Origin: a virus
Direction: 5' to 3' (one strand)
Virus record (IMG/VR): IMGVR_UViG_3300045988_020463
Location: 1-33,560 of that record
Length of the DNA stretch: 33,560 nucleotides
Shown here piece by piece: positions 1 through 33,560 of the stretch. The first letter of the stretch is position 1. Every line of letters begins with the position of its first letter. The notes beneath the pieces were generated by a model, which had not been told where the DNA came from, made no database searches, and saw nothing but the letters and a program-made list of their open reading frames with translations. Both the position numbers and the translations under genes were made by a program.

Positions 1-99
1 CCGCCCGTTAACATGCCGAAGAAGAAAGAAACAAAATTGTCTAAAGAGGCTGTATCAGAAGCAGCTAAAAGATTTTACAACAAGTAACTAAAAAAAAAC
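1..99. repeat. Terminal overlap, copy 1 (identical to 33462..33560); contains the last 87 nt of the protease-scaffold CDS
   Basis: Base-by-base comparison: ccgcccgttaacatgccgaag...caagtaactaaaaaaaaac occurs at both ends of the window. The repeat sits inside a CDS, which fits an assembler overlap on a circular or permuted genome. Confidence 0.95.
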
Positions 100-107
100 A
101 AAAGATT

Positions 108-1052
108 ATGGCTTTTACATTTACAGACCTTAACAAATTGAACCTCAACTCATTAAACGAGGTTATTTCTTTGACCGTCGGTCTTGCCGGTGAAATCGCA
201 CAAGGCATTACAGTAATGAACGGTATCCCTAACGGTACGCCCGTTGTTTCCCTTACAGCAGCTGATAAGGCATTGCGTAAATCAGCAGGATGTAACGGTG
301 AATACTTTTACAACAGCGTAGCTGATAAGGTTAAATATTACCAGCACGCACCTATCGAACTGCCTATTGAGATTTGCTTGCAAAGCTTGTGGGGTAAGAT
401 GGTTGCAAAGGGTATCAACCTTGATGACAACTTCTCTGAAACCGAATTGGCTGGCTTCATTCAGTCCGAGGTATTGAAGGTGTTGGAGGCAGACCTGCTT
501 CGCTTGGCCTGGTTGGACGGTAACGTATCGGCAGAAGCAACTGGTTACGGTATCTTCGCCAACGGCGGTATCATCAAGCAGTACAAGGATAGCGCAATGA
601 CTGAAAAAGTATTGGTTCTCGATACTAACGGCGTTCTCGCTGCATTGCGCGGTGCTATTGACGCACAACGCCCCGATACACTGGACAACTCTGAATTCTT
701 CGTTACGTCTAACGTTATGCGCTTGTACAAGAACTTGTTGCAGACACGTGATAACAGTGTGGCGCAGTCCGATATCGTTGACGGTCGACCGGTGTATTAC
801 TTCGAGGGTTACAAGATTAACGAACTGAGACACGTTTCTAACGCAGCTACTGTTGACGGTTTGGACACCGCGTTTATCGCGTTCACCCCGAAGGACAATA
901 TTCAGATTGCACTGGAAAGCGCTGGTACAGTTATTGCTCCGTTCATCCAGGATGCTAAGAGCAGAAACTACTACTCACAGACTTTGTTCGCGGCTGATGC
1001 TATGTTGGTAGCTCCCGAGAAGATGCAGTTGTGGTTGACCGCAAGAGCATAA
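108..1052 (+). CDS. Probable major capsid protein (HK97-fold type, no delta domain)
   Basis: 314-aa ORF immediately downstream of the prohead protease/scaffold gene. It carries the exact consensus leader AAAAACAAAAGATTATG and is followed by a hairpin plus T8 terminator. Assignment rests on position and size; no diagnostic motif was recognised. Confidence 0.6.
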   Translation: MAFTFTDLNKLNLNSLNEVISLTVGLAGEIAQGITVMNGIPNGTPVVSLTAADKALRKSAGCNGEYFYNSVADKVKYYQHAPIELPIEICLQSLWGKMVAKGINLDDNFSETELAGFIQSEVLKVLEADLLRLAWLDGNVSAEATGYGIFANGGIIKQYKDSAMTEKVLVLDTNGVLAALRGAIDAQRPDTLDNSEFFVTSNVMRLYKNLLQTRDNSVAQSDIVDGRPVYYFEGYKINELRHVSNAATVDGLDTAFIAFTPKDNIQIALESAGTVIAPFIQDAKSRNYYSQTLFAADAMLVAPEKMQLWLTARA

Positions 1053-1078
1053 AGTAATTAAATCATTTACTAATTAAA

Positions 1079-1112
1079 GGGGTTGGGAATATTAACCCAT
1101 CCCCTTTTTTTT
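1079..1112 (+). terminator. Rho-independent terminator/attenuator after the capsid gene
   Basis: ggggttggg-aatattaa-cccatcccc (9-bp stem, one mismatch) followed by tttttttt. Confidence 0.75.
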
Positions 1113-1126
1113 ATTTCAAAAATAAT

Positions 1127-1654
1127 ATGGCAAAAAGTTGTTTAGGTAAACTATCCGGAAACATCACCGTAGGGTGTACGATTCCGCAGGTAGGTATCAA
1201 AAATATATATTTGGTGCACGCAGAGGATGCTAAATTAGCGTTTTCATCCACAGGTACTTATGTCAATGGCATAACGTTTGCCTCGGGCGCTAAATCTATC
1301 TTGGTAGAAGGGTACAAACAAAATATCCAAGTTACCGGGTCTATCCGGGCTATGGATGCTTCGGTAAAGCAGGATATTAGCGTAGTTTTTAAAATGCCGC
1401 GTTCCGGCTCTTACGTAACGCAGACAAGACCTATCCTCACGGGCAAATTCTATGTCCTGGTGGAAGAAGCGAACGGCGAATATACATTCGTGGGTGGTGT
1501 GTCTCCTTTGGAGTGTTCGGGGTTTGATTTCGACAGCAACGCAAACGCAGGTATGATAACAGTAACGTTAACCGCGCCCGAGGGTTCGGCAGGGAATTAT
1601 TTCACTTATGTGGTCGCAGACGTAGTTACCGCAATAATCTCTAAATCAGTTTAA
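1127..1654 (+). CDS. Virion-module protein, paralog 1 of 3 (function unknown; tail tube or capsid accessory are guesses)
   Basis: 175 aa with N-terminus MAKSC-X11-C. Shares the CX11C N-terminus and overall layout with the next two ORFs. Confidence 0.7.
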   Translation: MAKSCLGKLSGNITVGCTIPQVGIKNIYLVHAEDAKLAFSSTGTYVNGITFASGAKSILVEGYKQNIQVTGSIRAMDASVKQDISVVFKMPRSGSYVTQTRPILTGKFYVLVEEANGEYTFVGGVSPLECSGFDFDSNANAGMITVTLTAPEGSAGNYFTYVVADVVTAIISKSV

Positions 1655-1656
1655 TT

Positions 1657-2199
1657 ATGGCATGTATTTCAAAATTGGCAAACGCAATTTCCTATGATTG
1701 CGACAGTGGCGCTACTGGTTTAGTGAGCGCGTTGATTATTAACAAATCTGACATAGCAAGTTATTCGGTCGATACGACAGGTATCGCTACGGTTGCTCTG
1801 AGGGCAGGCGCGAGTGCATATAAAATAGACACCGTTAAACGAACTTTAGTTCTATCTTCGGCATTGAAAGTAAATGACGGAGCGCCTAATGCGCACACCC
1901 ATACTGCCACCATCACAGTTACAACAACGGCTCTTTCGGGTTCTCTATTTGCGCAGCGAAACGCACTAACGAACGGAACGTTCGTAATTTTGGCACGTGC
2001 TGCTGGCAACCCGGGCGGGTACGTAGGGGTTTACGGTCTGTATTACGGATTGAGCGCTACGGGGATGGATATGAGCTCGCATGATAACGCTGGGTGGGCA
2101 ACTGTAACTTTGGAGACCCCCGAAAATGTTATAGGGGAAGACCCTTGCCTCATGACTTCTACAGCATACGACGCGCTTTATGCAGCAGCAGTAGGATAA
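1657..2199 (+). CDS. Virion-module protein, paralog 2 of 3
   Basis: 180 aa with N-terminus MACISKLANAISYDC. Shares SDIASYSV, VYGL, ATVTL and YDAL blocks with paralog 3. Confidence 0.75.
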   Translation: MACISKLANAISYDCDSGATGLVSALIINKSDIASYSVDTTGIATVALRAGASAYKIDTVKRTLVLSSALKVNDGAPNAHTHTATITVTTTALSGSLFAQRNALTNGTFVILARAAGNPGGYVGVYGLYYGLSATGMDMSSHDNAGWATVTLETPENVIGEDPCLMTSTAYDALYAAAVG

Positions 2200-2230
2200 T
2201 AATTAACTAAAAAAGAAAGGAAAAAATAAT

Positions 2231-2797
2231 ATGGCATGTATAGGAAAAATTTCTTCAAGCTTGGCATTGCCTTGTGGCGCTCCCGGGGTATCAGACTTTG
2301 GTCAGCCCCAATCCGCTTTCGTACTTAACGCCTCGGATATTGCGAGCTATACGGTAAATGACATCTCCGGGCTTGCTACGATTACGAGGAAGGCCTCAGC
2401 AGTAGGTTATGAAATTACGGCTATTAATAACGCTATGGTTGTAACGGTGGGTTTGAAATCGCAGGACATTATACCGGGTGCTTATGATGTATCTATTACC
2501 TTTAAGTCACTTTCGGGGCATAGAAATATAAGTAGCACGGAGGCTCCTTTGGGGGTTGTCGGTGCGTTAGGGCGAGCAGAACTGGTGTTTGCTGTAGACC
2601 ACGGTGACGGTTTTTGCCGGGTCTACGGCTTGGGCGCTCCGTTGGTTTGTACCGAGATATCGGGCGATTCAAGCGCGAGCTCTTATGTAACATACACATA
2701 TGGCGTTGAGGATTGGCAAGTAGGCACAACTATTCACGGATTGAGTAAAGTGGATTACGACGCGCTATCTACACCAGCAGCAGCACCAGGAGCATAA
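2231..2797 (+). CDS. Virion-module protein, paralog 3 of 3
   Basis: 188 aa with N-terminus MACIGKISSSLALPC. SDIASYTV, VYGL and YDAL blocks align with paralog 2. Confidence 0.75.
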   Translation: MACIGKISSSLALPCGAPGVSDFGQPQSAFVLNASDIASYTVNDISGLATITRKASAVGYEITAINNAMVVTVGLKSQDIIPGAYDVSITFKSLSGHRNISSTEAPLGVVGALGRAELVFAVDHGDGFCRVYGLGAPLVCTEISGDSSASSYVTYTYGVEDWQVGTTIHGLSKVDYDALSTPAAAPGA

Positions 2798-2812
2798 TAA
2801 ATCAAAAAGAAA

Positions 2813-3169
2813 ATGGCAGAAGAAAAAACTAATACTACGGGGCAGGGCGAGAGCACTGCTCCCGTTGTTGCTGAACCGAAGGTTGCAACATTACAAGAAA
2901 AGTTAGACACGTATTTTGCAATGACTGGTCTAAAACTTGACCCGAATTGTCACATGGATATGGAATATTTATCTTTGTGGTACGAAACGAAGTATTTAAC
3001 TAAAGTGGTTTACAGATGGGCGATGAAGCCCGGCGCGCGTATCGTGCATTACGTCGACGGTGTTGTGTATAAGAGCGCGAACATGACCGACGAAATCGCG
3101 GAACGCCTTATGACTGAAAACCCGGCTTATGCTGAATGCTTCGTAGAAATCAATAAAGAGGAGAATTAA
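2813..3169 (+). CDS. Hypothetical structural-module protein
   Basis: 118-aa ORF with an A-rich leader (aaatcaaaaagaaaATG), tightly packed between the paralogs and the portal gene. Confidence 0.6.
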   Translation: MAEEKTNTTGQGESTAPVVAEPKVATLQEKLDTYFAMTGLKLDPNCHMDMEYLSLWYETKYLTKVVYRWAMKPGARIVHYVDGVVYKSANMTDEIAERLMTENPAYAECFVEINKEEN

Positions 3170-3171
3170 AT

Positions 3172-4341
3172 ATGATAGGTTACAGACGTTTCGCGCTTGT
3201 TGTCGAAAAGGCGCTTAAGTTGTCCGCTAATACGGGCGATAAGATTATTAACTACGGAGATGGCAACTTATATCCGCAAGAAATAGCAGAGCTTATATAC
3301 GCCTCCAAGACAGCCACGGCCGCGGTCGAGAAAATGACCGAGAACATTATTTGTGAGGGCTTCAAAAACGAAGATTTCGCGGCGATAACAAACGGGAATG
3401 GCTGTAATATGGACGATGTTTTAGAGGCTACGGCAAACGATGTCGCACGTTTCAGGGGCTGGGCTTGGATAGTCCAATATGGTTTGACACCCGAAGGCTA
3501 CAAGCCCCGAAACGTGTACAACGTGCCGTTTGAATACGTACGTGCCGAGATGAACGACAATTATTTGAAAGACCCGGCAATAAAAAGATGGCGCGTTTTC
3601 AATAATTGGGACAGACAGAACGTCAAGGCAACGAGCAGCGCACAGAATTCCACGGTATATCCTACCTTTGACCCGGAAAACTTCGCATCAGAGGTTGAGG
3701 AATGCGGCGGTATCGAGAACCATAAGGGGCAGCTATTATACGTGAACCTTGGTACAACGCGCCCGTATCCCCTTAGCACGTTCCATTCGGTACGAAACGA
3801 GATGAGCGCGGAGGACAAGAACGGCAAATACGTTAACCGTACTTTGGGCAGGGGCTTCCACATGTGTAGTATCGTGTCGCACGGTGATTTCGAGACCGAG
3901 CAGGCACAGCAGGAGTTCCGAGATACGTTAGCCGAAATGATGGGTAGTGAGAACGCTGGCTCCGTGCTTACAGTAAGGGATGAAAACGTAGCCACGGACA
4001 AACCGTTTATCCGGGTTGACCAGTTAGGTAGCCCAATAGATAGGGAGCTGTATAAGGCGTATGTAGAACCCCTTAGAAAGGACATCGCTATATCGGCTTA
4101 TAATATCCCGTTACCCCTTATTGACAGTTCGCTGATGACCTACTCAAACGCTTCGGGCGAGGTTATAAAGGAGCTGCAAAAGGTGTACCGCAACAGCTTG
4201 CAAAAGATACGTCAACGCATTTCGCGCGAGTTGTACCAAGTGTTCGGGGTTGACCCGTCAGTTACAGAAATTAATAATAAATTTGAAGAAGATGGAAGAC
4301 CTGAAATCATACCCGATAATATTGTTCCGCCAGTTGTTTGA
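3172..4341 (+). CDS. Probable portal protein (HK97-family-like)
   Basis: 389 aa, a typical size for this family. The layout resembles Phage_portal proteins: an N-terminal block (SKTATAAVEKMTENIICEGF), ...GWAWIVQY..., and a central EQAQQEFRDTLAEMMGSENAGSVLTV followed by LYKAYVEPLRKDIAISAYNIPLPLI. Recognised by eye; no HMM was run. Confidence 0.6.
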   Translation: MIGYRRFALVVEKALKLSANTGDKIINYGDGNLYPQEIAELIYASKTATAAVEKMTENIICEGFKNEDFAAITNGNGCNMDDVLEATANDVARFRGWAWIVQYGLTPEGYKPRNVYNVPFEYVRAEMNDNYLKDPAIKRWRVFNNWDRQNVKATSSAQNSTVYPTFDPENFASEVEECGGIENHKGQLLYVNLGTTRPYPLSTFHSVRNEMSAEDKNGKYVNRTLGRGFHMCSIVSHGDFETEQAQQEFRDTLAEMMGSENAGSVLTVRDENVATDKPFIRVDQLGSPIDRELYKAYVEPLRKDIAISAYNIPLPLIDSSLMTYSNASGEVIKELQKVYRNSLQKIRQRISRELYQVFGVDPSVTEINNKFEEDGRPEIIPDNIVPPVV

Positions 4342-4735
4342 GATAGCAACGGACGTCAAGGACAACAAGATAGAAAAGGCGTTCTTCGAGGCAGACCTAC
4401 TCGACATATTACCCCAGGTTGGCAGCATGTATGATGCCGTCCCCGGGAAATATATCGCGGACGGGTCTAACTTCGCAGGACTTGAAAGGGTTATCTGTTA
4501 TTACGCGTTCGCGCGGTATTTGCAGATATCAGACCAAAACAGTACGAGCACGGGTATGAAGATTCAGACCTATGGAGGTTCGGTAGTCGTACCCGATACA
4601 AGCAAGGTTAAAAGGTTTGAAGCCGAACGGGGCAAAGCAGACCTTTTCATAGAGCCGTTGATTAGCCAGATGAAGGCGGACGGGTTTATAAAGGCATGTA
4701 CGGTATTGAATACCCGTATCGGGTTAATCAAGTGA
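4292..4735 (+). CDS. Hypothetical protein (possible head-tail connector)
   Basis: Track ORF is 4250..4735. The first ATG with an A-rich leader is 4292 (MEDLKSYPI...), which overlaps the portal 3' end by 50 nt. The start is uncertain and the function is guessed from position only. Confidence 0.5.
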   Translation: MEDLKSYPIILFRQLFEIATDVKDNKIEKAFFEADLLDILPQVGSMYDAVPGKYIADGSNFAGLERVICYYAFARYLQISDQNSTSTGMKIQTYGGSVVVPDTSKVKRFEAERGKADLFIEPLISQMKADGFIKACTVLNTRIGLIK

Positions 4736-5211
4736 TGGAACAATTAGAGACCTATTTCCGCGCGTTTTTTGCTGTTACCGTTCTAACAGTAGTTACGGAT
4801 ATACGGGACTTTATTTTTTTAACGATTATCGTTACCGCGTTGAACTGGTTGGTAGGTTATTTGGCAGACCGGGCGAAAGGAAAGCCCTACAAGCACAAAA
4901 AGACCATGCAGGCGGTTAAGGAATTGTTCCTAACCAATGTGATTCTTTTCTTTGTAGCCCTAACGTGCAACATGTTAGAACCGGGAATAGATTATCAGCT
5001 TTTAGTTAAGGCGCTCACGGGTATATTCCTTATTATATACGCGCGTAACATAACAAGAAACCTACGGGTAGTACAGCCGGGGAACGAATTCGTGAAGGTG
5101 CTAAACAGCATAGCGAATAGCAAGTATTTCCAACTTAAGAAAAAGATTAAGGACGGCGAATATGAAATACCCTTAGAAGAAAAGGAGAAAGAAGATGGCG
5201 AGCAGCAGTAA
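4735..5211 (+). CDS. Holin-like membrane protein
   Basis: ATG overlaps the upstream stop (gtgATGg). About four hydrophobic helices (FFAVTVLTVV, FIFLTIIVTALNWLVGYL, LFLTNVILFFVALTC, LTGIFLIIYA) and a highly charged C-terminal tail. Lies immediately upstream of the endolysin. Confidence 0.7.
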   Translation: MEQLETYFRAFFAVTVLTVVTDIRDFIFLTIIVTALNWLVGYLADRAKGKPYKHKKTMQAVKELFLTNVILFFVALTCNMLEPGIDYQLLVKALTGIFLIIYARNITRNLRVVQPGNEFVKVLNSIANSKYFQLKKKIKDGEYEIPLEEKEKEDGEQQ

Positions 5212-5710
5212 GTTAGTACCGTTCATCCTTCAGTGGGAAGGCGGTTTCGTTAATGACCCTGACGACCTCGGGGGCGCAACAAACAAAGGTATCACTATAG
5301 GCACATTCACCGAATTCAAGAAGCGGAAGGGGCAAAAAGCCCCTACCGTTAATGACTTGAAAAACATATCCGATGCCGAATGGCACAATATTTTCAAGTC
5401 CTTGTACTGGGATAGGTGGAAAGCCGATGAGATTAAAAACCAATCGGTAGCAAATATCTTAGTTGATTGGGTTTGGGCTTCCGGTTCGCACGGTATAAAG
5501 CGCCCACAACGCCTTTTGGGCGTCAAGGCGGATGGTATCGTAGGCAAACAGACCATTGCAGCCGTTAACGCTACGGACGCGGCTACGCTCTTTAAAATGA
5601 TTAAAGACGATAGGGCAAAGTTCATCGATGAAATATGCAAGGCGAGACCCGAAAACGAGAAATACCGCAAGGGGTGGATGAACCGTATTAATGCTATACG
5701 CTATGAATAA
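5195..5710 (+). CDS. Endolysin, glycoside hydrolase family 108 N-terminal domain plus PG_binding_3-like C-terminal domain
   Basis: LQWEGGFVNDPDDLGGATNKGIT matches the GH108 signature (EGG...DpGG.T..GIt). RLLGVKADGIVGKQTIAAVN resembles the peptidoglycan-binding domain. Confidence 0.9.
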   Translation: MASSSKLVPFILQWEGGFVNDPDDLGGATNKGITIGTFTEFKKRKGQKAPTVNDLKNISDAEWHNIFKSLYWDRWKADEIKNQSVANILVDWVWASGSHGIKRPQRLLGVKADGIVGKQTIAAVNATDAATLFKMIKDDRAKFIDEICKARPENEKYRKGWMNRINAIRYE

Positions 5711-6281
5711 ACTACAAAAAATAATCGTAGGATTTGCGGTCCTTATGGTGCTGTTTGGTGCGGTAACCAAGATGGTAGACACCATAAGGAAGCAAAGAGC
5801 CGAAATAGGACGTTTAGAACGTAACGTTGAGGCGATGAACGACGCACAGATAGAGTACAAAACAAAACTTGGGGACGCGGCTGTGAAGTGTAAAGCTTTA
5901 GAGATGTCGCACAAGGAGCTAAAGAAGACGAACGCAGACCTATATAAAGAGGTGGATGCGCTTAACGTCCGGGTGAAGGACGCGCTTTCCGCAACCCGTA
6001 CCGTTACCAAGACCGTAATAAAGGAGGTTGTGCGTACCGATACGGTAGCCGGGGAACTTATAGCGGAATACCGGGACGCATGGAACACAATACAAGCGAG
6101 AGTTAAACGGGATAGCACGGAATTAAGCTACCAAGGCAGGGACACGATAACGGGTGTTATCACAGTCCGAAAGAAAAGATTCTTGTTTTTCAGATGGGGG
6201 GTCAAGGCTATAGAGCACGACATATCAAACAAAAACCCCAAATCAAAGATAGATATAGACATAGCTGTAAAGCTAAAATAA
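5703..6281 (+). CDS. Lysis-cassette membrane-anchored coiled-coil protein (i-spanin-like candidate)
   Basis: Start MNKLQK overlaps the endolysin stop. N-terminal TM helix IIVGFAVLMVLFGAV, then long heptad-like charged stretches. It is the last gene before the late terminator. Confidence 0.55.
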   Translation: MNKLQKIIVGFAVLMVLFGAVTKMVDTIRKQRAEIGRLERNVEAMNDAQIEYKTKLGDAAVKCKALEMSHKELKKTNADLYKEVDALNVRVKDALSATRTVTKTVIKEVVRTDTVAGELIAEYRDAWNTIQARVKRDSTELSYQGRDTITGVITVRKKRFLFFRWGVKAIEHDISNKNPKSKIDIDIAVKLK

Positions 6282-6287
6282 TTAGGA

Positions 6288-6319
6288 AATGGAGGGCTGT
6301 TAACAGTTCTCCATTTTTT
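6288..6319 (+). terminator. Rho-independent terminator ending the late block
   Basis: aatggag...ctccatt stem with an inner ctgttaacag palindrome, followed by tttttt. Confidence 0.8.
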
Positions 6320-6335
6320 GTTAACATTCTTTAGA

Positions 6336-6555
6336 CACAGCCTGCACAGTAGAAAAGTGGGTCTGTGCAGGTCTCTGTGCAGTCTAACTCCTTATATTAT
6401 AATACATTATATGTAAATGCACAGTAAACACAGTAAAAAGGGGGTAAAACATTATCCTGGAGAATATACCATTTACCACTATAGAACGAGCTGTAGAAAC
6501 CACTATATTCTATATTAAAGTTTAGAAAAAAGGGTGTGTTTCTGTGCAGTGCAGG
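6336..6555 (+). repeat. Duplicated intergenic element, copy A (partner 23147..23358)
   Basis: By eye, the two flanking blocks are about 85-90% identical to copy B and surround a diverged centre of about 45 bp. Contents: hairpin CCTGCACAG-N13-CTGTGCAGG (6341..6371); further CTGTGCAG at 6375 and 6542; TGCACAG at 6418; AT palindrome TATTATAATA at 6395..6404. Confidence 0.9.
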
Positions 6556-6646
6556 ATAAAACACTGATAAATAGCACTTTAGCCCTCACACACTGTTTCT
6601 TTACATCTTTTCACTTTTCATTAAGGTTTATTAGCACAAAAAGAGA

Positions 6647-6676
6647 TACAACCTATTGATATTTGCCGTATATTTG
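6647..6676 (+). promoter_or_regulatory. Early promoter (TACAAC-N16-TATATTTG; lacks the GTTAAC box)
   Basis: TATATTTG at 6669..6676 fits the Bacteroidota -7 consensus TAnnTTTG. The stretch caacctattgatatttgccgtatatttgcaatgtcaaaaggaaa is nearly identical to 16585..16625. Confidence 0.65.
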
Positions 6677-6805
6677 CAATGTCAAAAGGAAACAAGGGTT
6701 TCCCGGAAGGCATGAGGTCACCGAGACATTAAATCGGAAATAACCGTGAACAAGTAAGAACGTAGATTTGTTATCATTGTATTAGCGTATAAAACGAAGC
6801 GAAGT

Positions 6806-7030
6806 ATGAAAGCAGTTGATTTAATTTTCAGAGAAACGCTGACCGAGGGTCAGTTCGAAATGAAGAGCCACGTATTAGTATTTATAGACGAGGCAGGCAA
6901 CGAGTATAGCGATACCTTTTCAGAGGTACGCCATAACGGGAGATTTGAGGCATACCAATACAACGGTATGAACTACGAGTACATGCAGAACCTTTTGGAA
7001 GCTATTTTCTTAAATAAGGTTAACAAGTGA
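6806..7030 (+). CDS. Hypothetical early protein
   Basis: 74-aa ORF, the first gene of the early block. Confidence 0.6.
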   Translation: MKAVDLIFRETLTEGQFEMKSHVLVFIDEAGNEYSDTFSEVRHNGRFEAYQYNGMNYEYMQNLLEAIFLNKVNK

Positions 7031-7060
7031 ACCAACGTATTTGCAAAAGCGTTATATTTG
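7019..7060 (+). promoter_or_regulatory. Early promoter, GTTAAC class
   Basis: GTTAAC-aagtga-ACCAAC-N16-TATATTTG. GTTAAC starts exactly 34 nt before the TA of the -7 box. Confidence 0.7.
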
Positions 7061-7086
7061 CACCAACAATTTAAAAAGATAAAGTT

Positions 7087-7362
7087 ATGAAAGGGCAAAA
7101 GTTTATTATCGACGAAGTGAAAAAACATTTGCAGTCGAGCGCGAGGAAGAACAAATACCAAGTTATCGACGCGGTGCAGGAAATGCCGACGTTCGAAGGG
7201 TTTATACTCCCTTACTACGTATCTACAATGGAAGGAACACAATACCCCGTGAACGTTGAAGAAATGTATATCTACTGCGACGAGTGGGACGAGTTCTATA
7301 ATGAGACAGTGGCAAAGGTTGCACAAGCCATTTTGGAAGCCGAACAAATCAAAGAAGCATAA
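7087..7362 (+). CDS. Hypothetical early protein
   Basis: 91-aa ORF downstream of the promoter, with leader caatttaaaaagataaagttATG. Confidence 0.65.
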   Translation: MKGQKFIIDEVKKHLQSSARKNKYQVIDAVQEMPTFEGFILPYYVSTMEGTQYPVNVEEMYIYCDEWDEFYNETVAKVAQAILEAEQIKEA

Positions 7363-7394
7363 ATTAGTTATTCACCATATAAAAAGAAAAGAAA

Positions 7395-8018
7395 ATGAAG
7401 ATTACACCATTAACAATCGATTTTGACGTTACAAGCGCGCAAGAAGTGGAATTTGTAAATGACCTTATGAACCGTCTATTTGGAAGCGCACCGCTTAAGG
7501 CTATGGCATCGTCTACAGAGAACCCAGTAAACAGTACAAGCGTACCGACGTTTAGCGAACCGACGTTTAGCGAACCGACGCAGACCGCCGCACCCGTTCA
7601 AGAAGTGAAGGAAGAACCAAAGAAGGAAACGATTATAGAGGAAACAATAGCAGACGCTATCGCAGAGGTTAAAAAGGAAATCGGAAAACCCGAGAAGCCA
7701 AAGGCTGCAAATGTAGCAAAGCCGAAGACTGCAAATGTAGCAAAGCCGAAGGCCGTAAAAGAAGCCCCACAAGCGACGATTGAACCCGAACCCGTACAAG
7801 CTCCCGCCAAAGAGGAGAAAGTCCCAGAGAAAGCCCCAAACGAGCCTCTAACGGCAAAGGACATGCAGGCGTTCATGATTGATTTAATGAAAACCGGGAA
7901 AATCACCCGTCCGCAATTAACGGACATCATGTTGGAGTTCGGCGGCGCGTCTCTTATGCGTATCAAGCCCGAGAAGTACGAGCTATTAAAACAACGTATT
8001 GAAACCTATAACGATTAA
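7395..8018 (+). CDS. Hypothetical protein with a Pro/Lys/Glu-rich repetitive linker
   Basis: 207 aa. Peptide repeats PTFSE x2 and (A/T)ANVAKPK x2 are encoded by DNA tandem repeats at 7545..7580 (15-bp unit) and 7705..7751 (24-bp unit). Small globular N- and C-terminal domains. Confidence 0.7.
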   Translation: MKITPLTIDFDVTSAQEVEFVNDLMNRLFGSAPLKAMASSTENPVNSTSVPTFSEPTFSEPTQTAAPVQEVKEEPKKETIIEETIADAIAEVKKEIGKPEKPKAANVAKPKTANVAKPKAVKEAPQATIEPEPVQAPAKEEKVPEKAPNEPLTAKDMQAFMIDLMKTGKITRPQLTDIMLEFGGASLMRIKPEKYELLKQRIETYND

Positions 8019-8023
8019 AAATA

Positions 8024-9202
8024 ATGAAAGAACAAATAGACCACACAAGTAGGGCACACGCCCTACTTTCTCCGAGCAGCTCGCACCGCTGGCTTAACTG
8101 CACACCTTCCGCGCGGTTGGAAGAACCATACGAAAGCACAAGCAGCGCGGCAGCGGACGAAGGGACAGTAGCGCACGAGTTGGCAGAGCACGCAATAGAA
8201 AAGTATTTAGCCGGGGAATACCTACCGTTATTGGACGAATTGCCCGTACCCGATGAGATACGCAATAACAAGTACTATAGCTCAGAGATGGAACACTACG
8301 TAACGGATTACGTTTGCTATGTGTGTGATATATACGAACTGGAGGAAGGCGCTAAAATGAGTATAGAACGAAAGTTCGACCTAACGACATACGTTCCCGA
8401 GTGTTTCGGTAGCTGTGACTGCGACATAGTAGGCGAGACTGTTCTAAACATCATAGACCTAAAATATGGTAAGGGCGTACAAGTGGACGCTAACGGGAAT
8501 AGCCAGTTAATGATGTACGCTATAGGGGTGCTTAACTCCCTGGAACCGCACCACCGCTCGAAGATTGAAAAAGTACGTATGCACATCGCACAAGTACGGT
8601 TAGGCAATTACTCGGTATTTGAGATGTCCGCACGGGACTTGACCCATTGGGCGATACACGTACTACGCCCCACGGCTGAAAAGGCATGGGCTGGGCAAGG
8701 GGAAACCAAAGTAGGAAGCCATTGTAAGTTCTGTAAGTTCAAGGCACAGTGCCGGGCACAGAAAGATGCTTTAGTTAACGAGTTCGAGACCTACGGGGAC
8801 ACAAAGGCGTTAACGCTCGATGAGATAGGCGATATATTAAGCAAGTCCGATATGTTCACGGATTGGCTGGCATCCGTAAAGACATTCGCAATGCAAGCCG
8901 CTACACGGGGCGAAAAGGTCAAGGGGTGGAAGCTTGTAGAGGGTAGGTCAGCACGTGTCATAAACGACACAGAAACAGCCATAGAGCGCCTAAAGGCTAT
9001 CGGGTTATCTACCGAGGACATAACTAACCGCAAACTGAAAGGTATTGGAGACCTTGAACGCCTGGTTGGTAAAAAACCGCTCGCCGCAACTCTTGATGGT
9101 CTGATAGTCAAGCCGCAAGGACTGCCGACATTAGCCCCGGAAAGTGATAAGAGGGAAGAATTAAGCCCTACTATTGATGACTTCGAGGAATTAAATTCAT
9201 AA
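8024..9202 (+). CDS. PD-(D/E)XK nuclease, DUF2800/Cas4-like with a 4-Cys cluster
   Basis: N-terminal LLSPSSSHRWLNCTPS; core IIDLKYGKGVQVDANGNSQLMMYA (D-x-K nuclease motif); C-terminal HCKFCKFKAQC. Together these give the Cys arrangement of Cas4/AddB-type Fe-S nucleases. Confidence 0.85.
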   Translation: MKEQIDHTSRAHALLSPSSSHRWLNCTPSARLEEPYESTSSAAADEGTVAHELAEHAIEKYLAGEYLPLLDELPVPDEIRNNKYYSSEMEHYVTDYVCYVCDIYELEEGAKMSIERKFDLTTYVPECFGSCDCDIVGETVLNIIDLKYGKGVQVDANGNSQLMMYAIGVLNSLEPHHRSKIEKVRMHIAQVRLGNYSVFEMSARDLTHWAIHVLRPTAEKAWAGQGETKVGSHCKFCKFKAQCRAQKDALVNEFETYGDTKALTLDEIGDILSKSDMFTDWLASVKTFAMQAATRGEKVKGWKLVEGRSARVINDTETAIERLKAIGLSTEDITNRKLKGIGDLERLVGKKPLAATLDGLIVKPQGLPTLAPESDKREELSPTIDDFEELNS

Positions 9203-9207
9203 AAGAT

Positions 9208-9249
9208 GTTAACGAAAGAACCAACCTATCAGATAAAGCGTTATATTTG
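9208..9249 (+). promoter_or_regulatory. Early promoter, GTTAAC class
   Basis: GTTAAC-gaaaga-ACCAAC-N16-TATATTTG. Confidence 0.7.
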
Positions 9250-9275
9250 CATTATCAATTTAAAAACAAAACGAT

Positions 9276-9605
9276 ATGAAAAGTAACAACGGTATTTTAA
9301 CAGAGAAAGAGATTCAAGAAAGAACCAAGTTTTGGAACAAAAAACAGTTCCGCACATGGAGCAAGAAAGAACTTGAAAGAACCTCTACAGACATGCAAAA
9401 ACTTTTAGCAGCCCTAAAGGAATTCAGTATGGACGAGATTGAATCTATTAGAAATTCAGACGTGTATAGATTTAGGGCATACGTGGGTGGCTTTAGGGCA
9501 TACGGAAAGAACGACCCGAAGTGTATCGTACGTATGGCAGCCCAAAAGGATATAGACTACGCTATTTCGATAGCACCAAAAACTTTTAAAGTTAAACAAG
9601 GTTAA
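9276..9605 (+). CDS. Hypothetical protein
   Basis: 109-aa ORF with leader caatttaaaaacaaaacgatATG. Confidence 0.65.
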   Translation: MKSNNGILTEKEIQERTKFWNKKQFRTWSKKELERTSTDMQKLLAALKEFSMDEIESIRNSDVYRFRAYVGGFRAYGKNDPKCIVRMAAQKDIDYAISIAPKTFKVKQG

Positions 9606-9642
9606 CAGAATAAACAACTTATTGATTTATTTGTTATCTTTG
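9601..9642 (+). promoter_or_regulatory. Early promoter, GTTAAC class
   Basis: GTTAAC-agaata-AACAAC-N16-TATCTTTG. Confidence 0.65.
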
Positions 9643-9708
9643 CAACATCAAATTAAAAACGGAACGCCCGAACCGATTAGAGGGCAAAAACAATAAAACA
9701 AGTTTATT

Positions 9709-10248
9709 ATGAAAGCAATGATTAAGAACGTGAGATTGAGTTATGTCAGATTGTTTGAAGCGCAACAAGTCAACGGACAAGGAGAAGCAAGTTACAGCGT
9801 ATGTTTATTGATTCCGAAGGATAGCCCGGAAGTCCCAAAGATTAAGGCAGCTATCGAGCAAGAATTTAAGGGACTGAAAGCCCGTTACCCGAAGTTGAAC
9901 GGCAAAGACCCAAAGGTATGGACTAACCCGTTAAGAGACGGGGACGAAGAAAAAGACGGGGCGGAGTATCAAGGTTGCTACTTTATCAACGCAAAGCGTA
10001 AAGAGAAGCAAGGAGCGCCTATCGTAATCGACGGTAGAAAACAGTACATCACAGACCAGAACGAGGTTTATAGCGGTTCTTGGGGCAACGTAGCCGTATC
10101 ATTCTACCCCTATGAGTTTACTGGGAAGTACGGTATCGGCGTAGGCTTGAACGGTGTGCAGAAGGTAAGAGACGATGAAAGACTGGACGGCGGTACAAGC
10201 CTTGATGATTTCGACTTTGAGGACGAGAACGACGACCTTTTCAACTAA
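9709..10248 (+). CDS. Single-stranded DNA-binding protein, DUF2815 type
   Basis: N-terminal VRLSYVRLFEAQ...YSVCLLIPKD matches the DUF2815 pattern. The acidic C-terminal tail DDFDFEDENDDLFN is typical of SSB partner-recruitment tails. Confidence 0.8.
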   Translation: MKAMIKNVRLSYVRLFEAQQVNGQGEASYSVCLLIPKDSPEVPKIKAAIEQEFKGLKARYPKLNGKDPKVWTNPLRDGDEEKDGAEYQGCYFINAKRKEKQGAPIVIDGRKQYITDQNEVYSGSWGNVAVSFYPYEFTGKYGIGVGLNGVQKVRDDERLDGGTSLDDFDFEDENDDLFN

Positions 10249-10274
10249 CAATTCACTTAAACAGATTAATAACC

Positions 10275-10294
10275 GGGCGGTGTAACAGCCGCCC
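10275..10294 (+). other. GC-rich hairpin after the SSB gene (no U-tract)
   Basis: gggcgg-tgtaacag-ccgccc followed by an A-run, not a T-run. Terminator function is uncertain. Confidence 0.35.
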
Positions 10295-10311
10295 AAAAAT
10301 AAAAAGCAAAA

Positions 10312-11412
10312 GTGGGAAAATACGGTTCATACGTAAACGCAGAAGGTGTTAGAATTTCAAAGGCAACGGGCAAACCGTTGAAGAAGTATAATAAGGTCAA
10401 CAAGGCATATTGGGCAGCCCGTGAGGGCAAAACAGTTGTGGGAGTACAGCAACCTACAGTAGAGGTAGACCCGGTAATAGCAAAATTGCAGAGCCTCTAT
10501 ACAGAGGAGGAGATAAAAGGTATTATCGGTTTGAAGGAAGACAAGGGCACGTTTGAACTCATCAACATTGTAGAAAAAACAAAGTCAAGCATAGATGACG
10601 GAAATACGGGCATACTGATTGCTTCGGACTTCCACATAGAGGAGACCGTAAAAGCATCAACCGTTTTAGGTCTGAATGAGTTCAACATAGATATTGCAGA
10701 GAAGCGCGTTAAGAACTATTTCGCGAACGCTATATACATGGTTAAAAAGCATTCTATAAATAATTTGGTGGTTGGTTTGCTGGGAGATTTCATAGGTGGC
10801 TATATTCACGACGAACTGGCGCAAACAAACAGCCAGACCCCAATGCAAGGAATATCCACTATTAAATCATGGCTCATTTCCGGGCTAAAAGCGATGCACG
10901 ACCAATTGCCCAACATTGAAAAGTTTGTTGTTGTCGGTATATGCGGAAATCATGCAAGAACTACGAAGCGCATGCAGTTTGCGAACGGCTTTGCGATGAA
11001 TTTTGAGTATTTTTTATACAAGGATATAGAGCAAGCCTTAACTTTAATGGGTCTAACAAAGTTTGAGTTCATCATTCCCGAAAGTGAATTTGCGTACCTG
11101 GATATATACGGTAGGAAAATTCTTATGTGCCACGGACACCAGGTTAAGAGTGCGGGAGGCGTAGGCGGTTTATTCCCACCGATGCTAAGATGGTTCGGAA
11201 AATTAAACCAGACGATTAAAGTAGATAAGGTTTTCCTAGGTCACTTCCACCAGTCCATATATACTAAAGAGTTTTGTGTGAACGGCTCTGTAAAAGGCTA
11301 CGACGCGTACGCATGCGGCATGGGGCTGGCATACGAAGAACCTAAACAGGCGTTTGTAGTCCTCAACAAGAAGCGCGGATTTATCACGTACACAAATATT
11401 TTTGTAGATTGA
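10312..11412 (+). CDS. Calcineurin-like metallophosphoesterase (Mre11/SbcD-like fold)
   Basis: All five phosphoesterase motifs appear in order: SDFH, GDFIGG, GNHAR, CHGH, GHFH. The only available start is GTG at 10312, behind the A-rich leader aaaaataaaaagcaaaa. Confidence 0.8.
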   Translation: MGKYGSYVNAEGVRISKATGKPLKKYNKVNKAYWAAREGKTVVGVQQPTVEVDPVIAKLQSLYTEEEIKGIIGLKEDKGTFELINIVEKTKSSIDDGNTGILIASDFHIEETVKASTVLGLNEFNIDIAEKRVKNYFANAIYMVKKHSINNLVVGLLGDFIGGYIHDELAQTNSQTPMQGISTIKSWLISGLKAMHDQLPNIEKFVVVGICGNHARTTKRMQFANGFAMNFEYFLYKDIEQALTLMGLTKFEFIIPESEFAYLDIYGRKILMCHGHQVKSAGGVGGLFPPMLRWFGKLNQTIKVDKVFLGHFHQSIYTKEFCVNGSVKGYDAYACGMGLAYEEPKQAFVVLNKKRGFITYTNIFVD

Positions 11413-11413
11413 T

Positions 11414-11911
11414 ATGCTGACTTTTGAAAGAGCAAATGAACTTTTCCGCTATGACCCAATTAGCGGAAAAGTTTTTAGGAAAGTAACAACATCGTCAAGG
11501 TCTATTAAGGGCACAGAGGCAGGGTCACTCGATAAGAGAGAACGTTATTTGCGTGTCACAGTTGACGGGGTGGGTTATCAATTACACCGGGTGATAATGC
11601 TTCTCGTACACGGACACCTCGACAAGAGCGTACATGTAGACCATATATCGCACGATAGGGCCGATAATAGGCTGTGTAATTTACGGCTGGTTAGCCTTTC
11701 CGAGAACAACAAAAATAAATCTATGGATAGGCGCAACAGCACGGGGGTAACTGGGGTTAGATTCAACAAAAAATATAATACATGGGGCGCGCATATCGGG
11801 GTAAGTGGAACCGAAATACATTTAGGTTCATTTAAGACCCTGGAAGAAGCCGCCGCCGCCCGTGCTGAAGCTGAAATAAAATATGGATTTCATCCTAACC
11901 ACGGTTTATAA
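11414..11911 (+). mobile_element. HNH homing endonuclease with C-terminal AP2 DNA-binding domain
   Basis: HNH_3 motif VDHISHDRADNRLCNLRLVSLSENNKN. AP2-like GVTGVRFNKKYNTWGAHIGVSGTEIHLGSFKTLEEAAAAR. Free-standing, with its own strong terminator. Confidence 0.85.
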
Positions 11912-11921
11912 ATGGTCTAAG

Positions 11922-11962
11922 GGCTACTAATTGTTAAATAAATGCAATTAGTAGCCTTTTTT
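11922..11962 (+). terminator. Rho-independent terminator after the HNH gene
   Basis: Perfect 12-bp stem ggctactaattg/caattagtagcc followed by tttttt. Confidence 0.85.
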
Positions 11963-12029
11963 CTTGTTTATTAAAAACATTGTTGTACCTTCGCCGTTAT
12001 AATAGTAATAACAATTAAAACAAGTGATT

Positions 12030-14048
12030 ATGCGAAATTTATTTATTGACTTCGAAACATTTAGTACTACGGACATTAAAAGCGCCGGTAACTATAAATA
12101 CTGTGAGGACGAGAATTTCGAGATTCTTCTTTGCGGTTACATGTGGGACACCGACACGGACGTTACAATTATCGACTTAACGAAGCCCGAAGGACTGGAC
12201 GAGTTTAACGAGTTGTTTACATATGTACAGAACAACGAGGAAGTTGTAATAGTAGCACACAACGCTACGTTTGAACGTATCTGTTTGCGTGAATATGGGT
12301 TTGACATCAGCCCTATGCGCTTTTTCTGTACGGCAAATATGTCGTTATATTGTGGTATGCCCGCATCACTGGAGGCGGTATCCAATATTCTAAACCTTGA
12401 CGACAAGAAGAAGGGCACGGGCAAAAACCTTATCCGTTATTTTTCTATCCCGTGCAAGCCTACCAAAACAAACGGAGGGCGCACACGTAATTTACCGGAA
12501 CACGCCCCCGAGGACTGGGAAGAGTTCATCGATTACCTACGTTATGATGTGCTTTCAGAAAAGGAGATATTCGGTAAGCTGTCCCGGTTTGAGTTCCCGG
12601 AAGAAGAACAACGCATCTATGCAGCAGACCAGCGTATAAACGATTACGGTATATTGGCAGACCTCGAGCTGGCACACGCCGCGCAGGATATGGACGAAGA
12701 ATATAAAGCACGCCTTACCGAGAAAGCCGAAAAGGAATTCGGGTTGAGTTCTCTAAAGTCCATGCCGCAGTTAAAGAGCTTCATTAAAGAGCGTACGGGC
12801 GTGGTTATCGATTCCCTCAATAAGAATAGTATTGAAGAGGTGATAAAGACCGTAGCGAGCCTTAAAAACGTTACTGACGAGGATAAGCAAGCGGTGTTAG
12901 ACGTTATAGACCTACGTAGGGAGATAGGTAAAACGTCGAATGCCAAGTACACCGCCATGCTTGCAAGCGCCGGACGGGGCAACCGTATTAGAGGACTATT
13001 CCGTTACTATGGTGCGAGCCGTACCGGGCGATGGGCCGGGCGCTTGGTCCAGCTGCAAAACCTACCGCAAAACCATATCGAAGACCTGGACGGGGCGCGA
13101 GACTTGGCAAAGATGCACGACCTGGATATGATGGAATTAATATATGACAAGCCTACGCATATACTATCGCAGCTTATACGTACCGCGTTCATCGCCCCCG
13201 AGGGGTACACGTTCTCCGTGGCCGACTTCTCGGCTATTGAAGCCAGGGTAATTGCTTGGGTTGCCAACGAGCAATGGCGTTTAGACTTATTTAACGACCC
13301 GAAGGCAGATATTTATTGTGCCTCTGCCTCTAAAATGTTCGGCGTACCGGTACACAAGGGGGACGATTTAAGGCAGCGCGGAAAGGTTGCGGAGCTTGCA
13401 TTAGGATATGGTGGCGGCGTTAACGCGCTTACCACAATGGATATTAAAAAAGAGTTAAAAGACGAAGAGAAACCTCAAATTTTGTCAAAATGGAGAGAAG
13501 CTAATAAAAAAGTAGTATCTTTGTGGCGTTCGTTAGAAGATTGTGCAAAACGATGTATTGGAACGAGACGCGAACAAGTTTATAGGATAAACGATGTTTC
13601 GAGTATTATATTCCGATACGAGAGCGGCGCAATGACTATCGAAATACCGAGCGGTAGAAAGCTATTCTACCCGTCTGCAAGAATGGGAAAACGCACTATC
13701 GAAGGCGTTAACGGCTCGTTTGAGGTTGAGGATATCTCCTATATGGGCCAAGACCAAACCTCCGGGAAATGGGTCAAACTAAACACCTACGGAGGCAAGC
13801 TAACAGAGAACGTCGTGCAAGCAATAGCCCGTGACTTGCTGGCAAATGCGATTTTCAAGGTTTTTGATTTAGGCTTTAATATCGTGTTGCATGTTCACGA
13901 TGAGATAGCCGCCGAGATACCAAAAGACGGAAACGAAGAAAAGACGCTGCAAATAATGAGTGATGCCATGTGCAACGCCCCGAGTTGGGCAAAGGGCATA
14001 CCATTAAGAGCAGCAGGTTATATTACTGATTATTACAAAAAAGATTAA
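12030..14048 (+). CDS. Family A DNA polymerase with 3'-5' exonuclease domain
   Basis: Exo motifs FIDFETFS, HNATFE and YLRYDV. Polymerase motif A is DFSAIEARV, motif B is RQRGKVAELALGYGGG, and motif C is VHDEI. ATG 12030 is preferred over the track GTG at 12024. Confidence 0.92.
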   Translation: MRNLFIDFETFSTTDIKSAGNYKYCEDENFEILLCGYMWDTDTDVTIIDLTKPEGLDEFNELFTYVQNNEEVVIVAHNATFERICLREYGFDISPMRFFCTANMSLYCGMPASLEAVSNILNLDDKKKGTGKNLIRYFSIPCKPTKTNGGRTRNLPEHAPEDWEEFIDYLRYDVLSEKEIFGKLSRFEFPEEEQRIYAADQRINDYGILADLELAHAAQDMDEEYKARLTEKAEKEFGLSSLKSMPQLKSFIKERTGVVIDSLNKNSIEEVIKTVASLKNVTDEDKQAVLDVIDLRREIGKTSNAKYTAMLASAGRGNRIRGLFRYYGASRTGRWAGRLVQLQNLPQNHIEDLDGARDLAKMHDLDMMELIYDKPTHILSQLIRTAFIAPEGYTFSVADFSAIEARVIAWVANEQWRLDLFNDPKADIYCASASKMFGVPVHKGDDLRQRGKVAELALGYGGGVNALTTMDIKKELKDEEKPQILSKWREANKKVVSLWRSLEDCAKRCIGTRREQVYRINDVSSIIFRYESGAMTIEIPSGRKLFYPSARMGKRTIEGVNGSFEVEDISYMGQDQTSGKWVKLNTYGGKLTENVVQAIARDLLANAIFKVFDLGFNIVLHVHDEIAAEIPKDGNEEKTLQIMSDAMCNAPSWAKGIPLRAAGYITDYYKKD

Positions 14049-14051
14049 ATT

Positions 14052-16490
14052 ATGGAATTGAGAAAAATGGTTTTTAAAATTGCTACGGCGAGCAGCGCAA
14101 AGTCTACTTCATGGAAAAACCGCTCCTACTCATGGGACGAGTTAACCGAGAAGCTGACAAAGGCAACCGTTACGGACGAGACGTACCGGGAGTTTATGAG
14201 CGCGAGCAAAGTCGAGCAGGGTAATATTAAAGACGTAGGCGCATTCATGGGCGGCGAGTTGTTCGGTAGCCGTAGAAACAAAAACAATGTCGGTGAGCGC
14301 TCTATATTGGCGCTTGATATTGACTACGGAGAAAAGAACTTCCCCGAGGCGTTCTACTCGGTTATTAATTGCGCATGTATCATTCACGGTACGCACAAGC
14401 ATAACCCGAAAGCAAATACGCTCCGTTACCGTGCCATCATCCCGTTGTCCGAACCAGTGGACGGGGAGCAATACGAAGCTATCGCCCGAAAGGTTGCAGA
14501 ATTAACGGGCATCGACTTGTACGACCGCACCACCTTTCAACCCGAGCGCTGCATGTTCTTCCCGTCGGTTTCCAAAGACGTAGAGTATGAGTTTATAGAT
14601 TACTCAGCGTTTAACGAAAGCCCTTTGGACGTGCAGAAGTATTTGGGCATGTACGACGATTGGAGCGATACGACCGAATGGGCATACCACAAGGACGAGA
14701 AGGGCGAAGCCCGGACACTCGCCAAGGAACAACAAGACCCAACACTAAAAGAGGGTAACGTAGGCGACTTCTGTAGAGCATACACGATTAGCGAGGTTAT
14801 CGCGGAATACCTACCGGACGTGTACGAACCGACCGACCAGGAAGACAGATGGACGTATACGGGCGGTTCCACATCGGGCGGCATGCTTACCTTTGATGAT
14901 ATGTTTGCCTACTCGTTCCATAACAACGACCCGATACAAGGCAACCATGTGTTCAACGCCTACGACCTTGTGCGTGTACACAAGTTCGGTAAGCTGGATA
15001 AGGGCGCGGATAGGAAGAACTCCACCGAGGCTATGAACGAATTGGTAAACAAGGACGCGAAGGTAGCCGCGGCACGTGCCCGAATGCTTGCGGTTAAGGC
15101 TGGAGAAATCATGGATGATTTCGACGATGTTATAGAAGTAGAGGAAGTGACGGACAGCGACGTAGCGACTACCTACGAGGACGCAATGGCGAAACTGGAA
15201 ACGGACAAGCGCGGAGCTTACCTACCGTCTGCAAAGAACTTAGGGCTGATAATGAAGTACGACCCGAATTTAAAGGGGCTTATTGCACGAGACCTATTTA
15301 AAGAACGACGGGTTGTTACACGCATACCTCCTTGGCGCGCAAAGGATAGTTCTTTGGACTTCCAAGACGTGGACTATTCGGGCGTACGTAAACACATTGA
15401 AGACGTGTACGGCATATCGAATAGTGCGAAGATTGACGATGCTATAGCGCTATCCGCCGAGATGAACTCATTCCACCCGGTGCAGGAATACCTAACAAAA
15501 TTAAAGTGGGACGGTATCGAAAGAGTCGATAAGGCTTTAATTCACATCATGGGCGCCGAGGATAACATATACACCCGTGAGGCATTCCGCATCATGATGG
15601 TGGGGGCGGTTAAGCGTATCTTTCAAAAGGGCTGCAAGTTCGACAGTATGTTAGTGCTCCAGTCCGAGCAGGGCGCCGGAAAGAGCACATTTATTCGGAT
15701 GCTTGGCAAACATTGGTTCTCCGATAGTCTTTCGAGCATGGACGGAAAAAGCGCGTTTGAACAATTGCAGGGTAACTGGATATTGGAGGTAGCCGAGTTG
15801 TCGGCAATGAGACGTTCAGAGGTTGAAGGCGTGAAAAACTTCATTTCTAAAACCGAGGACAGCTTTAGACCGGCATACGGGCGCGTTACTAAGAACTTCC
15901 CCCGGCAATGTATCTTTATAGGTACGACCAACCGGGACGAATTTCTAAAGGACGATACGGGCGGCAGACGCTTTTTGCCCGTGAAGGTCAAGGCGAACGC
16001 CAATACGCACCTTATCTTTGAGAAGGGTTTCGACGATTACGTAGACCAGCTTTGGGCGGAAGCCGTACAAATGTATTTCCGAAAAGCGAGTACGTTGTTA
16101 TCCCATGAAGCCGAGGAAATCGCCGAGAAAGGACGCGAAGAGCATTACGAAGCCGACCCCCGTACCGCATCAGTAGAAGCGTATTTGGATATGCTCGTAC
16201 CGGCAGATTGGCGGCGTATGTATGTGAACGAAAGGCGCATGTACTTTAGGGAGTACGATGCATCGAAGGTAGACCCGGAAGACTTTACACTGGAAAAGAT
16301 GGACTTCGTGTCTATTATGCAAATCGCTACGGACGTGTTCGAGATGGAAGTAGGGCGCGTAACAACCAAGGAAAGCCGCGAAATAGCCGCCATCATGTCT
16401 AAAGTACAAGGGTGGCAGCGCGCGGCGAATGGAAAAACCGTCGCAGGTATCGGACGCACGCGAGGGTTTGAGCGTATTGTTAACGAGTGA
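14052..16490 (+). CDS. Bifunctional primase-polymerase (AEP) / VirE-type P-loop helicase
   Basis: N-terminal AEP-like LALDIDY and HGTHKH...RYRAIIPL. Central Walker A SEQGAGKST and Walker B-like ILEVAEL, in the VirE/D5-like arrangement. 812 aa. Confidence 0.85.
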   Translation: MELRKMVFKIATASSAKSTSWKNRSYSWDELTEKLTKATVTDETYREFMSASKVEQGNIKDVGAFMGGELFGSRRNKNNVGERSILALDIDYGEKNFPEAFYSVINCACIIHGTHKHNPKANTLRYRAIIPLSEPVDGEQYEAIARKVAELTGIDLYDRTTFQPERCMFFPSVSKDVEYEFIDYSAFNESPLDVQKYLGMYDDWSDTTEWAYHKDEKGEARTLAKEQQDPTLKEGNVGDFCRAYTISEVIAEYLPDVYEPTDQEDRWTYTGGSTSGGMLTFDDMFAYSFHNNDPIQGNHVFNAYDLVRVHKFGKLDKGADRKNSTEAMNELVNKDAKVAAARARMLAVKAGEIMDDFDDVIEVEEVTDSDVATTYEDAMAKLETDKRGAYLPSAKNLGLIMKYDPNLKGLIARDLFKERRVVTRIPPWRAKDSSLDFQDVDYSGVRKHIEDVYGISNSAKIDDAIALSAEMNSFHPVQEYLTKLKWDGIERVDKALIHIMGAEDNIYTREAFRIMMVGAVKRIFQKGCKFDSMLVLQSEQGAGKSTFIRMLGKHWFSDSLSSMDGKSAFEQLQGNWILEVAELSAMRRSEVEGVKNFISKTEDSFRPAYGRVTKNFPRQCIFIGTTNRDEFLKDDTGGRRFLPVKVKANANTHLIFEKGFDDYVDQLWAEAVQMYFRKASTLLSHEAEEIAEKGREEHYEADPRTASVEAYLDMLVPADWRRMYVNERRMYFREYDASKVDPEDFTLEKMDFVSIMQIATDVFEMEVGRVTTKESREIAAIMSKVQGWQRAANGKTVAGIGRTRGFERIVNE

Positions 16491-16497
16491 TAACAGA

Positions 16498-16515
16498 GGG
16501 GGCGTAAAAGCCCCC
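16498..16515 (+). other. Hairpin after the primase gene (no U-tract)
   Basis: gggggc-gtaaaa-gccccc. No T-run follows. Confidence 0.35.
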
Positions 16516-16570
16516 AAATGTTAACTAACTGTTAACAGAATAACTAAATGAGGTTTATTTCTTAAATGGT

Positions 16571-16612
16571 GTTAACGGAATATACAACCTATCGTTATTT
16601 GCCGTATATTTG
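16571..16612 (+). promoter_or_regulatory. Early promoter, GTTAAC class
   Basis: GTTAAC-ggaata-TACAAC-N16-TATATTTG. Two further GTTAAC boxes lie upstream at 16520 and 16531. Confidence 0.7.
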
Positions 16613-16654
16613 TAATGTCAAAAGGAAATAATAACAATTTAAAAACAAAAGATT

Positions 16655-16795
16655 ATGACTAAGTATTACGTAAATGGAAAGCAAATTTCAAAGCAAGAAG
16701 CTAACGAGATTAAAAAAGAAAATGCAAGATTGCAAAAGAGTACAGACCTTAACGACTGGTTGGGCATTCAATGGATTACAGAGATAAACAAATAA
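16655..16795 (+). CDS. Small hypothetical protein (46 aa, below the ORF-track cutoff)
   Basis: MTKYYVNGKQISKQEANEIKKENARLQKSTDLNDWLGIQWITEINK. Preceded by a 27-nt leader identical to that of the next gene (16631..16657 equals 16851..16877). Confidence 0.6.
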   Translation: MTKYYVNGKQISKQEANEIKKENARLQKSTDLNDWLGIQWITEINK

Positions 16796-16874
16796 AAGTT
16801 AATAGGGCAATAACGGTGAACCTTCCTAAAGCTTCCGTTGTTCTTATAGTATAACAATTTAAAAACAAAAGATT

Positions 16875-17336
16875 ATGAAAAAGTTAGCAAATATTTTAGT
16901 AGTGGGTCTGACGGCGCTTATGTTCGCCTCATGTTCGGCAGGTGACGGTTCGTCGGTTCTATCAATAGAGGACACACCCGAAACAGTAGATAATACAAAG
17001 GTATTCATGTTTAAGGATGTAGCCACACACGAGAAGGTTTCCGGGGCTTATGCGGTGAAGATTAAGACTGTGAAAGGCATCAAGTATTGCGCGCTCCTCG
17101 GGGCTGGTAACGAAGCGTTCTTCCCGATGGACGAAAAATCAGGCCTACCGAGACCCATGTATGAAACGTATGCCACCAACATACCGATGCGCGAGGGCGT
17201 AGATATAGTTTGGGTTGTTATATCGGTAAATATTGTTTTCCTGGTGGAACAATACAAGGATAATTATCAGGGGGATTACCTTCACGGGGACGACATTTTG
17301 CATTGCACAGAAATAGAAATAATTAACAAATTTTAA
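16875..17336 (+). CDS. Putative lipoprotein
   Basis: MKKLANILVVGLTALMFASCSAGDG: signal peptide with a lipobox-like FASC. Exact consensus leader. Confidence 0.7.
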   Translation: MKKLANILVVGLTALMFASCSAGDGSSVLSIEDTPETVDNTKVFMFKDVATHEKVSGAYAVKIKTVKGIKYCALLGAGNEAFFPMDEKSGLPRPMYETYATNIPMREGVDIVWVVISVNIVFLVEQYKDNYQGDYLHGDDILHCTEIEIINKF

Positions 17337-17348
17337 AAAGAAAAGATT

Positions 17349-17759
17349 ATGAAAAAGTTAGTAGTATTAGCAGTGTTAATTCTTACAAGTGTATCAATGT
17401 TTAGCCAAATCACGTCACAAGGCAAGCCCAATGTATTGAAGTCCTTCCGTATGGGCATTTGCAAATTGGTTGATACCAATGGGGAAATAACCATCGAGGC
17501 ATTGACGCGAGAGACCCAAAGGTATACAATGATAGTCCATTTAGGTACACCCGAGGAAGCGGCGGTAACGCTTGCGAGCCTTGCAGAATACAAACCCAGT
17601 AAGGGTGAGACGGTGAACCTAAACAACCCGAGCAACAACGAGGCGTATTATCAGAATCTTGGCGGCACATGGGTAATCACGGAGAAGTTAACGAAGATTT
17701 TCAGTATTTCCGTAAGCCGTGGAGAGCTTAGGAAAATGGTCAAAGCGTTGGAAAATTAA
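17349..17759 (+). CDS. Putative secreted protein
   Basis: MKKLVVLAVLILTSVSMFSQ is a Sec-type signal peptide. Consensus-like leader aaaaagaaaagattATG. Confidence 0.7.
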   Translation: MKKLVVLAVLILTSVSMFSQITSQGKPNVLKSFRMGICKLVDTNGEITIEALTRETQRYTMIVHLGTPEEAAVTLASLAEYKPSKGETVNLNNPSNNEAYYQNLGGTWVITEKLTKIFSISVSRGELRKMVKALEN

Positions 17760-17798
17760 AGAAGTGTTTTTGTATATACAATTTAAAAAGAAAAGATT

Positions 17799-18002
17799 AT
17801 GAAAAGTGGAAACTTTATCGAACTGACGTTCGTAGTTAAGGGTGAATTGCAAGTGGAGTATATCAACGTTGAACACGTATCTCGTATCATGTACGTAGAT
17901 GGCAAACCATTTATCGGTATGCTGGGGCAGACCTACACGCGCCAACTAACGGAAACAGGCATGCAAGAACTAACGGAGTGTATTAACTTAGAAAACAATT
18001 AA
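17799..18002 (+). CDS. Hypothetical protein
   Basis: 67-aa ORF with leader caatttaaaaagaaaagattATG. Confidence 0.6.
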   Translation: MKSGNFIELTFVVKGELQVEYINVEHVSRIMYVDGKPFIGMLGQTYTRQLTETGMQELTECINLENN

Positions 18003-18008
18003 ATTAAA

Positions 18009-18170
18009 ATGGTTACTATCTTAAAAGTTATCGCCGTAAACGAAGGGGAACGTACCTCCTATTATCCTACCCCGGGCGATGGGGTGTTTCCAACCGTGGA
18101 GATGGCACGGGAGTTTTATAAAAATGAGTTCAAAACAAATAAAATAATATTGTGTTATGTCAACAAGTGA
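18009..18170 (+). CDS. Small hypothetical protein (53 aa, below the ORF-track cutoff)
   Basis: Hand translation gives MVTILKVIAVNEGERTSYYPTPGDGVFPTVEMAREFYKNEFKTNKIILCYVNK. It fills the gap between neighbouring genes and overlaps the next start by 14 nt. Confidence 0.45.
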   Translation: MVTILKVIAVNEGERTSYYPTPGDGVFPTVEMAREFYKNEFKTNKIILCYVNK

Positions 18171-18915
18171 AAAAGTACAGAGTTACAACGTAGGCAAGTC
18201 CGATTATGCAAAGCATGCTATCCAGCCGTGGCAAATTTGGAAAGAGTATAACCTCAACCCGTGGGACGCTGATATAGTGAAACGCGTTCTCCGAACCAAG
18301 GAGGGCGAACCCCGAACATTGGATTATGAAAAGATTATCCATATATGCAAATATCGCATTGCGGAACTCTCTAAGGAAGCTTTAAAGGAGAACAAGGTAG
18401 TTACACCAGCAGAGGCGGAAAAGCCCGTAGAGGACGAGGAAAGCGACGATACAACGGTATTTTGCTTGGACGAGACAATGAATCCGGCAATGTTCTATAC
18501 GGAGGGCAAGAAGTGGAACGGTAAGTATGTCGGTTACTCGGTGTTCATGACTGGTAACGAACCCTATATGTATCTGGGCGTCGACGCAGAGGGCAACCAC
18601 TTGTATGCAGACCTTTCGGAGTTCGGACAACGGCTTTACACCCAGGAAGCGCACTTGCCGCCAAAAACGTTCGAACTAAATTGTACCAACCTTTTTGGCA
18701 ACCACAGAAGCTCGTTAAAGATAGGGTTCGAAGGTAAGAACTACAAGAAGCACGATTATATCGTAACGGCCAAGGGGCATTTGCTCCGCTACTTCGGTAT
18801 GGAAGGGAACAAGTATTTGTACCGTAATATGTCGACAAAGCGCGCGGATGGAACGTACCCCGAATTCTTAAGTAGTGTTAAATTAGAAAACAAAGCAATT
18901 CAATTCACGCTATGA
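18157..18915 (+). CDS. DUF3310 (SaV-like) domain protein with an extended C-terminal region
   Basis: The N-terminus YNVGKSDYAKHAIQPWQIWKEYNLNPWDADIVKRVLRTK fits the DUF3310 pattern (hY....ie..d.i....l....gNaiKY..R). The C-terminal 150 aa are unassigned. Confidence 0.7.
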   Translation: MSTSEKVQSYNVGKSDYAKHAIQPWQIWKEYNLNPWDADIVKRVLRTKEGEPRTLDYEKIIHICKYRIAELSKEALKENKVVTPAEAEKPVEDEESDDTTVFCLDETMNPAMFYTEGKKWNGKYVGYSVFMTGNEPYMYLGVDAEGNHLYADLSEFGQRLYTQEAHLPPKTFELNCTNLFGNHRSSLKIGFEGKNYKKHDYIVTAKGHLLRYFGMEGNKYLYRNMSTKRADGTYPEFLSSVKLENKAIQFTL

Positions 18916-19097
18916 TAAGCAGACAAGAATACGCGTACGGTATCGGAGACGAGATAATACATAACGGAGAGGTTTTAAAGTATAGGGGCTATTATAACGG
19001 GCACCTCTACACAACTACAGTAGACCACGATGCCGGGGAATTCGCCGAGACAGTGGTATTTGAAAACAAATTGAGAAATGAAGGAAATAATAAGTGA
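18912..19097 (+). CDS. Hypothetical protein
   Basis: 61-aa ORF with ATGA start/stop overlap with the upstream gene. Confidence 0.55.
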   Translation: MISRQEYAYGIGDEIIHNGEVLKYRGYYNGHLYTTTVDHDAGEFAETVVFENKLRNEGNNK

Positions 19098-19416
19098 AAA
19101 AGATTTGGAGCGTACATTCTCCGAAAAGCTTAACCGAACAAAAAAGGTGTGGGTAATAAAACTATTATCCACATTTATAAAAGGTTTGCCGGATAGAATG
19201 ATACTTTGCCGGGGTGGGTATGTAGGCTTTGCCGAGATAAAGACCACGGGTAAGAAACCAACTAAGATACAATTACTTATACATAGCAAGTTAGAGGCTT
19301 TAGGTTTCAAAGTATTTGTTATCGACGATTTGGAAAGCAGGGACGCAGCGATAAGTTTCTTCTTAAGAAATGTTAAGGAAATAAACAACGTACCGGGAAA
19401 AGGGTTATCTTTGTAG
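19078..19416 (+). CDS. VRR-NUC domain nuclease
   Basis: GLPDRMILCRGGYVGFAEIKTTGKKPTKIQ matches the VRR-NUC catalytic core (PD...E.K...Q). Confidence 0.8.
   Translation: MKEIISEKDLERTFSEKLNRTKKVWVIKLLSTFIKGLPDRMILCRGGYVGFAEIKTTGKKPTKIQLLIHSKLEALGFKVFVIDDLESRDAAISFFLRNVKEINNVPGKGLSL
19372..19413 (+). promoter_or_regulatory. Early promoter, GTTAAC class (variant GTTAAG), embedded in the VRR-NUC 3' end
   Basis: GTTAAG-gaaata-AACAAC-N16-TATCTTTG, with the same 34-nt and 16-nt spacings as the other members. Confidence 0.6.
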
Positions 19417-19439
19417 TATCGAATTAAAAAACAGAAATC

Positions 19440-19682
19440 ATGAAAAAGAGAAGTTTAAAAGAAGAAATCGAATACCGTTTAGGTATGTACTTTGGTATTA
19501 AGTCGGGCGCGCTGTATGTCCGTGACGATAAGTTCGGTAACACCGAGGAAATTCTAAACCAGTTGCAACGCGATATTACCCGGGACGTTAATTTCCTATC
19601 GCGTAAAACGCTGGGTTACGTATCGGATGAGCAGGACTTCAAAAGCATTTGTGTGTTTTATAAAACAAAATTAATGAAGTAA
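19440..19682 (+). CDS. Hypothetical protein
   Basis: 80-aa ORF with leader gaattaaaaaacagaaatcATG. Confidence 0.65.
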   Translation: MKKRSLKEEIEYRLGMYFGIKSGALYVRDDKFGNTEEILNQLQRDITRDVNFLSRKTLGYVSDEQDFKSICVFYKTKLMK

Positions 19683-19689
19683 TAAAGCT

Positions 19690-19866
19690 ATGGTAAACTA
19701 TATAGATTTAAAATTAAAATGTATCGCGGGATACACCGAGATAGTATTAAACGGTCAGCGCATTAAGTGCGCTGCCGATTATGACCGCGTATTAGGGCAT
19801 ATAACCCCGGCAGCTCTCCATGAGTTCAGCTCACAGTTATTAATGATAAAAGCAATGTTATGTTAG
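19690..19866 (+). CDS. Small hypothetical protein (58 aa, below the ORF-track cutoff)
   Basis: Hand translation gives MVNYIDLKLKCIAGYTEIVLNGQRIKCAADYDRVLGHITPAALHEFSSQLLMIKAMLC. It fills the gap before the SNF2 gene and overlaps its start by 7 nt. Confidence 0.45.
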   Translation: MVNYIDLKLKCIAGYTEIVLNGQRIKCAADYDRVLGHITPAALHEFSSQLLMIKAMLC

Positions 19867-21248
19867 AAAGAAAGCAAATGCATGATTATCAAAATAGGGG
19901 CGTAGCTCATATCATAGATAATGAATGCAGCGCGCTGTTTCTCGGGTGCGGCATGGGTAAGACAGTAACAACCCTAACCGCTATCAAAGACCTTTTGGAT
20001 AATTGCATCATATCTAATTGTCTGGTAATCGCTCCGAAGAAGGTAACGCAGGTTACATGGAGCGATGAGATTAAGGCATGGGCGCACCTTAAGGACTTGA
20101 CTATTTCAGTAATAGACGGCACGGCTAAGCAGCGCCGGGAAGCCTATGAGAAGCAGGCGGACATATATGCGATTAGCCGTGATAATATTGTATGGCTCGT
20201 AATGGAGTACGGAGGTATTAAGCTACCCTACGATATGGTTGTTATCGATGAATTGAGCAGTTTTAAGAACCACGCGTCAAAGCGTTTTAAAGCCCTTAGA
20301 AAGGTGCGGAAGTTTATACCACGAGTAGTAGGCTTGACGGGTACACCATCGCCAAACGGACTAATAGACCTATTCGCTCAAATGTATTTGATAGACCAGG
20401 GTCAACGGCTCGGTAAATCAATCACAGCGTACAGAGATAGGTTTTTCCGACCAGATAAACGGAACGGTGATGTGGTGTACAGTTACGCACTGAAAAGCCC
20501 CCAGGAGGAAACGGAGAAACAGATAAGTGACCTTATCAGCGATATAACCATATCAATGACCGCCGAGGACTATTTGAAGATGCCCGACCGCATTAACATA
20601 TACGACCGTGTGGAGTTGTCGCCTAAAGTGCTGGCACAGTATAAGGAGTTCGAGAAGGAACAAGTATTGGAACTTATCAACTCGGACGAACCAATAAGCG
20701 CGGCAAGTGCGGCAGCTTTATCCAATAAGCTACAGCAATTCGCGAACGGTGCGATATACGATGCCGACCGAAAGGTTATTGAGTTGCACGATGAGAAATT
20801 AGAAAAGCTTGAAGAACTTGTAGAAGCCGCGAACGGCTCGCCCGTATTGGTTGCCTATTCATACAAGCACGACCTTGACCGTATAATGAAGAAGCTAAAG
20901 GCATATAAGCCCGTCAAACTGGAAAAGCCCGAACAGATAGCCGAGTGGAACGCCGGTAAGATTAAAGTGCTTGTAACGCACCCGGCAAGCGCAGGGCACG
21001 GGCTTAACCTACAAAAAGGTGGGCATACGCTTATTTGGTTTGGTAATACTTGGAGCTTGGAACTATACATGCAGTTCAACGCCCGGTTGTATCGCCAGGG
21101 GCAAACGTACCCCGTAACCGTTCATCACATCTTAACCACGGGAACGATAGACGAGAAGATAATAAAAGCCCTGGAAGGCAAGAAACAGACGCAGGACGGG
21201 CTTATGCAGAGTATCAAGGAACTTATGGAATTTTACAGCAAGAAATGA
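19860..21248 (+). CDS. SNF2/DEAD-like superfamily 2 helicase
   Basis: Motif I GCGMGKT, motif II VVIDELSSF, motif III LTGTPSPN, motif V SAGHGLNLQ, motif VI QFNARLYRQGQ. Confidence 0.9.
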   Translation: MLERKQMHDYQNRGVAHIIDNECSALFLGCGMGKTVTTLTAIKDLLDNCIISNCLVIAPKKVTQVTWSDEIKAWAHLKDLTISVIDGTAKQRREAYEKQADIYAISRDNIVWLVMEYGGIKLPYDMVVIDELSSFKNHASKRFKALRKVRKFIPRVVGLTGTPSPNGLIDLFAQMYLIDQGQRLGKSITAYRDRFFRPDKRNGDVVYSYALKSPQEETEKQISDLISDITISMTAEDYLKMPDRINIYDRVELSPKVLAQYKEFEKEQVLELINSDEPISAASAAALSNKLQQFANGAIYDADRKVIELHDEKLEKLEELVEAANGSPVLVAYSYKHDLDRIMKKLKAYKPVKLEKPEQIAEWNAGKIKVLVTHPASAGHGLNLQKGGHTLIWFGNTWSLELYMQFNARLYRQGQTYPVTVHHILTTGTIDEKIIKALEGKKQTQDGLMQSIKELMEFYSKK

Positions 21249-21394
21249 AAAAGTTAATAGCGGTTATTGCAGTCCTACTTTTATTGGTAGGCTGCACCGC
21301 AGTACAGAACGCCACGGACAGCATGCAACGCAATTTCAAGCTACAGCAATTAGAGTACGGGCTATCGCTTAAGGATAGTTTAATACTTAAATGA
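21245..21394 (+). CDS. Small lipoprotein (49 aa)
   Basis: ATGA overlap with the SNF2 stop. MKKLIAVIAVLLLLVGCTAV has a textbook lipobox, LVGC. The track ORF 21050..21394 extends upstream only as an out-of-frame overlap with SNF2. Confidence 0.65.
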   Translation: MKKLIAVIAVLLLLVGCTAVQNATDSMQRNFKLQQLEYGLSLKDSLILK

Positions 21395-21395
21395 T

Positions 21396-21437
21396 GTTAA
21401 CGAAAGAACCAACATAACGGGAAAAGCGTTATATTTG
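21396..21437 (+). promoter_or_regulatory. Early promoter, GTTAAC class
   Basis: GTTAAC-gaaaga-ACCAAC-N16-TATATTTG. Confidence 0.7.
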
Positions 21438-21463
21438 TATCAACGATTTAAAAACAGAAGATT

Positions 21464-21727
21464 ATGGAAAAGTATTCAGGAGCAGTTAGGGAGATGTATT
21501 CACAGTTTAAACAGAGAGAAGTCCACCCGATGGAAAAGTACATAGGACGATTCGTTAGACATCGGGGCGGAATTTTGGAAGTAGTAGGGTACTCCGTAAG
21601 GCCTGACGGCTCGTTCTGTCTGATAGTAGGTTGTGCGCGTGCATGGTATTATCCGAACGCAGAAGACGTAGTATTTAAAAGGTGCGAGGCCTATTGCTAC
21701 GCCAGTGTTAATGATTTAATAGATTAG
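21464..21727 (+). CDS. Hypothetical protein (shares a YxGRxV...VVGY motif with the next ORF)
   Basis: 87-aa ORF with leader gatttaaaaacagaagattATG. Confidence 0.65.
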   Translation: MEKYSGAVREMYSQFKQREVHPMEKYIGRFVRHRGGILEVVGYSVRPDGSFCLIVGCARAWYYPNAEDVVFKRCEAYCYASVNDLID

Positions 21728-21732
21728 AAATT

Positions 21733-22155
21733 ATGATTAGAAACAAAGATTTCGCGATGCTGTACGCAGGCCGTGCAGTATTCGGCAAGAACGGGGAGTA
21801 TGCCGGTGTGGTAGTTGGCTGGAACGATATGCTCGGCGTGATATTAGGTGTTGACCACGGGGATAGTTGGCAGACCTGGAGCCTTACCGATATAGGCGTG
21901 TCTGAGGACGAGTTTTTATCGTATGAATACCGCAACGCCGGGACACTGGAAGAGCCGGGCGAGCTGATAGAAGAGGAAGCCCCTAAGCATAAGACGATAG
22001 GCGAGCTTATCAAGGAGCACGAAGGCGTGCGGGGTATCCAATTCTCTACGGACGGGCACGGTAACGTACAAGCCGCTTATATCCGCGGTAAGCGCGGTGG
22101 CATGAAGCTTGTGAGCATGGGAGACGGTTTAGAAAATGTAGCATCAAAAGTATAG
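21733..22155 (+). CDS. Hypothetical protein (YAGRAV...VVVGW motif)
   Basis: 140-aa ORF, tightly spaced after 21464..21727. Confidence 0.65.
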   Translation: MIRNKDFAMLYAGRAVFGKNGEYAGVVVGWNDMLGVILGVDHGDSWQTWSLTDIGVSEDEFLSYEYRNAGTLEEPGELIEEEAPKHKTIGELIKEHEGVRGIQFSTDGHGNVQAAYIRGKRGGMKLVSMGDGLENVASKV

Positions 22156-22166
22156 GAGGAAAATGT

Positions 22167-22280
22167 ATGGAGGCGATAATGTGTTTATTCGGAATCGCGA
22201 TAGGCGCCGGTTTGGTAACTGGTTTGTGGCTCGTAGCTAAGTTCGCAGCCCGTAATATAGACGGGGAGTACGACGAGTAA
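22167..22280 (+). CDS. Small single-pass membrane protein (37 aa, below the ORF-track cutoff)
   Basis: Hand translation gives MEAIMCLFGIAIGAGLVTGLWLVAKFAARNIDGEYDE: one hydrophobic helix plus a charged tail. The start could instead be the internal ATG at codon 5. Confidence 0.45.
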   Translation: MEAIMCLFGIAIGAGLVTGLWLVAKFAARNIDGEYDE

Positions 22281-22316
22281 CGGAATGGAGTGTTTAACTA
22301 AAACAAGGATAAGAAA

Positions 22317-22604
22317 ATGACTAAAGAACCAAAGCTTCCCCATAAGCTTAAGTGGGGCGATAAGACAGCCGCAGTGGTTGACGAAGTGGGATACCTTATC
22401 GGTATTAGAATAGTGGGCTACACGAGCCTAAAAGACGTGATTATAGCCGAGGTGCACGAAAGTGTGGCGTACGGAGTGGGCGCGTGGAGCATGCCCGAAG
22501 ACTTAAAGAGCGCGGGCAGCAGCGACGTGTTTATGAAGAAGCCGCGCGCCGGGGCATATTACAAGTATATAAAGCTTAAAAACATCGTGCATGAAGAAAG
22601 TTAG
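22317..22604 (+). CDS. Hypothetical protein
   Basis: 95-aa ORF with an A-rich leader (aaggataagaaaATG). Confidence 0.6.
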   Translation: MTKEPKLPHKLKWGDKTAAVVDEVGYLIGIRIVGYTSLKDVIIAEVHESVAYGVGAWSMPEDLKSAGSSDVFMKKPRAGAYYKYIKLKNIVHEES

Positions 22605-22986
22605 TTTTATGGATATGGCGGTATGCCTTAACTGTCATGTGTTCATCATATGGGAGTTCATACGAAGGTACGGTTATACCGCCGGGGTAACAAAAGACAA
22701 GTACGGGCGCGGTTATGTGGAAGCCAATCTTTGCAACGGTTGGATTGATAAGCTGGCAAAGTATGTAGCCGCCCAGGACTTCACGTATAAGCAGCCCATC
22801 AATAAAAGGCAGTACCTTATTAGGGATGAGGCACGCCTCGCAGAGGAGAAAAGAAACGAGCAGGACATATCGAGAACCTACGGAATTGACCCGGACGGAA
22901 GGATAAAAAGGGTATCAACGTTCAAGAACGGAACTGTTCAAACGTGGTATTGGTATCGGTCCTCGCTCGGGTGGAAATTGACATAA
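22591..22986 (+). CDS. Hypothetical protein, last gene of the early block
   Basis: 131-aa ORF. The start may instead be ATG 22609, just after the upstream stop. Confidence 0.6.
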   Translation: MKKVSFMDMAVCLNCHVFIIWEFIRRYGYTAGVTKDKYGRGYVEANLCNGWIDKLAKYVAAQDFTYKQPINKRQYLIRDEARLAEEKRNEQDISRTYGIDPDGRIKRVSTFKNGTVQTWYWYRSSLGWKLT

Positions 22987-22998
22987 TGTAAGCACCCC

Positions 22999-23044
22999 CG
23001 AAGGACGTGTCGAACTAAGTGTCAGCGCCCTCGAAGGACGTGTC
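22999..23044 (+). repeat. Two 13-bp direct repeats, CGAAGGACGTGTC, spaced 33 bp start to start
   Basis: Exact copies at 22999..23011 and 23032..23044, between the last early stop codon and the terminator. Confidence 0.85.
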
Positions 23045-23063
23045 AAGTCGAGTGATAGCGATT

Positions 23064-23106
23064 AGCCCAAATCTGATTACAAAATGTCAGATTTGGGCTT
23101 TTGTTT
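23064..23106 (+). terminator. Rho-independent terminator ending the early block
   Basis: Perfect 13-bp stem agcccaaatctga/tcagatttgggct followed by ttttgttt. Confidence 0.9.
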
Positions 23107-23146
23107 ATATTCAGAAAAAAGGGCCTCTAAATTTAACATATTTTAT

Positions 23147-23358
23147 GCACACCTGCACAGTAAAAAATCGCTACTGTGCAGGTCTCTGTGCACTCTAACT
23201 CTCTCTATTATAATATATTATATGTAAATGCACAGATACACAGTAAAAAGAGGGTAAAACATTATTTTGGAGAAAAGTGTATTTTAGGGGGTATGAAATA
23301 TACTATATCCTATATTAAAGTTTAGAAAAAAAGGTGTGTGTCTGTGCAGGTGCCTGCA
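23147..23358 (+). repeat. Duplicated intergenic element, copy B (partner 6336..6555)
   Basis: Contents: hairpin CCTGCACAG-N13-CTGTGCAGG (23152..23182); CTGTGCAC at 23186; TGCACAG at 23229; CTGTGCAG at 23342; TATTATAATA at 23206..23215; terminal palindrome TGCAGG-tg-CCTGCA at 23345..23358. Confidence 0.9.
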
Positions 23359-23482
23359 ACTCTCTTTGTGATAGGTAGTTACGGCACACACATGTAACAC
23401 GGTGTAAATATAATTCATTTGTAAATTTTATTTGTAGAAAAGGCCTAACTGACCGTAGGTTGGTCTGATGCGATTTGTTGCC

Positions 23483-23490
23483 TACCTTTG
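23483..23490 (+). promoter_or_regulatory. Candidate late promoter -7 box (TACCTTTG)
   Basis: Matches TAnnTTTG, but no convincing -33 element was seen (TTGG lies about 20 nt upstream). It would drive transcription through the 17-mer array into terS. Confidence 0.3.
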
Positions 23491-23515
23491 TGCCATGATT
23501 GGAAACGACGTGAGT

Positions 23516-23614
23516 AGTCCAACTACTGGAATAGTCCAACTACTGGAATAGTCCAACTACTGGAATAGTCCAACTACTGGAATAGTCCAACTACTGGAAT
23601 AGTCCAACTACTGG
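23516..23614 (+). repeat. Tandem array of a 17-bp unit, AGTCCAACTACTGGAAT: 5 perfect copies plus one 14/17 copy
   Basis: Counted base by base, with units starting at 23516, 23533, 23550, 23567, 23584 and 23601. Each unit contains the inverted pair TCCA-N5-TGGA. The array ends 77 nt upstream of the terS ATG. Confidence 0.95.
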
Positions 23615-23690
23615 TCTACTACTCTTGCATCTCTTTAAGAGACCGCGGGCACACACGTGCGATACCTTATTAATACCAAATAACAAAAAT

Positions 23691-24317
23691 ATGGCAGGAA
23701 GAGCAAAGAAGGAGGCCGCCCCCGATACGAAAGCGGCAATTACCAAGGGACAAGCGACGGGCAAAGCCCCCGCCCCTAAAACAGATTTGAAGAAGTGCAA
23801 AGAACTTTATGAGGTTGTGCAGACGCGCGGTTGCAAAGGCGCTACGTTGACTACCGTCGAGGAGTGCGTAGATTACGTAGCCGAGTACATGAACTTTTGC
23901 GCACGTAACCCGCTCATTACTTATGAAGTCCTAAAAGGTGGGAACGCAGCAGGGCAAAAAGTCCCTATAGAGAAGAAACGCGCGCCATCGCTTGGTGGCT
24001 TCTGCCTTTTCATCGGATGGACTTTGCAAGCGTTCAAGAAGAACGGCGCACGACTTGAAAAGCTGGCAGAGGACGGGAACGAAGACGCGGCCAACCTTTT
24101 GACAGGGTACGCCCTTATCGCCGAACTCATCGCAACCGATATGGACGAAAGCGCGCTCGCCGGCGTGGTTGATGCCAACTATATGGCGAAGCTTAGAGGA
24201 CTACGCGACCTTAAGGACGTTACAAGCAACGGCAAGGAAGCCGGCACGAAGGCTATGCAGGTAAACGTGCTTTCAGAGGATGCAGTGAAGAACCTACAGA
24301 AGTTAGGAGGCATATAA
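23691..24317 (+). CDS. terS: Probable terminase small subunit (P22 gp3-like pattern)
   Basis: Immediately upstream of terL. Lys-rich N-terminus, then KRAPSLGGFCLFIGWTLQAFKKN, which resembles the HTH-like segment of gp3-type TerS. Start moved from the track position 23625 to ATG 23691 (leader aaataacaaaaatATG). Confidence 0.6.
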   Translation: MAGRAKKEAAPDTKAAITKGQATGKAPAPKTDLKKCKELYEVVQTRGCKGATLTTVEECVDYVAEYMNFCARNPLITYEVLKGGNAAGQKVPIEKKRAPSLGGFCLFIGWTLQAFKKNGARLEKLAEDGNEDAANLLTGYALIAELIATDMDESALAGVVDANYMAKLRGLRDLKDVTSNGKEAGTKAMQVNVLSEDAVKNLQKLGGI

Positions 24318-24319
24318 CG

Positions 24320-25465
24320 ATGAACGTTACATTTACTTTTGAAAAGATATTATCGGCTTTCGTAGACCCGAAGATACGCGGCGTAGCCTCTAAAGGCGGT
24401 ACACGTAGCGGCAAGACATGGGCAACCCTACAGATGTTGCACATACTTGCATTGAGCAACCCCCAACCTCTTGTTATATCGTGCGTAGCGGCTACGTTCC
24501 CCATGGTCAAGCGCGGTATGCTCCGTGACTTTAAATCTATGGTGGCAGCCGAGGGATATTGGGACGAGAAACGATTTAATAAAACAGAATGTACCTACGA
24601 ATACCCGACCGGCACGATAGTTGAGTTCTTCTCATGCGATAACGCCGGGAAGGTGCACGGTCCGGCACGTGATATTCTTTTCGTGAACGAGGCGCAAAGC
24701 ATACCCCGGGAAATCTTTAGGCAGCTTGATATCCGTACCCGTAAAAAGGTTATCATCGACTACAACCCCGTACGTAAGTTTTGGGGCGAGACCGAGTTCG
24801 TAGGTGACCGATACGTTACGATACACTCGACGTACAAGGATAACCCGTACTTGACCCCCGAACAAGTGGCAGCCATTGAGAAGAACAAGGACGATGCCAA
24901 CTGGTGGCGCGTGTACGGTGAGGGCTTGACGGGTGGCGTAGAGGGTAACGTTTACCCCGAGTATGAGGTTATCGACGATATGCCCGAGACGTTTACGGGG
25001 CGGTGTCTGGGGCTTGACTTCGGTTTCGTTAATGACCCCACCGCGATTGTCGACATACGCATGGAGGGCTGGGACTTGTTCGTAGACTTGCTTTGTTATG
25101 AGCAGGGTCTACTGAATAGCCATATAGCGGACTACTTGAACGCTAATGCACTGAACCGCGTGATAACGGTGTGCGATAGTGCGGAGCAAAAGAGTATCGT
25201 GGAGCTACAACAGAAGCGTATCAAAGCAATACCGTGTGTTAAGGGGCGAGGCTCCATAGCAGCAGGCATTGCCCAGGTGAAGCAGTTCAAGTTGCACGTA
25301 ACAAAGCGTTCGGTCAAGCTACTGGACGAACTGGATAACTACAAATGGATTAAGGACGAAGTATCGGACATATACACCAACGAGGCGATAGACGCGTGGA
25401 ACCACGCACTCGACGCACTCCGTTACGGTGTGGACTTCTTGATACGTAAATACAGACCCAAATAA
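24320..25465 (+). CDS. terL: Terminase large subunit (Terminase_3/PBSX-like)
   Basis: Walker A GGTRSGKTW and Walker B-like ILFVNEA. The C-terminal nuclease half has acidic residues (GLDFGFVNDPTA, VCDSAEQ, AWNHALDALRY). Confidence 0.85.
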   Translation: MNVTFTFEKILSAFVDPKIRGVASKGGTRSGKTWATLQMLHILALSNPQPLVISCVAATFPMVKRGMLRDFKSMVAAEGYWDEKRFNKTECTYEYPTGTIVEFFSCDNAGKVHGPARDILFVNEAQSIPREIFRQLDIRTRKKVIIDYNPVRKFWGETEFVGDRYVTIHSTYKDNPYLTPEQVAAIEKNKDDANWWRVYGEGLTGGVEGNVYPEYEVIDDMPETFTGRCLGLDFGFVNDPTAIVDIRMEGWDLFVDLLCYEQGLLNSHIADYLNANALNRVITVCDSAEQKSIVELQQKRIKAIPCVKGRGSIAAGIAQVKQFKLHVTKRSVKLLDELDNYKWIKDEVSDIYTNEAIDAWNHALDALRYGVDFLIRKYRPK

Positions 25466-26076
25466 TGAAGAAATTTATATTGAAATGGATATATCGCATA
25501 ACAGCGATTAACAACCGAAAGGTTTTATTAAGAGTTGCTAACCTACCGGCAAACGGAACTGTCCGAATAACCAAGGACGAAGAGAAGTTGCTTAAGGATA
25601 TGATAAAGTACTGCCGCCCCTCACAAGTCGCTACGCGCAATGGGAAAGCCGTGTACAGACTTAGGGACGTTGAAGGCATAACTCTATGGTCTATGCTTGA
25701 AACGCGCCGTGCAGAGGACGCAAACGAGCGTATCAAGGCGTGGACCGATGACAACTACGAACCCGAGACAATCATAGATGCCGCGAAGCTTGATAAGTTC
25801 ATAGTGTCACAGATGGAAATTGCGGACGGTCTCGAGCAAATCGTGTTTCAGAACATGAAGCAGACGGGCGAAAGCGCGTTGACGGGTGATGAGAACATTA
25901 AACAAGCAAAGAACCTTCTCGGGCTTGTGCAGATTACCGCCGAGCTTTTCCACTGTAGCTTTGAGGACGCGAAGCAAATCAACTACTCGGACGCTATGCT
26001 TGCCATCGCCAAACGTAACGACGAGATAGAGAAGGAGAAGCGAGAAATGAAGAAACAACAAATGAAAAACAGATAG
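25465..26076 (+). CDS. Hypothetical structural-module protein
   Basis: 203-aa ORF whose ATG overlaps the terL stop by 1 nt. Confidence 0.65.
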   Translation: MKKFILKWIYRITAINNRKVLLRVANLPANGTVRITKDEEKLLKDMIKYCRPSQVATRNGKAVYRLRDVEGITLWSMLETRRAEDANERIKAWTDDNYEPETIIDAAKLDKFIVSQMEIADGLEQIVFQNMKQTGESALTGDENIKQAKNLLGLVQITAELFHCSFEDAKQINYSDAMLAIAKRNDEIEKEKREMKKQQMKNR

Positions 26077-26078
26077 TT

Positions 26079-26483
26079 ATGACTTTTGAAACAATAATTA
26101 ACACAGCGAGCGCCCGGGCTACAGCACTGGGCAAAACGCTGATATTCGGAGATACCGCGGTACAGAACGTATCGGCTAACGAATTGAGCGAGGACTTTTT
26201 TACGCTTGACGTAACAACTGGAAGCTATACGGACACGAACGTACCTAACAGCAGCGCCTACACGGTAGTCATCCGCTGTATGGGTACATCGGCTTATATG
26301 CGAGACGATGCAGTAGAGATTGCAACTTTGATACGTACAGACCTACTGTTGCATGAGATGCTTAAAAGCTTCATATGTGGCTACGAGATTGGCTCGCTCC
26401 GTATCACCAAAGTGCAGAACCAGTACGATACAATCAAATCGGGTTGGGAGGCAACGTTCGACGCATACAAGTACGGGGCGTGA
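26079..26483 (+). CDS. Hypothetical structural-module protein (possible head/tail completion protein)
   Basis: 134-aa ORF located 2 nt after the upstream stop. Function guessed from position only. Confidence 0.6.
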   Translation: MTFETIINTASARATALGKTLIFGDTAVQNVSANELSEDFFTLDVTTGSYTDTNVPNSSAYTVVIRCMGTSAYMRDDAVEIATLIRTDLLLHEMLKSFICGYEIGSLRITKVQNQYDTIKSGWEATFDAYKYGA

Positions 26484-26494
26484 ACTTAATACCG

Positions 26495-26526
26495 TTTGCT
26501 TTCTGATGGTTTACTTCGTACTTTTG
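26495..26526 (+). promoter_or_regulatory. Canonical Bacteroidota-type promoter (TTTG-N20-TACTTTTG) inside the late module
   Basis: TTTG at 26495..26498 and TACTTTTG at 26519..26526, followed by the leader tttaaaaacaaaagaacATG. Confidence 0.6.
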
Positions 26527-26550
26527 TGCACTGTTTAAAAACAAAAGAAC

Positions 26551-26895
26551 ATGAAAATCATCAGAAACAACATTATCCCGGTTAAAGGCTTCAAAGCTAT
26601 TAACCTATTCGGCGTTCTCTTCGTACGTGGTAACGCTGTAATTAGCGAGAAGACGTTAAGACACGAACACATCCACACGATGCAAATGCGTGAAATGCTG
26701 TATGTGCCGTTTTACTTGTGGTATGGTATCGAGTACGTCATTCGCTTTTTCGGTTGGAGCTTTGAAAAGAAGCCGTGCGACCCCAATGACAAGCCATATG
26801 ACCGCATGAGTTTTGAAAAGGAGGCATATGGCAACGAGCACGATGTAAACTACCCGAAGACGAGGAAACATTTTAGCTGGATTAAGTATATTTAA
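26551..26895 (+). CDS. Small HExxH-motif protein (putative zinc metallopeptidase-like), moron-like
   Basis: 114 aa with LRHEHIHTMQMRE (HEHIH = HExxH) followed by a hydrophobic/aromatic stretch. It has its own promoter and an early-type leader within the structural gene block. Confidence 0.6.
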   Translation: MKIIRNNIIPVKGFKAINLFGVLFVRGNAVISEKTLRHEHIHTMQMREMLYVPFYLWYGIEYVIRFFGWSFEKKPCDPNDKPYDRMSFEKEAYGNEHDVNYPKTRKHFSWIKYI

Positions 26896-26897
26896 CT

Positions 26898-27338
26898 ATG
26901 AACAAGGAAGTTACCCAATTAGTTAGGCAGATACGCGACGAGATAGTGGCTAACTACTATCGCATGAGGCTTAACGCTTCGGGTCGCTTCGATAGAGAAA
27001 CAGAAGTGGTAGAGTATGCAGGCGGCGTTAAGATAGAAAGCCCGGCATACATCTATCAGATGGAAGACGGGAGGGCGGCTGGTAGCTTCCCACCCGTTTC
27101 TGCCATTAAGCAGTGGATAAAAGACAAGAACGCGAACGCCGGTACGGACATACCCGAAGAAGCGGCATACGCAATCGCATACGTTATCAAGCGCGATGGT
27201 ATTAAAGTACCCAACGAGCACAACGAAGGCGGCGTAGCAAGTAAGATACTAACCCCCGAGATGGTGCAACGTATCACAGTAGAGGTGTCCCGGATAGTAC
27301 GGGCGGAGGTATTAACCATTTTAACTAAAAAGCAATGA
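26898..27338 (+). CDS. Hypothetical structural-module protein
   Basis: 146-aa ORF, tightly coupled to its neighbours (ATGA overlap with the downstream gene). Confidence 0.65.
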   Translation: MNKEVTQLVRQIRDEIVANYYRMRLNASGRFDRETEVVEYAGGVKIESPAYIYQMEDGRAAGSFPPVSAIKQWIKDKNANAGTDIPEEAAYAIAYVIKRDGIKVPNEHNEGGVASKILTPEMVQRITVEVSRIVRAEVLTILTKKQ

Positions 27339-28354
27339 TTATAAGAAATCTATTAAACAACGTTACCACCACGGCTGCTGGTTATACGATAATTGGCGGC
27401 ATCGGCGCCGGTATATATCGCCCTATACGACTGGAGCAGGTAGACTCGGTTACCAGTATAACCCTTATCTTTTCACGTAATGGAGCTACCAAGGCAACCG
27501 CCGTAGTTACCCCATACGAGGGTGCTATATTGGATATGTCGATGATGGCAGCAGCCACACCGAGCATAACGGAGAGCCTTAACGCGGGGTTGGGGATTAC
27601 CGACTTCGTGGATAACGTGTCAATACAATACATGGAGGGCACGTTGAAATCTATCACTATGCGCGCTATCCACGCCCCCGTAGCGGATGGTAGGTTTGCC
27701 AACCTTGCAAGCACGCGCAACCTATCGGACTATGGTAACGGACTGTTTAACCAATTGGACTTTAGTTGTGCTTCGTTCCTTAACAGCCCCTTGACGGGTA
27801 CGCCGTTTAACTTTGCACTGCGATACGGGCAACTTACGGCAAACTCGGACGGTAGACTACGGTTTAGGTACGGAGGCGAATCAACATCCAGCACTTGGTT
27901 TATGACATCCGTTTTAGACCGCGCCAATATAAACACATTGACGTTCAGAACCGCAAACGACGCCAACGTATGGGGCTACGCACGTTTTGAACGTAAATAC
28001 CCGTATTGCCCCGACCCCAACAAGCGCGTAACGCTTCGATGGCTTAACAGCAAAGGGGCTTATGATACGATGTATTTCGACCAATACCGCATTGTGCCTA
28101 CTTACCTGGTTAACTTCTCGGGCGGCAACCGCGTGTTGTCCTATGACGTTACGATAAGCGTAGTAGTAACGGACGATAACCAAAACGCGTTGTACTGGCT
28201 TTCACGTTCGGGCGAGGTTGCCGGGGTATTCCCTTTGGCTACTAACCAATGGGCACGCGTTACGATACAGAACCCGAACGCGCTGAACATACAAGGCGGT
28301 GCTACGGGACGGGTAGCGGCGTTTAAATGCAAGTTTGAAATTATAGAACCTTAA
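27335..28354 (+). CDS. Putative tail/baseplate structural protein
   Basis: 339-aa ORF in the tail region. No motif recognised. Confidence 0.6.
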   Translation: MIIRNLLNNVTTTAAGYTIIGGIGAGIYRPIRLEQVDSVTSITLIFSRNGATKATAVVTPYEGAILDMSMMAAATPSITESLNAGLGITDFVDNVSIQYMEGTLKSITMRAIHAPVADGRFANLASTRNLSDYGNGLFNQLDFSCASFLNSPLTGTPFNFALRYGQLTANSDGRLRFRYGGESTSSTWFMTSVLDRANINTLTFRTANDANVWGYARFERKYPYCPDPNKRVTLRWLNSKGAYDTMYFDQYRIVPTYLVNFSGGNRVLSYDVTISVVVTDDNQNALYWLSRSGEVAGVFPLATNQWARVTIQNPNALNIQGGATGRVAAFKCKFEIIEP

Positions 28355-28358
28355 CAAC

Positions 28359-29972
28359 ATGGATTTAACAATACGAATTAATGGCGAAGTGATAGACGGT
28401 GTAACCGCTAACTCGGTGAAGCTGACTATCAACAACCCCGACCCCCTTAAGTTTACGGAGCAAACGGTTAGTTACTCCGGGACAATCAACATACCCCGGT
28501 CAGAAGTAAATGACCGTGTGTTCCGTTCCGAGCGTTTTCCGGGGGCGTTCGCAAGGACATCCCCGTACCGTGCGGAGTTGTATTTCGGGGGCTTCAATAT
28601 TCCGTTCGGTAGCGGTTTGTTCCGTGTACGTGTAACGGCGGACGAGGACGGATATAGCCTTGAATTGGTAGAAAACATATCGAAGCTTTCGTCGTTACGG
28701 GCCCCGGTGGTGGCAATACCTAAATACGAAACGCCGGCGTATCAGTTTTCGACGTATATAGATAGCCTTAATTACGCGTACCCGAACGACGTTACCATGC
28801 CTACACTATACGCGAAAAACGGGACAACGCCCGCGCTTATGGCATATGTAGCAGACCGGGTCACAAAAAAGGCGGGGGACTACAGGGACGCGGAAAGCCA
28901 GTTGGTTTTTAAAGGCGCGCATGACGGGCTGGACGGCTCCGTATATCCGGCTAATTACATGATAGCGGAAAGCAATGAGGTAGCCACGTGTTTTACATAC
29001 ATGGTTGGCTCTGAATTCGACTTAAGGTTTACAGACGATTCGTTTATCGTCCTTCCACCTTCCGCGCCTTCTACCGTTTACCTTAGAAGCAACGGCGGTA
29101 CATTCGCTTTGCCATTTAAGCGCGGTGCGGTAAGACCTGACGGTAACCACCCGTATTACCCGGTAAGCCCTGGTAATACATCATTCATGGTTACCCCGAG
29201 GGCTTCACATGATTTGAACTTCGGCTTTACCACATCCGCCTCATCGGGGGTGTATTCGGGCACACCGATTACCACCGTACCGACTACGGAAGCGTATTAC
29301 ATATCGTTCCGAATTAATTCGGCTACAGCCCCGGAGTATGCTTGGGACTTGGTGGAAACAATGGGCGTAGATACGCCTTTCGGGATTGTGCAGGCGTTCT
29401 GCAAAGCGTTTTGCTGGACGTATGAATTTAAGTCCAAACCGTTTGCGTTGGCGCTCAAACCGTTTATCAACCCGTCTACGAGTTCTACGTATCGGGTAGA
29501 CTGGACGGGAAAAATAGACCAATCGAGTATAAAGGTTGCAGAAACCGCTGGCGCTGCAAGAACATACGCGGTGCAGGTAGGTTCGCTTAAACAGACGGTA
29601 GGCGGTTATGGTGGTGCCATATCTACGCAGGAGACAGTAGGCGAGAGCGCGTTCCCGGTGAACCCAGGTGCACAAAAACCGTACGCCTCTATGATTAAGT
29701 TATCGGGTTCAAACGATTATTACGCGCTCGATAACTATTTCAACCGTGCGAGCGGTTATCGCTCTACGATAGCAGGGCATTACTACCGTTTTTCCCCAGG
29801 TTGGCAGGTTACGGCTAAAATGAACCTATCGTATTTTGACATTCAGAAAATGAAGTCCGACGCGCTTTATTTTGTGGGTGAGCTTAACCACTGGTTCTAT
29901 CTTAGAACGTTGAGCAATTGGGACGCGTCAACTGGAAATGCGAACGTTACGTTAATCGCAGTTAAAAATTAA
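28359..29972 (+). CDS. Putative tail protein (possible receptor-binding or distal tail component)
   Basis: 537-aa ORF between the 339-aa protein and the tape-measure-like protein. No motif recognised. Confidence 0.6.
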   Translation: MDLTIRINGEVIDGVTANSVKLTINNPDPLKFTEQTVSYSGTINIPRSEVNDRVFRSERFPGAFARTSPYRAELYFGGFNIPFGSGLFRVRVTADEDGYSLELVENISKLSSLRAPVVAIPKYETPAYQFSTYIDSLNYAYPNDVTMPTLYAKNGTTPALMAYVADRVTKKAGDYRDAESQLVFKGAHDGLDGSVYPANYMIAESNEVATCFTYMVGSEFDLRFTDDSFIVLPPSAPSTVYLRSNGGTFALPFKRGAVRPDGNHPYYPVSPGNTSFMVTPRASHDLNFGFTTSASSGVYSGTPITTVPTTEAYYISFRINSATAPEYAWDLVETMGVDTPFGIVQAFCKAFCWTYEFKSKPFALALKPFINPSTSSTYRVDWTGKIDQSSIKVAETAGAARTYAVQVGSLKQTVGGYGGAISTQETVGESAFPVNPGAQKPYASMIKLSGSNDYYALDNYFNRASGYRSTIAGHYYRFSPGWQVTAKMNLSYFDIQKMKSDALYFVGELNHWFYLRTLSNWDASTGNANVTLIAVKN

Positions 29973-29983
29973 TAATTTGGATT

Positions 29984-32491
29984 ATGGCAACAGAAAAAGT
30001 TACTCTATTAGACCTTTCGTTTGATACGTCATCAGCCCTCGACGGGTTGGACGCCCTTATAGCAAAGTCCGTAGAGCTGGCAGAAACAAAGAGCCAGCTA
30101 ATGGCAGCGCTTAAGGACGAGAAGAAGCAGTTGGACGAGGCAGGCAAGGCGTACAAGTCCGGAACAATCGGACAAGATGAGTATAAAAAGGCAGTAGGCG
30201 ATGCAGCGAAAGCGCAAATAGATTTGAAAAAACAGTTGTTGGACGTTAACGCCTCAATCTCCGACAACAACCGCGAGATAAAGACGAACACGACGCTCCT
30301 AAACAGCCAGGAGGACAGCGTAGACGCGCTCCGTGCACAGTTGGCGAAGAACACCAAGGAACTAAACGCGATGAGTGCAGCGACGCGCAACAACACGGAC
30401 GAGGGGCAGAAGCTTGTGACCGAGACGAAGGAAATAAGCGACAAGCTTAAGGACATGGAAAAGGCTGTAGGCGACAACCGCCGGAACGTAGGTAACTATG
30501 CGGAAAGCATCCAGGAGGCGATGAGCAGCACGCAGGGGCTTTCCGGGGCTACCGCGGCTATGGCTACCTCCCTTTCCGGGGGCGTGAACATCCTAAAGGT
30601 GTTTAACGCTACGTTGAAAGCGAACCCGATACTCGCCATTGTGTCGGTTATACTGGTTCTCATATCCACGGTTGAAAAGCTGATGAAACGTAACAGTGAG
30701 ATGGCGGCAAACCTAAAGGCGGCATTCGCCCCGTTTGAGGTTATCTTCTCACGCATACTGGACGGCGTTACCGAGCTTCTCGGGGGTGTGGCAAAGGCTT
30801 TCGAATGGATAACGGAAAAGGTCGTTAACTTGCTTTCGTCTATCGGTCTTATTACCGAGGAGACCACGAAGGCAGCGAACGCGGCAAAGGCACTCACCAA
30901 GCAAGAGTTAGCGATATATGAGGCAGAAACAAACAACCTTGTAACATTGTCGGCGATGCGTAGAGAACTGGAAGCGCAGCGTACCATTGTAGGAGACCAG
31001 TTAAAGACCGCAGAGGAACGGAACCTGGCAGCGCAAAAGGCTATCGCGATTTCCAAGCAAATGGAGAAAGCCGAGATAGACGTACTACAGCAGAAGTACA
31101 ATCAAATCAAGGCGCAAAACGAACTTGGTTACACAAGCAAGGAAGACAGACGTGCCGAGATGCAGGCACTGGCAGACCTACAGGCGCGCCAAGCCGATTA
31201 TATCGGGCAGCGTAAAGAGCTGGAGAACCAGGCGAGCGGTATTGTAAAGACGCAGATAGCCGCCAACGAAGCAGCTTACAAGGCGGCAGAGGCCAAGAAG
31301 GCGCAGGCCGCAATAAAGGCAGCGAAGGAAGCGGAGAACCAAAAGCGCGCCTTGCAAGAAGCTACCATTAAGCAGATGGAAACCGCGTTAACGGCTCTTA
31401 ACCTCTCAATGCAGGCTAAGGAACTGGAAAACGATGCCTTAGGAACGAAGATAGAAAACAAAAAGGCATACGTAGAGGAAAGCTTAAAGCTTGAAAAGTA
31501 CAGACTCGAACAAGGCTTCATTACGCAGCAAGAATACGCCAACAAGGAGGCCGAATTTAATTTGGGCGTACAGCAATTGGAGGCACAGCGTCAAAAAGAG
31601 CAAGACGAGTTATCGAAAGAACGAAAAGCGATGGACGCGAAGAACTTGCTGGAGCTGAAAATGGCCGAAGCAACAAACCAATACGACGCGCGGCAGATGC
31701 AGCTCGATGCACAATACGCACAAGAGATTGCCGCCGCCGAGAAGATAGGCGCGGACACCGCGTTGATACAGTCCAAATACGAGAAGGCGAAGGAGGCGAA
31801 CACCAAGGCCCGCGTTAACGCAGAGCTGGCGATGACCGCAGGACTTGCAGGACAAATGTCAACACTGCTAGGGGAACAAAGTGCTATAGGTAAGGCGTTT
31901 GCGGTTGTTCAAGCGACAATAAATACTTACTTAGGTGCAACAAAAGCGCTGGCAAGTGGTGGTATATTCGGTATCGCACAAGCCGCGATTGTGATTGCAT
32001 TCGGTATGAAGCAAGTCGCTACTATTGCAAAACAGAAAGACCCCGACACAAAAATTAACACTTCCGTTAAGAAGTATGCAAAGGGCGGTCAGATATACGG
32101 GCGTTCCCATGCGCAGGGCGGTGTGACGTTCCGGGGCGATAACGGGCAGGTGTTCGAAGCTGAAGGCGGTGAGAACGTTTATATCATGAAGAAGACAGCG
32201 AGCGCCGAGATTAACGCGTTATCTGCACTCAACGAAGCACACGGCGGCAATTCGTTCGGTACCTCGGGGCTCTACAAGTTTGCTGACGGCGGTATGGTTG
32301 CCGGGCTTTCCGAAGCTAACCGGGTAGTTAAGCAAGCGGAGAGCATGAAGTTATCAAGCGAAAGCATTAACCAGCTCGCCGGGGTAGTTATCGACGCGGT
32401 AATGAACATGCCTAACCCCGTTGTATCGGTGCAGGACATAAACAGCGGGCAGAACGACGTTTCGGTAGTCCAGGGGCTGGCAACATTTTAA
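29984..32491 (+). CDS. Tape-measure-like / ejection protein
   Basis: 835 aa with long Ala/Lys/Glu/Gln-rich coiled-coil segments. Hydrophobic helices ANPILAIVSVILVLISTV and GGIFGIAQAAIVIAFGM. Gly-rich C-terminus (GRSHAQGGVTFRGDNGQVFEAEGGE). Confidence 0.65.
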   Translation: MATEKVTLLDLSFDTSSALDGLDALIAKSVELAETKSQLMAALKDEKKQLDEAGKAYKSGTIGQDEYKKAVGDAAKAQIDLKKQLLDVNASISDNNREIKTNTTLLNSQEDSVDALRAQLAKNTKELNAMSAATRNNTDEGQKLVTETKEISDKLKDMEKAVGDNRRNVGNYAESIQEAMSSTQGLSGATAAMATSLSGGVNILKVFNATLKANPILAIVSVILVLISTVEKLMKRNSEMAANLKAAFAPFEVIFSRILDGVTELLGGVAKAFEWITEKVVNLLSSIGLITEETTKAANAAKALTKQELAIYEAETNNLVTLSAMRRELEAQRTIVGDQLKTAEERNLAAQKAIAISKQMEKAEIDVLQQKYNQIKAQNELGYTSKEDRRAEMQALADLQARQADYIGQRKELENQASGIVKTQIAANEAAYKAAEAKKAQAAIKAAKEAENQKRALQEATIKQMETALTALNLSMQAKELENDALGTKIENKKAYVEESLKLEKYRLEQGFITQQEYANKEAEFNLGVQQLEAQRQKEQDELSKERKAMDAKNLLELKMAEATNQYDARQMQLDAQYAQEIAAAEKIGADTALIQSKYEKAKEANTKARVNAELAMTAGLAGQMSTLLGEQSAIGKAFAVVQATINTYLGATKALASGGIFGIAQAAIVIAFGMKQVATIAKQKDPDTKINTSVKKYAKGGQIYGRSHAQGGVTFRGDNGQVFEAEGGENVYIMKKTASAEINALSALNEAHGGNSFGTSGLYKFADGGMVAGLSEANRVVKQAESMKLSSESINQLAGVVIDAVMNMPNPVVSVQDINSGQNDVSVVQGLATF

Positions 32492-32533
32492 ACCATTAAC
32501 TCGTACAGAGATGGCAGTTTACCATATACTGCC

Positions 32534-32541
32534 TATCTTTG
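32534..32541 (+). promoter_or_regulatory. Candidate internal promoter -7 box (TATCTTTG) upstream of the protease-scaffold gene
   Basis: Matches TAnnTTTG 27 nt before ATG 32568. No clear -33 element. Confidence 0.35.
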
Positions 32542-32567
32542 CACGTGTTACAACAAAAGCAAATTAT

Positions 32568-33548
32568 ATGAAATTTAGAAAACTTAGAATTATTCAAGCC
32601 GGGGTTACTACCAATTTTGGGACATATGAAGGCAAGGAATTTCCGTTGGTTATTACGGAGACCGCGGTTCAAAGCGTTGTAACGCTCGGCAACCTAAAGC
32701 CTATCCATTGCAGGCGTACCCATAACGGGGCGGATATGTTGGACGGGTATTTAGGAAAATTCACTAACTTCATTTATGAGGATGGCGTAGCTTATGCCGA
32801 TTTGGAATTATCCGAAGCCTTACAAGCCGCCTACCCATCGGAGGCAAAATTCATCTCCGAGATGATAAAGAACGAGCCCGATATGTTGGGCGTTTCGGTG
32901 GTGGGCATCAACAATCAGACATTAAACGGTGATGTGCTGGACGTTACCGAATTTTTTGAATTATATTCATGCGATTTGGTAGGACTTCCAGCAGCCACCA
33001 CAAGCTTATTTAATAATCAAAACGAAAAGAAGATGAACAAATTTTTTAGTTCTTTCGCAGAGCTATTTAAAAAGTCGAGCTTTGCAACAGAGACGGTTGA
33101 AACCGTAGACGGTGCAAGTATCACGATTGAAGCGGCTGGCGAAACAATGGCTATCGGCGACAAGGTTTTCGATAGCGAAGGCAATGCCCACCCGGACGGC
33201 AAAGTAGAAGTGCAGGTTGAGGACGGTGTATTGGTTATCACCATTGCAAACGGTGTTATCGAAAGCGTAGAAGCCAAGGTAGAAGAAGAGGAAAAGGAAG
33301 AAAAAGAAGAAAAAGAAGAGATTGAAACCCCGGCAACCGCTGATGTACCCAAAGAGTTTGCAAACCGTATGGCAGCTTTGGAAACTTCGGTTACCGAACT
33401 CACCGCAACAATAGAGGCTATGACGGCTCAATTTAACAGAGCGACACCGAAACCCGGCGTACCGCCCGTTAACATGCCGAAGAAGAAAGAAACAAAATTG
33501 TCTAAAGAGGCTGTATCAGAAGCAGCTAAAAGATTTTACAACAAGTAA
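32568..33548 (+). CDS. Prohead serine protease (HK97 gp4/S78-like) fused to a C-terminal scaffold-like domain
   Basis: CRRTHNGADMLDGYLG, GVSVVG and ELYSCDLVGLPAATTSLF parallel the S78 blocks (nHd..iG, GlSiGf, EvSlV..PA). The C-terminal half has the acidic tract EEEEKEEKEEKEE and a helical tail. Start moved from the track position 32511 to ATG 32568, behind the -7 box. Confidence 0.75.
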   Translation: MKFRKLRIIQAGVTTNFGTYEGKEFPLVITETAVQSVVTLGNLKPIHCRRTHNGADMLDGYLGKFTNFIYEDGVAYADLELSEALQAAYPSEAKFISEMIKNEPDMLGVSVVGINNQTLNGDVLDVTEFFELYSCDLVGLPAATTSLFNNQNEKKMNKFFSSFAELFKKSSFATETVETVDGASITIEAAGETMAIGDKVFDSEGNAHPDGKVEVQVEDGVLVITIANGVIESVEAKVEEEEKEEKEEKEEIETPATADVPKEFANRMAALETSVTELTATIEAMTAQFNRATPKPGVPPVNMPKKKETKLSKEAVSEAAKRFYNK

Positions 33549-33560
33549 CTAAAAAAAAAC
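33462..33560. repeat. Terminal overlap, copy 2 (identical to 1..99)
   Basis: See copy 1. Confidence 0.95.

Follow-up and report, generated by a model that had tools for sequence, protein, structure and literature searches.

A noncoding element of ~215 bp is present in two copies on the circular genome of a virulent-type Bacteroides uniformis siphophage, and each copy is probably an iteron-type replication origin at which the phage's own primase-helicase would be loaded, a reading that draws on sequence comparison and on structural models. No replication origin is described for these phages in the literature searched. The window, i.e., the whole stretch of 33,560 nucleotides that was analyzed, represents a circle of 33,461 bp (bases 1-99 recur as 33462-33560), and all of its genes lie on one strand. 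Two direct copies of the element had been reported in a first-pass annotation at 6336-6555 and 23147-23358, and both were recovered by repeat search and pairwise alignment. Those bounds are real, except that each copy starts 1-2 nt earlier (6334 and 23146) if a degenerate first box is counted. Copies A and B are 79.5% identical over ~229 nt (BLAST), and their pairwise alignment reproduced the block structure noted earlier, with a conserved 5' block (~125 bp, 87-92% identical), a diverged centre containing a 10-nt indel, and a conserved 3' block (~48 bp, 94% identical). The element was said to be the only large noncoding duplication in the genome; it is the largest, but promoter-region repeat families occur as well, one of them 50 nt long at 92% identity. 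The spacings given for the two arcs of the circle between the copies, 16,811 and 16,650 bp, are correct. The copies and the transcription signals around them are as follows.

6287..6319, + strand: intrinsic terminator of the late (structural/lysis) block, hairpin AAATGGAG...CTCCATTT, stem-loop at 6287-6316 followed by a T-run
6334..6555, unstranded: copy A, proposed origin A, found by repeat search and alignment and conserved in 13 isolates and in IMG/VR contigs
6669..6676, + strand: first canonical Bacteroides -7 box past copy A (TATATTTG), within a 50-nt promoter repeat family
23064..23105, + strand: intrinsic terminator of the early (replication) block, found by scan, 14-bp stem (hairpin at 23064-23099) followed by a T-run
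23146..23358, unstranded: copy B, proposed origin B, found by repeat search, alignment and box search
23483..23490, + strand: first canonical -7 box past copy B (TACCTTTG)

As had been described, each copy directly follows a block terminator, a hairpin with a T-run being found 17 nt upstream of A and 41 nt upstream of B; the A-side terminator was read from the sequence, its hairpin having been missed by the terminator scan (loop >8 nt). Copy A has the late-block terminator on one side and the first early promoter on the other; copy B likewise lies between the early-block terminator and the late-block promoter with terS. The next canonical promoter box is 114-125 nt downstream of each copy. Scans of both strands agreed with the earlier observation that neither copy contains TAnnTTTG, and no canonical Bacteroides promoter box was found in, or just upstream of, either copy. 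A sigma-70-type promoter scan around both copies gave no more matches than shuffled sequence did, under a model that is not relevant to Bacteroides. The terminator-promoter gaps that hold the copies appear to be untranscribed, apart from possible read-through. The claim that the element contains no ORF needs qualification, since a 55-aa frame called mechanically on the minus strand (6397-6564) overlaps copy A; the 10-nt indel and the central divergence speak against its being a gene. GC and AT skew carried no origin signal either way, the skew being monotonic and uninformative because all genes are co-oriented. A 17-nt tandem array beside copy B was considered as part of the element and rejected, as it is missing from 14 of 16 relatives.

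Within each copy we found 8-9 short boxes of 7-8 nt in both orientations (CTGTGCAG and CTGCACAG). The 8-mer CTGTGCAG has seven exact sites in the whole genome where 0.48 would be expected, and all seven fall inside the two copies, a clustering that cannot be attributed to chance. The order is the same in both: two reverse boxes, two forward boxes, an AT-rich stretch of 35 bp, two further reverse boxes, a core region of ~105 bp that is ~70% AT, and two to three forward boxes. No further iteron cluster was found elsewhere in the genome, and the segment just downstream of the primase-helicase gene (16491-16874) contains no boxes. The parts of copy A, followed by those of copy B, are listed below.

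6334-6340: box 0 of copy A, degenerate (GACACAG)
6342..6349, - strand: box 1, read as CTGCACAG on the + strand and forming an inverted repeat with box 2
6363-6370 and 6375-6382, + strand: boxes 2 and 3, CTGTGCAG each, with a 12-nt period
6383..6417, unstranded: AT-rich spacer (TCTAACTCC TTATATTATAATACATTATATGTAAA), strongly conserved, a candidate DNA-unwinding element
6418..6433, - strand: boxes 4 and 5 in tandem, TGCACAG and AAACACAG
6440..6464, unstranded: 25-nt core (GGGGGTAAAACATTATCCTGGAGAA), nearly invariant
6465-6501, unstranded: variable centre, in which A and B differ and the 10-nt indel lies
up to 6533, unstranded: conserved block after the variable centre (ACTATATTCTATATTAAAGTTTAGAAAAAAGGG)
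6534..6555, + strand: boxes 6' (GTGTGTTT), 6 (CTGTGCAG at 6542-6549) and 7 (GTGCAGG)
23146-23152, 23153-23160, 23174-23181 and 23186-23193: boxes 0, 1, 2 and 3 of copy B
23194-23228, 23229-23243 and 23250-23274: AT-rich stretch, boxes 4/5 and core of copy B
23334-23341, 23342-23349 and 23353-23358: box 6', box 6 and a half-box (CCTGCA) of copy B

A check of conservation in related phages, proposed with the original observation, found both copies in all 13 isolated relatives. Both were also present in ~45 viral-metagenome contigs (IMG/VR), including every contig that spans the two positions, and the full anatomy is kept by both copies in all relatives examined. Orthologous copies (A-A, B-B) are 84-91% identical while paralogous copies are 75-81% identical; therefore, the duplication is old and both copies have been retained. 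Among relatives the box sequence switches as a set, giving type I (TGCACAG), type II (TGACCAG), type III (GACACAG), and type V (TACACAG). In 20 of 22 genomes, copies A and B are of one type (permutation p = 1e-4), which is what a single trans-acting protein obliged to read the two copies would lead one to expect. Four more distant phages, with 43-58% protein identity, have two copies at the same two positions built from unrelated boxes: TTGTCACA in L105 (copy spacing 16,571 of 33,689 bp), CGGAACA in BD26P3 (three tandem copies with an 11-nt period), ATCTTTC in BK735P1, and TCTATCC in BT34. A motif related to the core GGGGGTAAAACATTATCCTGGAGAA, AAAGGGGGTATAATGGAGGATATAG, is present in BD26P3. 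Overall, each of the 18 complete or near-complete genomes checked has two copies and no more, separated by about half the circle, with initiator identity down to ~43%.

The proposed initiator is an 812-aa primase-helicase, relative to whose gene the copies start 7.7 kb upstream (6334) and 6.6 kb downstream (23146).

14052..16490, + strand: primase-helicase, 812 aa, comprising a primase region at the N-terminus, a helicase domain of the VapE-like SF3 kind at aa 481-699, and a C-terminal domain (CTD)
16125..16487, + strand: CTD of the primase-helicase, aa 692-812, homologous to the winged-helix-bearing CTD of SaPI1 Rep
16422..16445, + strand: hypervariable patch, aa 791-798 (AANGKTVA), whose residues co-vary with box type

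The VapE-like domain was recognized by Pfam (E 4.6e-80; PHROGs were also searched). Against SaPI1 Rep (PDB 7PDS) the protein gave a phmmer E-value of 7.6e-80 over aa 392-731 with 34% identity, and its modeled helicase and CTD together matched the same structure with a TM-score of 0.82 across 431 columns (Foldseek). On this comparison of predicted and solved structures, the 812-aa protein and the initiator helicase SaPI1 Rep are full-length structural homologues, CTD included. Modeled alone (AF2, pLDDT 91), the CTD aligned to 7PDS with a TM-score of 0.72-0.76 and an rmsd of 2.6-3.7 A, and the next Foldseek matches were weak ones to winged-helix DNA-binding domains. In the model, residues 791-794 form the tip of a beta-hairpin that follows helix 772-784, with 793 and 794 at the tip itself. 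Searching for homologues with the CTD by itself gave nothing beyond near-identical fragments; a usable homologue alignment was built from a search with aa 392-812.

We scanned 2,407 variable amino-acid columns from 26 proteins in 51 contigs for association with box type and scored them by permutation. In this sample, which is modest and partly phylogenetically dependent (type II, n = 4; type III, n = 3; type V, n = 8 contigs), the six best columns (478, 756, 794, 793, 796, and 789; z 11.5-15) were all in the primase-helicase, which also held 12 of the 14 top columns. Five of the six are CTD positions, the exception being 478, and four lie in or beside the hypervariable beta-hairpin tip. Three other proteins contained weaker, isolated columns that track box type, but among the 26 proteins a cluster was seen only in the primase-helicase. 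Raw mutual information had been inflated by one hypervariable 87-aa protein, which the permutation z-scores corrected. At residue 793, type I phages carry N, K, or R, type II G, type III N, and type V D or E. Type II boxes occur on two different CTD backgrounds, and types III and V with three patch variants each; since some type I genomes have other patch variants (SAKARPIMG, SARQIAVMG), the code relating residues to boxes is not one-to-one. The four genes adjoining the elements hold none of the 25 top-scoring columns, and linkage is therefore not the explanation of the co-variation. The signal appeared only in per-column scans; whole-protein identity showed none with box type, owing to mosaic genomes and to a primase-helicase that stays 94-97% identical from one type to another. 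These results suggest, indirectly and from sequence co-variation, that iteron specificity is set by the CTD of the primase-helicase. The first gene past copy A (6806-7030) was also considered as the box binder and set aside, as it had no family match and no top-25 column.

The first-pass annotation recognized no described system in the element; its anatomy does match one. The Rep proteins of Staphylococcus aureus pathogenicity islands (SaPIs), which are self-loading SF3 initiator helicases, read iterons of 5-6 nt through a winged helix in the CTD, the seat of their iteron specificity; their origins have 6-12 iterons about an AT-rich centre, no fewer than two on either side and with the sides pointing in opposite directions, the origin is present once, immediately downstream of rep, and SaPI5 has a fused Pri-Rep (PMC9371898). 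Like SaPI Rep (PDB 7PDS, 7OLA), the phage protein combines a VapE-like SF3 helicase with a winged-helix CTD, and it is fused to a primase as in SaPI5. Each copy has 8-9 iterons, with forward boxes 2/3 and reverse boxes 4/5 opposed about the AT-rich region at 6383-6417, and a second opposed arrangement is formed by reverse boxes 4/5, the ~70% AT central region and forward boxes 6'/6/7. Unlike the SaPI origin, the element occurs twice and lies 6.6 and 7.7 kb from the initiator gene, its boxes are 7-8 rather than 5-6 nt, and at ~215 bp it is larger and includes conserved non-iteron blocks. The setting also differs: the SaPI origin belongs to a satellite island in a Firmicute, the element to a virulent-type siphophage of Bacteroides that itself encodes a PolA, SSB and nuclease module. 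The Bacillus phage SPP1 is a known case of one initiator serving two origin copies; its gp38 binds both oriL and oriR, and experiments support a division between initiation at oriL and fork stalling at oriR (PMC6316719, PMC3485210). SPP1 is also a siphophage with its genes all on one strand and with two similarly organized origin sequences (repeats plus an AT-rich unwinding element), one in the early and one in the late region between transcription signals. However, gp38 is unrelated to the primase-helicase and acts alongside a helicase of the DnaB type and a loader distinct from it, oriL is inside gene 38, and the copies are ~13 kb apart on 44 kb and not about half a circle. The satellite phage P4 offers a further parallel, since its alpha protein, a primase-helicase, binds the origin through a C-terminal winged-helix domain and its octamer iterons form two separate clusters on one genome, ori and crr. 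There, crr lies 4.5 kb from ori and serves as an auxiliary element in cis, not as a full second origin. The origin-binding domain of P4 alpha was not among the top 50 Foldseek PDB matches for the CTD.

Of the four explanations put forward with the original observation, a pair of replication origins is the one that gained support, while a noncoding RNA, a regulatory hub and a cointegration relic are disfavoured. Under the RNA reading, the element would act as a structured RNA on the + strand, either a small RNA gene or an antitermination/processing element heading each block, with box 1 pairing with box 2/3 and boxes 4-5 pairing with 6'-6 to close a domain of ~105 nt. The lambda nutL/nutR and HK022 putL/putR sites are precedents for the latter, being two-copy, phage-type-specific elements that lie downstream of promoters, one heading each operon, and act as RNA through hairpin-forming inverted repeats. 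RNAalifold predicted both helices, with 91-97% of cells paired, 9-11 pairs showing double changes, and all measures above those of shuffled sequences; many of the changes were G.U-compatible on the + strand only, and minimum free energy z-scores were -4.1 and -4.9 on the + strand vs. -2.6 on the - strand. Yet when any reverse box was allowed to pair with any forward box, the combinations paired alike (1-2, 94%; 1-6, 93%; 4-2, 89%), suggesting that the apparent covariation reflects one shared motif rather than specific helices, and with this control RNA structure was dropped as the main explanation. Moreover, the boxes of relatives are mostly direct or tandem repeats that are unable to pair, and intramolecular pairing explains neither the type shared by A and B nor its tracking with a protein hairpin. 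The nut and put sites differ as well, in that the present element immediately follows a terminator, contains no canonical promoter box and precedes the nearest one, and its partner in specificity is a replication helicase. No Rfam match was obtained at E <= 1 for the whole window. We therefore regard the RNA reading as very unlikely.

An operator or enhancer for a dedicated small phage regulator other than the primase-helicase, making the element the hub of an early/late switch, would fit its place ahead of the first promoter in either block. Dimeric regulators typically bind inverted repeats, and several of the small early proteins lack an assigned function. Nevertheless, association scans of 45 and 26 proteins flagged no other protein comparably, the adjoining genes (6806-7030, 22591-22986, and 23625-24317) have no top-25 column, no HTH family was found in the small early proteins scanned (Pfam, PHROGs), and a single operator set acting alike on the early and the late block is hard to square with a temporal switch, which leaves this possibility quite improbable. 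Rather unlikely, in our estimate, is that the CTD of the primase-helicase binds the boxes but that the elements are regulatory or architectural (autoregulation, insulation of blocks, coupling of late transcription to replication, a fork barrier or a pairing site), with the true origin elsewhere. Co-variation speaks for recognition and not for initiation, both copies are exactly at terminator-promoter junctions at the above distance from a -7 box, and the second origin copy of SPP1 has been proposed as a fork barrier instead of a start. On the other hand, the genome has no other iteron cluster, an AT-rich region between opposed iterons is the layout of a SaPI origin, and the entire anatomy of both copies has been kept throughout the relatives. 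Finally, direct repeats that split the circle almost in half could stem from the fusion of two replicons and be a neutral duplication or a cointegration/recombination relic with no present function; to this we give almost no credence, considering the age of the duplication, the retention of both copies in every isolate and spanning contig and in relatives at 43-58% protein identity, and the co-evolution of the boxes in both.

If the copies are origins, the primase-helicase would be a self-loading initiator of the SaPI Rep (VapE) kind fused to a primase, and the winged helix of its CTD would recognize the 7-8-bp boxes, CTGTGCAG in this phage, which flank AT-rich DNA on both sides in opposite orientations. 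Hexamers would assemble on the boxes and melt the AT-rich DNA, and replication would then start with the phage's PolA, SSB and nuclease, at two sites per genome, one in each terminator-promoter gap and about half a circle apart. We infer both the binding of the CTD to the boxes and the firing of an origin as its consequence. Both copies may fire, or one of them may serve as an auxiliary site or fork barrier, as proposed for SPP1 oriR. Some features weigh against the origin reading: the 25-nt core and the 3' block are conserved, non-iteron sequences for which the model does not account; the copies are far from the initiator gene, unlike in SaPIs; and the inverted boxes permit stable hairpins on the + strand, so that a structured nucleic-acid component is possible.

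As origins, these elements would provide concrete sites and a matching initiator for phages annotated almost entirely as hypothetical proteins, in a family that infects the abundant human gut genera Bacteroides and Phocaeicola and probably Parabacteroides. The matched initiators and iterons of types I, II, III, and V, together with the unrelated iterons of the distant phages, amount to a natural experiment in DNA reading by the hairpin of a winged helix, and box type would predict which phages can cross-replicate or interfere. An origin with its cognate primase-helicase is also a candidate minimal replicon for Bacteroides vectors and phage engineering, and with the conserved two-copy layout the idea of dual origins in a small phage genome can be put to a direct test. 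A broader proposal, speculative and on the unlikely side, is that the layout is more than redundancy and that gut Bacteroidales siphophages, as a large family, conserve it as an obligate architecture of replication. One Rep-type primase-helicase would then be loaded at both terminator-promoter sites, about half a circle apart; replication initiation, or fork arrest at the second copy, would be mechanically coupled to the early-to-late transcription switch and the theta-to-concatemer switch; and a few residues of the CTD hairpin tip would be a recognition code that defines replication-specificity groups among co-infecting phages.

The genome is circular and 33,461 bp long, with bases 1-99 of the window repeated at 33462-33560 (repeat search), and an ORF scan of the window placed all plausible genes on the + strand. 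The window is 88-90% identical to B. uniformis siphophage isolates (e.g., EMB1/2, BU183P1, and BU730P1), and feature order was taken from the isolates' annotation, Pfam, and PHROGs.

Order of features on the circular genome
23146-23358, copy B of a ~215-bp noncoding element
+ strand, late block, ending at 6281: terS (23625), terL, tail genes, capsid (108-1052), portal, lysis genes
terminator
6334-6555, copy A of the element
6806-22986, + strand, early block: DUF2800 nuclease, Enc34-type SSB, PolA (12024), primase-helicase (14052-16490, 812 aa), SNF2 helicase
terminator, followed by copy B, closing the circle

Canonical Bacteroides promoter repeat families (TTTG ... TAnnTTTG), with an A-rich leader and ATG downstream, are scattered across the early block (6646-6695, 7046-7106, 9235-9295, 9612-9661, 16582-16631, 17758-17818, 19399-19459, and 21423-21483), whereas the late block opens with what is essentially its sole canonical box (23483). 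Such a distribution suggests many early transcription units versus one long late operon. Between a Metallophos-like nuclease and PolA, the early block also encodes an HNH_3 + AP2-domain protein (11414-11911), likely a homing endonuclease. A few relatives have it at 94% identity, others have a 46-57% identical version in its place, and some, such as EMB1, lack it. An 87-aa ORF (21464-21727) is extremely variable among relatives that are otherwise 90-97% identical (tblastn identity of 32-63% in most contigs; many columns with 8-11 different residues). A diversity-generating retroelement is unlikely, given that the genome shows no evident reverse transcriptase; the ORF could serve in host interaction or anti-defence and be subject to diversifying selection.

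The first-pass annotation described a direct duplication at 6336-6555 and 23147-23358, on which repeat search and pairwise alignment agreed (79.5% identity over ~229 nt), and its spacing of the copies held at 16,811 and 16,650 bp. The terminators it placed before the copies were recovered by terminator scan on the B side and read directly in the sequence on the A side. As it reported, neither copy contains a TAnnTTTG box; on the + strand, the nearest ones lie 114 and 125 nt downstream (6669 and 23483). The duplication is the largest noncoding one but not, as claimed, the only one, since promoter-region repeat families are present too, and, although it reported no ORF in the element, a mechanical minus-strand ORF overlaps copy A. 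GC skew of the genome was uninformative for the origin question, and literature searches on these phages returned genome announcements only, with nothing about their origins.

Each copy contains 8-9 short boxes of a single motif, reading CTGTGCAG (forward) or CTGCACAG (reverse) on the + strand. Exact CTGTGCAG sites number seven genome-wide against 0.48 expected, and all lie within copies A and B. Copy B follows the plan of copy A, except that it has a reverse half-box, CCTGCA, where copy A has box 7.

Order of features in copy A
box 0 (degenerate) and box 1, reverse
boxes 2 and 3, forward
AT-rich stretch, 35 bp, conserved
boxes 4 and 5, reverse, tandem
core GGGGGTAAAACATTATCCTGGAGAA, nearly invariant
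centre, differing between A and B
conserved block with boxes 6', 6, and 7 at its end, forward

Two further repeats flank copy B. Between the last early gene and the early-block terminator is a tandem duplication of 33 nt (22987-23052; TGTAAGCACCCCCGAAGGACGTGTCGAACTAAG, 76% identity), and a 17-nt tandem array (TAGTCCAACTACTGGAA, ~6-7 copies, 23504-23622) lies between the downstream promoter box and terS. Of 16 relatives, one (locus L103) likewise has an array at the latter position, but its 17-nt unit is a different one (GTCCGAATACCGGGATA, 16.5 copies). The array occurs sporadically and evolves fast; it might be a pac-related site or other protein-binding array.

Conservation in relatives, a check the annotation had proposed, was borne out by two matching places in 13/13 related isolates. 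A core scan of IMG/VR returned 52 stretches on ~35 contigs; the copies were present in every fetched primase-helicase locus that covers the positions, and two copies were conserved throughout the 18 examined genomes that are complete or nearly so. Since orthologous copies are more alike (84-91% identical) than paralogous copies (75-81%), the duplication is old and both copies have been kept. Four more distant phages showed no detectable nucleotide similarity to the window element, but in each phage the same positions are occupied by a pair of related noncoding elements, densely packed with a short repeat particular to that phage.

Distant phages: protein identity (to aa 392-812 of the window primase-helicase; for L105, C-terminal 199 aa) and element repeat
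contig 054587 (L105): 56%; TTGTCACA; spacing 16,571 of 33,689 bp
Phocaeicola phage BD26P3 (L108): 58%; CGGAACA, including three tandem copies with 11-nt period
BK735P1 (L109): 45%; ATCTTTC
B. thetaiotaomicron phage BT34 (L110): 43%; TCTATCC, 14/23 genome matches in the two gaps

In L105 (540-575 and 17110-17145) and L108 (~17380-17420), the element centre holds a short hairpin whose arms differ compensatorily between copies (in L105, ATTGTAAT...ATTACAAT in one versus ATATTGCTAT...ATAGCAATAT in the other), which hints at a conserved structural feature in the putative origin core, distinct from the iterons. Separately, at least 6 of ~38 metagenomic contigs (loci L010, L022, L025, L027, L030, L047, and L058; contigs 021801, 021627, 020131, 025843, 036651, and 010661) and one isolate record (PQ571282.1, bases 1-203) start or stop inside the element, ~100 nt or less from the core, with ~0.5 expected under random linearisation. 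These ends are likely assembly breaks at a two-copy repeat; physical DNA ends are possible.

Among close relatives, all boxes of a genome change jointly, and box types are mosaic in some genomes.

Box types, with residues at the primase-helicase patch (aa 791-798)
type I: TGCACAG / CTGTGCA; AANGKTV[AMT]G in most
type II: TGACCAG / CTGGTCA; AAGRRAVMG, or SAGRKAVTG in a different C-terminal domain (CTD) background
type III: GACACAG / CTGTGTC; AANARPVVG, AANARVVMG, AANAKPIMG
type V: TACACAG / CTGTGTA; SADAKSVMG, AAEARPVLG, SAEAKAVMG

Such joint change might be read as RNA pairing, and it is possible that the element includes a structured nucleic-acid component: RNAalifold gave a box 1-box 3 hairpin and a long-range stem of boxes 4-5 with boxes 6'-6, pair counts in the helices exceeded those of shuffles, and + strand folding gave z-scores of -4.1 and -4.9. 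However, in a control, any reverse box paired about equally with any forward box (86-94% Watson-Crick; degenerate boxes 0 and 6' excepted). Considering that the boxes pair interchangeably, the signal is better attributed to the common motif than to specific RNA helices. A trans-acting protein is preferred to intramolecular pairing because A and B of the same genome agree in box type (20 of 22; permutation p = 1e-4), because distant relatives carry direct tandem boxes, and because each copy follows a terminator and precedes the next promoter.

Comparison of box type with identity over whole proteins showed no signal. In a first data set, a per-column scan found several type-II-diagnostic residues in the primase-helicase only, 4/5 of them within its last 60 residues. 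The set was then enlarged with 47 loci fetched around the primase-helicase gene, and 2,407 variable columns from 26 proteins were scored against box type by permutation z-scores. The best six columns (478, 756, 794, 793, 796, and 789; z 11.5-15) and 12 of the best 14 belonged to the primase-helicase, while genes adjoining the elements supplied none of the 25 best-scoring, although the primase-helicase gene lies 6.6-10 kb from the elements. Linkage is thus not the explanation. The primase-helicase patch is hypervariable, and the correspondence with box type is not strictly one-to-one, SAKARPIMG or SARQIAVMG occurring in some type I genomes.

Residues 392-731 of this protein match PDB 7PDS (E 7.6e-80), the SaPI1 Rep1-DNA complex (PMC9371898) of a Staphylococcus aureus pathogenicity island. 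For aa 392-812, an AlphaFold model (pLDDT 93) superposed on 7PDS with a TM of 0.82 over 431 columns, CTD included; a model of the CTD (aa 692-812; pLDDT 91) matched that of Rep1 with a TM of 0.72-0.76 (rmsd 2.6-3.7 A), followed in the structure search by weak matches to winged-helix DNA-binding domains. In the CTD model, aa 791-794 form the turn of a beta-hairpin after helix 772-784, the predicted wing position of a winged helix. Since aa 7-438 match a phage primase family, the protein is a fused Pri-Rep, like that of SaPI5. SaPI Reps are self-loading initiator helicases whose CTD winged helix reads 5-6-nt iterons, and their origins carry 6-12 iterons around a central AT-rich region, at least two per side in opposite directions (PMC9371898). 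In anatomy, the element is like an origin of the SaPI type, and an initiator of the matching kind is encoded by the phage. The hairpin with which this initiator putatively reads DNA co-varies with box sequence, a co-variation that rests on 15 non-type-I contigs, some of which share descent. However, the proposed origin's position relative to rep differs from that in SaPIs, making this a variant of the SaPI kind rather than a plain member.

By this model, the primase-helicase CTD would bind the boxes, hexamers would load and then melt AT-rich DNA, and replication would begin at the element. The near-half-circle spacing may be just a consequence of two near-equal gene blocks, since only two terminator-promoter gaps exist and both are occupied by copies. 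The two copies could be two firing origins, or one could be an origin and the other a fork barrier or auxiliary site; oriR-bound gp38 of SPP1 has been proposed to stall the fork, triggering a switch to concatemeric replication (PMC6316719, PMC3485210). It is also possible that the two copies couple replication to the transcription switch at both block junctions.

Follow-up and report, generated by a model that had tools for sequence, protein, structure and literature searches.

A putative promoter-plus-leader cassette with CAAC in the -33 slot, repeated along the early half of a Bacteroides siphophage genome

The window, meaning the whole 33,560-nt stretch of viral DNA analysed here (IMG/VR record IMGVR_UViG_3300045988_020463), comes from what we read as a lytic Bacteroides uniformis-type siphophage of the gut. 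It carries seven sites that are supported as a promoter family with a -7 box of the host sigma-A type, the activity, start sites and timing of these promoters being predicted from sequence. CAAC, rather than the neighbouring GTTAAC, is the most invariant box of this family and its largest departure from host promoter rules.

Seven sites in the early half of the genome

A scan of the window for GTTAAC-N6-WMCAAC-N16-TATMTTTG with up to two mismatches returns exactly six matches, P2 to P7 (Table 1), all on the + strand and only one of them imperfect (P6, with a single mismatch that turns GTTAAC into GTTAAG). The same pattern finds no match in 100 dinucleotide-preserving shuffles (six observed against zero expected), which bears out the initial annotation's claim of six members at identical spacing. 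In every copy, GTTAAC starts 34 nt upstream of the TA of the -7 box and CAAC ends 16 nt upstream of it. A partial seventh member claimed at the same time, P1, is likewise real: it joins CAAC to the -7 box through N16 and lacks GTTAAC, as do its orthologous copies in BU2-2, EMB1 and BU241P1.

The seven sites all lie within the early/replication half of the genome (6.6-21.5 kb), as the initial annotation had stated, and each occupies a short intergenic gap or the final codons of the gene before it, directly upstream of a + strand gene. No family member turns up among the packaging, structural or lysis genes in the motif scan of the window. The -7 element TAnnTTTG is present in all seven copies, and no other TAnnTTTG promoter was found in the early region of the window.

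Table 1 Family members, comparator promoter and hairpin, in window coordinates (start sites are predicted)
Feature	Span	Strand	Upstream boxes	-33 slot	-7 box	Start and gene	Remarks
P1, partial member	6647..6681	+	no GTTAAC or CTTAAA	ATACAAC (CAAC 6649-6652), N16	TATATTTG 6669-6676	near G6681; ATG 6806	125-nt leader to first early ATG
P2 cassette	7003..7089	+	CTTAAA 7009-7014; GTTAAC 7019-7024	ACCAAC 7031-7036	TATATTTG 7053-7060	A7065; ATG 7087	overlaps stop codon of upstream gene (7028-7030)
P3 cassette	9192..9278	+	CATAAA 9198-9203; GTTAAC 9208-9213	ACCAAC 9220-9225	TATATTTG 9242-9249	ATG 9276	basic protein, 109 aa
P4 cassette	9585..9711	+	GTTAAA 9591-9596; GTTAAC 9601-9606	AACAAC 9613-9618	TATCTTTG 9635-9642	ATG 9709	operon for single-strand-binding protein, exonuclease, DNA polymerase, primase-helicase
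P5 cassette	16555..16657	+	CTTAAA 16561-16566; GTTAAC 16571-16576	TACAAC 16583-16588	TATATTTG 16605-16612	ATG 16655	leader TAATGTCAAAAGGAAA; upstream GC hairpin 16498-16515 and extra GTTAAC at 16520, 16531
P6 cassette	19356..19442	+	CTTAAG 19362-19367; GTTAAG 19372-19377	AACAAC 19384-19389	TATCTTTG 19406-19413	ATG 19440	entirely within 3' end of VRR-NUC gene (stop 19414-19416)
P7 cassette	21380..21466	+	CTTAAA 21386-21391; GTTAAC 21396-21401	ACCAAC 21408-21413	TATATTTG 21430-21437	ATG 21464	
Comparator, outside family	26479..26553	+		TTTG 26495-26498, N20	TACTTTTG 26519-26526	ATG 26551 (PHROG 15610)	
Terminator-like hairpin	6287..6325	+				3' of lysis module	its GTTAAC copies are not promoter boxes

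The conserved unit is longer than was first noted, forming a promoter-plus-leader cassette of about 85 nt that reads, in order, a T-rich stretch, CTTAAA-N4-GTTAAC-GAAAGAA, A(A/C)CAAC-N16-TAT(A/C)TTTG, a purine where the start is predicted, an A-rich leader of the type ATTTAAAAACA and ATG. The CTTAAA box sits 10 bp upstream of GTTAAC, and the purine-rich GAAAGAA and the A-rich leader both belong to the unit, as do a TA two bases past CAAC, AAAA-GCGT ahead of the box and a purine at index +12. The predicted start is the purine 5 nt past the box, an index that holds a purine in 97% of 246 cassettes, and the gap from box to ATG is exactly 26 nt in four of the seven copies. Numbered from this predicted start, TAT(A/C)TTTG occupies -12 to -5, A(A/C)CAAC -34 to -29, GTTAAC -46 to -41 and CTTAAA -56 to -51. 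A/T-rich subsites are found in helical phase between about -40 and -60, with the T-rich stretch and GAAAGAA as their flanks. Across cassette copies the boxes are near-invariant and the spacer positions free to vary; CAAC is conserved at 97-100%, and the G and C flanking TTAA at about 90% and 72%, respectively.

A canonical promoter within the same genome had been named as a contrast to this family, and the comparator is as described, a host-type promoter within the late region (Table 1). Its GTTAAC slot is filled by CTTAAT (26485-26490), and its TTTAAAAACA leader is the same as the family's. The extra GTTAAC copies listed in the initial annotation are also all present, two of them upstream of P5 (Table 1) and two at the terminator-like hairpin, whose arms (6287-6301 and 6302-6316) meet around the copy at 6299 and are followed by a T run and the copy at 6320. 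Genome-wide, 26 copies of GTTAAC are present where about 9 would be expected, and 9 of these copies fall in intergenic DNA, which makes up 8% of the genome. GTTAAC is an HpaI site, and a role as a restriction-modification feature was rejected because the sequence is over-represented rather than avoided. GATC and CTAG, in contrast, are almost missing from the genome. No sign of a structured RNA was found in either the cassette or the P1 leader: the window contains no Rfam family and no tRNA, and the P1 leader folds no better than its shuffles (z = -0.02).

Conservation in related phages and viral contigs

The search of related phages suggested by the initial annotation finds the cassette conserved in about 40 isolated Bacteroides/Phocaeicola siphophages and in more than 100 viral contigs; the motif is present in more than 119 IMG/VR stretches. 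The 246 unique copies yield a position-specific consensus that runs, counted from the T of the box, from -50 to +24. An 82-nt query taken from the P7 cassette matches 138 places in 43 phage records, 39 of which belong to phages of the Bacteroides/Phocaeicola group. When GTTAAB-N8-CAAC alone is used as the query, TAnnTTTG stands at exactly N16 in 195 of the 215 unique sites recovered, which makes the -7 box a fixed part of this motif. The -33 slot holds TTG in none of 208 GTTAAC-bearing clade copies, so that the proposed phage-specific promoter class stands in so far as it departs from the host consensus.

The cassette is better conserved than the genes downstream of it. In seven of eight comparisons between relatives the cassettes are 69-96% identical (58% in the other) and their flanks 51-69%, and the early proteins are 30-69% identical, one 46-aa outlier excepted. 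For example, P7 and its BV739P1 copy share 96% identity over 85 nt with flanks at 53% and 69%. Even the GTTAAG variant of P6 is retained at the orthologous site of relatives. The same cassette precedes different genes in different relatives, with identity ending a few bases past the ATG, and EMB1 carries one additional cassette plus gene.

These observations, and the fact that the cassettes are far more alike than their flanks, could indicate that the cassettes are conserved mainly as homologous linkers for module exchange between related phages, with the -7 box alone mattering for transcription. We hold this to be very improbable, because the 246 copies are conserved at particular positions and not evenly along their length, the distance to the -7 box does not vary and the boxes are retained in lineages that share no other homology. 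Any use in recombination would follow from the promoter role and be no true alternative to it.

The composite also occurs in unrelated viral contigs that have no homologues of the early proteins, and in another phage lineage CTTAAT-N4-GTTAAT is found in identical register, joined to a canonical TTG. The P1 leader CAATGTCAAAAGGAAAC is common to P5, to B40-8/P_BfP1E6 and to large IMG/VR contigs. A literature search returned nothing on the promoters of these siphophages, and six cassette subsequences were absent from the relevant papers.

Comparison with host promoters and known promoter systems

Canonical Bacteroidota sigma-A (sigma-ABfr) promoters combine a -33 TTTG with a -7 TAnnTTTG (Bayley 2000, cited in PMC7366714 and PMC12632263). 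The phage cassettes share with them the -7 box, a start 5-6 nt past it, a hexamer slot 16 nt upstream and an A-rich leader with no Shine-Dalgarno sequence. However, the -33 TTG that host promoters carry about 19-21 nt upstream of the TA is absent from the cassettes, in which the slot reads ACCAAC, AACAAC or TACAAC. The cassettes also add conserved upstream boxes, and their spacing is rigid, whereas host spacer length is variable (PMC7366714).

A parallel in upstream architecture is P_BfP1E6, an engineered derivative of the early promoters of B. fragilis phage B124-14/B40-8 (Whitaker et al. 2017). It is reported to give strong constitutive expression without infection, in B. thetaiotaomicron as well as in other Bacteroides, and the boxes upstream of its core are termed UP elements. 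The B40-8/B124-14 promoters and P_BfP1E6, with sequences taken from the supplements of PMC8865466 and PMC12596196, read GTTAAw / GTTAAA / TTAAAG / TTGAAC / N16 / TATATTTG, followed by a CAGTGTC..AAAGGAAAC leader. A register-by-register comparison reveals that both groups have phased (G/C)TTAA(A/C/T) boxes, the arrangement hexamer-N16-TATATTTG and a CA past the box, as well as a leader of the type CA(A/G)TGTC(A/G)AAAGGAAAC, which the window has at P1 and P5. Both are also present in several copies per genome, in phages of the same host group. In contrast, the B124-14/B40-8 promoters retain TTG (TTGAAC or TTGCAA) where the window family has A(A/C)C, and they place GTTAA boxes at -53 and -42 and TTAAAG at -34, whereas those of the window family stand at -44 and -34. 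By blastn the two groups share no sequence homology: no B. fragilis phage is among the matches of the window cassette, and P_BfP1E6 matches only B. fragilis phages. The promoters given in a single-cell study of phage Bf12P1 are predicted ones only, and that phage belongs to a different, B40-8-like family. Because P_BfP1E6 retains TTG, its factor independence is not fully transferable to the window cassettes.

In very strong promoters of Escherichia coli, UP elements like that of rrnB P1 consist of two A/T-rich subsites about 10 bp apart, near -43 and -53. The cassettes have two such subsites at the same spacing upstream of a -35-type hexamer, but their core is TTAA rather than A-tracts and the flanking G and C are conserved. 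This conservation around TTAA is more base-specific than classical minor-groove recognition of UP elements.

Bacterial chromosomes are practically free of the composite. The full arrangement occurs at only 16 loci in 185,579 species genomes, about half of them on phage-like contigs and the others in one Prevotellaceae gene family. Bacteroides and Phocaeicola chromosomes otherwise lack it, and thus no host regulon is visible. At the Prevotellaceae gene, GTTAAC-N8-CAAC-N-TA-N13-box is retained with conserved boxes and drifting spacers, and in orthologues without CAAC a TTG appears and GTTAA is retained. Among about 24 candidate Prevotella chromosomal promoters, a small sample because the loci retrieved are mostly redundant copies of three regions, GTTAA stands in that register only at this 170-aa gene family and thus does not mark host promoters in general; the idea of a Bacteroidales-wide UP consensus, 'GTTAA at -34', was rejected on the same evidence. 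Coincidence at one locus could explain the chromosomal occurrence, since a handful of chance matches was expected from the scan and the eight matches are orthologous. In B. thetaiotaomicron, whose start-site segments end 5-6 nt past the box, the segment that ends at the mapped start of BT2155 reads AACAAC-N16-TAACTTTG. The readers of the composite appear to be host-encoded.

Such host occurrences raise the idea that the boxes are sites for a conserved Bacteroidales transcription factor or that CAAC corresponds to the -30 AAC of promoter motif 2 (PM2), the second promoter class of the host, with the phage promoters being hybrids tuned to a physiological state of the host. PM2 promoters of B. 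thetaiotaomicron, which drive weakly expressed stress genes, carry AAC near -30 and TGTTAT near -10 (PMC7366714). In segments ending at mapped starts, their AAC lies at about -31 to -29 from the start, the same distance as in the cassettes, and 16 nt ahead of the downstream element, which in the cassettes is TAnnTTTG instead of TGTTAT. Also consistent with a host factor are the footprint-like conservation of the boxes at the Prevotellaceae gene, the restriction of the GTTAA register to that family among the sampled host promoters, and two Cur-regulon entries with AACAAC(A/G)TA-N13 ahead of a -7-like box. We nevertheless consider a host factor or alternative holoenzyme decidedly unlikely, as the motif includes, as an integral part, a -7 box that matches the sigma-A element perfectly, the composite is found nowhere else in Bacteroides or Phocaeicola chromosomes and the host evidence is anecdotal. 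An ECF-sigma promoter (AAC at -35, N16-17, CGT/GTT) was rejected, as 13-14 nt separate the invariant CAAC from CGT/GTT; the alternative spacing, GAAC-N17/18, is found in the ACCAAC subtype only, has a G that is just 49% conserved at its position, and leaves the invariance of CAAC unexplained. The Cur (BT4338) operator wwwTATGTTnTAnAACATAwww was rejected as well, the cassettes having a half-site-like AACnTA whose partner is missing at the required spacing.

Candidate readers of the cassette

The initial annotation had proposed an activator, a repressor or a modified holoenzyme bound at GTTAAC. No evidence supports this part of its interpretation, and the first early promoters, the negative searches for a regulator, P_BfP1E6 and the Prevotellaceae gene speak against it. 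Specifically, the promoter of the first early gene carries the full motif in BM127P1 (12556) and a near-full one in BV739P1 (35176), where CAAA replaces CAAC. The presence of these motifs at the first early gene of distant relatives implies that they must fire before any phage protein exists. A factor could still act at CAAC instead of GTTAAC, and an accessory factor could be delivered by the virion or encoded by the host.

Among 19 small proteins (17 of them early), Pfam and PHROGs identify neither a sigma factor nor a helix-turn-helix protein or other known regulator, and no member of the MotA or AsiA families, of which remote homologues could be missed by these searches. Conserved in the clade are the small acidic products of the first two early genes (74 aa, pI 4.8; 91 aa, pI 4.6). 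Another conserved protein, basic (pI 9.5) and encoded at 22591-22986 where the early region ends, is modelled with an N-terminal domain of the order beta-alpha-alpha-beta-beta-alpha-alpha that resembles the winged-helix domains of MerR and Xis, its best Foldseek match in the PDB (E = 0.35) not being significant.

In phage T4 middle promoters, a MotA box near -30 replaces the -35 element and AsiA remodels sigma-70. The cassettes similarly combine a host-type downstream element with a phage-family-specific box centred near -30. By analogy, an accessory protein might bind CAAC-N-TA near -30 of promoters that use the sigma-A -7 box, either replacing the contact of sigma region 4 with the -33 element, as MotA does with AsiA, or repressing the promoters for early shut-off. 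A variant would have a small phage anti-sigma-region-4 protein silence TTG-dependent host promoters, to which the TTG-less phage promoters would be immune. The strict conservation of CAAC, the slot that never becomes TTG and the position of the CAAC element, centred about 3 bp downstream of the TTG position like a MotA box, agree with such a dependence, and the acidic pair and the winged-helix-like protein provide candidates. We regard it as unlikely all the same. Unlike in T4, there is no separate early class to make an activator, since the CAAC type heads the first early gene itself in the window and in BM127P1; at this place BV739P1 has CAAA. Furthermore, the protein searches found no MotA, AsiA, sigma or helix-turn-helix family and the fold match is insignificant, and the CAAC arrangement is also seen in unrelated viral contigs without homologues of the early proteins, as well as at chromosomal promoters of Prevotellaceae and B. 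thetaiotaomicron.

A related and quite improbable proposal is that the sites form a -33-independent class, built from the -7 box, phased TTAA boxes and CAAC-N-TA, that escapes a block of the sigma-A region-4/TTG contact by a small acidic early protein. If true, this would be a Bacteroidota counterpart of the AsiA-type host shut-off of T4, and a few host genes may use the element too.

The reading that we prefer, to which we give an even chance, is that the seven sites work as host sigma-A promoters in their own right, with TTAA boxes that resemble UP elements and a -33 hexamer peculiar to the clade, and need no phage-made protein. In this reading, a portable promoter-plus-leader cassette would fire the early and DNA-replication operons through host RNA polymerase with sigma-A. 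TAT(A/C)TTTG has the sequence of an ordinary Bacteroidota -7 element, and A(A/C)CAAC fills the -33 hexamer slot at the 16-nt spacing of TTGAAC in the validated promoter P_BfP1E6, with TTG missing. GTTAAC and CTTAAA, one helical turn apart, stand at the positions of the UP subsites for the alpha C-terminal domain in E. coli and may bind that domain. The strong -7 box and upstream TTAA boxes would then recruit polymerase, compensating for or replacing the contact between sigma region 4 and TTG. Against the view that the -33 element is simply weak, CAAC is near-invariant and never drifts to TTG in the clade; something reads CAAC. We know of no case in which sigma-A region 4 reads CAAC, and the invariant CAAC-N-TA would be recognised by a component of the host's transcription apparatus. 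Downstream, the purine start and the A-rich leader, 26 nt to the ATG, would provide the context for start-site selection and translation initiation in a host that works free of Shine-Dalgarno sequences. The repeated copies would give uniformly high, factor-independent expression along the early half, and may also serve as boundaries of modules that hold different genes in different relatives.

Bacteroides and Phocaeicola are dominant gut bacteria whose promoter rules are known in outline only, and the transcription programmes of their phages are, to our knowledge, almost unstudied. The replacement of TTG by CAAC suggests that strong Bacteroidota promoters can lack the canonical -33 contact. 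As a compact, conserved natural part that unites promoter, start site and leader and exists in hundreds of variants, the cassette could widen the set of strong Bacteroides expression parts, which now come from one B. fragilis phage promoter, and in metagenomes its motif flags where early transcription units of the clade lie.

A rigid promoter cassette before the early genes

The early and replication genes of this phage are preceded by predicted promoters of conserved architecture whose boxes are held at rigid spacing. The six-site pattern described in the initial annotation is real: with two mismatches at most allowed, it matches six times, always on the + strand, and never in shuffled sequences. 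The partial seventh site (P1 of the copies P1 to P7) is present as described, as are the additional GTTAAC copies, one of which, at 6299, forms the centre of a terminator hairpin. Confinement to the early half also holds: each copy directly precedes a + strand early or replication gene, at a box-to-ATG distance of exactly 26 nt in four of the seven, and the late part holds none.

The motif proves to be the core of a longer promoter and leader cassette, whose conserved elements were defined from 246 unique copies from relatives and indexed so that the T of the -7 box is 0 (see table). When the upstream half alone (GTTAAB-N8-CAAC) was used as query, 195 of 215 unique sites carried TAnnTTTG at exactly N16, and the three boxes therefore constitute one rigidly spaced unit; the remaining sites are chance matches in coding regions or single-base box mutants.

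In Table S9 of PMC12596196, each 51-nt window has a mapped Bacteroides thetaiotaomicron start site as its last base, and in the sigma-A-type entries transcription begins at the 5th or 6th base past the G of the box. By this rule, starts are predicted near 6681, 7065, 9254, 9647, 16617, 19418 and 21442. Relative to these starts, the box spans -12 to -5, CAAC -32 to -29, GTTAAC -46 to -41 and CTTAAA -56 to -51, the last two being separated by one helical turn. In E. coli promoters, the positions occupied here by GTTAAC and CTTAAA are those of the proximal and distal UP subsites. ECF-type and Cur-type readings of the cassette (Cur being the BT4338 regulator) both fail on spacing.

The window holds a complete genome, assembled as a circle of about 33,461 bp; its ends are identical over 99 nt (1-99 = 33462-33560). 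Its source is a lytic siphophage near the Bacteroides uniformis phages BU241P1, BU2-2 and EMB1, to which a 20-kb query aligned over 89-93% of its length with 88-91% identity. All genes lie on the + strand, with functions assigned by orthology with annotated relatives. The replication and recombination set encodes a DUF2800 exonuclease, single-strand-binding protein, metallophosphatase, HNH endonuclease, DNA polymerase, VirE-type primase-helicase, VRR-NUC nuclease and SNF2 helicase, and hairpins sit at the boundaries of transcription units.

Both long intergenic regions carry a paralogous element of about 230 nt, with inverted repeats CCTGCACAG(TA)/(TA)CTGTGCAGG and shared AT-rich blocks, and this element may be a replication origin or a regulatory module specific to the phage. 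Immediately ahead of the small terminase gene (start 23625), a 17-nt unit (AGTCCAACTACTGGAAT) is repeated six times in tandem and may serve to initiate packaging or to bind the terminase. The whole window shows strong avoidance of short palindromes (GATC 0 and CTAG 2, against about 125 expected for each; GGCC 23 against 92) and lacks eight 6-bp palindromes that include GATC, CTAG or CTGCAG, a shortage that suggests restriction avoidance.

Features of the window, the comparison loci and the cassette (cassette positions as index, T of the -7 box = 0)
Feature	Location	Strand	Remark
Packaging, head, tail, lysis genes	23.6 kb through junction to 6.3 kb	+	Orthology
Small early genes, replication/recombination genes	6.8-23.0 kb	+	Orthology
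Strong terminator	23064-23099		13-bp perfect arms and T run; closes early region
Terminator	6287-6316		Downstream of lysis genes
GC hairpin without T run	16498-16515		Between primase-helicase gene and P5
131-aa basic protein	22591-22986		Last early-region gene; conserved throughout clade
Paralogous element	6330-6560; 23145-23355		Before early genes; before terminase genes
17-nt tandem array	23515-23615		
(C/T)A(A/G)TGTC-type leader	Window 6677-6700, 16613-16630; L149 (phage B40-8) 66, 16765, 18975, 20961, 32541; L008, L049, other large contigs		
170-aa protein gene	L127, L129-L133, L137, L141-L148		Prevotellaceae chromosomal loci
HEARO RNA	L008 2084-2297		Large IMG/VR contig
c4-2 antisense RNA	L049 3571-3651		Large IMG/VR contig
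T-rich stretch	index -51..-45		
CTTAAA	index -44..-39		
GTTAAC	index -34..-29		
GAAAGAA	index -28..-22		
A(A/C)CAAC	index -22..-17		
TA	index -15/-14		
AAAA-GCGT	index -8..-1		
TAT(A/C)TTTG	index 0..7		-7 box
(C/T)A	index 8..9		
Purine	index 12		97%
CAA	index 14..16		
A run	index 20..24		

Conservation of the cassette and its hexamer slot

The tripartite motif was sought in related phages and found, in distant relatives as well. An 82-nt cassette query matched at 138 places, spread over 43 phage records; apart from four weak partial matches, the hits lie in phages of the Bacteroides, Phocaeicola or OM05-12 groups, 33-43 kb in size. When IMG/VR was scanned for the exact pattern, at least 119 stretches were returned, mostly on contigs of 31-37 kb, and among the matches listed a fetched stretch held as many as three copies. 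Phages BS162P3, BV739P1 and BM127P1 share less than 15% alignable DNA with the window, yet carry four to seven copies.

Near-identical early promoter families are ordinary in phages. Conservation through recombination is a rival, less probable reading of the cassette. Comparison of orthologous promoters gave a cassette identity of 69-96% in seven of eight cases and 58% in one, the 150-nt flanks are 51-69% identical, and the proteins driven are only 30-69% identical, one 46-aa outlier excepted. Conservation is position-specific, with near-invariant boxes and free spacers, and so reflects selection on function rather than recent copying alone.

The initial annotation saw two departures from the host promoter, CAAC in place of the -33 element and an additional GTTAAC box. 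The first stands: the canonical hexamer slot 16 nt upstream of the -7 box holds TTG in host promoters (small samples) and ACCAAC, TACAAC or AACAAC in the phage clade, where none of 208 copies with GTTAAC has TTG and about 95% have CAAC. GTTAAC is the less constant box: among 285 CAAC-type sites 69% carry it, 15% having GTTAAG or GTTAAT and 7% (P1 orthologues) no such box. CAAC is thus the stricter and more unusual element. A link to PM2, the second B. thetaiotaomicron promoter class, is a competing, less probable explanation of the cassette; PM2 promoters carry an AAC equally far from the start.

Phage or host readers of the boxes

The first early gene (6806) is served by the partial member P1, in which CAAC is retained. 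At the homologous gene, BM127P1 has a full member, and the BV739P1 copy has GTTAAC with CAAA replacing CAAC. Since no other TAnnTTTG occurs in the early region or the 520-nt gap preceding it, cassette-type promoters must fire on phage entry. The proposal that a phage activator or modified holoenzyme acts at GTTAAC finds no support: BM127P1 has a full member at its first early gene, and Pfam and PHROGs searches of 19 small proteins (17 early) found no sigma factor, anti-sigma factor, helix-turn-helix or known regulator. The paralogous intergenic element may be a likelier place than GTTAAC for control by phage-encoded proteins. An accessory factor, of phage or host, might instead act at CAAC, including in a shut-off-immunity scheme.

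The 131-aa basic protein is a candidate late regulator. Its model (fair, pLDDT 80) combines an N-terminal beta-alpha-alpha-beta-beta-alpha-alpha domain, the topology of which brings MerR/Xis winged helices to mind, with a beta domain at the C terminus; no significant PDB match was found (best Foldseek E = 0.35).

The cassette shares its plan with a validated phage promoter. The 'phage promoters' of Whitaker 2017, as given in the supplements of PMC8865466 and PMC12596196, were traced by blastn to B124-14/B40-8-type Bacteroides fragilis phages, each genome of which carries about three. In common register they read GTTAAw (-53), GTTAAA (-42), TTAAAG (-34), TTGAAC/TTGCAA (-22 to -17), N16 and TATATTTG; their outer boxes differ in phase from those of the cassette, and they have TTG where the cassette has A(A/C)C. 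Their leader, CAGTGTC(A/G)AAAGGAAAC, is of the type found at P1 and P5. The engineered derivative P_BfP1E6, whose upstream parts are termed UP elements, is reported to be strong and constitutive when placed in uninfected B. thetaiotaomicron and in other Bacteroides. It provides the best available evidence, by analogy only because it keeps TTG, that GTTAA-type boxes may work with host polymerase alone.

P_BfP1E6 and promoters of three Bacteroidales phage groups that are otherwise unrelated have, after the -7 box, a transcribed leader (C/T)A(A/G)TGTC(A/G)(A/G)AAGG(A/G)AAC, which may act as start-site context, in translation or as an RNA signal.

Among 185,579 species, each represented by one genome, a stricter pattern of 19 specified bases occurs at only 16 loci. 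Eight are short or 15-34 kb contigs with typical clade cassettes, probably phage DNA binned into MAGs. The other eight are orthologous chromosomal loci of Prevotella/Bacteroidaceae type, a single family in a scan where a few chance matches are expected; their neighbours include TonB, peptidyl-tRNA hydrolase, L25, NusB and EPSP synthase, and the motif precedes a conserved 170-aa signal-peptide protein. These loci keep GTTAAC, CAAC, TA and the box while spacers vary; more distant orthologues have GTTAA(A/C/T) in register, with CAAC changed to canonical TTG in three of four and to CAAG in the other. The 170-aa protein, labelled YwqK-like or VCBS by some sources, has 338 homologues. Across divergent species its gene has ATAAAA-N4-GTTAA(C/A/T) in fixed register with the -7 box, and CAAC or TTG in the -33 slot.

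In a separate, independent lineage, viral contigs of 49-96 kb each contain a single CAAC-type copy and also promoters with CTTAAT-N4-GTTAAT, in identical register, joined to canonical TTG. In B. thetaiotaomicron, AACAAC-N16-TAACTTTG lies ahead of the mapped BT2155 start. Occurrence at chromosomal loci, in an independent viral lineage and at BT2155 indicates that the hexamer can be separated from the TTAA module upstream of it, both apparently working in several hosts and in genomes sharing no phage protein. These occurrences favour host-encoded readers of the boxes. GTTAA in that register is not general among about 24 host promoters sampled. Of the large IMG/VR contigs with a single CAAC-type promoter, L008 also encodes a HEARO RNA and L049 a c4-2 antisense RNA, which suggests temperate or mobile-element-rich phages.

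Proposed mechanism and uses

We propose that host sigma-A holoenzyme would bind the -7 box, and that its alpha C-terminal domains would be recruited by the phased TTAA boxes, unless these bend the DNA instead; together these steps would make the TTG contact dispensable. CAAC-N-TA may be read by some component of the host machinery. The cassette would then give strong, immediate and factor-independent expression. Its B. fragilis phage cousin is already known as an engineering part; no description of the clade cassette or of a CAAC-type -33 hexamer was found in the accessible literature. The cassette is of use in annotation and can supply expression parts.

What the first reader, a model, noticed from the sequence alone, without database searches (positions are those of the whole stretch)
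23152..23235. Internal grammar of the duplicated element: octamer array, a hairpin with conserved stem and diverged loop, and an AT-rich palindrome
- **Hairpin:** Both copies carry the perfect inverted repeat CCTGCACAG-N13-CTGTGCAGG. The 13-nt spacer differs at 7 of 13 positions (tagaaaagtgggt versus taaaaaatcgcta), while both 9-nt arms are intact. That pattern points to selection on pairing or on dimer binding rather than on the spacer sequence.
- **Octamer array:** The octamer or its heptamer core recurs three more times per copy: CTGTGCAG/C 4 nt downstream of the hairpin, TGCACAG about 45 nt downstream of that, and CTGTGCAG near the 3' end.
- **Enrichment:** By visual scan this gives about 10 occurrences in about 430 bp, against essentially none elsewhere in the genome.
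- **AT-rich palindrome:** Between the octamers lies a conserved palindromic tract (TATTATAATA, then ATTATATG) that resembles a DNA-unwinding element.
- **Interpretation:** Repeated boxes plus an AT-rich tract is classic origin or operator architecture.
Basis: partly seen in the sequence, partly recalled or inferred. Interest (0 to 1): 0.72.

Follow-up and report, generated by a model that had tools for sequence, protein, structure and literature searches.

The report
Twin iteron-type phage replication origins
The duplicated 230-bp element of this Bacteroides phage is most likely a pair of replication origins, each made of short repeated boxes around an AT-rich core that the phage's own primase-helicase reads with a small DNA-binding wing; this is a familiar kind of origin in an unusual two-copy layout.

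Summary
The heptamer TGCACAG/CTGTGCA occurs 12 times in the 33.5-kb circular genome, 10 of them in two ~230-bp elements. These are copy A (6321-6555) and copy B (23133-23351).

The window is a Bacteroides uniformis siphophage related to EMB1, EMB2 and BU183P1. Every relative that covers both positions carries both copies, one at each boundary between gene modules.

Box spacing is almost invariant, and the block between boxes 3 and 4 is 70-84% AT. The box word changes in concert at all boxes and both copies between lineages: TGCACAG, TGACCAG, TTACACAG, GACACAG. More distant relatives use TGGCACA, TGTCACA or TGTAACA.

Among 2,735 variable protein columns, the four that track box class best are residues 793, 794, 796 and 789 of the phage primase-helicase. 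They lie in the beta-hairpin wing of its C-terminal domain. That domain models onto the iteron-binding winged-helix domain of the SaPI1 Rep1 helicase (PDB 7pds).

The "hairpin" is two oppositely oriented binding boxes, not a conserved stem. It is interrupted in 24% of copies and does not fold in the TGACCAG class. No RNA structure, Rfam match or promoter was found in the element.

Best reading: twin iteron origins of the SaPI Rep / P4 alpha type. Binding and origin firing are inferred, not shown.

The parts
6321..6555 (+). Element copy A (putative oriA). It runs from TTAACAT to the doubled 3' box CTGTGCAGTGCAGG, between the last late/lysis-module ORF (5691-6281) and the first early ORF (6806-7030).
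   Evidence: (D8, D10, D14). It is conserved at this position in all close relatives.
23133..23351 (+). Element copy B (putative oriB), which contains the finding 23152-23235. It lies between the last early/middle ORF (22591-22986) and terS (23625-24317).
23154..23180 (.). Boxes b1 (TGCACAG, 23154-23160) and b2 (CTGTGCA, 23174-23180), an inverted pair with a 13-nt A-rich spacer. The copy A equivalent is 6343-6369.
   Evidence: Start-to-start spacing is 20 nt in 73 of 78 copies. Complementarity is not universal.
23186..23192 (-). Box b3 (CTGTGCA), 12 nt after b2. Copy A: 6375-6381.
23193..23228 (.). AT-rich block (candidate DNA-unwinding element), CTCTAACTCTCTCTATTATAATATATTATATGTAAA. Copy A: 6382-6417.
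   Evidence: The AT fraction is 0.70-0.84 in 78 copies against 0.54 for the genome. The b3-to-b4 spacing is 43 nt in 71 of 78 copies. There are 43 distinct sequences. The CTAACT...TATTATA motif also occurs in distant lineages.
23229..23243 (+). Boxes b4 (TGCACAG) and b5 (TACACAG), in tandem. Copy A: 6418-6433.
   Evidence: The spacing is invariant in all 78 copies.
23342..23351 (-). Distal box b6 (CTGTGCAGGT). In copy A it is 6542-6555 and is doubled.
23244..23341 (.). Conserved non-box blocks (GGGTAAAACATTAT..TGGAGAA and CACTATAT..AAAGTTTAGAAAAAA) around a variable stretch. Their role is unknown. Copy A: 6434-6541.
14052..16490 (+). Primase-helicase gene (812 aa; VapE-like SF3 helicase domain at residues 481-699), the proposed initiator that reads the boxes.
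   Evidence: Pfam PF05272, E 4.6e-80. PDB 7pds by sequence, E 7.6e-80. Foldseek match to 7pds, E 1e-37, TM 0.83.
16170..16487 (+). C-terminal domain of the primase-helicase (residues 707-812), predicted to be winged-helix-like.
   Evidence: AF2 pLDDT 90.8. Foldseek matches the 7pds C-terminal domain with TM 0.79-0.84, followed by weak matches to winged-helix DNA-binding domains.
16416..16445 (+). Codons for residues 789-798, the tip of the beta-hairpin wing. Residues 789, 793, 794 and 796 co-vary with the box word.
23064..23099 (+). Intrinsic terminator closing the early/middle module, directly upstream of copy B.
   Evidence: 14-bp stem followed by a T run.
6287..6320 (+). Hairpin plus T run (AAATGGAG..CTCCATTTTTT) closing the late module, directly upstream of copy A.
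   Evidence: Read by eye. The scan did not call it.

Best explanation
Each copy is an iteron-type origin of replication, or at least a loading site, for the phage's own primase-helicase (gene 14052-16490).

**Proposed steps**
1. After early expression, the C-terminal winged-helix domains of the helicase subunits bind the heptamer boxes. Each copy has six good boxes.
2. The boxes lie as an inverted pair (b1/b2) plus b3 on one side of a 36-bp AT-rich block, the tandem pair b4/b5 on the other side pointing the opposite way, and a distal b6.
3. Assembly of the hexamer on this array melts the AT-rich block.
4. The helicase self-loads, its N-terminal part primes, and the phage family-A polymerase extends.

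The box word and the tip of the protein's beta-hairpin wing (residues 789-796) form a matched specificity pair that has switched several times in this phage group. The genome carries two such arrays roughly half a circle apart, each in the gap between the terminator of one gene module and the promoter of the next.

**Shown:** enrichment of the boxes, their conservation and fixed spacing, the concerted box switching, the box-wing co-variation, and the structural equivalence of the C-terminal domain to an iteron-binding domain.

**Inferred:** binding, melting, initiation, and whether both copies fire.
For: 1. **Enrichment.** 10 of the 12 genomic TGCACAG heptamers lie in the two elements, against 3.2 expected genome-wide.
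2. **Conservation.** Both copies are present at the same two module boundaries in the 10 GenBank relatives fetched and in all IMG/VR loci that span both positions. These loci were selected by helicase similarity, not by the boxes.
3. **Geometry.** b1-to-b2 is 20 nt, b2-to-b3 is 12, b3-to-b4 is 43, and b4-to-b5 is fixed in 78 of 78 copies. The central block is 70-84% AT yet has 43 distinct sequences.
4. **Concerted switching.** The word changes at all boxes and both copies: TGCACAG, TGACCAG, TTACACAG, GACACAG. Relatives whose helicase is 58-77% identical use TGGCACA, TGTCACA, TGTAACA, TGGAACA or CGGAACA; arrays are seen at both equivalent positions for TGGCACA, TGTCACA and TGTAACA, and only at the downstream position in the single loci carrying TGGAACA and CGGAACA. 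The TGACCAG-class isolate BU183P1 and the TGCACAG-class isolates all infect B. uniformis, which argues against a host factor.
5. **Association scan.** Primase-helicase residues 793, 794, 796 and 789 rank 1, 2, 4 and 6 of 2,735 variable columns in 30 ORFs. No label permutation out of 100,000 reached the observed value.
6. **Wing triad against box class in 49 loci**:
   - NGT (27 loci): all TGCACAG with a GG flank.
   - D/E-A-x (8 loci): all TTACACAG.
   - GRA (4 loci): all TGACCAG.
   - NAP (2 loci): GACACAG.
   - KAP, RQA, GAA, KAS (8 loci): TGCACAG, 7 of 8 with a TT flank.
   - Outside the wing the protein is mosaic, and several non-TGCACAG loci are closest to TGCACAG loci. Clonal linkage therefore does not explain the pattern.
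7. **Structure.** These residues lie between strands 788-790 and 795-797 of the model. The C-terminal domain superposes on that of SaPI1 Rep1 with TM 0.79-0.84, and the whole helicase does so with E 1e-37.
8. **Precedent.** In SaPI Reps this domain is a winged helix that reads 5-6-nt iterons. Their ori has 6-12 iterons around a central AT-rich region, with at least two on each side in opposite orientation (PMC9371898). P4 alpha has the same primase, SF3 helicase and winged-helix layout (PMC2777425).
Against: - There is no experimental binding or replication data.
- GC skew is positive all the way round, with no switch at the elements, so composition gives no independent support for an origin.
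- SaPI origins lie immediately downstream of rep. Here the arrays are 7.5 kb upstream and 6.6 kb downstream of the gene, and no boxes follow it.
- TGCACAG-class phages carry at least five different wing variants, so the wing is not a one-to-one code for the core word. It correlates with flank bases in 7 of 8 cases.
- One locus (L198) breaks that flank correlation.
- The copy B variant of BU1-1 and BU3-1 changes only boxes b2 and b4, in a mutually complementary way. The simple model does not predict this.
- About 100 bp of strongly conserved non-box sequence in each copy is unexplained.
Confidence: 0.65

Rival explanations
1. Only one copy is the true origin. The other is a cis-acting helper, like the crr region of phage P4, that shares the iterons and works by protein-mediated looping. 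Alternatively, the two serve different replication phases (early theta and late rolling circle).
For: Both copies share all the boxes, but they differ consistently in three ways: the variable stretch (10 nt longer in A), the b5-to-b6 distance (115 against 104-105 nt) and the doubled b6 in A. P4 needs two separated iteron regions (own knowledge; the domain layout of P4 alpha is given in PMC2777425).
Against: Both copies keep the complete architecture, including the AT-rich block and the same spacing. P4 crr, by contrast, is not a copy of ori.
Confidence: 0.2
2. The boxes are operators. A phage DNA-binding protein, possibly the primase-helicase itself or an unrecognised regulator, binds both arrays to control the early promoter downstream of copy A and the late promoter downstream of copy B.
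For: Each copy sits between a terminator and the next Bacteroides-type -7 motif (TATATTTG at 6669-6676, TACCTTTG at 23483-23490, read by eye; terminator). That places them at the two points where module expression could be switched.
Against: - The last box lies 120-134 nt upstream of the -7 motifs, and no promoter consensus lies inside the element (and direct reading).
- None of the small early or middle proteins has a DNA-binding Pfam domain.
- None co-varies with the box word. The only association is with the helicase wing.
- An AT-rich block of fixed length flanked by opposed boxes is origin geometry, not operator geometry.
Confidence: 0.12
3. The element acts as RNA or as single-stranded DNA. 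The boxes would be arms of stems: a hairpin b1:b2, possibly b3:b4 and b5:b6, or alternative pairings as in attenuators or put-like antitermination elements.
For: In this genome the hairpins are stable as single strands (-9.6 and -12.1 kcal/mol, z -3.7 and -6.7). Some arm differences are G-T wobble compatible. The BU1-1/BU3-1 variant changes b2 and b4 in a complementary way.
Against: - RNAalifold finds nothing beyond box-box pairings on either strand.
- Rfam has no match.
- All the would-be helices use the same word, which structure alone does not require.
- 19 of 78 copies have interrupted stems. The TGACCAG class has a fixed internal A-G mismatch and folds no better than shuffles.
- Each copy follows a terminator, or a terminator-like hairpin with a T run, and has no promoter of its own.
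Confidence: 0.05
4. The element is a mobile or recombination element (MITE-like repeat, invertible promoter flanked by b1/b6, resolution site) or a packaging or partition site.
For: Boxes b1 and b6 form a 10-bp inverted repeat flanking 181 bp in copy B. There are two direct copies per genome.
Against: - There are exactly two copies, always at the same two positions and in the same orientation, in about 60 genomes. No inverted isoforms were seen.
- No copy was found in bacterial genomes apart from one phage-like contig binned into a MAG.
- No recombinase, ParAB or integrase was found among the annotated genes.
- terS shows no association with the boxes.
Confidence: 0.03

Closest known systems
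SaPI Rep / ori system of Staphylococcus aureus pathogenicity islands (Rep1, PriRep5; PDB 7pds, 7ola; PMC9371898)
   Same: - A VapE-like SF3 self-loading helicase-initiator: sequence E 7.6e-80 and Foldseek E 1e-37 to Rep1.
- The C-terminal domain has the same fold (TM 0.79-0.84).
- Short iterons in both orientations flank a central AT-rich region, with two or more on each side pointing opposite ways.
- Iteron specificity is tied to the cognate protein.
- A primase is fused to the helicase, as in PriRep5.
   Different: - The boxes are heptamers or octamers rather than penta- or hexamers.
- The array is not immediately downstream of the helicase gene. It is present twice, 7.5 kb upstream and 6.6 kb downstream.
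- Each copy carries about 100 bp of extra conserved sequence and a distal sixth box.
- The replicon is a lytic Bacteroides siphophage, not a satellite island.
Bacteriophage P4 alpha protein with ori and crr
   Same: A single polypeptide carries a primase, an SF3 helicase and a C-terminal winged-helix origin-binding domain (PMC2777425). Octamer iterons occur in two separated cis regions of a small circular genome (own knowledge of the P4 literature; not re-read here).
   Different: P4 alpha belongs to the D5/P4 helicase branch and has a DnaG-type primase. Its crr is not a full copy of ori. Here both copies are complete and lie about 180 degrees apart.
Bacillus phage SPP1 oriL / oriR
   Same: The phage genome has two dispersed origin regions that share binding boxes for the phage initiator next to AT-rich DNA (own knowledge; not verified here).
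   Different: The initiator (G38P) is unrelated and is separate from the helicase, which needs a loader. One SPP1 origin lies inside the initiator gene.
Lambdoid ori iterons / O protein
   Same: Repeated inverted-repeat boxes lie next to an AT-rich tract, and the initiator's specificity co-varies with the iterons among related phages (own knowledge).
   Different: Lambdoid phages have a single origin inside the initiator gene. The initiator is not a helicase and recruits the host DnaB.

Membership tests
Iteron origin served by a self-loading VapE/Rep-type SF3 initiator-helicase (SaPI Rep-ori type) | The same genome encodes a VapE-like SF3 helicase | tested here: met
   Pfam PF05272, E 4.6e-80. 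phmmer to 7pds, E 7.6e-80. Foldseek, E 1e-37, TM 0.83.
Iteron origin served by a self-loading VapE/Rep-type SF3 initiator-helicase (SaPI Rep-ori type) | The helicase has a C-terminal winged-helix DNA-binding domain | tested here: met
   The AF2 model of the C-terminal domain has pLDDT 90.8. It superposes on the Rep1 C-terminal domain with TM 0.79-0.84 and rmsd 2-3.5 A, followed by weak hits to forkhead, IRF and PerR winged helices. This rests on a predicted structure only.
Iteron origin served by a self-loading VapE/Rep-type SF3 initiator-helicase (SaPI Rep-ori type) | 6-12 short iterons around a central AT-rich region, with at least two on each side in opposite orientation | tested here: met
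   Boxes b2 and b3 (reverse) and b4 and b5 (forward) flank a 36-bp block that is 70-84% AT. Boxes b1 and b6 are additional. Spacing is fixed.
Iteron origin served by a self-loading VapE/Rep-type SF3 initiator-helicase (SaPI Rep-ori type) | The iteron word is matched to the cognate initiator (specificity pairing) | tested here: met
   Wing residues 793, 794, 796 and 789 are the top-ranked columns of 2,735. The wing triad partitions box class perfectly in 49 loci. This is statistical co-variation, not a binding assay.
Iteron origin served by a self-loading VapE/Rep-type SF3 initiator-helicase (SaPI Rep-ori type) | [quoted passage not shown] | tested here: not met
   No boxes lie in 16491-16874. 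The two arrays are at 6321-6555 and 23133-23351.
Iteron origin served by a self-loading VapE/Rep-type SF3 initiator-helicase (SaPI Rep-ori type) | The protein binds the iterons, melts the AT-rich region, and the DNA supports replication | not testable with these tools
   This needs EMSA or footprinting, marker-frequency analysis or plasmid origin assays.
P4-type ori + crr | Two separated cis regions share the initiator's iterons | tested here: met
   Two arrays lie 16.8 kb apart with the same word.
P4-type ori + crr | Alpha-type initiator (DnaG-like primase, D5/P4-type SF3 helicase and winged helix) | tested here: inconclusive
   The layout (N-terminal region, SF3 helicase, winged helix) is the same. 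However, the helicase is VapE-type, and the N-terminal 390 residues match no Pfam primase family.
Structured non-coding RNA or RNA cis-element | Conserved secondary structure supported by compensatory changes, or a match to a known RNA family | tested here: not met
   Rfam has no match. RNAalifold finds only box-box pairs. Stems are interrupted in 19 of 78 copies and the TGACCAG class does not fold.
Operator array of a transcription regulator | The boxes overlap or adjoin a promoter, and a cognate regulator is encoded | tested here: not met
   The nearest -7-like motifs are 120-134 nt downstream (direct reading). No DNA-binding domain was found in 20 small ORFs. No regulator co-varies with the boxes.
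Intrinsic terminator (for the b1/b2 hairpin) | A GC-rich stem followed by a T run | tested here: not met
   The stem is followed by TCTCTGTGCA. It was not called. The real terminators lie upstream of the elements.

The most novel reading that the evidence does not exclude
The two antipodal arrays may be a functionally coupled pair, not redundant origins. By sitting exactly between the terminator of one module and the promoter of the next, primase-helicase assembly at copy A and copy B would link replication to the early-to-late transcription switch. For example, firing or looping at copy B could license the late promoter. The hypervariable wing and iteron pair would also act as an incompatibility or identity system that keeps co-infecting relatives from using each other's replication machinery.
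Probability: 0.15. Interest if true: 0.75.

Novelty: new variant of a known kind. Interest (0 to 1): 0.5.

Why it matters
No origin of replication has been described for these Bacteroides uniformis phages. The only paper found on them is a genome announcement that does not mention repeats or origins.

- **A concrete hypothesis.** The analysis names the origins, the initiator and the residues that read the boxes for a common group of human-gut phages.
- **A natural specificity table.** About ten wing variants are paired with five or more box words. This could be used to work out how the winged-helix wing of VapE/Rep-type helicases reads DNA.
- **A layout to test.** Two complete origins half a genome apart are unusual for a 33-kb phage, and this can be tested directly by marker-frequency sequencing.
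- **Practical use.** Origin and initiator pairs are useful parts for building Bacteroides phage vectors and for explaining exclusion between related phages.

Tried and rejected
- **Rfam and tRNA/tmRNA scans** found nothing.
- **RNAalifold on both strands** found only box-box pairs.
- **GC and AT skew** are positive all round, so they give no origin or terminus signal.
- **Sigma-70-type promoter scan** gave counts no higher than in shuffles. The Bacteroides -7 consensus is absent inside the element (and direct reading).
- **Invertible-promoter idea** (b1/b6 inverted repeat): all of about 80 copies are in one orientation.
- **Host-factor site:** rejected because the word switches among isolates that all infect B. 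uniformis (BU183P1 versus the TGCACAG-class isolates).
- **Coarse per-protein identity against box class:** no signal. Only the column-wise scan revealed the wing.
- **The first 'diagnostic residue' result** looked weak because the wing is hypervariable. A larger sample selected independently of the boxes resolved it.
- **The exact-hairpin pattern search in IMG/VR** is biased towards intact stems, so it was not used for the stem statistics.
Copies were then confirmed by BLAST and nhmmer.
- **Protein search with the C-terminal 160 aa** returned only 13, mostly fragmentary, hits.
- **Bacterial genome scan:** chance hits, plus one phage-like contig in a MAG.
- **Literature:** nothing on these elements.

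Full report
**What the window is.** The first and last 99 bases of the 33,560-base window are identical. It is therefore a circular assembly of about 33,461 bp. All credible genes lie on the + strand. It is about 88-90% identical over most of its length to the Bacteroides uniformis siphophages BU183P1, BU730P1, EMB1, EMB2, BU241P1 and C2_18_80S2P. Their annotations and Pfam give the following map:
- terS at 23625, terL, then head and tail genes running across the window ends.
- Portal at 3172, holin and endolysin, and a DUF6549 protein ending at 6281.
- From 6806, the early and replication genes: a DUF2800 nuclease, an Enc34-type SSB, a family-A DNA polymerase (12024-14048), a VapE-like primase-helicase (14052-16490), an SNF2 helicase, and small ORFs up to 22986.

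**Checking the observation.** The inverted repeat CCTGCACAG-N13-CTGTGCAGG is present exactly at 6341-6371 and 23152-23182. CTGTGCAG occurs 7 times, all in the two copies, against 0.48 expected. The core heptamer TGCACAG occurs 12 times, 10 of them in the copies, against a Markov-3 expectation of 3.2.

The duplicated unit is about 230 bp: 6321-6555 and 23133-23351. Copy B follows an intrinsic terminator (23064-23099). Copy A follows a hairpin with a T run that I read by eye and that the scan did not call. Each copy ends 120-134 nt before the next Bacteroides-type -7 motif (direct reading). One small correction: the two spacers differ at 6 of 13 positions, not 7.

**Relatives.** All 13 GenBank relatives hold two places matching the element. 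I fetched 10 of these genomes. I then fetched 70 IMG/VR loci chosen by similarity to the primase-helicase, with 10-kb flanks, so that the sample is independent of the boxes. A profile search found the element at both positions wherever the locus reached them. This gave 78 copies.

In these copies the spacing is almost invariant:
- b1-to-b2 is 20 nt, and b2-to-b3 is 12 nt.
- b3-to-b4 is 43 nt.
- b4-to-b5 is fixed in 78 of 78 copies.
- b5-to-b6 is 104-105 nt in copy B and 115 nt in copy A.

The block between b3 and b4 is 70-84% AT, against 54% for the genome, and has 43 different sequences. The palindrome TATTATAATA is present in 62 of 78 copies. So length and AT-richness are conserved rather than the palindrome.

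**The key pattern.** The box word is not constant. It changes in concert at every box and in both copies of a genome:
- TGCACAG/CTGTGCA in most genomes.
- TGACCAG/CTGGTCA or CTGGGCG in BU183P1 and three IMG/VR contigs.
- TTACACAG/CTGTGTAA in eight loci.
- GACACAG/CTGTGTC in four loci.

Relatives whose helicase is only 58-77% identical keep the same kind of array with still other words: TGGCACA, TGTCACA, TGTAACA, TGGAACA and CGGAACA. For TGGCACA, TGTCACA and TGTAACA the arrays are seen at both equivalent positions, and the two loci read in full (TGGCACA and TGTCACA) also keep the CTAACT...TATTATA block. The single loci with TGGAACA and CGGAACA show only the downstream array. The TGACCAG-class isolate BU183P1 and the TGCACAG-class isolates all infect B. 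uniformis. A host factor is therefore unlikely, and a co-evolving phage factor is expected.

**Is it a hairpin or an RNA?** In the unbiased sample, 59 of 78 copies keep 7 or more contiguous pairs between b1 and b2. The other 19 do not, and the TGACCAG class always carries an internal A-G mismatch. As single-stranded DNA the arms of this genome fold well (-9.6 and -12.1 kcal/mol). Those of BU183P1 fold no better than shuffles. RNAalifold on either strand finds only box-to-box pairs, and Rfam finds nothing. The arms are best seen as two oppositely oriented copies of one recognition word at a fixed distance of two helical turns.

**Which protein?** I aligned every ORF product to its homologues in the loci. 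For each variable column I measured the association between residue and box class.
- With strict coverage (4,980 columns), the best column was primase-helicase residue 793, followed by 794 and 796. The only other high values came from a hypervariable 87-aa ORF whose columns carry many residues each.
- With symmetric uncertainty over 2,735 variable columns in 30 ORFs, residues 793, 794, 796 and 789 rank 1, 2, 4 and 6. No label permutation out of 100,000 reached the observed value for residue 793.

Across 49 loci with a complete protein, the triad 793/794/796 partitions the classes without exception:

| Wing triad | Loci | Box class |
|---|---|---|
| NGT | 27 | TGCACAG with a GG flank |
| DAS, EAP, EAA | 8 | TTACACAG |
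| GRA | 4 | TGACCAG |
| NAP | 2 | GACACAG |
| KAP, RQA, GAA, KAS | 8 | TGCACAG, 7 of 8 with a TT flank |

Outside the wing the protein is mosaic. Several TTACACAG and GACACAG loci are closest to TGCACAG loci. None of the genes lying between the helicase 3' end and either element shows a comparable association; the only other high-scoring columns are the noise-like ones of the hypervariable 87-aa ORF. Simple linkage therefore does not explain the match.

**What the protein is.**
- Pfam finds a VapE-like domain at residues 481-699.
- The best solved relative is 7pds, E 7.6e-80.
- An AlphaFold2 model of the full protein (64-sequence alignment, pLDDT 87) matches 7pds with E 1e-37 and TM 0.83 over the whole target. 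Other primase-helicases follow: ASFV PrimPol, NrS-1, poxvirus D5/E5 and SaPI5 PriRep5.
- The C-terminal 106 residues, modelled alone (pLDDT 90.8), superpose on the 7pds C-terminal domain with TM 0.79-0.84 and rmsd 2-3.5 A. Weak matches to winged-helix DNA-binding domains follow.
- Residues 789-796 form the tip of the beta-hairpin after the long helix 772-784, which is the wing.

7pds is SaPI1 Rep1. According to PMC9371898, SaPI Reps are self-loading helicases that also act as initiators through a winged helix in the C-terminal domain. That domain recognises penta- or hexanucleotide iterons. The ori holds 6-12 iterons around a central AT-rich region, with at least two on each side pointing in opposite directions. 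Binding and melting do not need ATP. PMC2777425 describes the same layout of primase, SF3 helicase and winged helix for phage P4 alpha and for pRN1 ORF904.

**Conclusion on mechanism.** The element has the anatomy of such an origin. Boxes b2/b3 and b4/b5 oppose each other across an AT-rich block, and b1 and b6 are additional. The genome encodes the matching class of initiator-helicase, and the DNA word and the protein wing have switched together repeatedly.

I therefore read copies A and B as twin iteron origins, or helicase-loading sites. What is shown is sequence statistics, conservation, co-variation and predicted structural equivalence. Binding, melting and firing are inferred by homology.

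**Differences from the SaPI type.** The arrays are remote from the gene rather than directly downstream of it. There are two of them, 49-54% of the circle apart in six complete genomes. Each carries about 100 bp of further conserved sequence of unknown role. P4 (ori plus crr) and SPP1 (oriL and oriR) are precedents for two cis regions (own knowledge), but neither has two complete copies.

**Rivals.**
- An ori-plus-helper arrangement cannot be separated from two equal origins with these tools.
- An operator role is not excluded as a secondary function, but it lacks a regulator and promoter proximity.
- RNA or ssDNA structure, mobile-element, invertible-switch and packaging readings are each contradicted by specific results.

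**Unexplained.**
- In copy B of BU1-1 and BU3-1, only b2 (CTGAGTCG) and b4 (ATACTCAG) changed, and they changed in a mutually complementary way.
- TGCACAG-class phages carry several wing variants, and one of them (L198) breaks the flank correlation.
- GC skew gives no independent origin signal.

**Verdict.** This is a new variant of a known kind of origin, of moderate interest. Its main value is a directly testable origin, initiator and specificity hypothesis for gut Bacteroides phages.

Noticed in passing
window 23515-23614: A perfect 17-nt tandem repeat (TAGTCCAACTACTGGAA, 5.9 copies) lies between copy B and the terS start at 23625. Relatives carry only 1-2 copies of the unit, so this is a strain-specific expansion. 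It may be a terS- or pac-related site.
   Followed up: partly
window 21464-21727: This 87-aa ORF is hypervariable (46-62% identity, many residues per column) among genomes whose neighbouring genes are 80-98% identical. It looks like a diversifying gene of unknown function.
   Followed up: partly
window 22987-23052: Two tandem 33-nt repeats (..CCCCGAAGGACGTGTC..) lie directly after ORF 22591-22986 and before the terminator at 23064-23099 (D15).
   Followed up: no
L054 16747-16998 and L056 17605-17856 (copy B of phages BU1-1 and BU3-1): Box b2 became CTGAGTCG and box b4 became ATACTCAG. The changes are mutually complementary, while the other boxes keep TGCACAG. The simple iteron model does not explain this.
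   Followed up: partly
window 6434-6541 and 23244-23341: Non-box blocks (GGGTAAAACATTAT..TGGAGAA and CACTATAT..AAAGTTTAGAAAAAA) are conserved in both copies and in all box classes. They show no promoter consensus and no RNA structure.
   Followed up: partly
window 1-99 and 33462-33560: The 99-nt ends are identical, which is the overlap of a circular assembly. The unique genome is about 33,461 bp (D7).
   Followed up: yes
window 11414-11911: This ORF is an HNH endonuclease (Pfam HNH_3, with a weak AP2 match) inserted between the metallophosphatase-like gene and the DNA polymerase. Only some relatives have a similar gene, as expected of a mobile homing endonuclease.
   Followed up: no
window 6646-6695, 7007-7107, 9196-9296, 16582-16664, 17758-17818, 19360-19460, 21384-21484: Families of repeated Bacteroides-type promoter and leader sequences (..TATATTTGCA.. 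then ATTTAAAAACAAAAGATTATG) lie in front of early and middle genes. They are absent from the late module (D1 and D3-D6).
   Followed up: no
L242 687-949: A full copy of the element (nhmmer E 1e-69) lies on a 15.8-kb contig binned into an 'Acholeplasmataceae' MAG. It is most likely a mis-binned phage contig.
   Followed up: partly
window 16416-16445 (primase-helicase residues 789-798): The wing tip is hypervariable in public data well beyond the loci analysed. Further variants appear in protein clusters P0001-P0011, for example AGTRA, AGQKA and AGAKS.
   Followed up: partly
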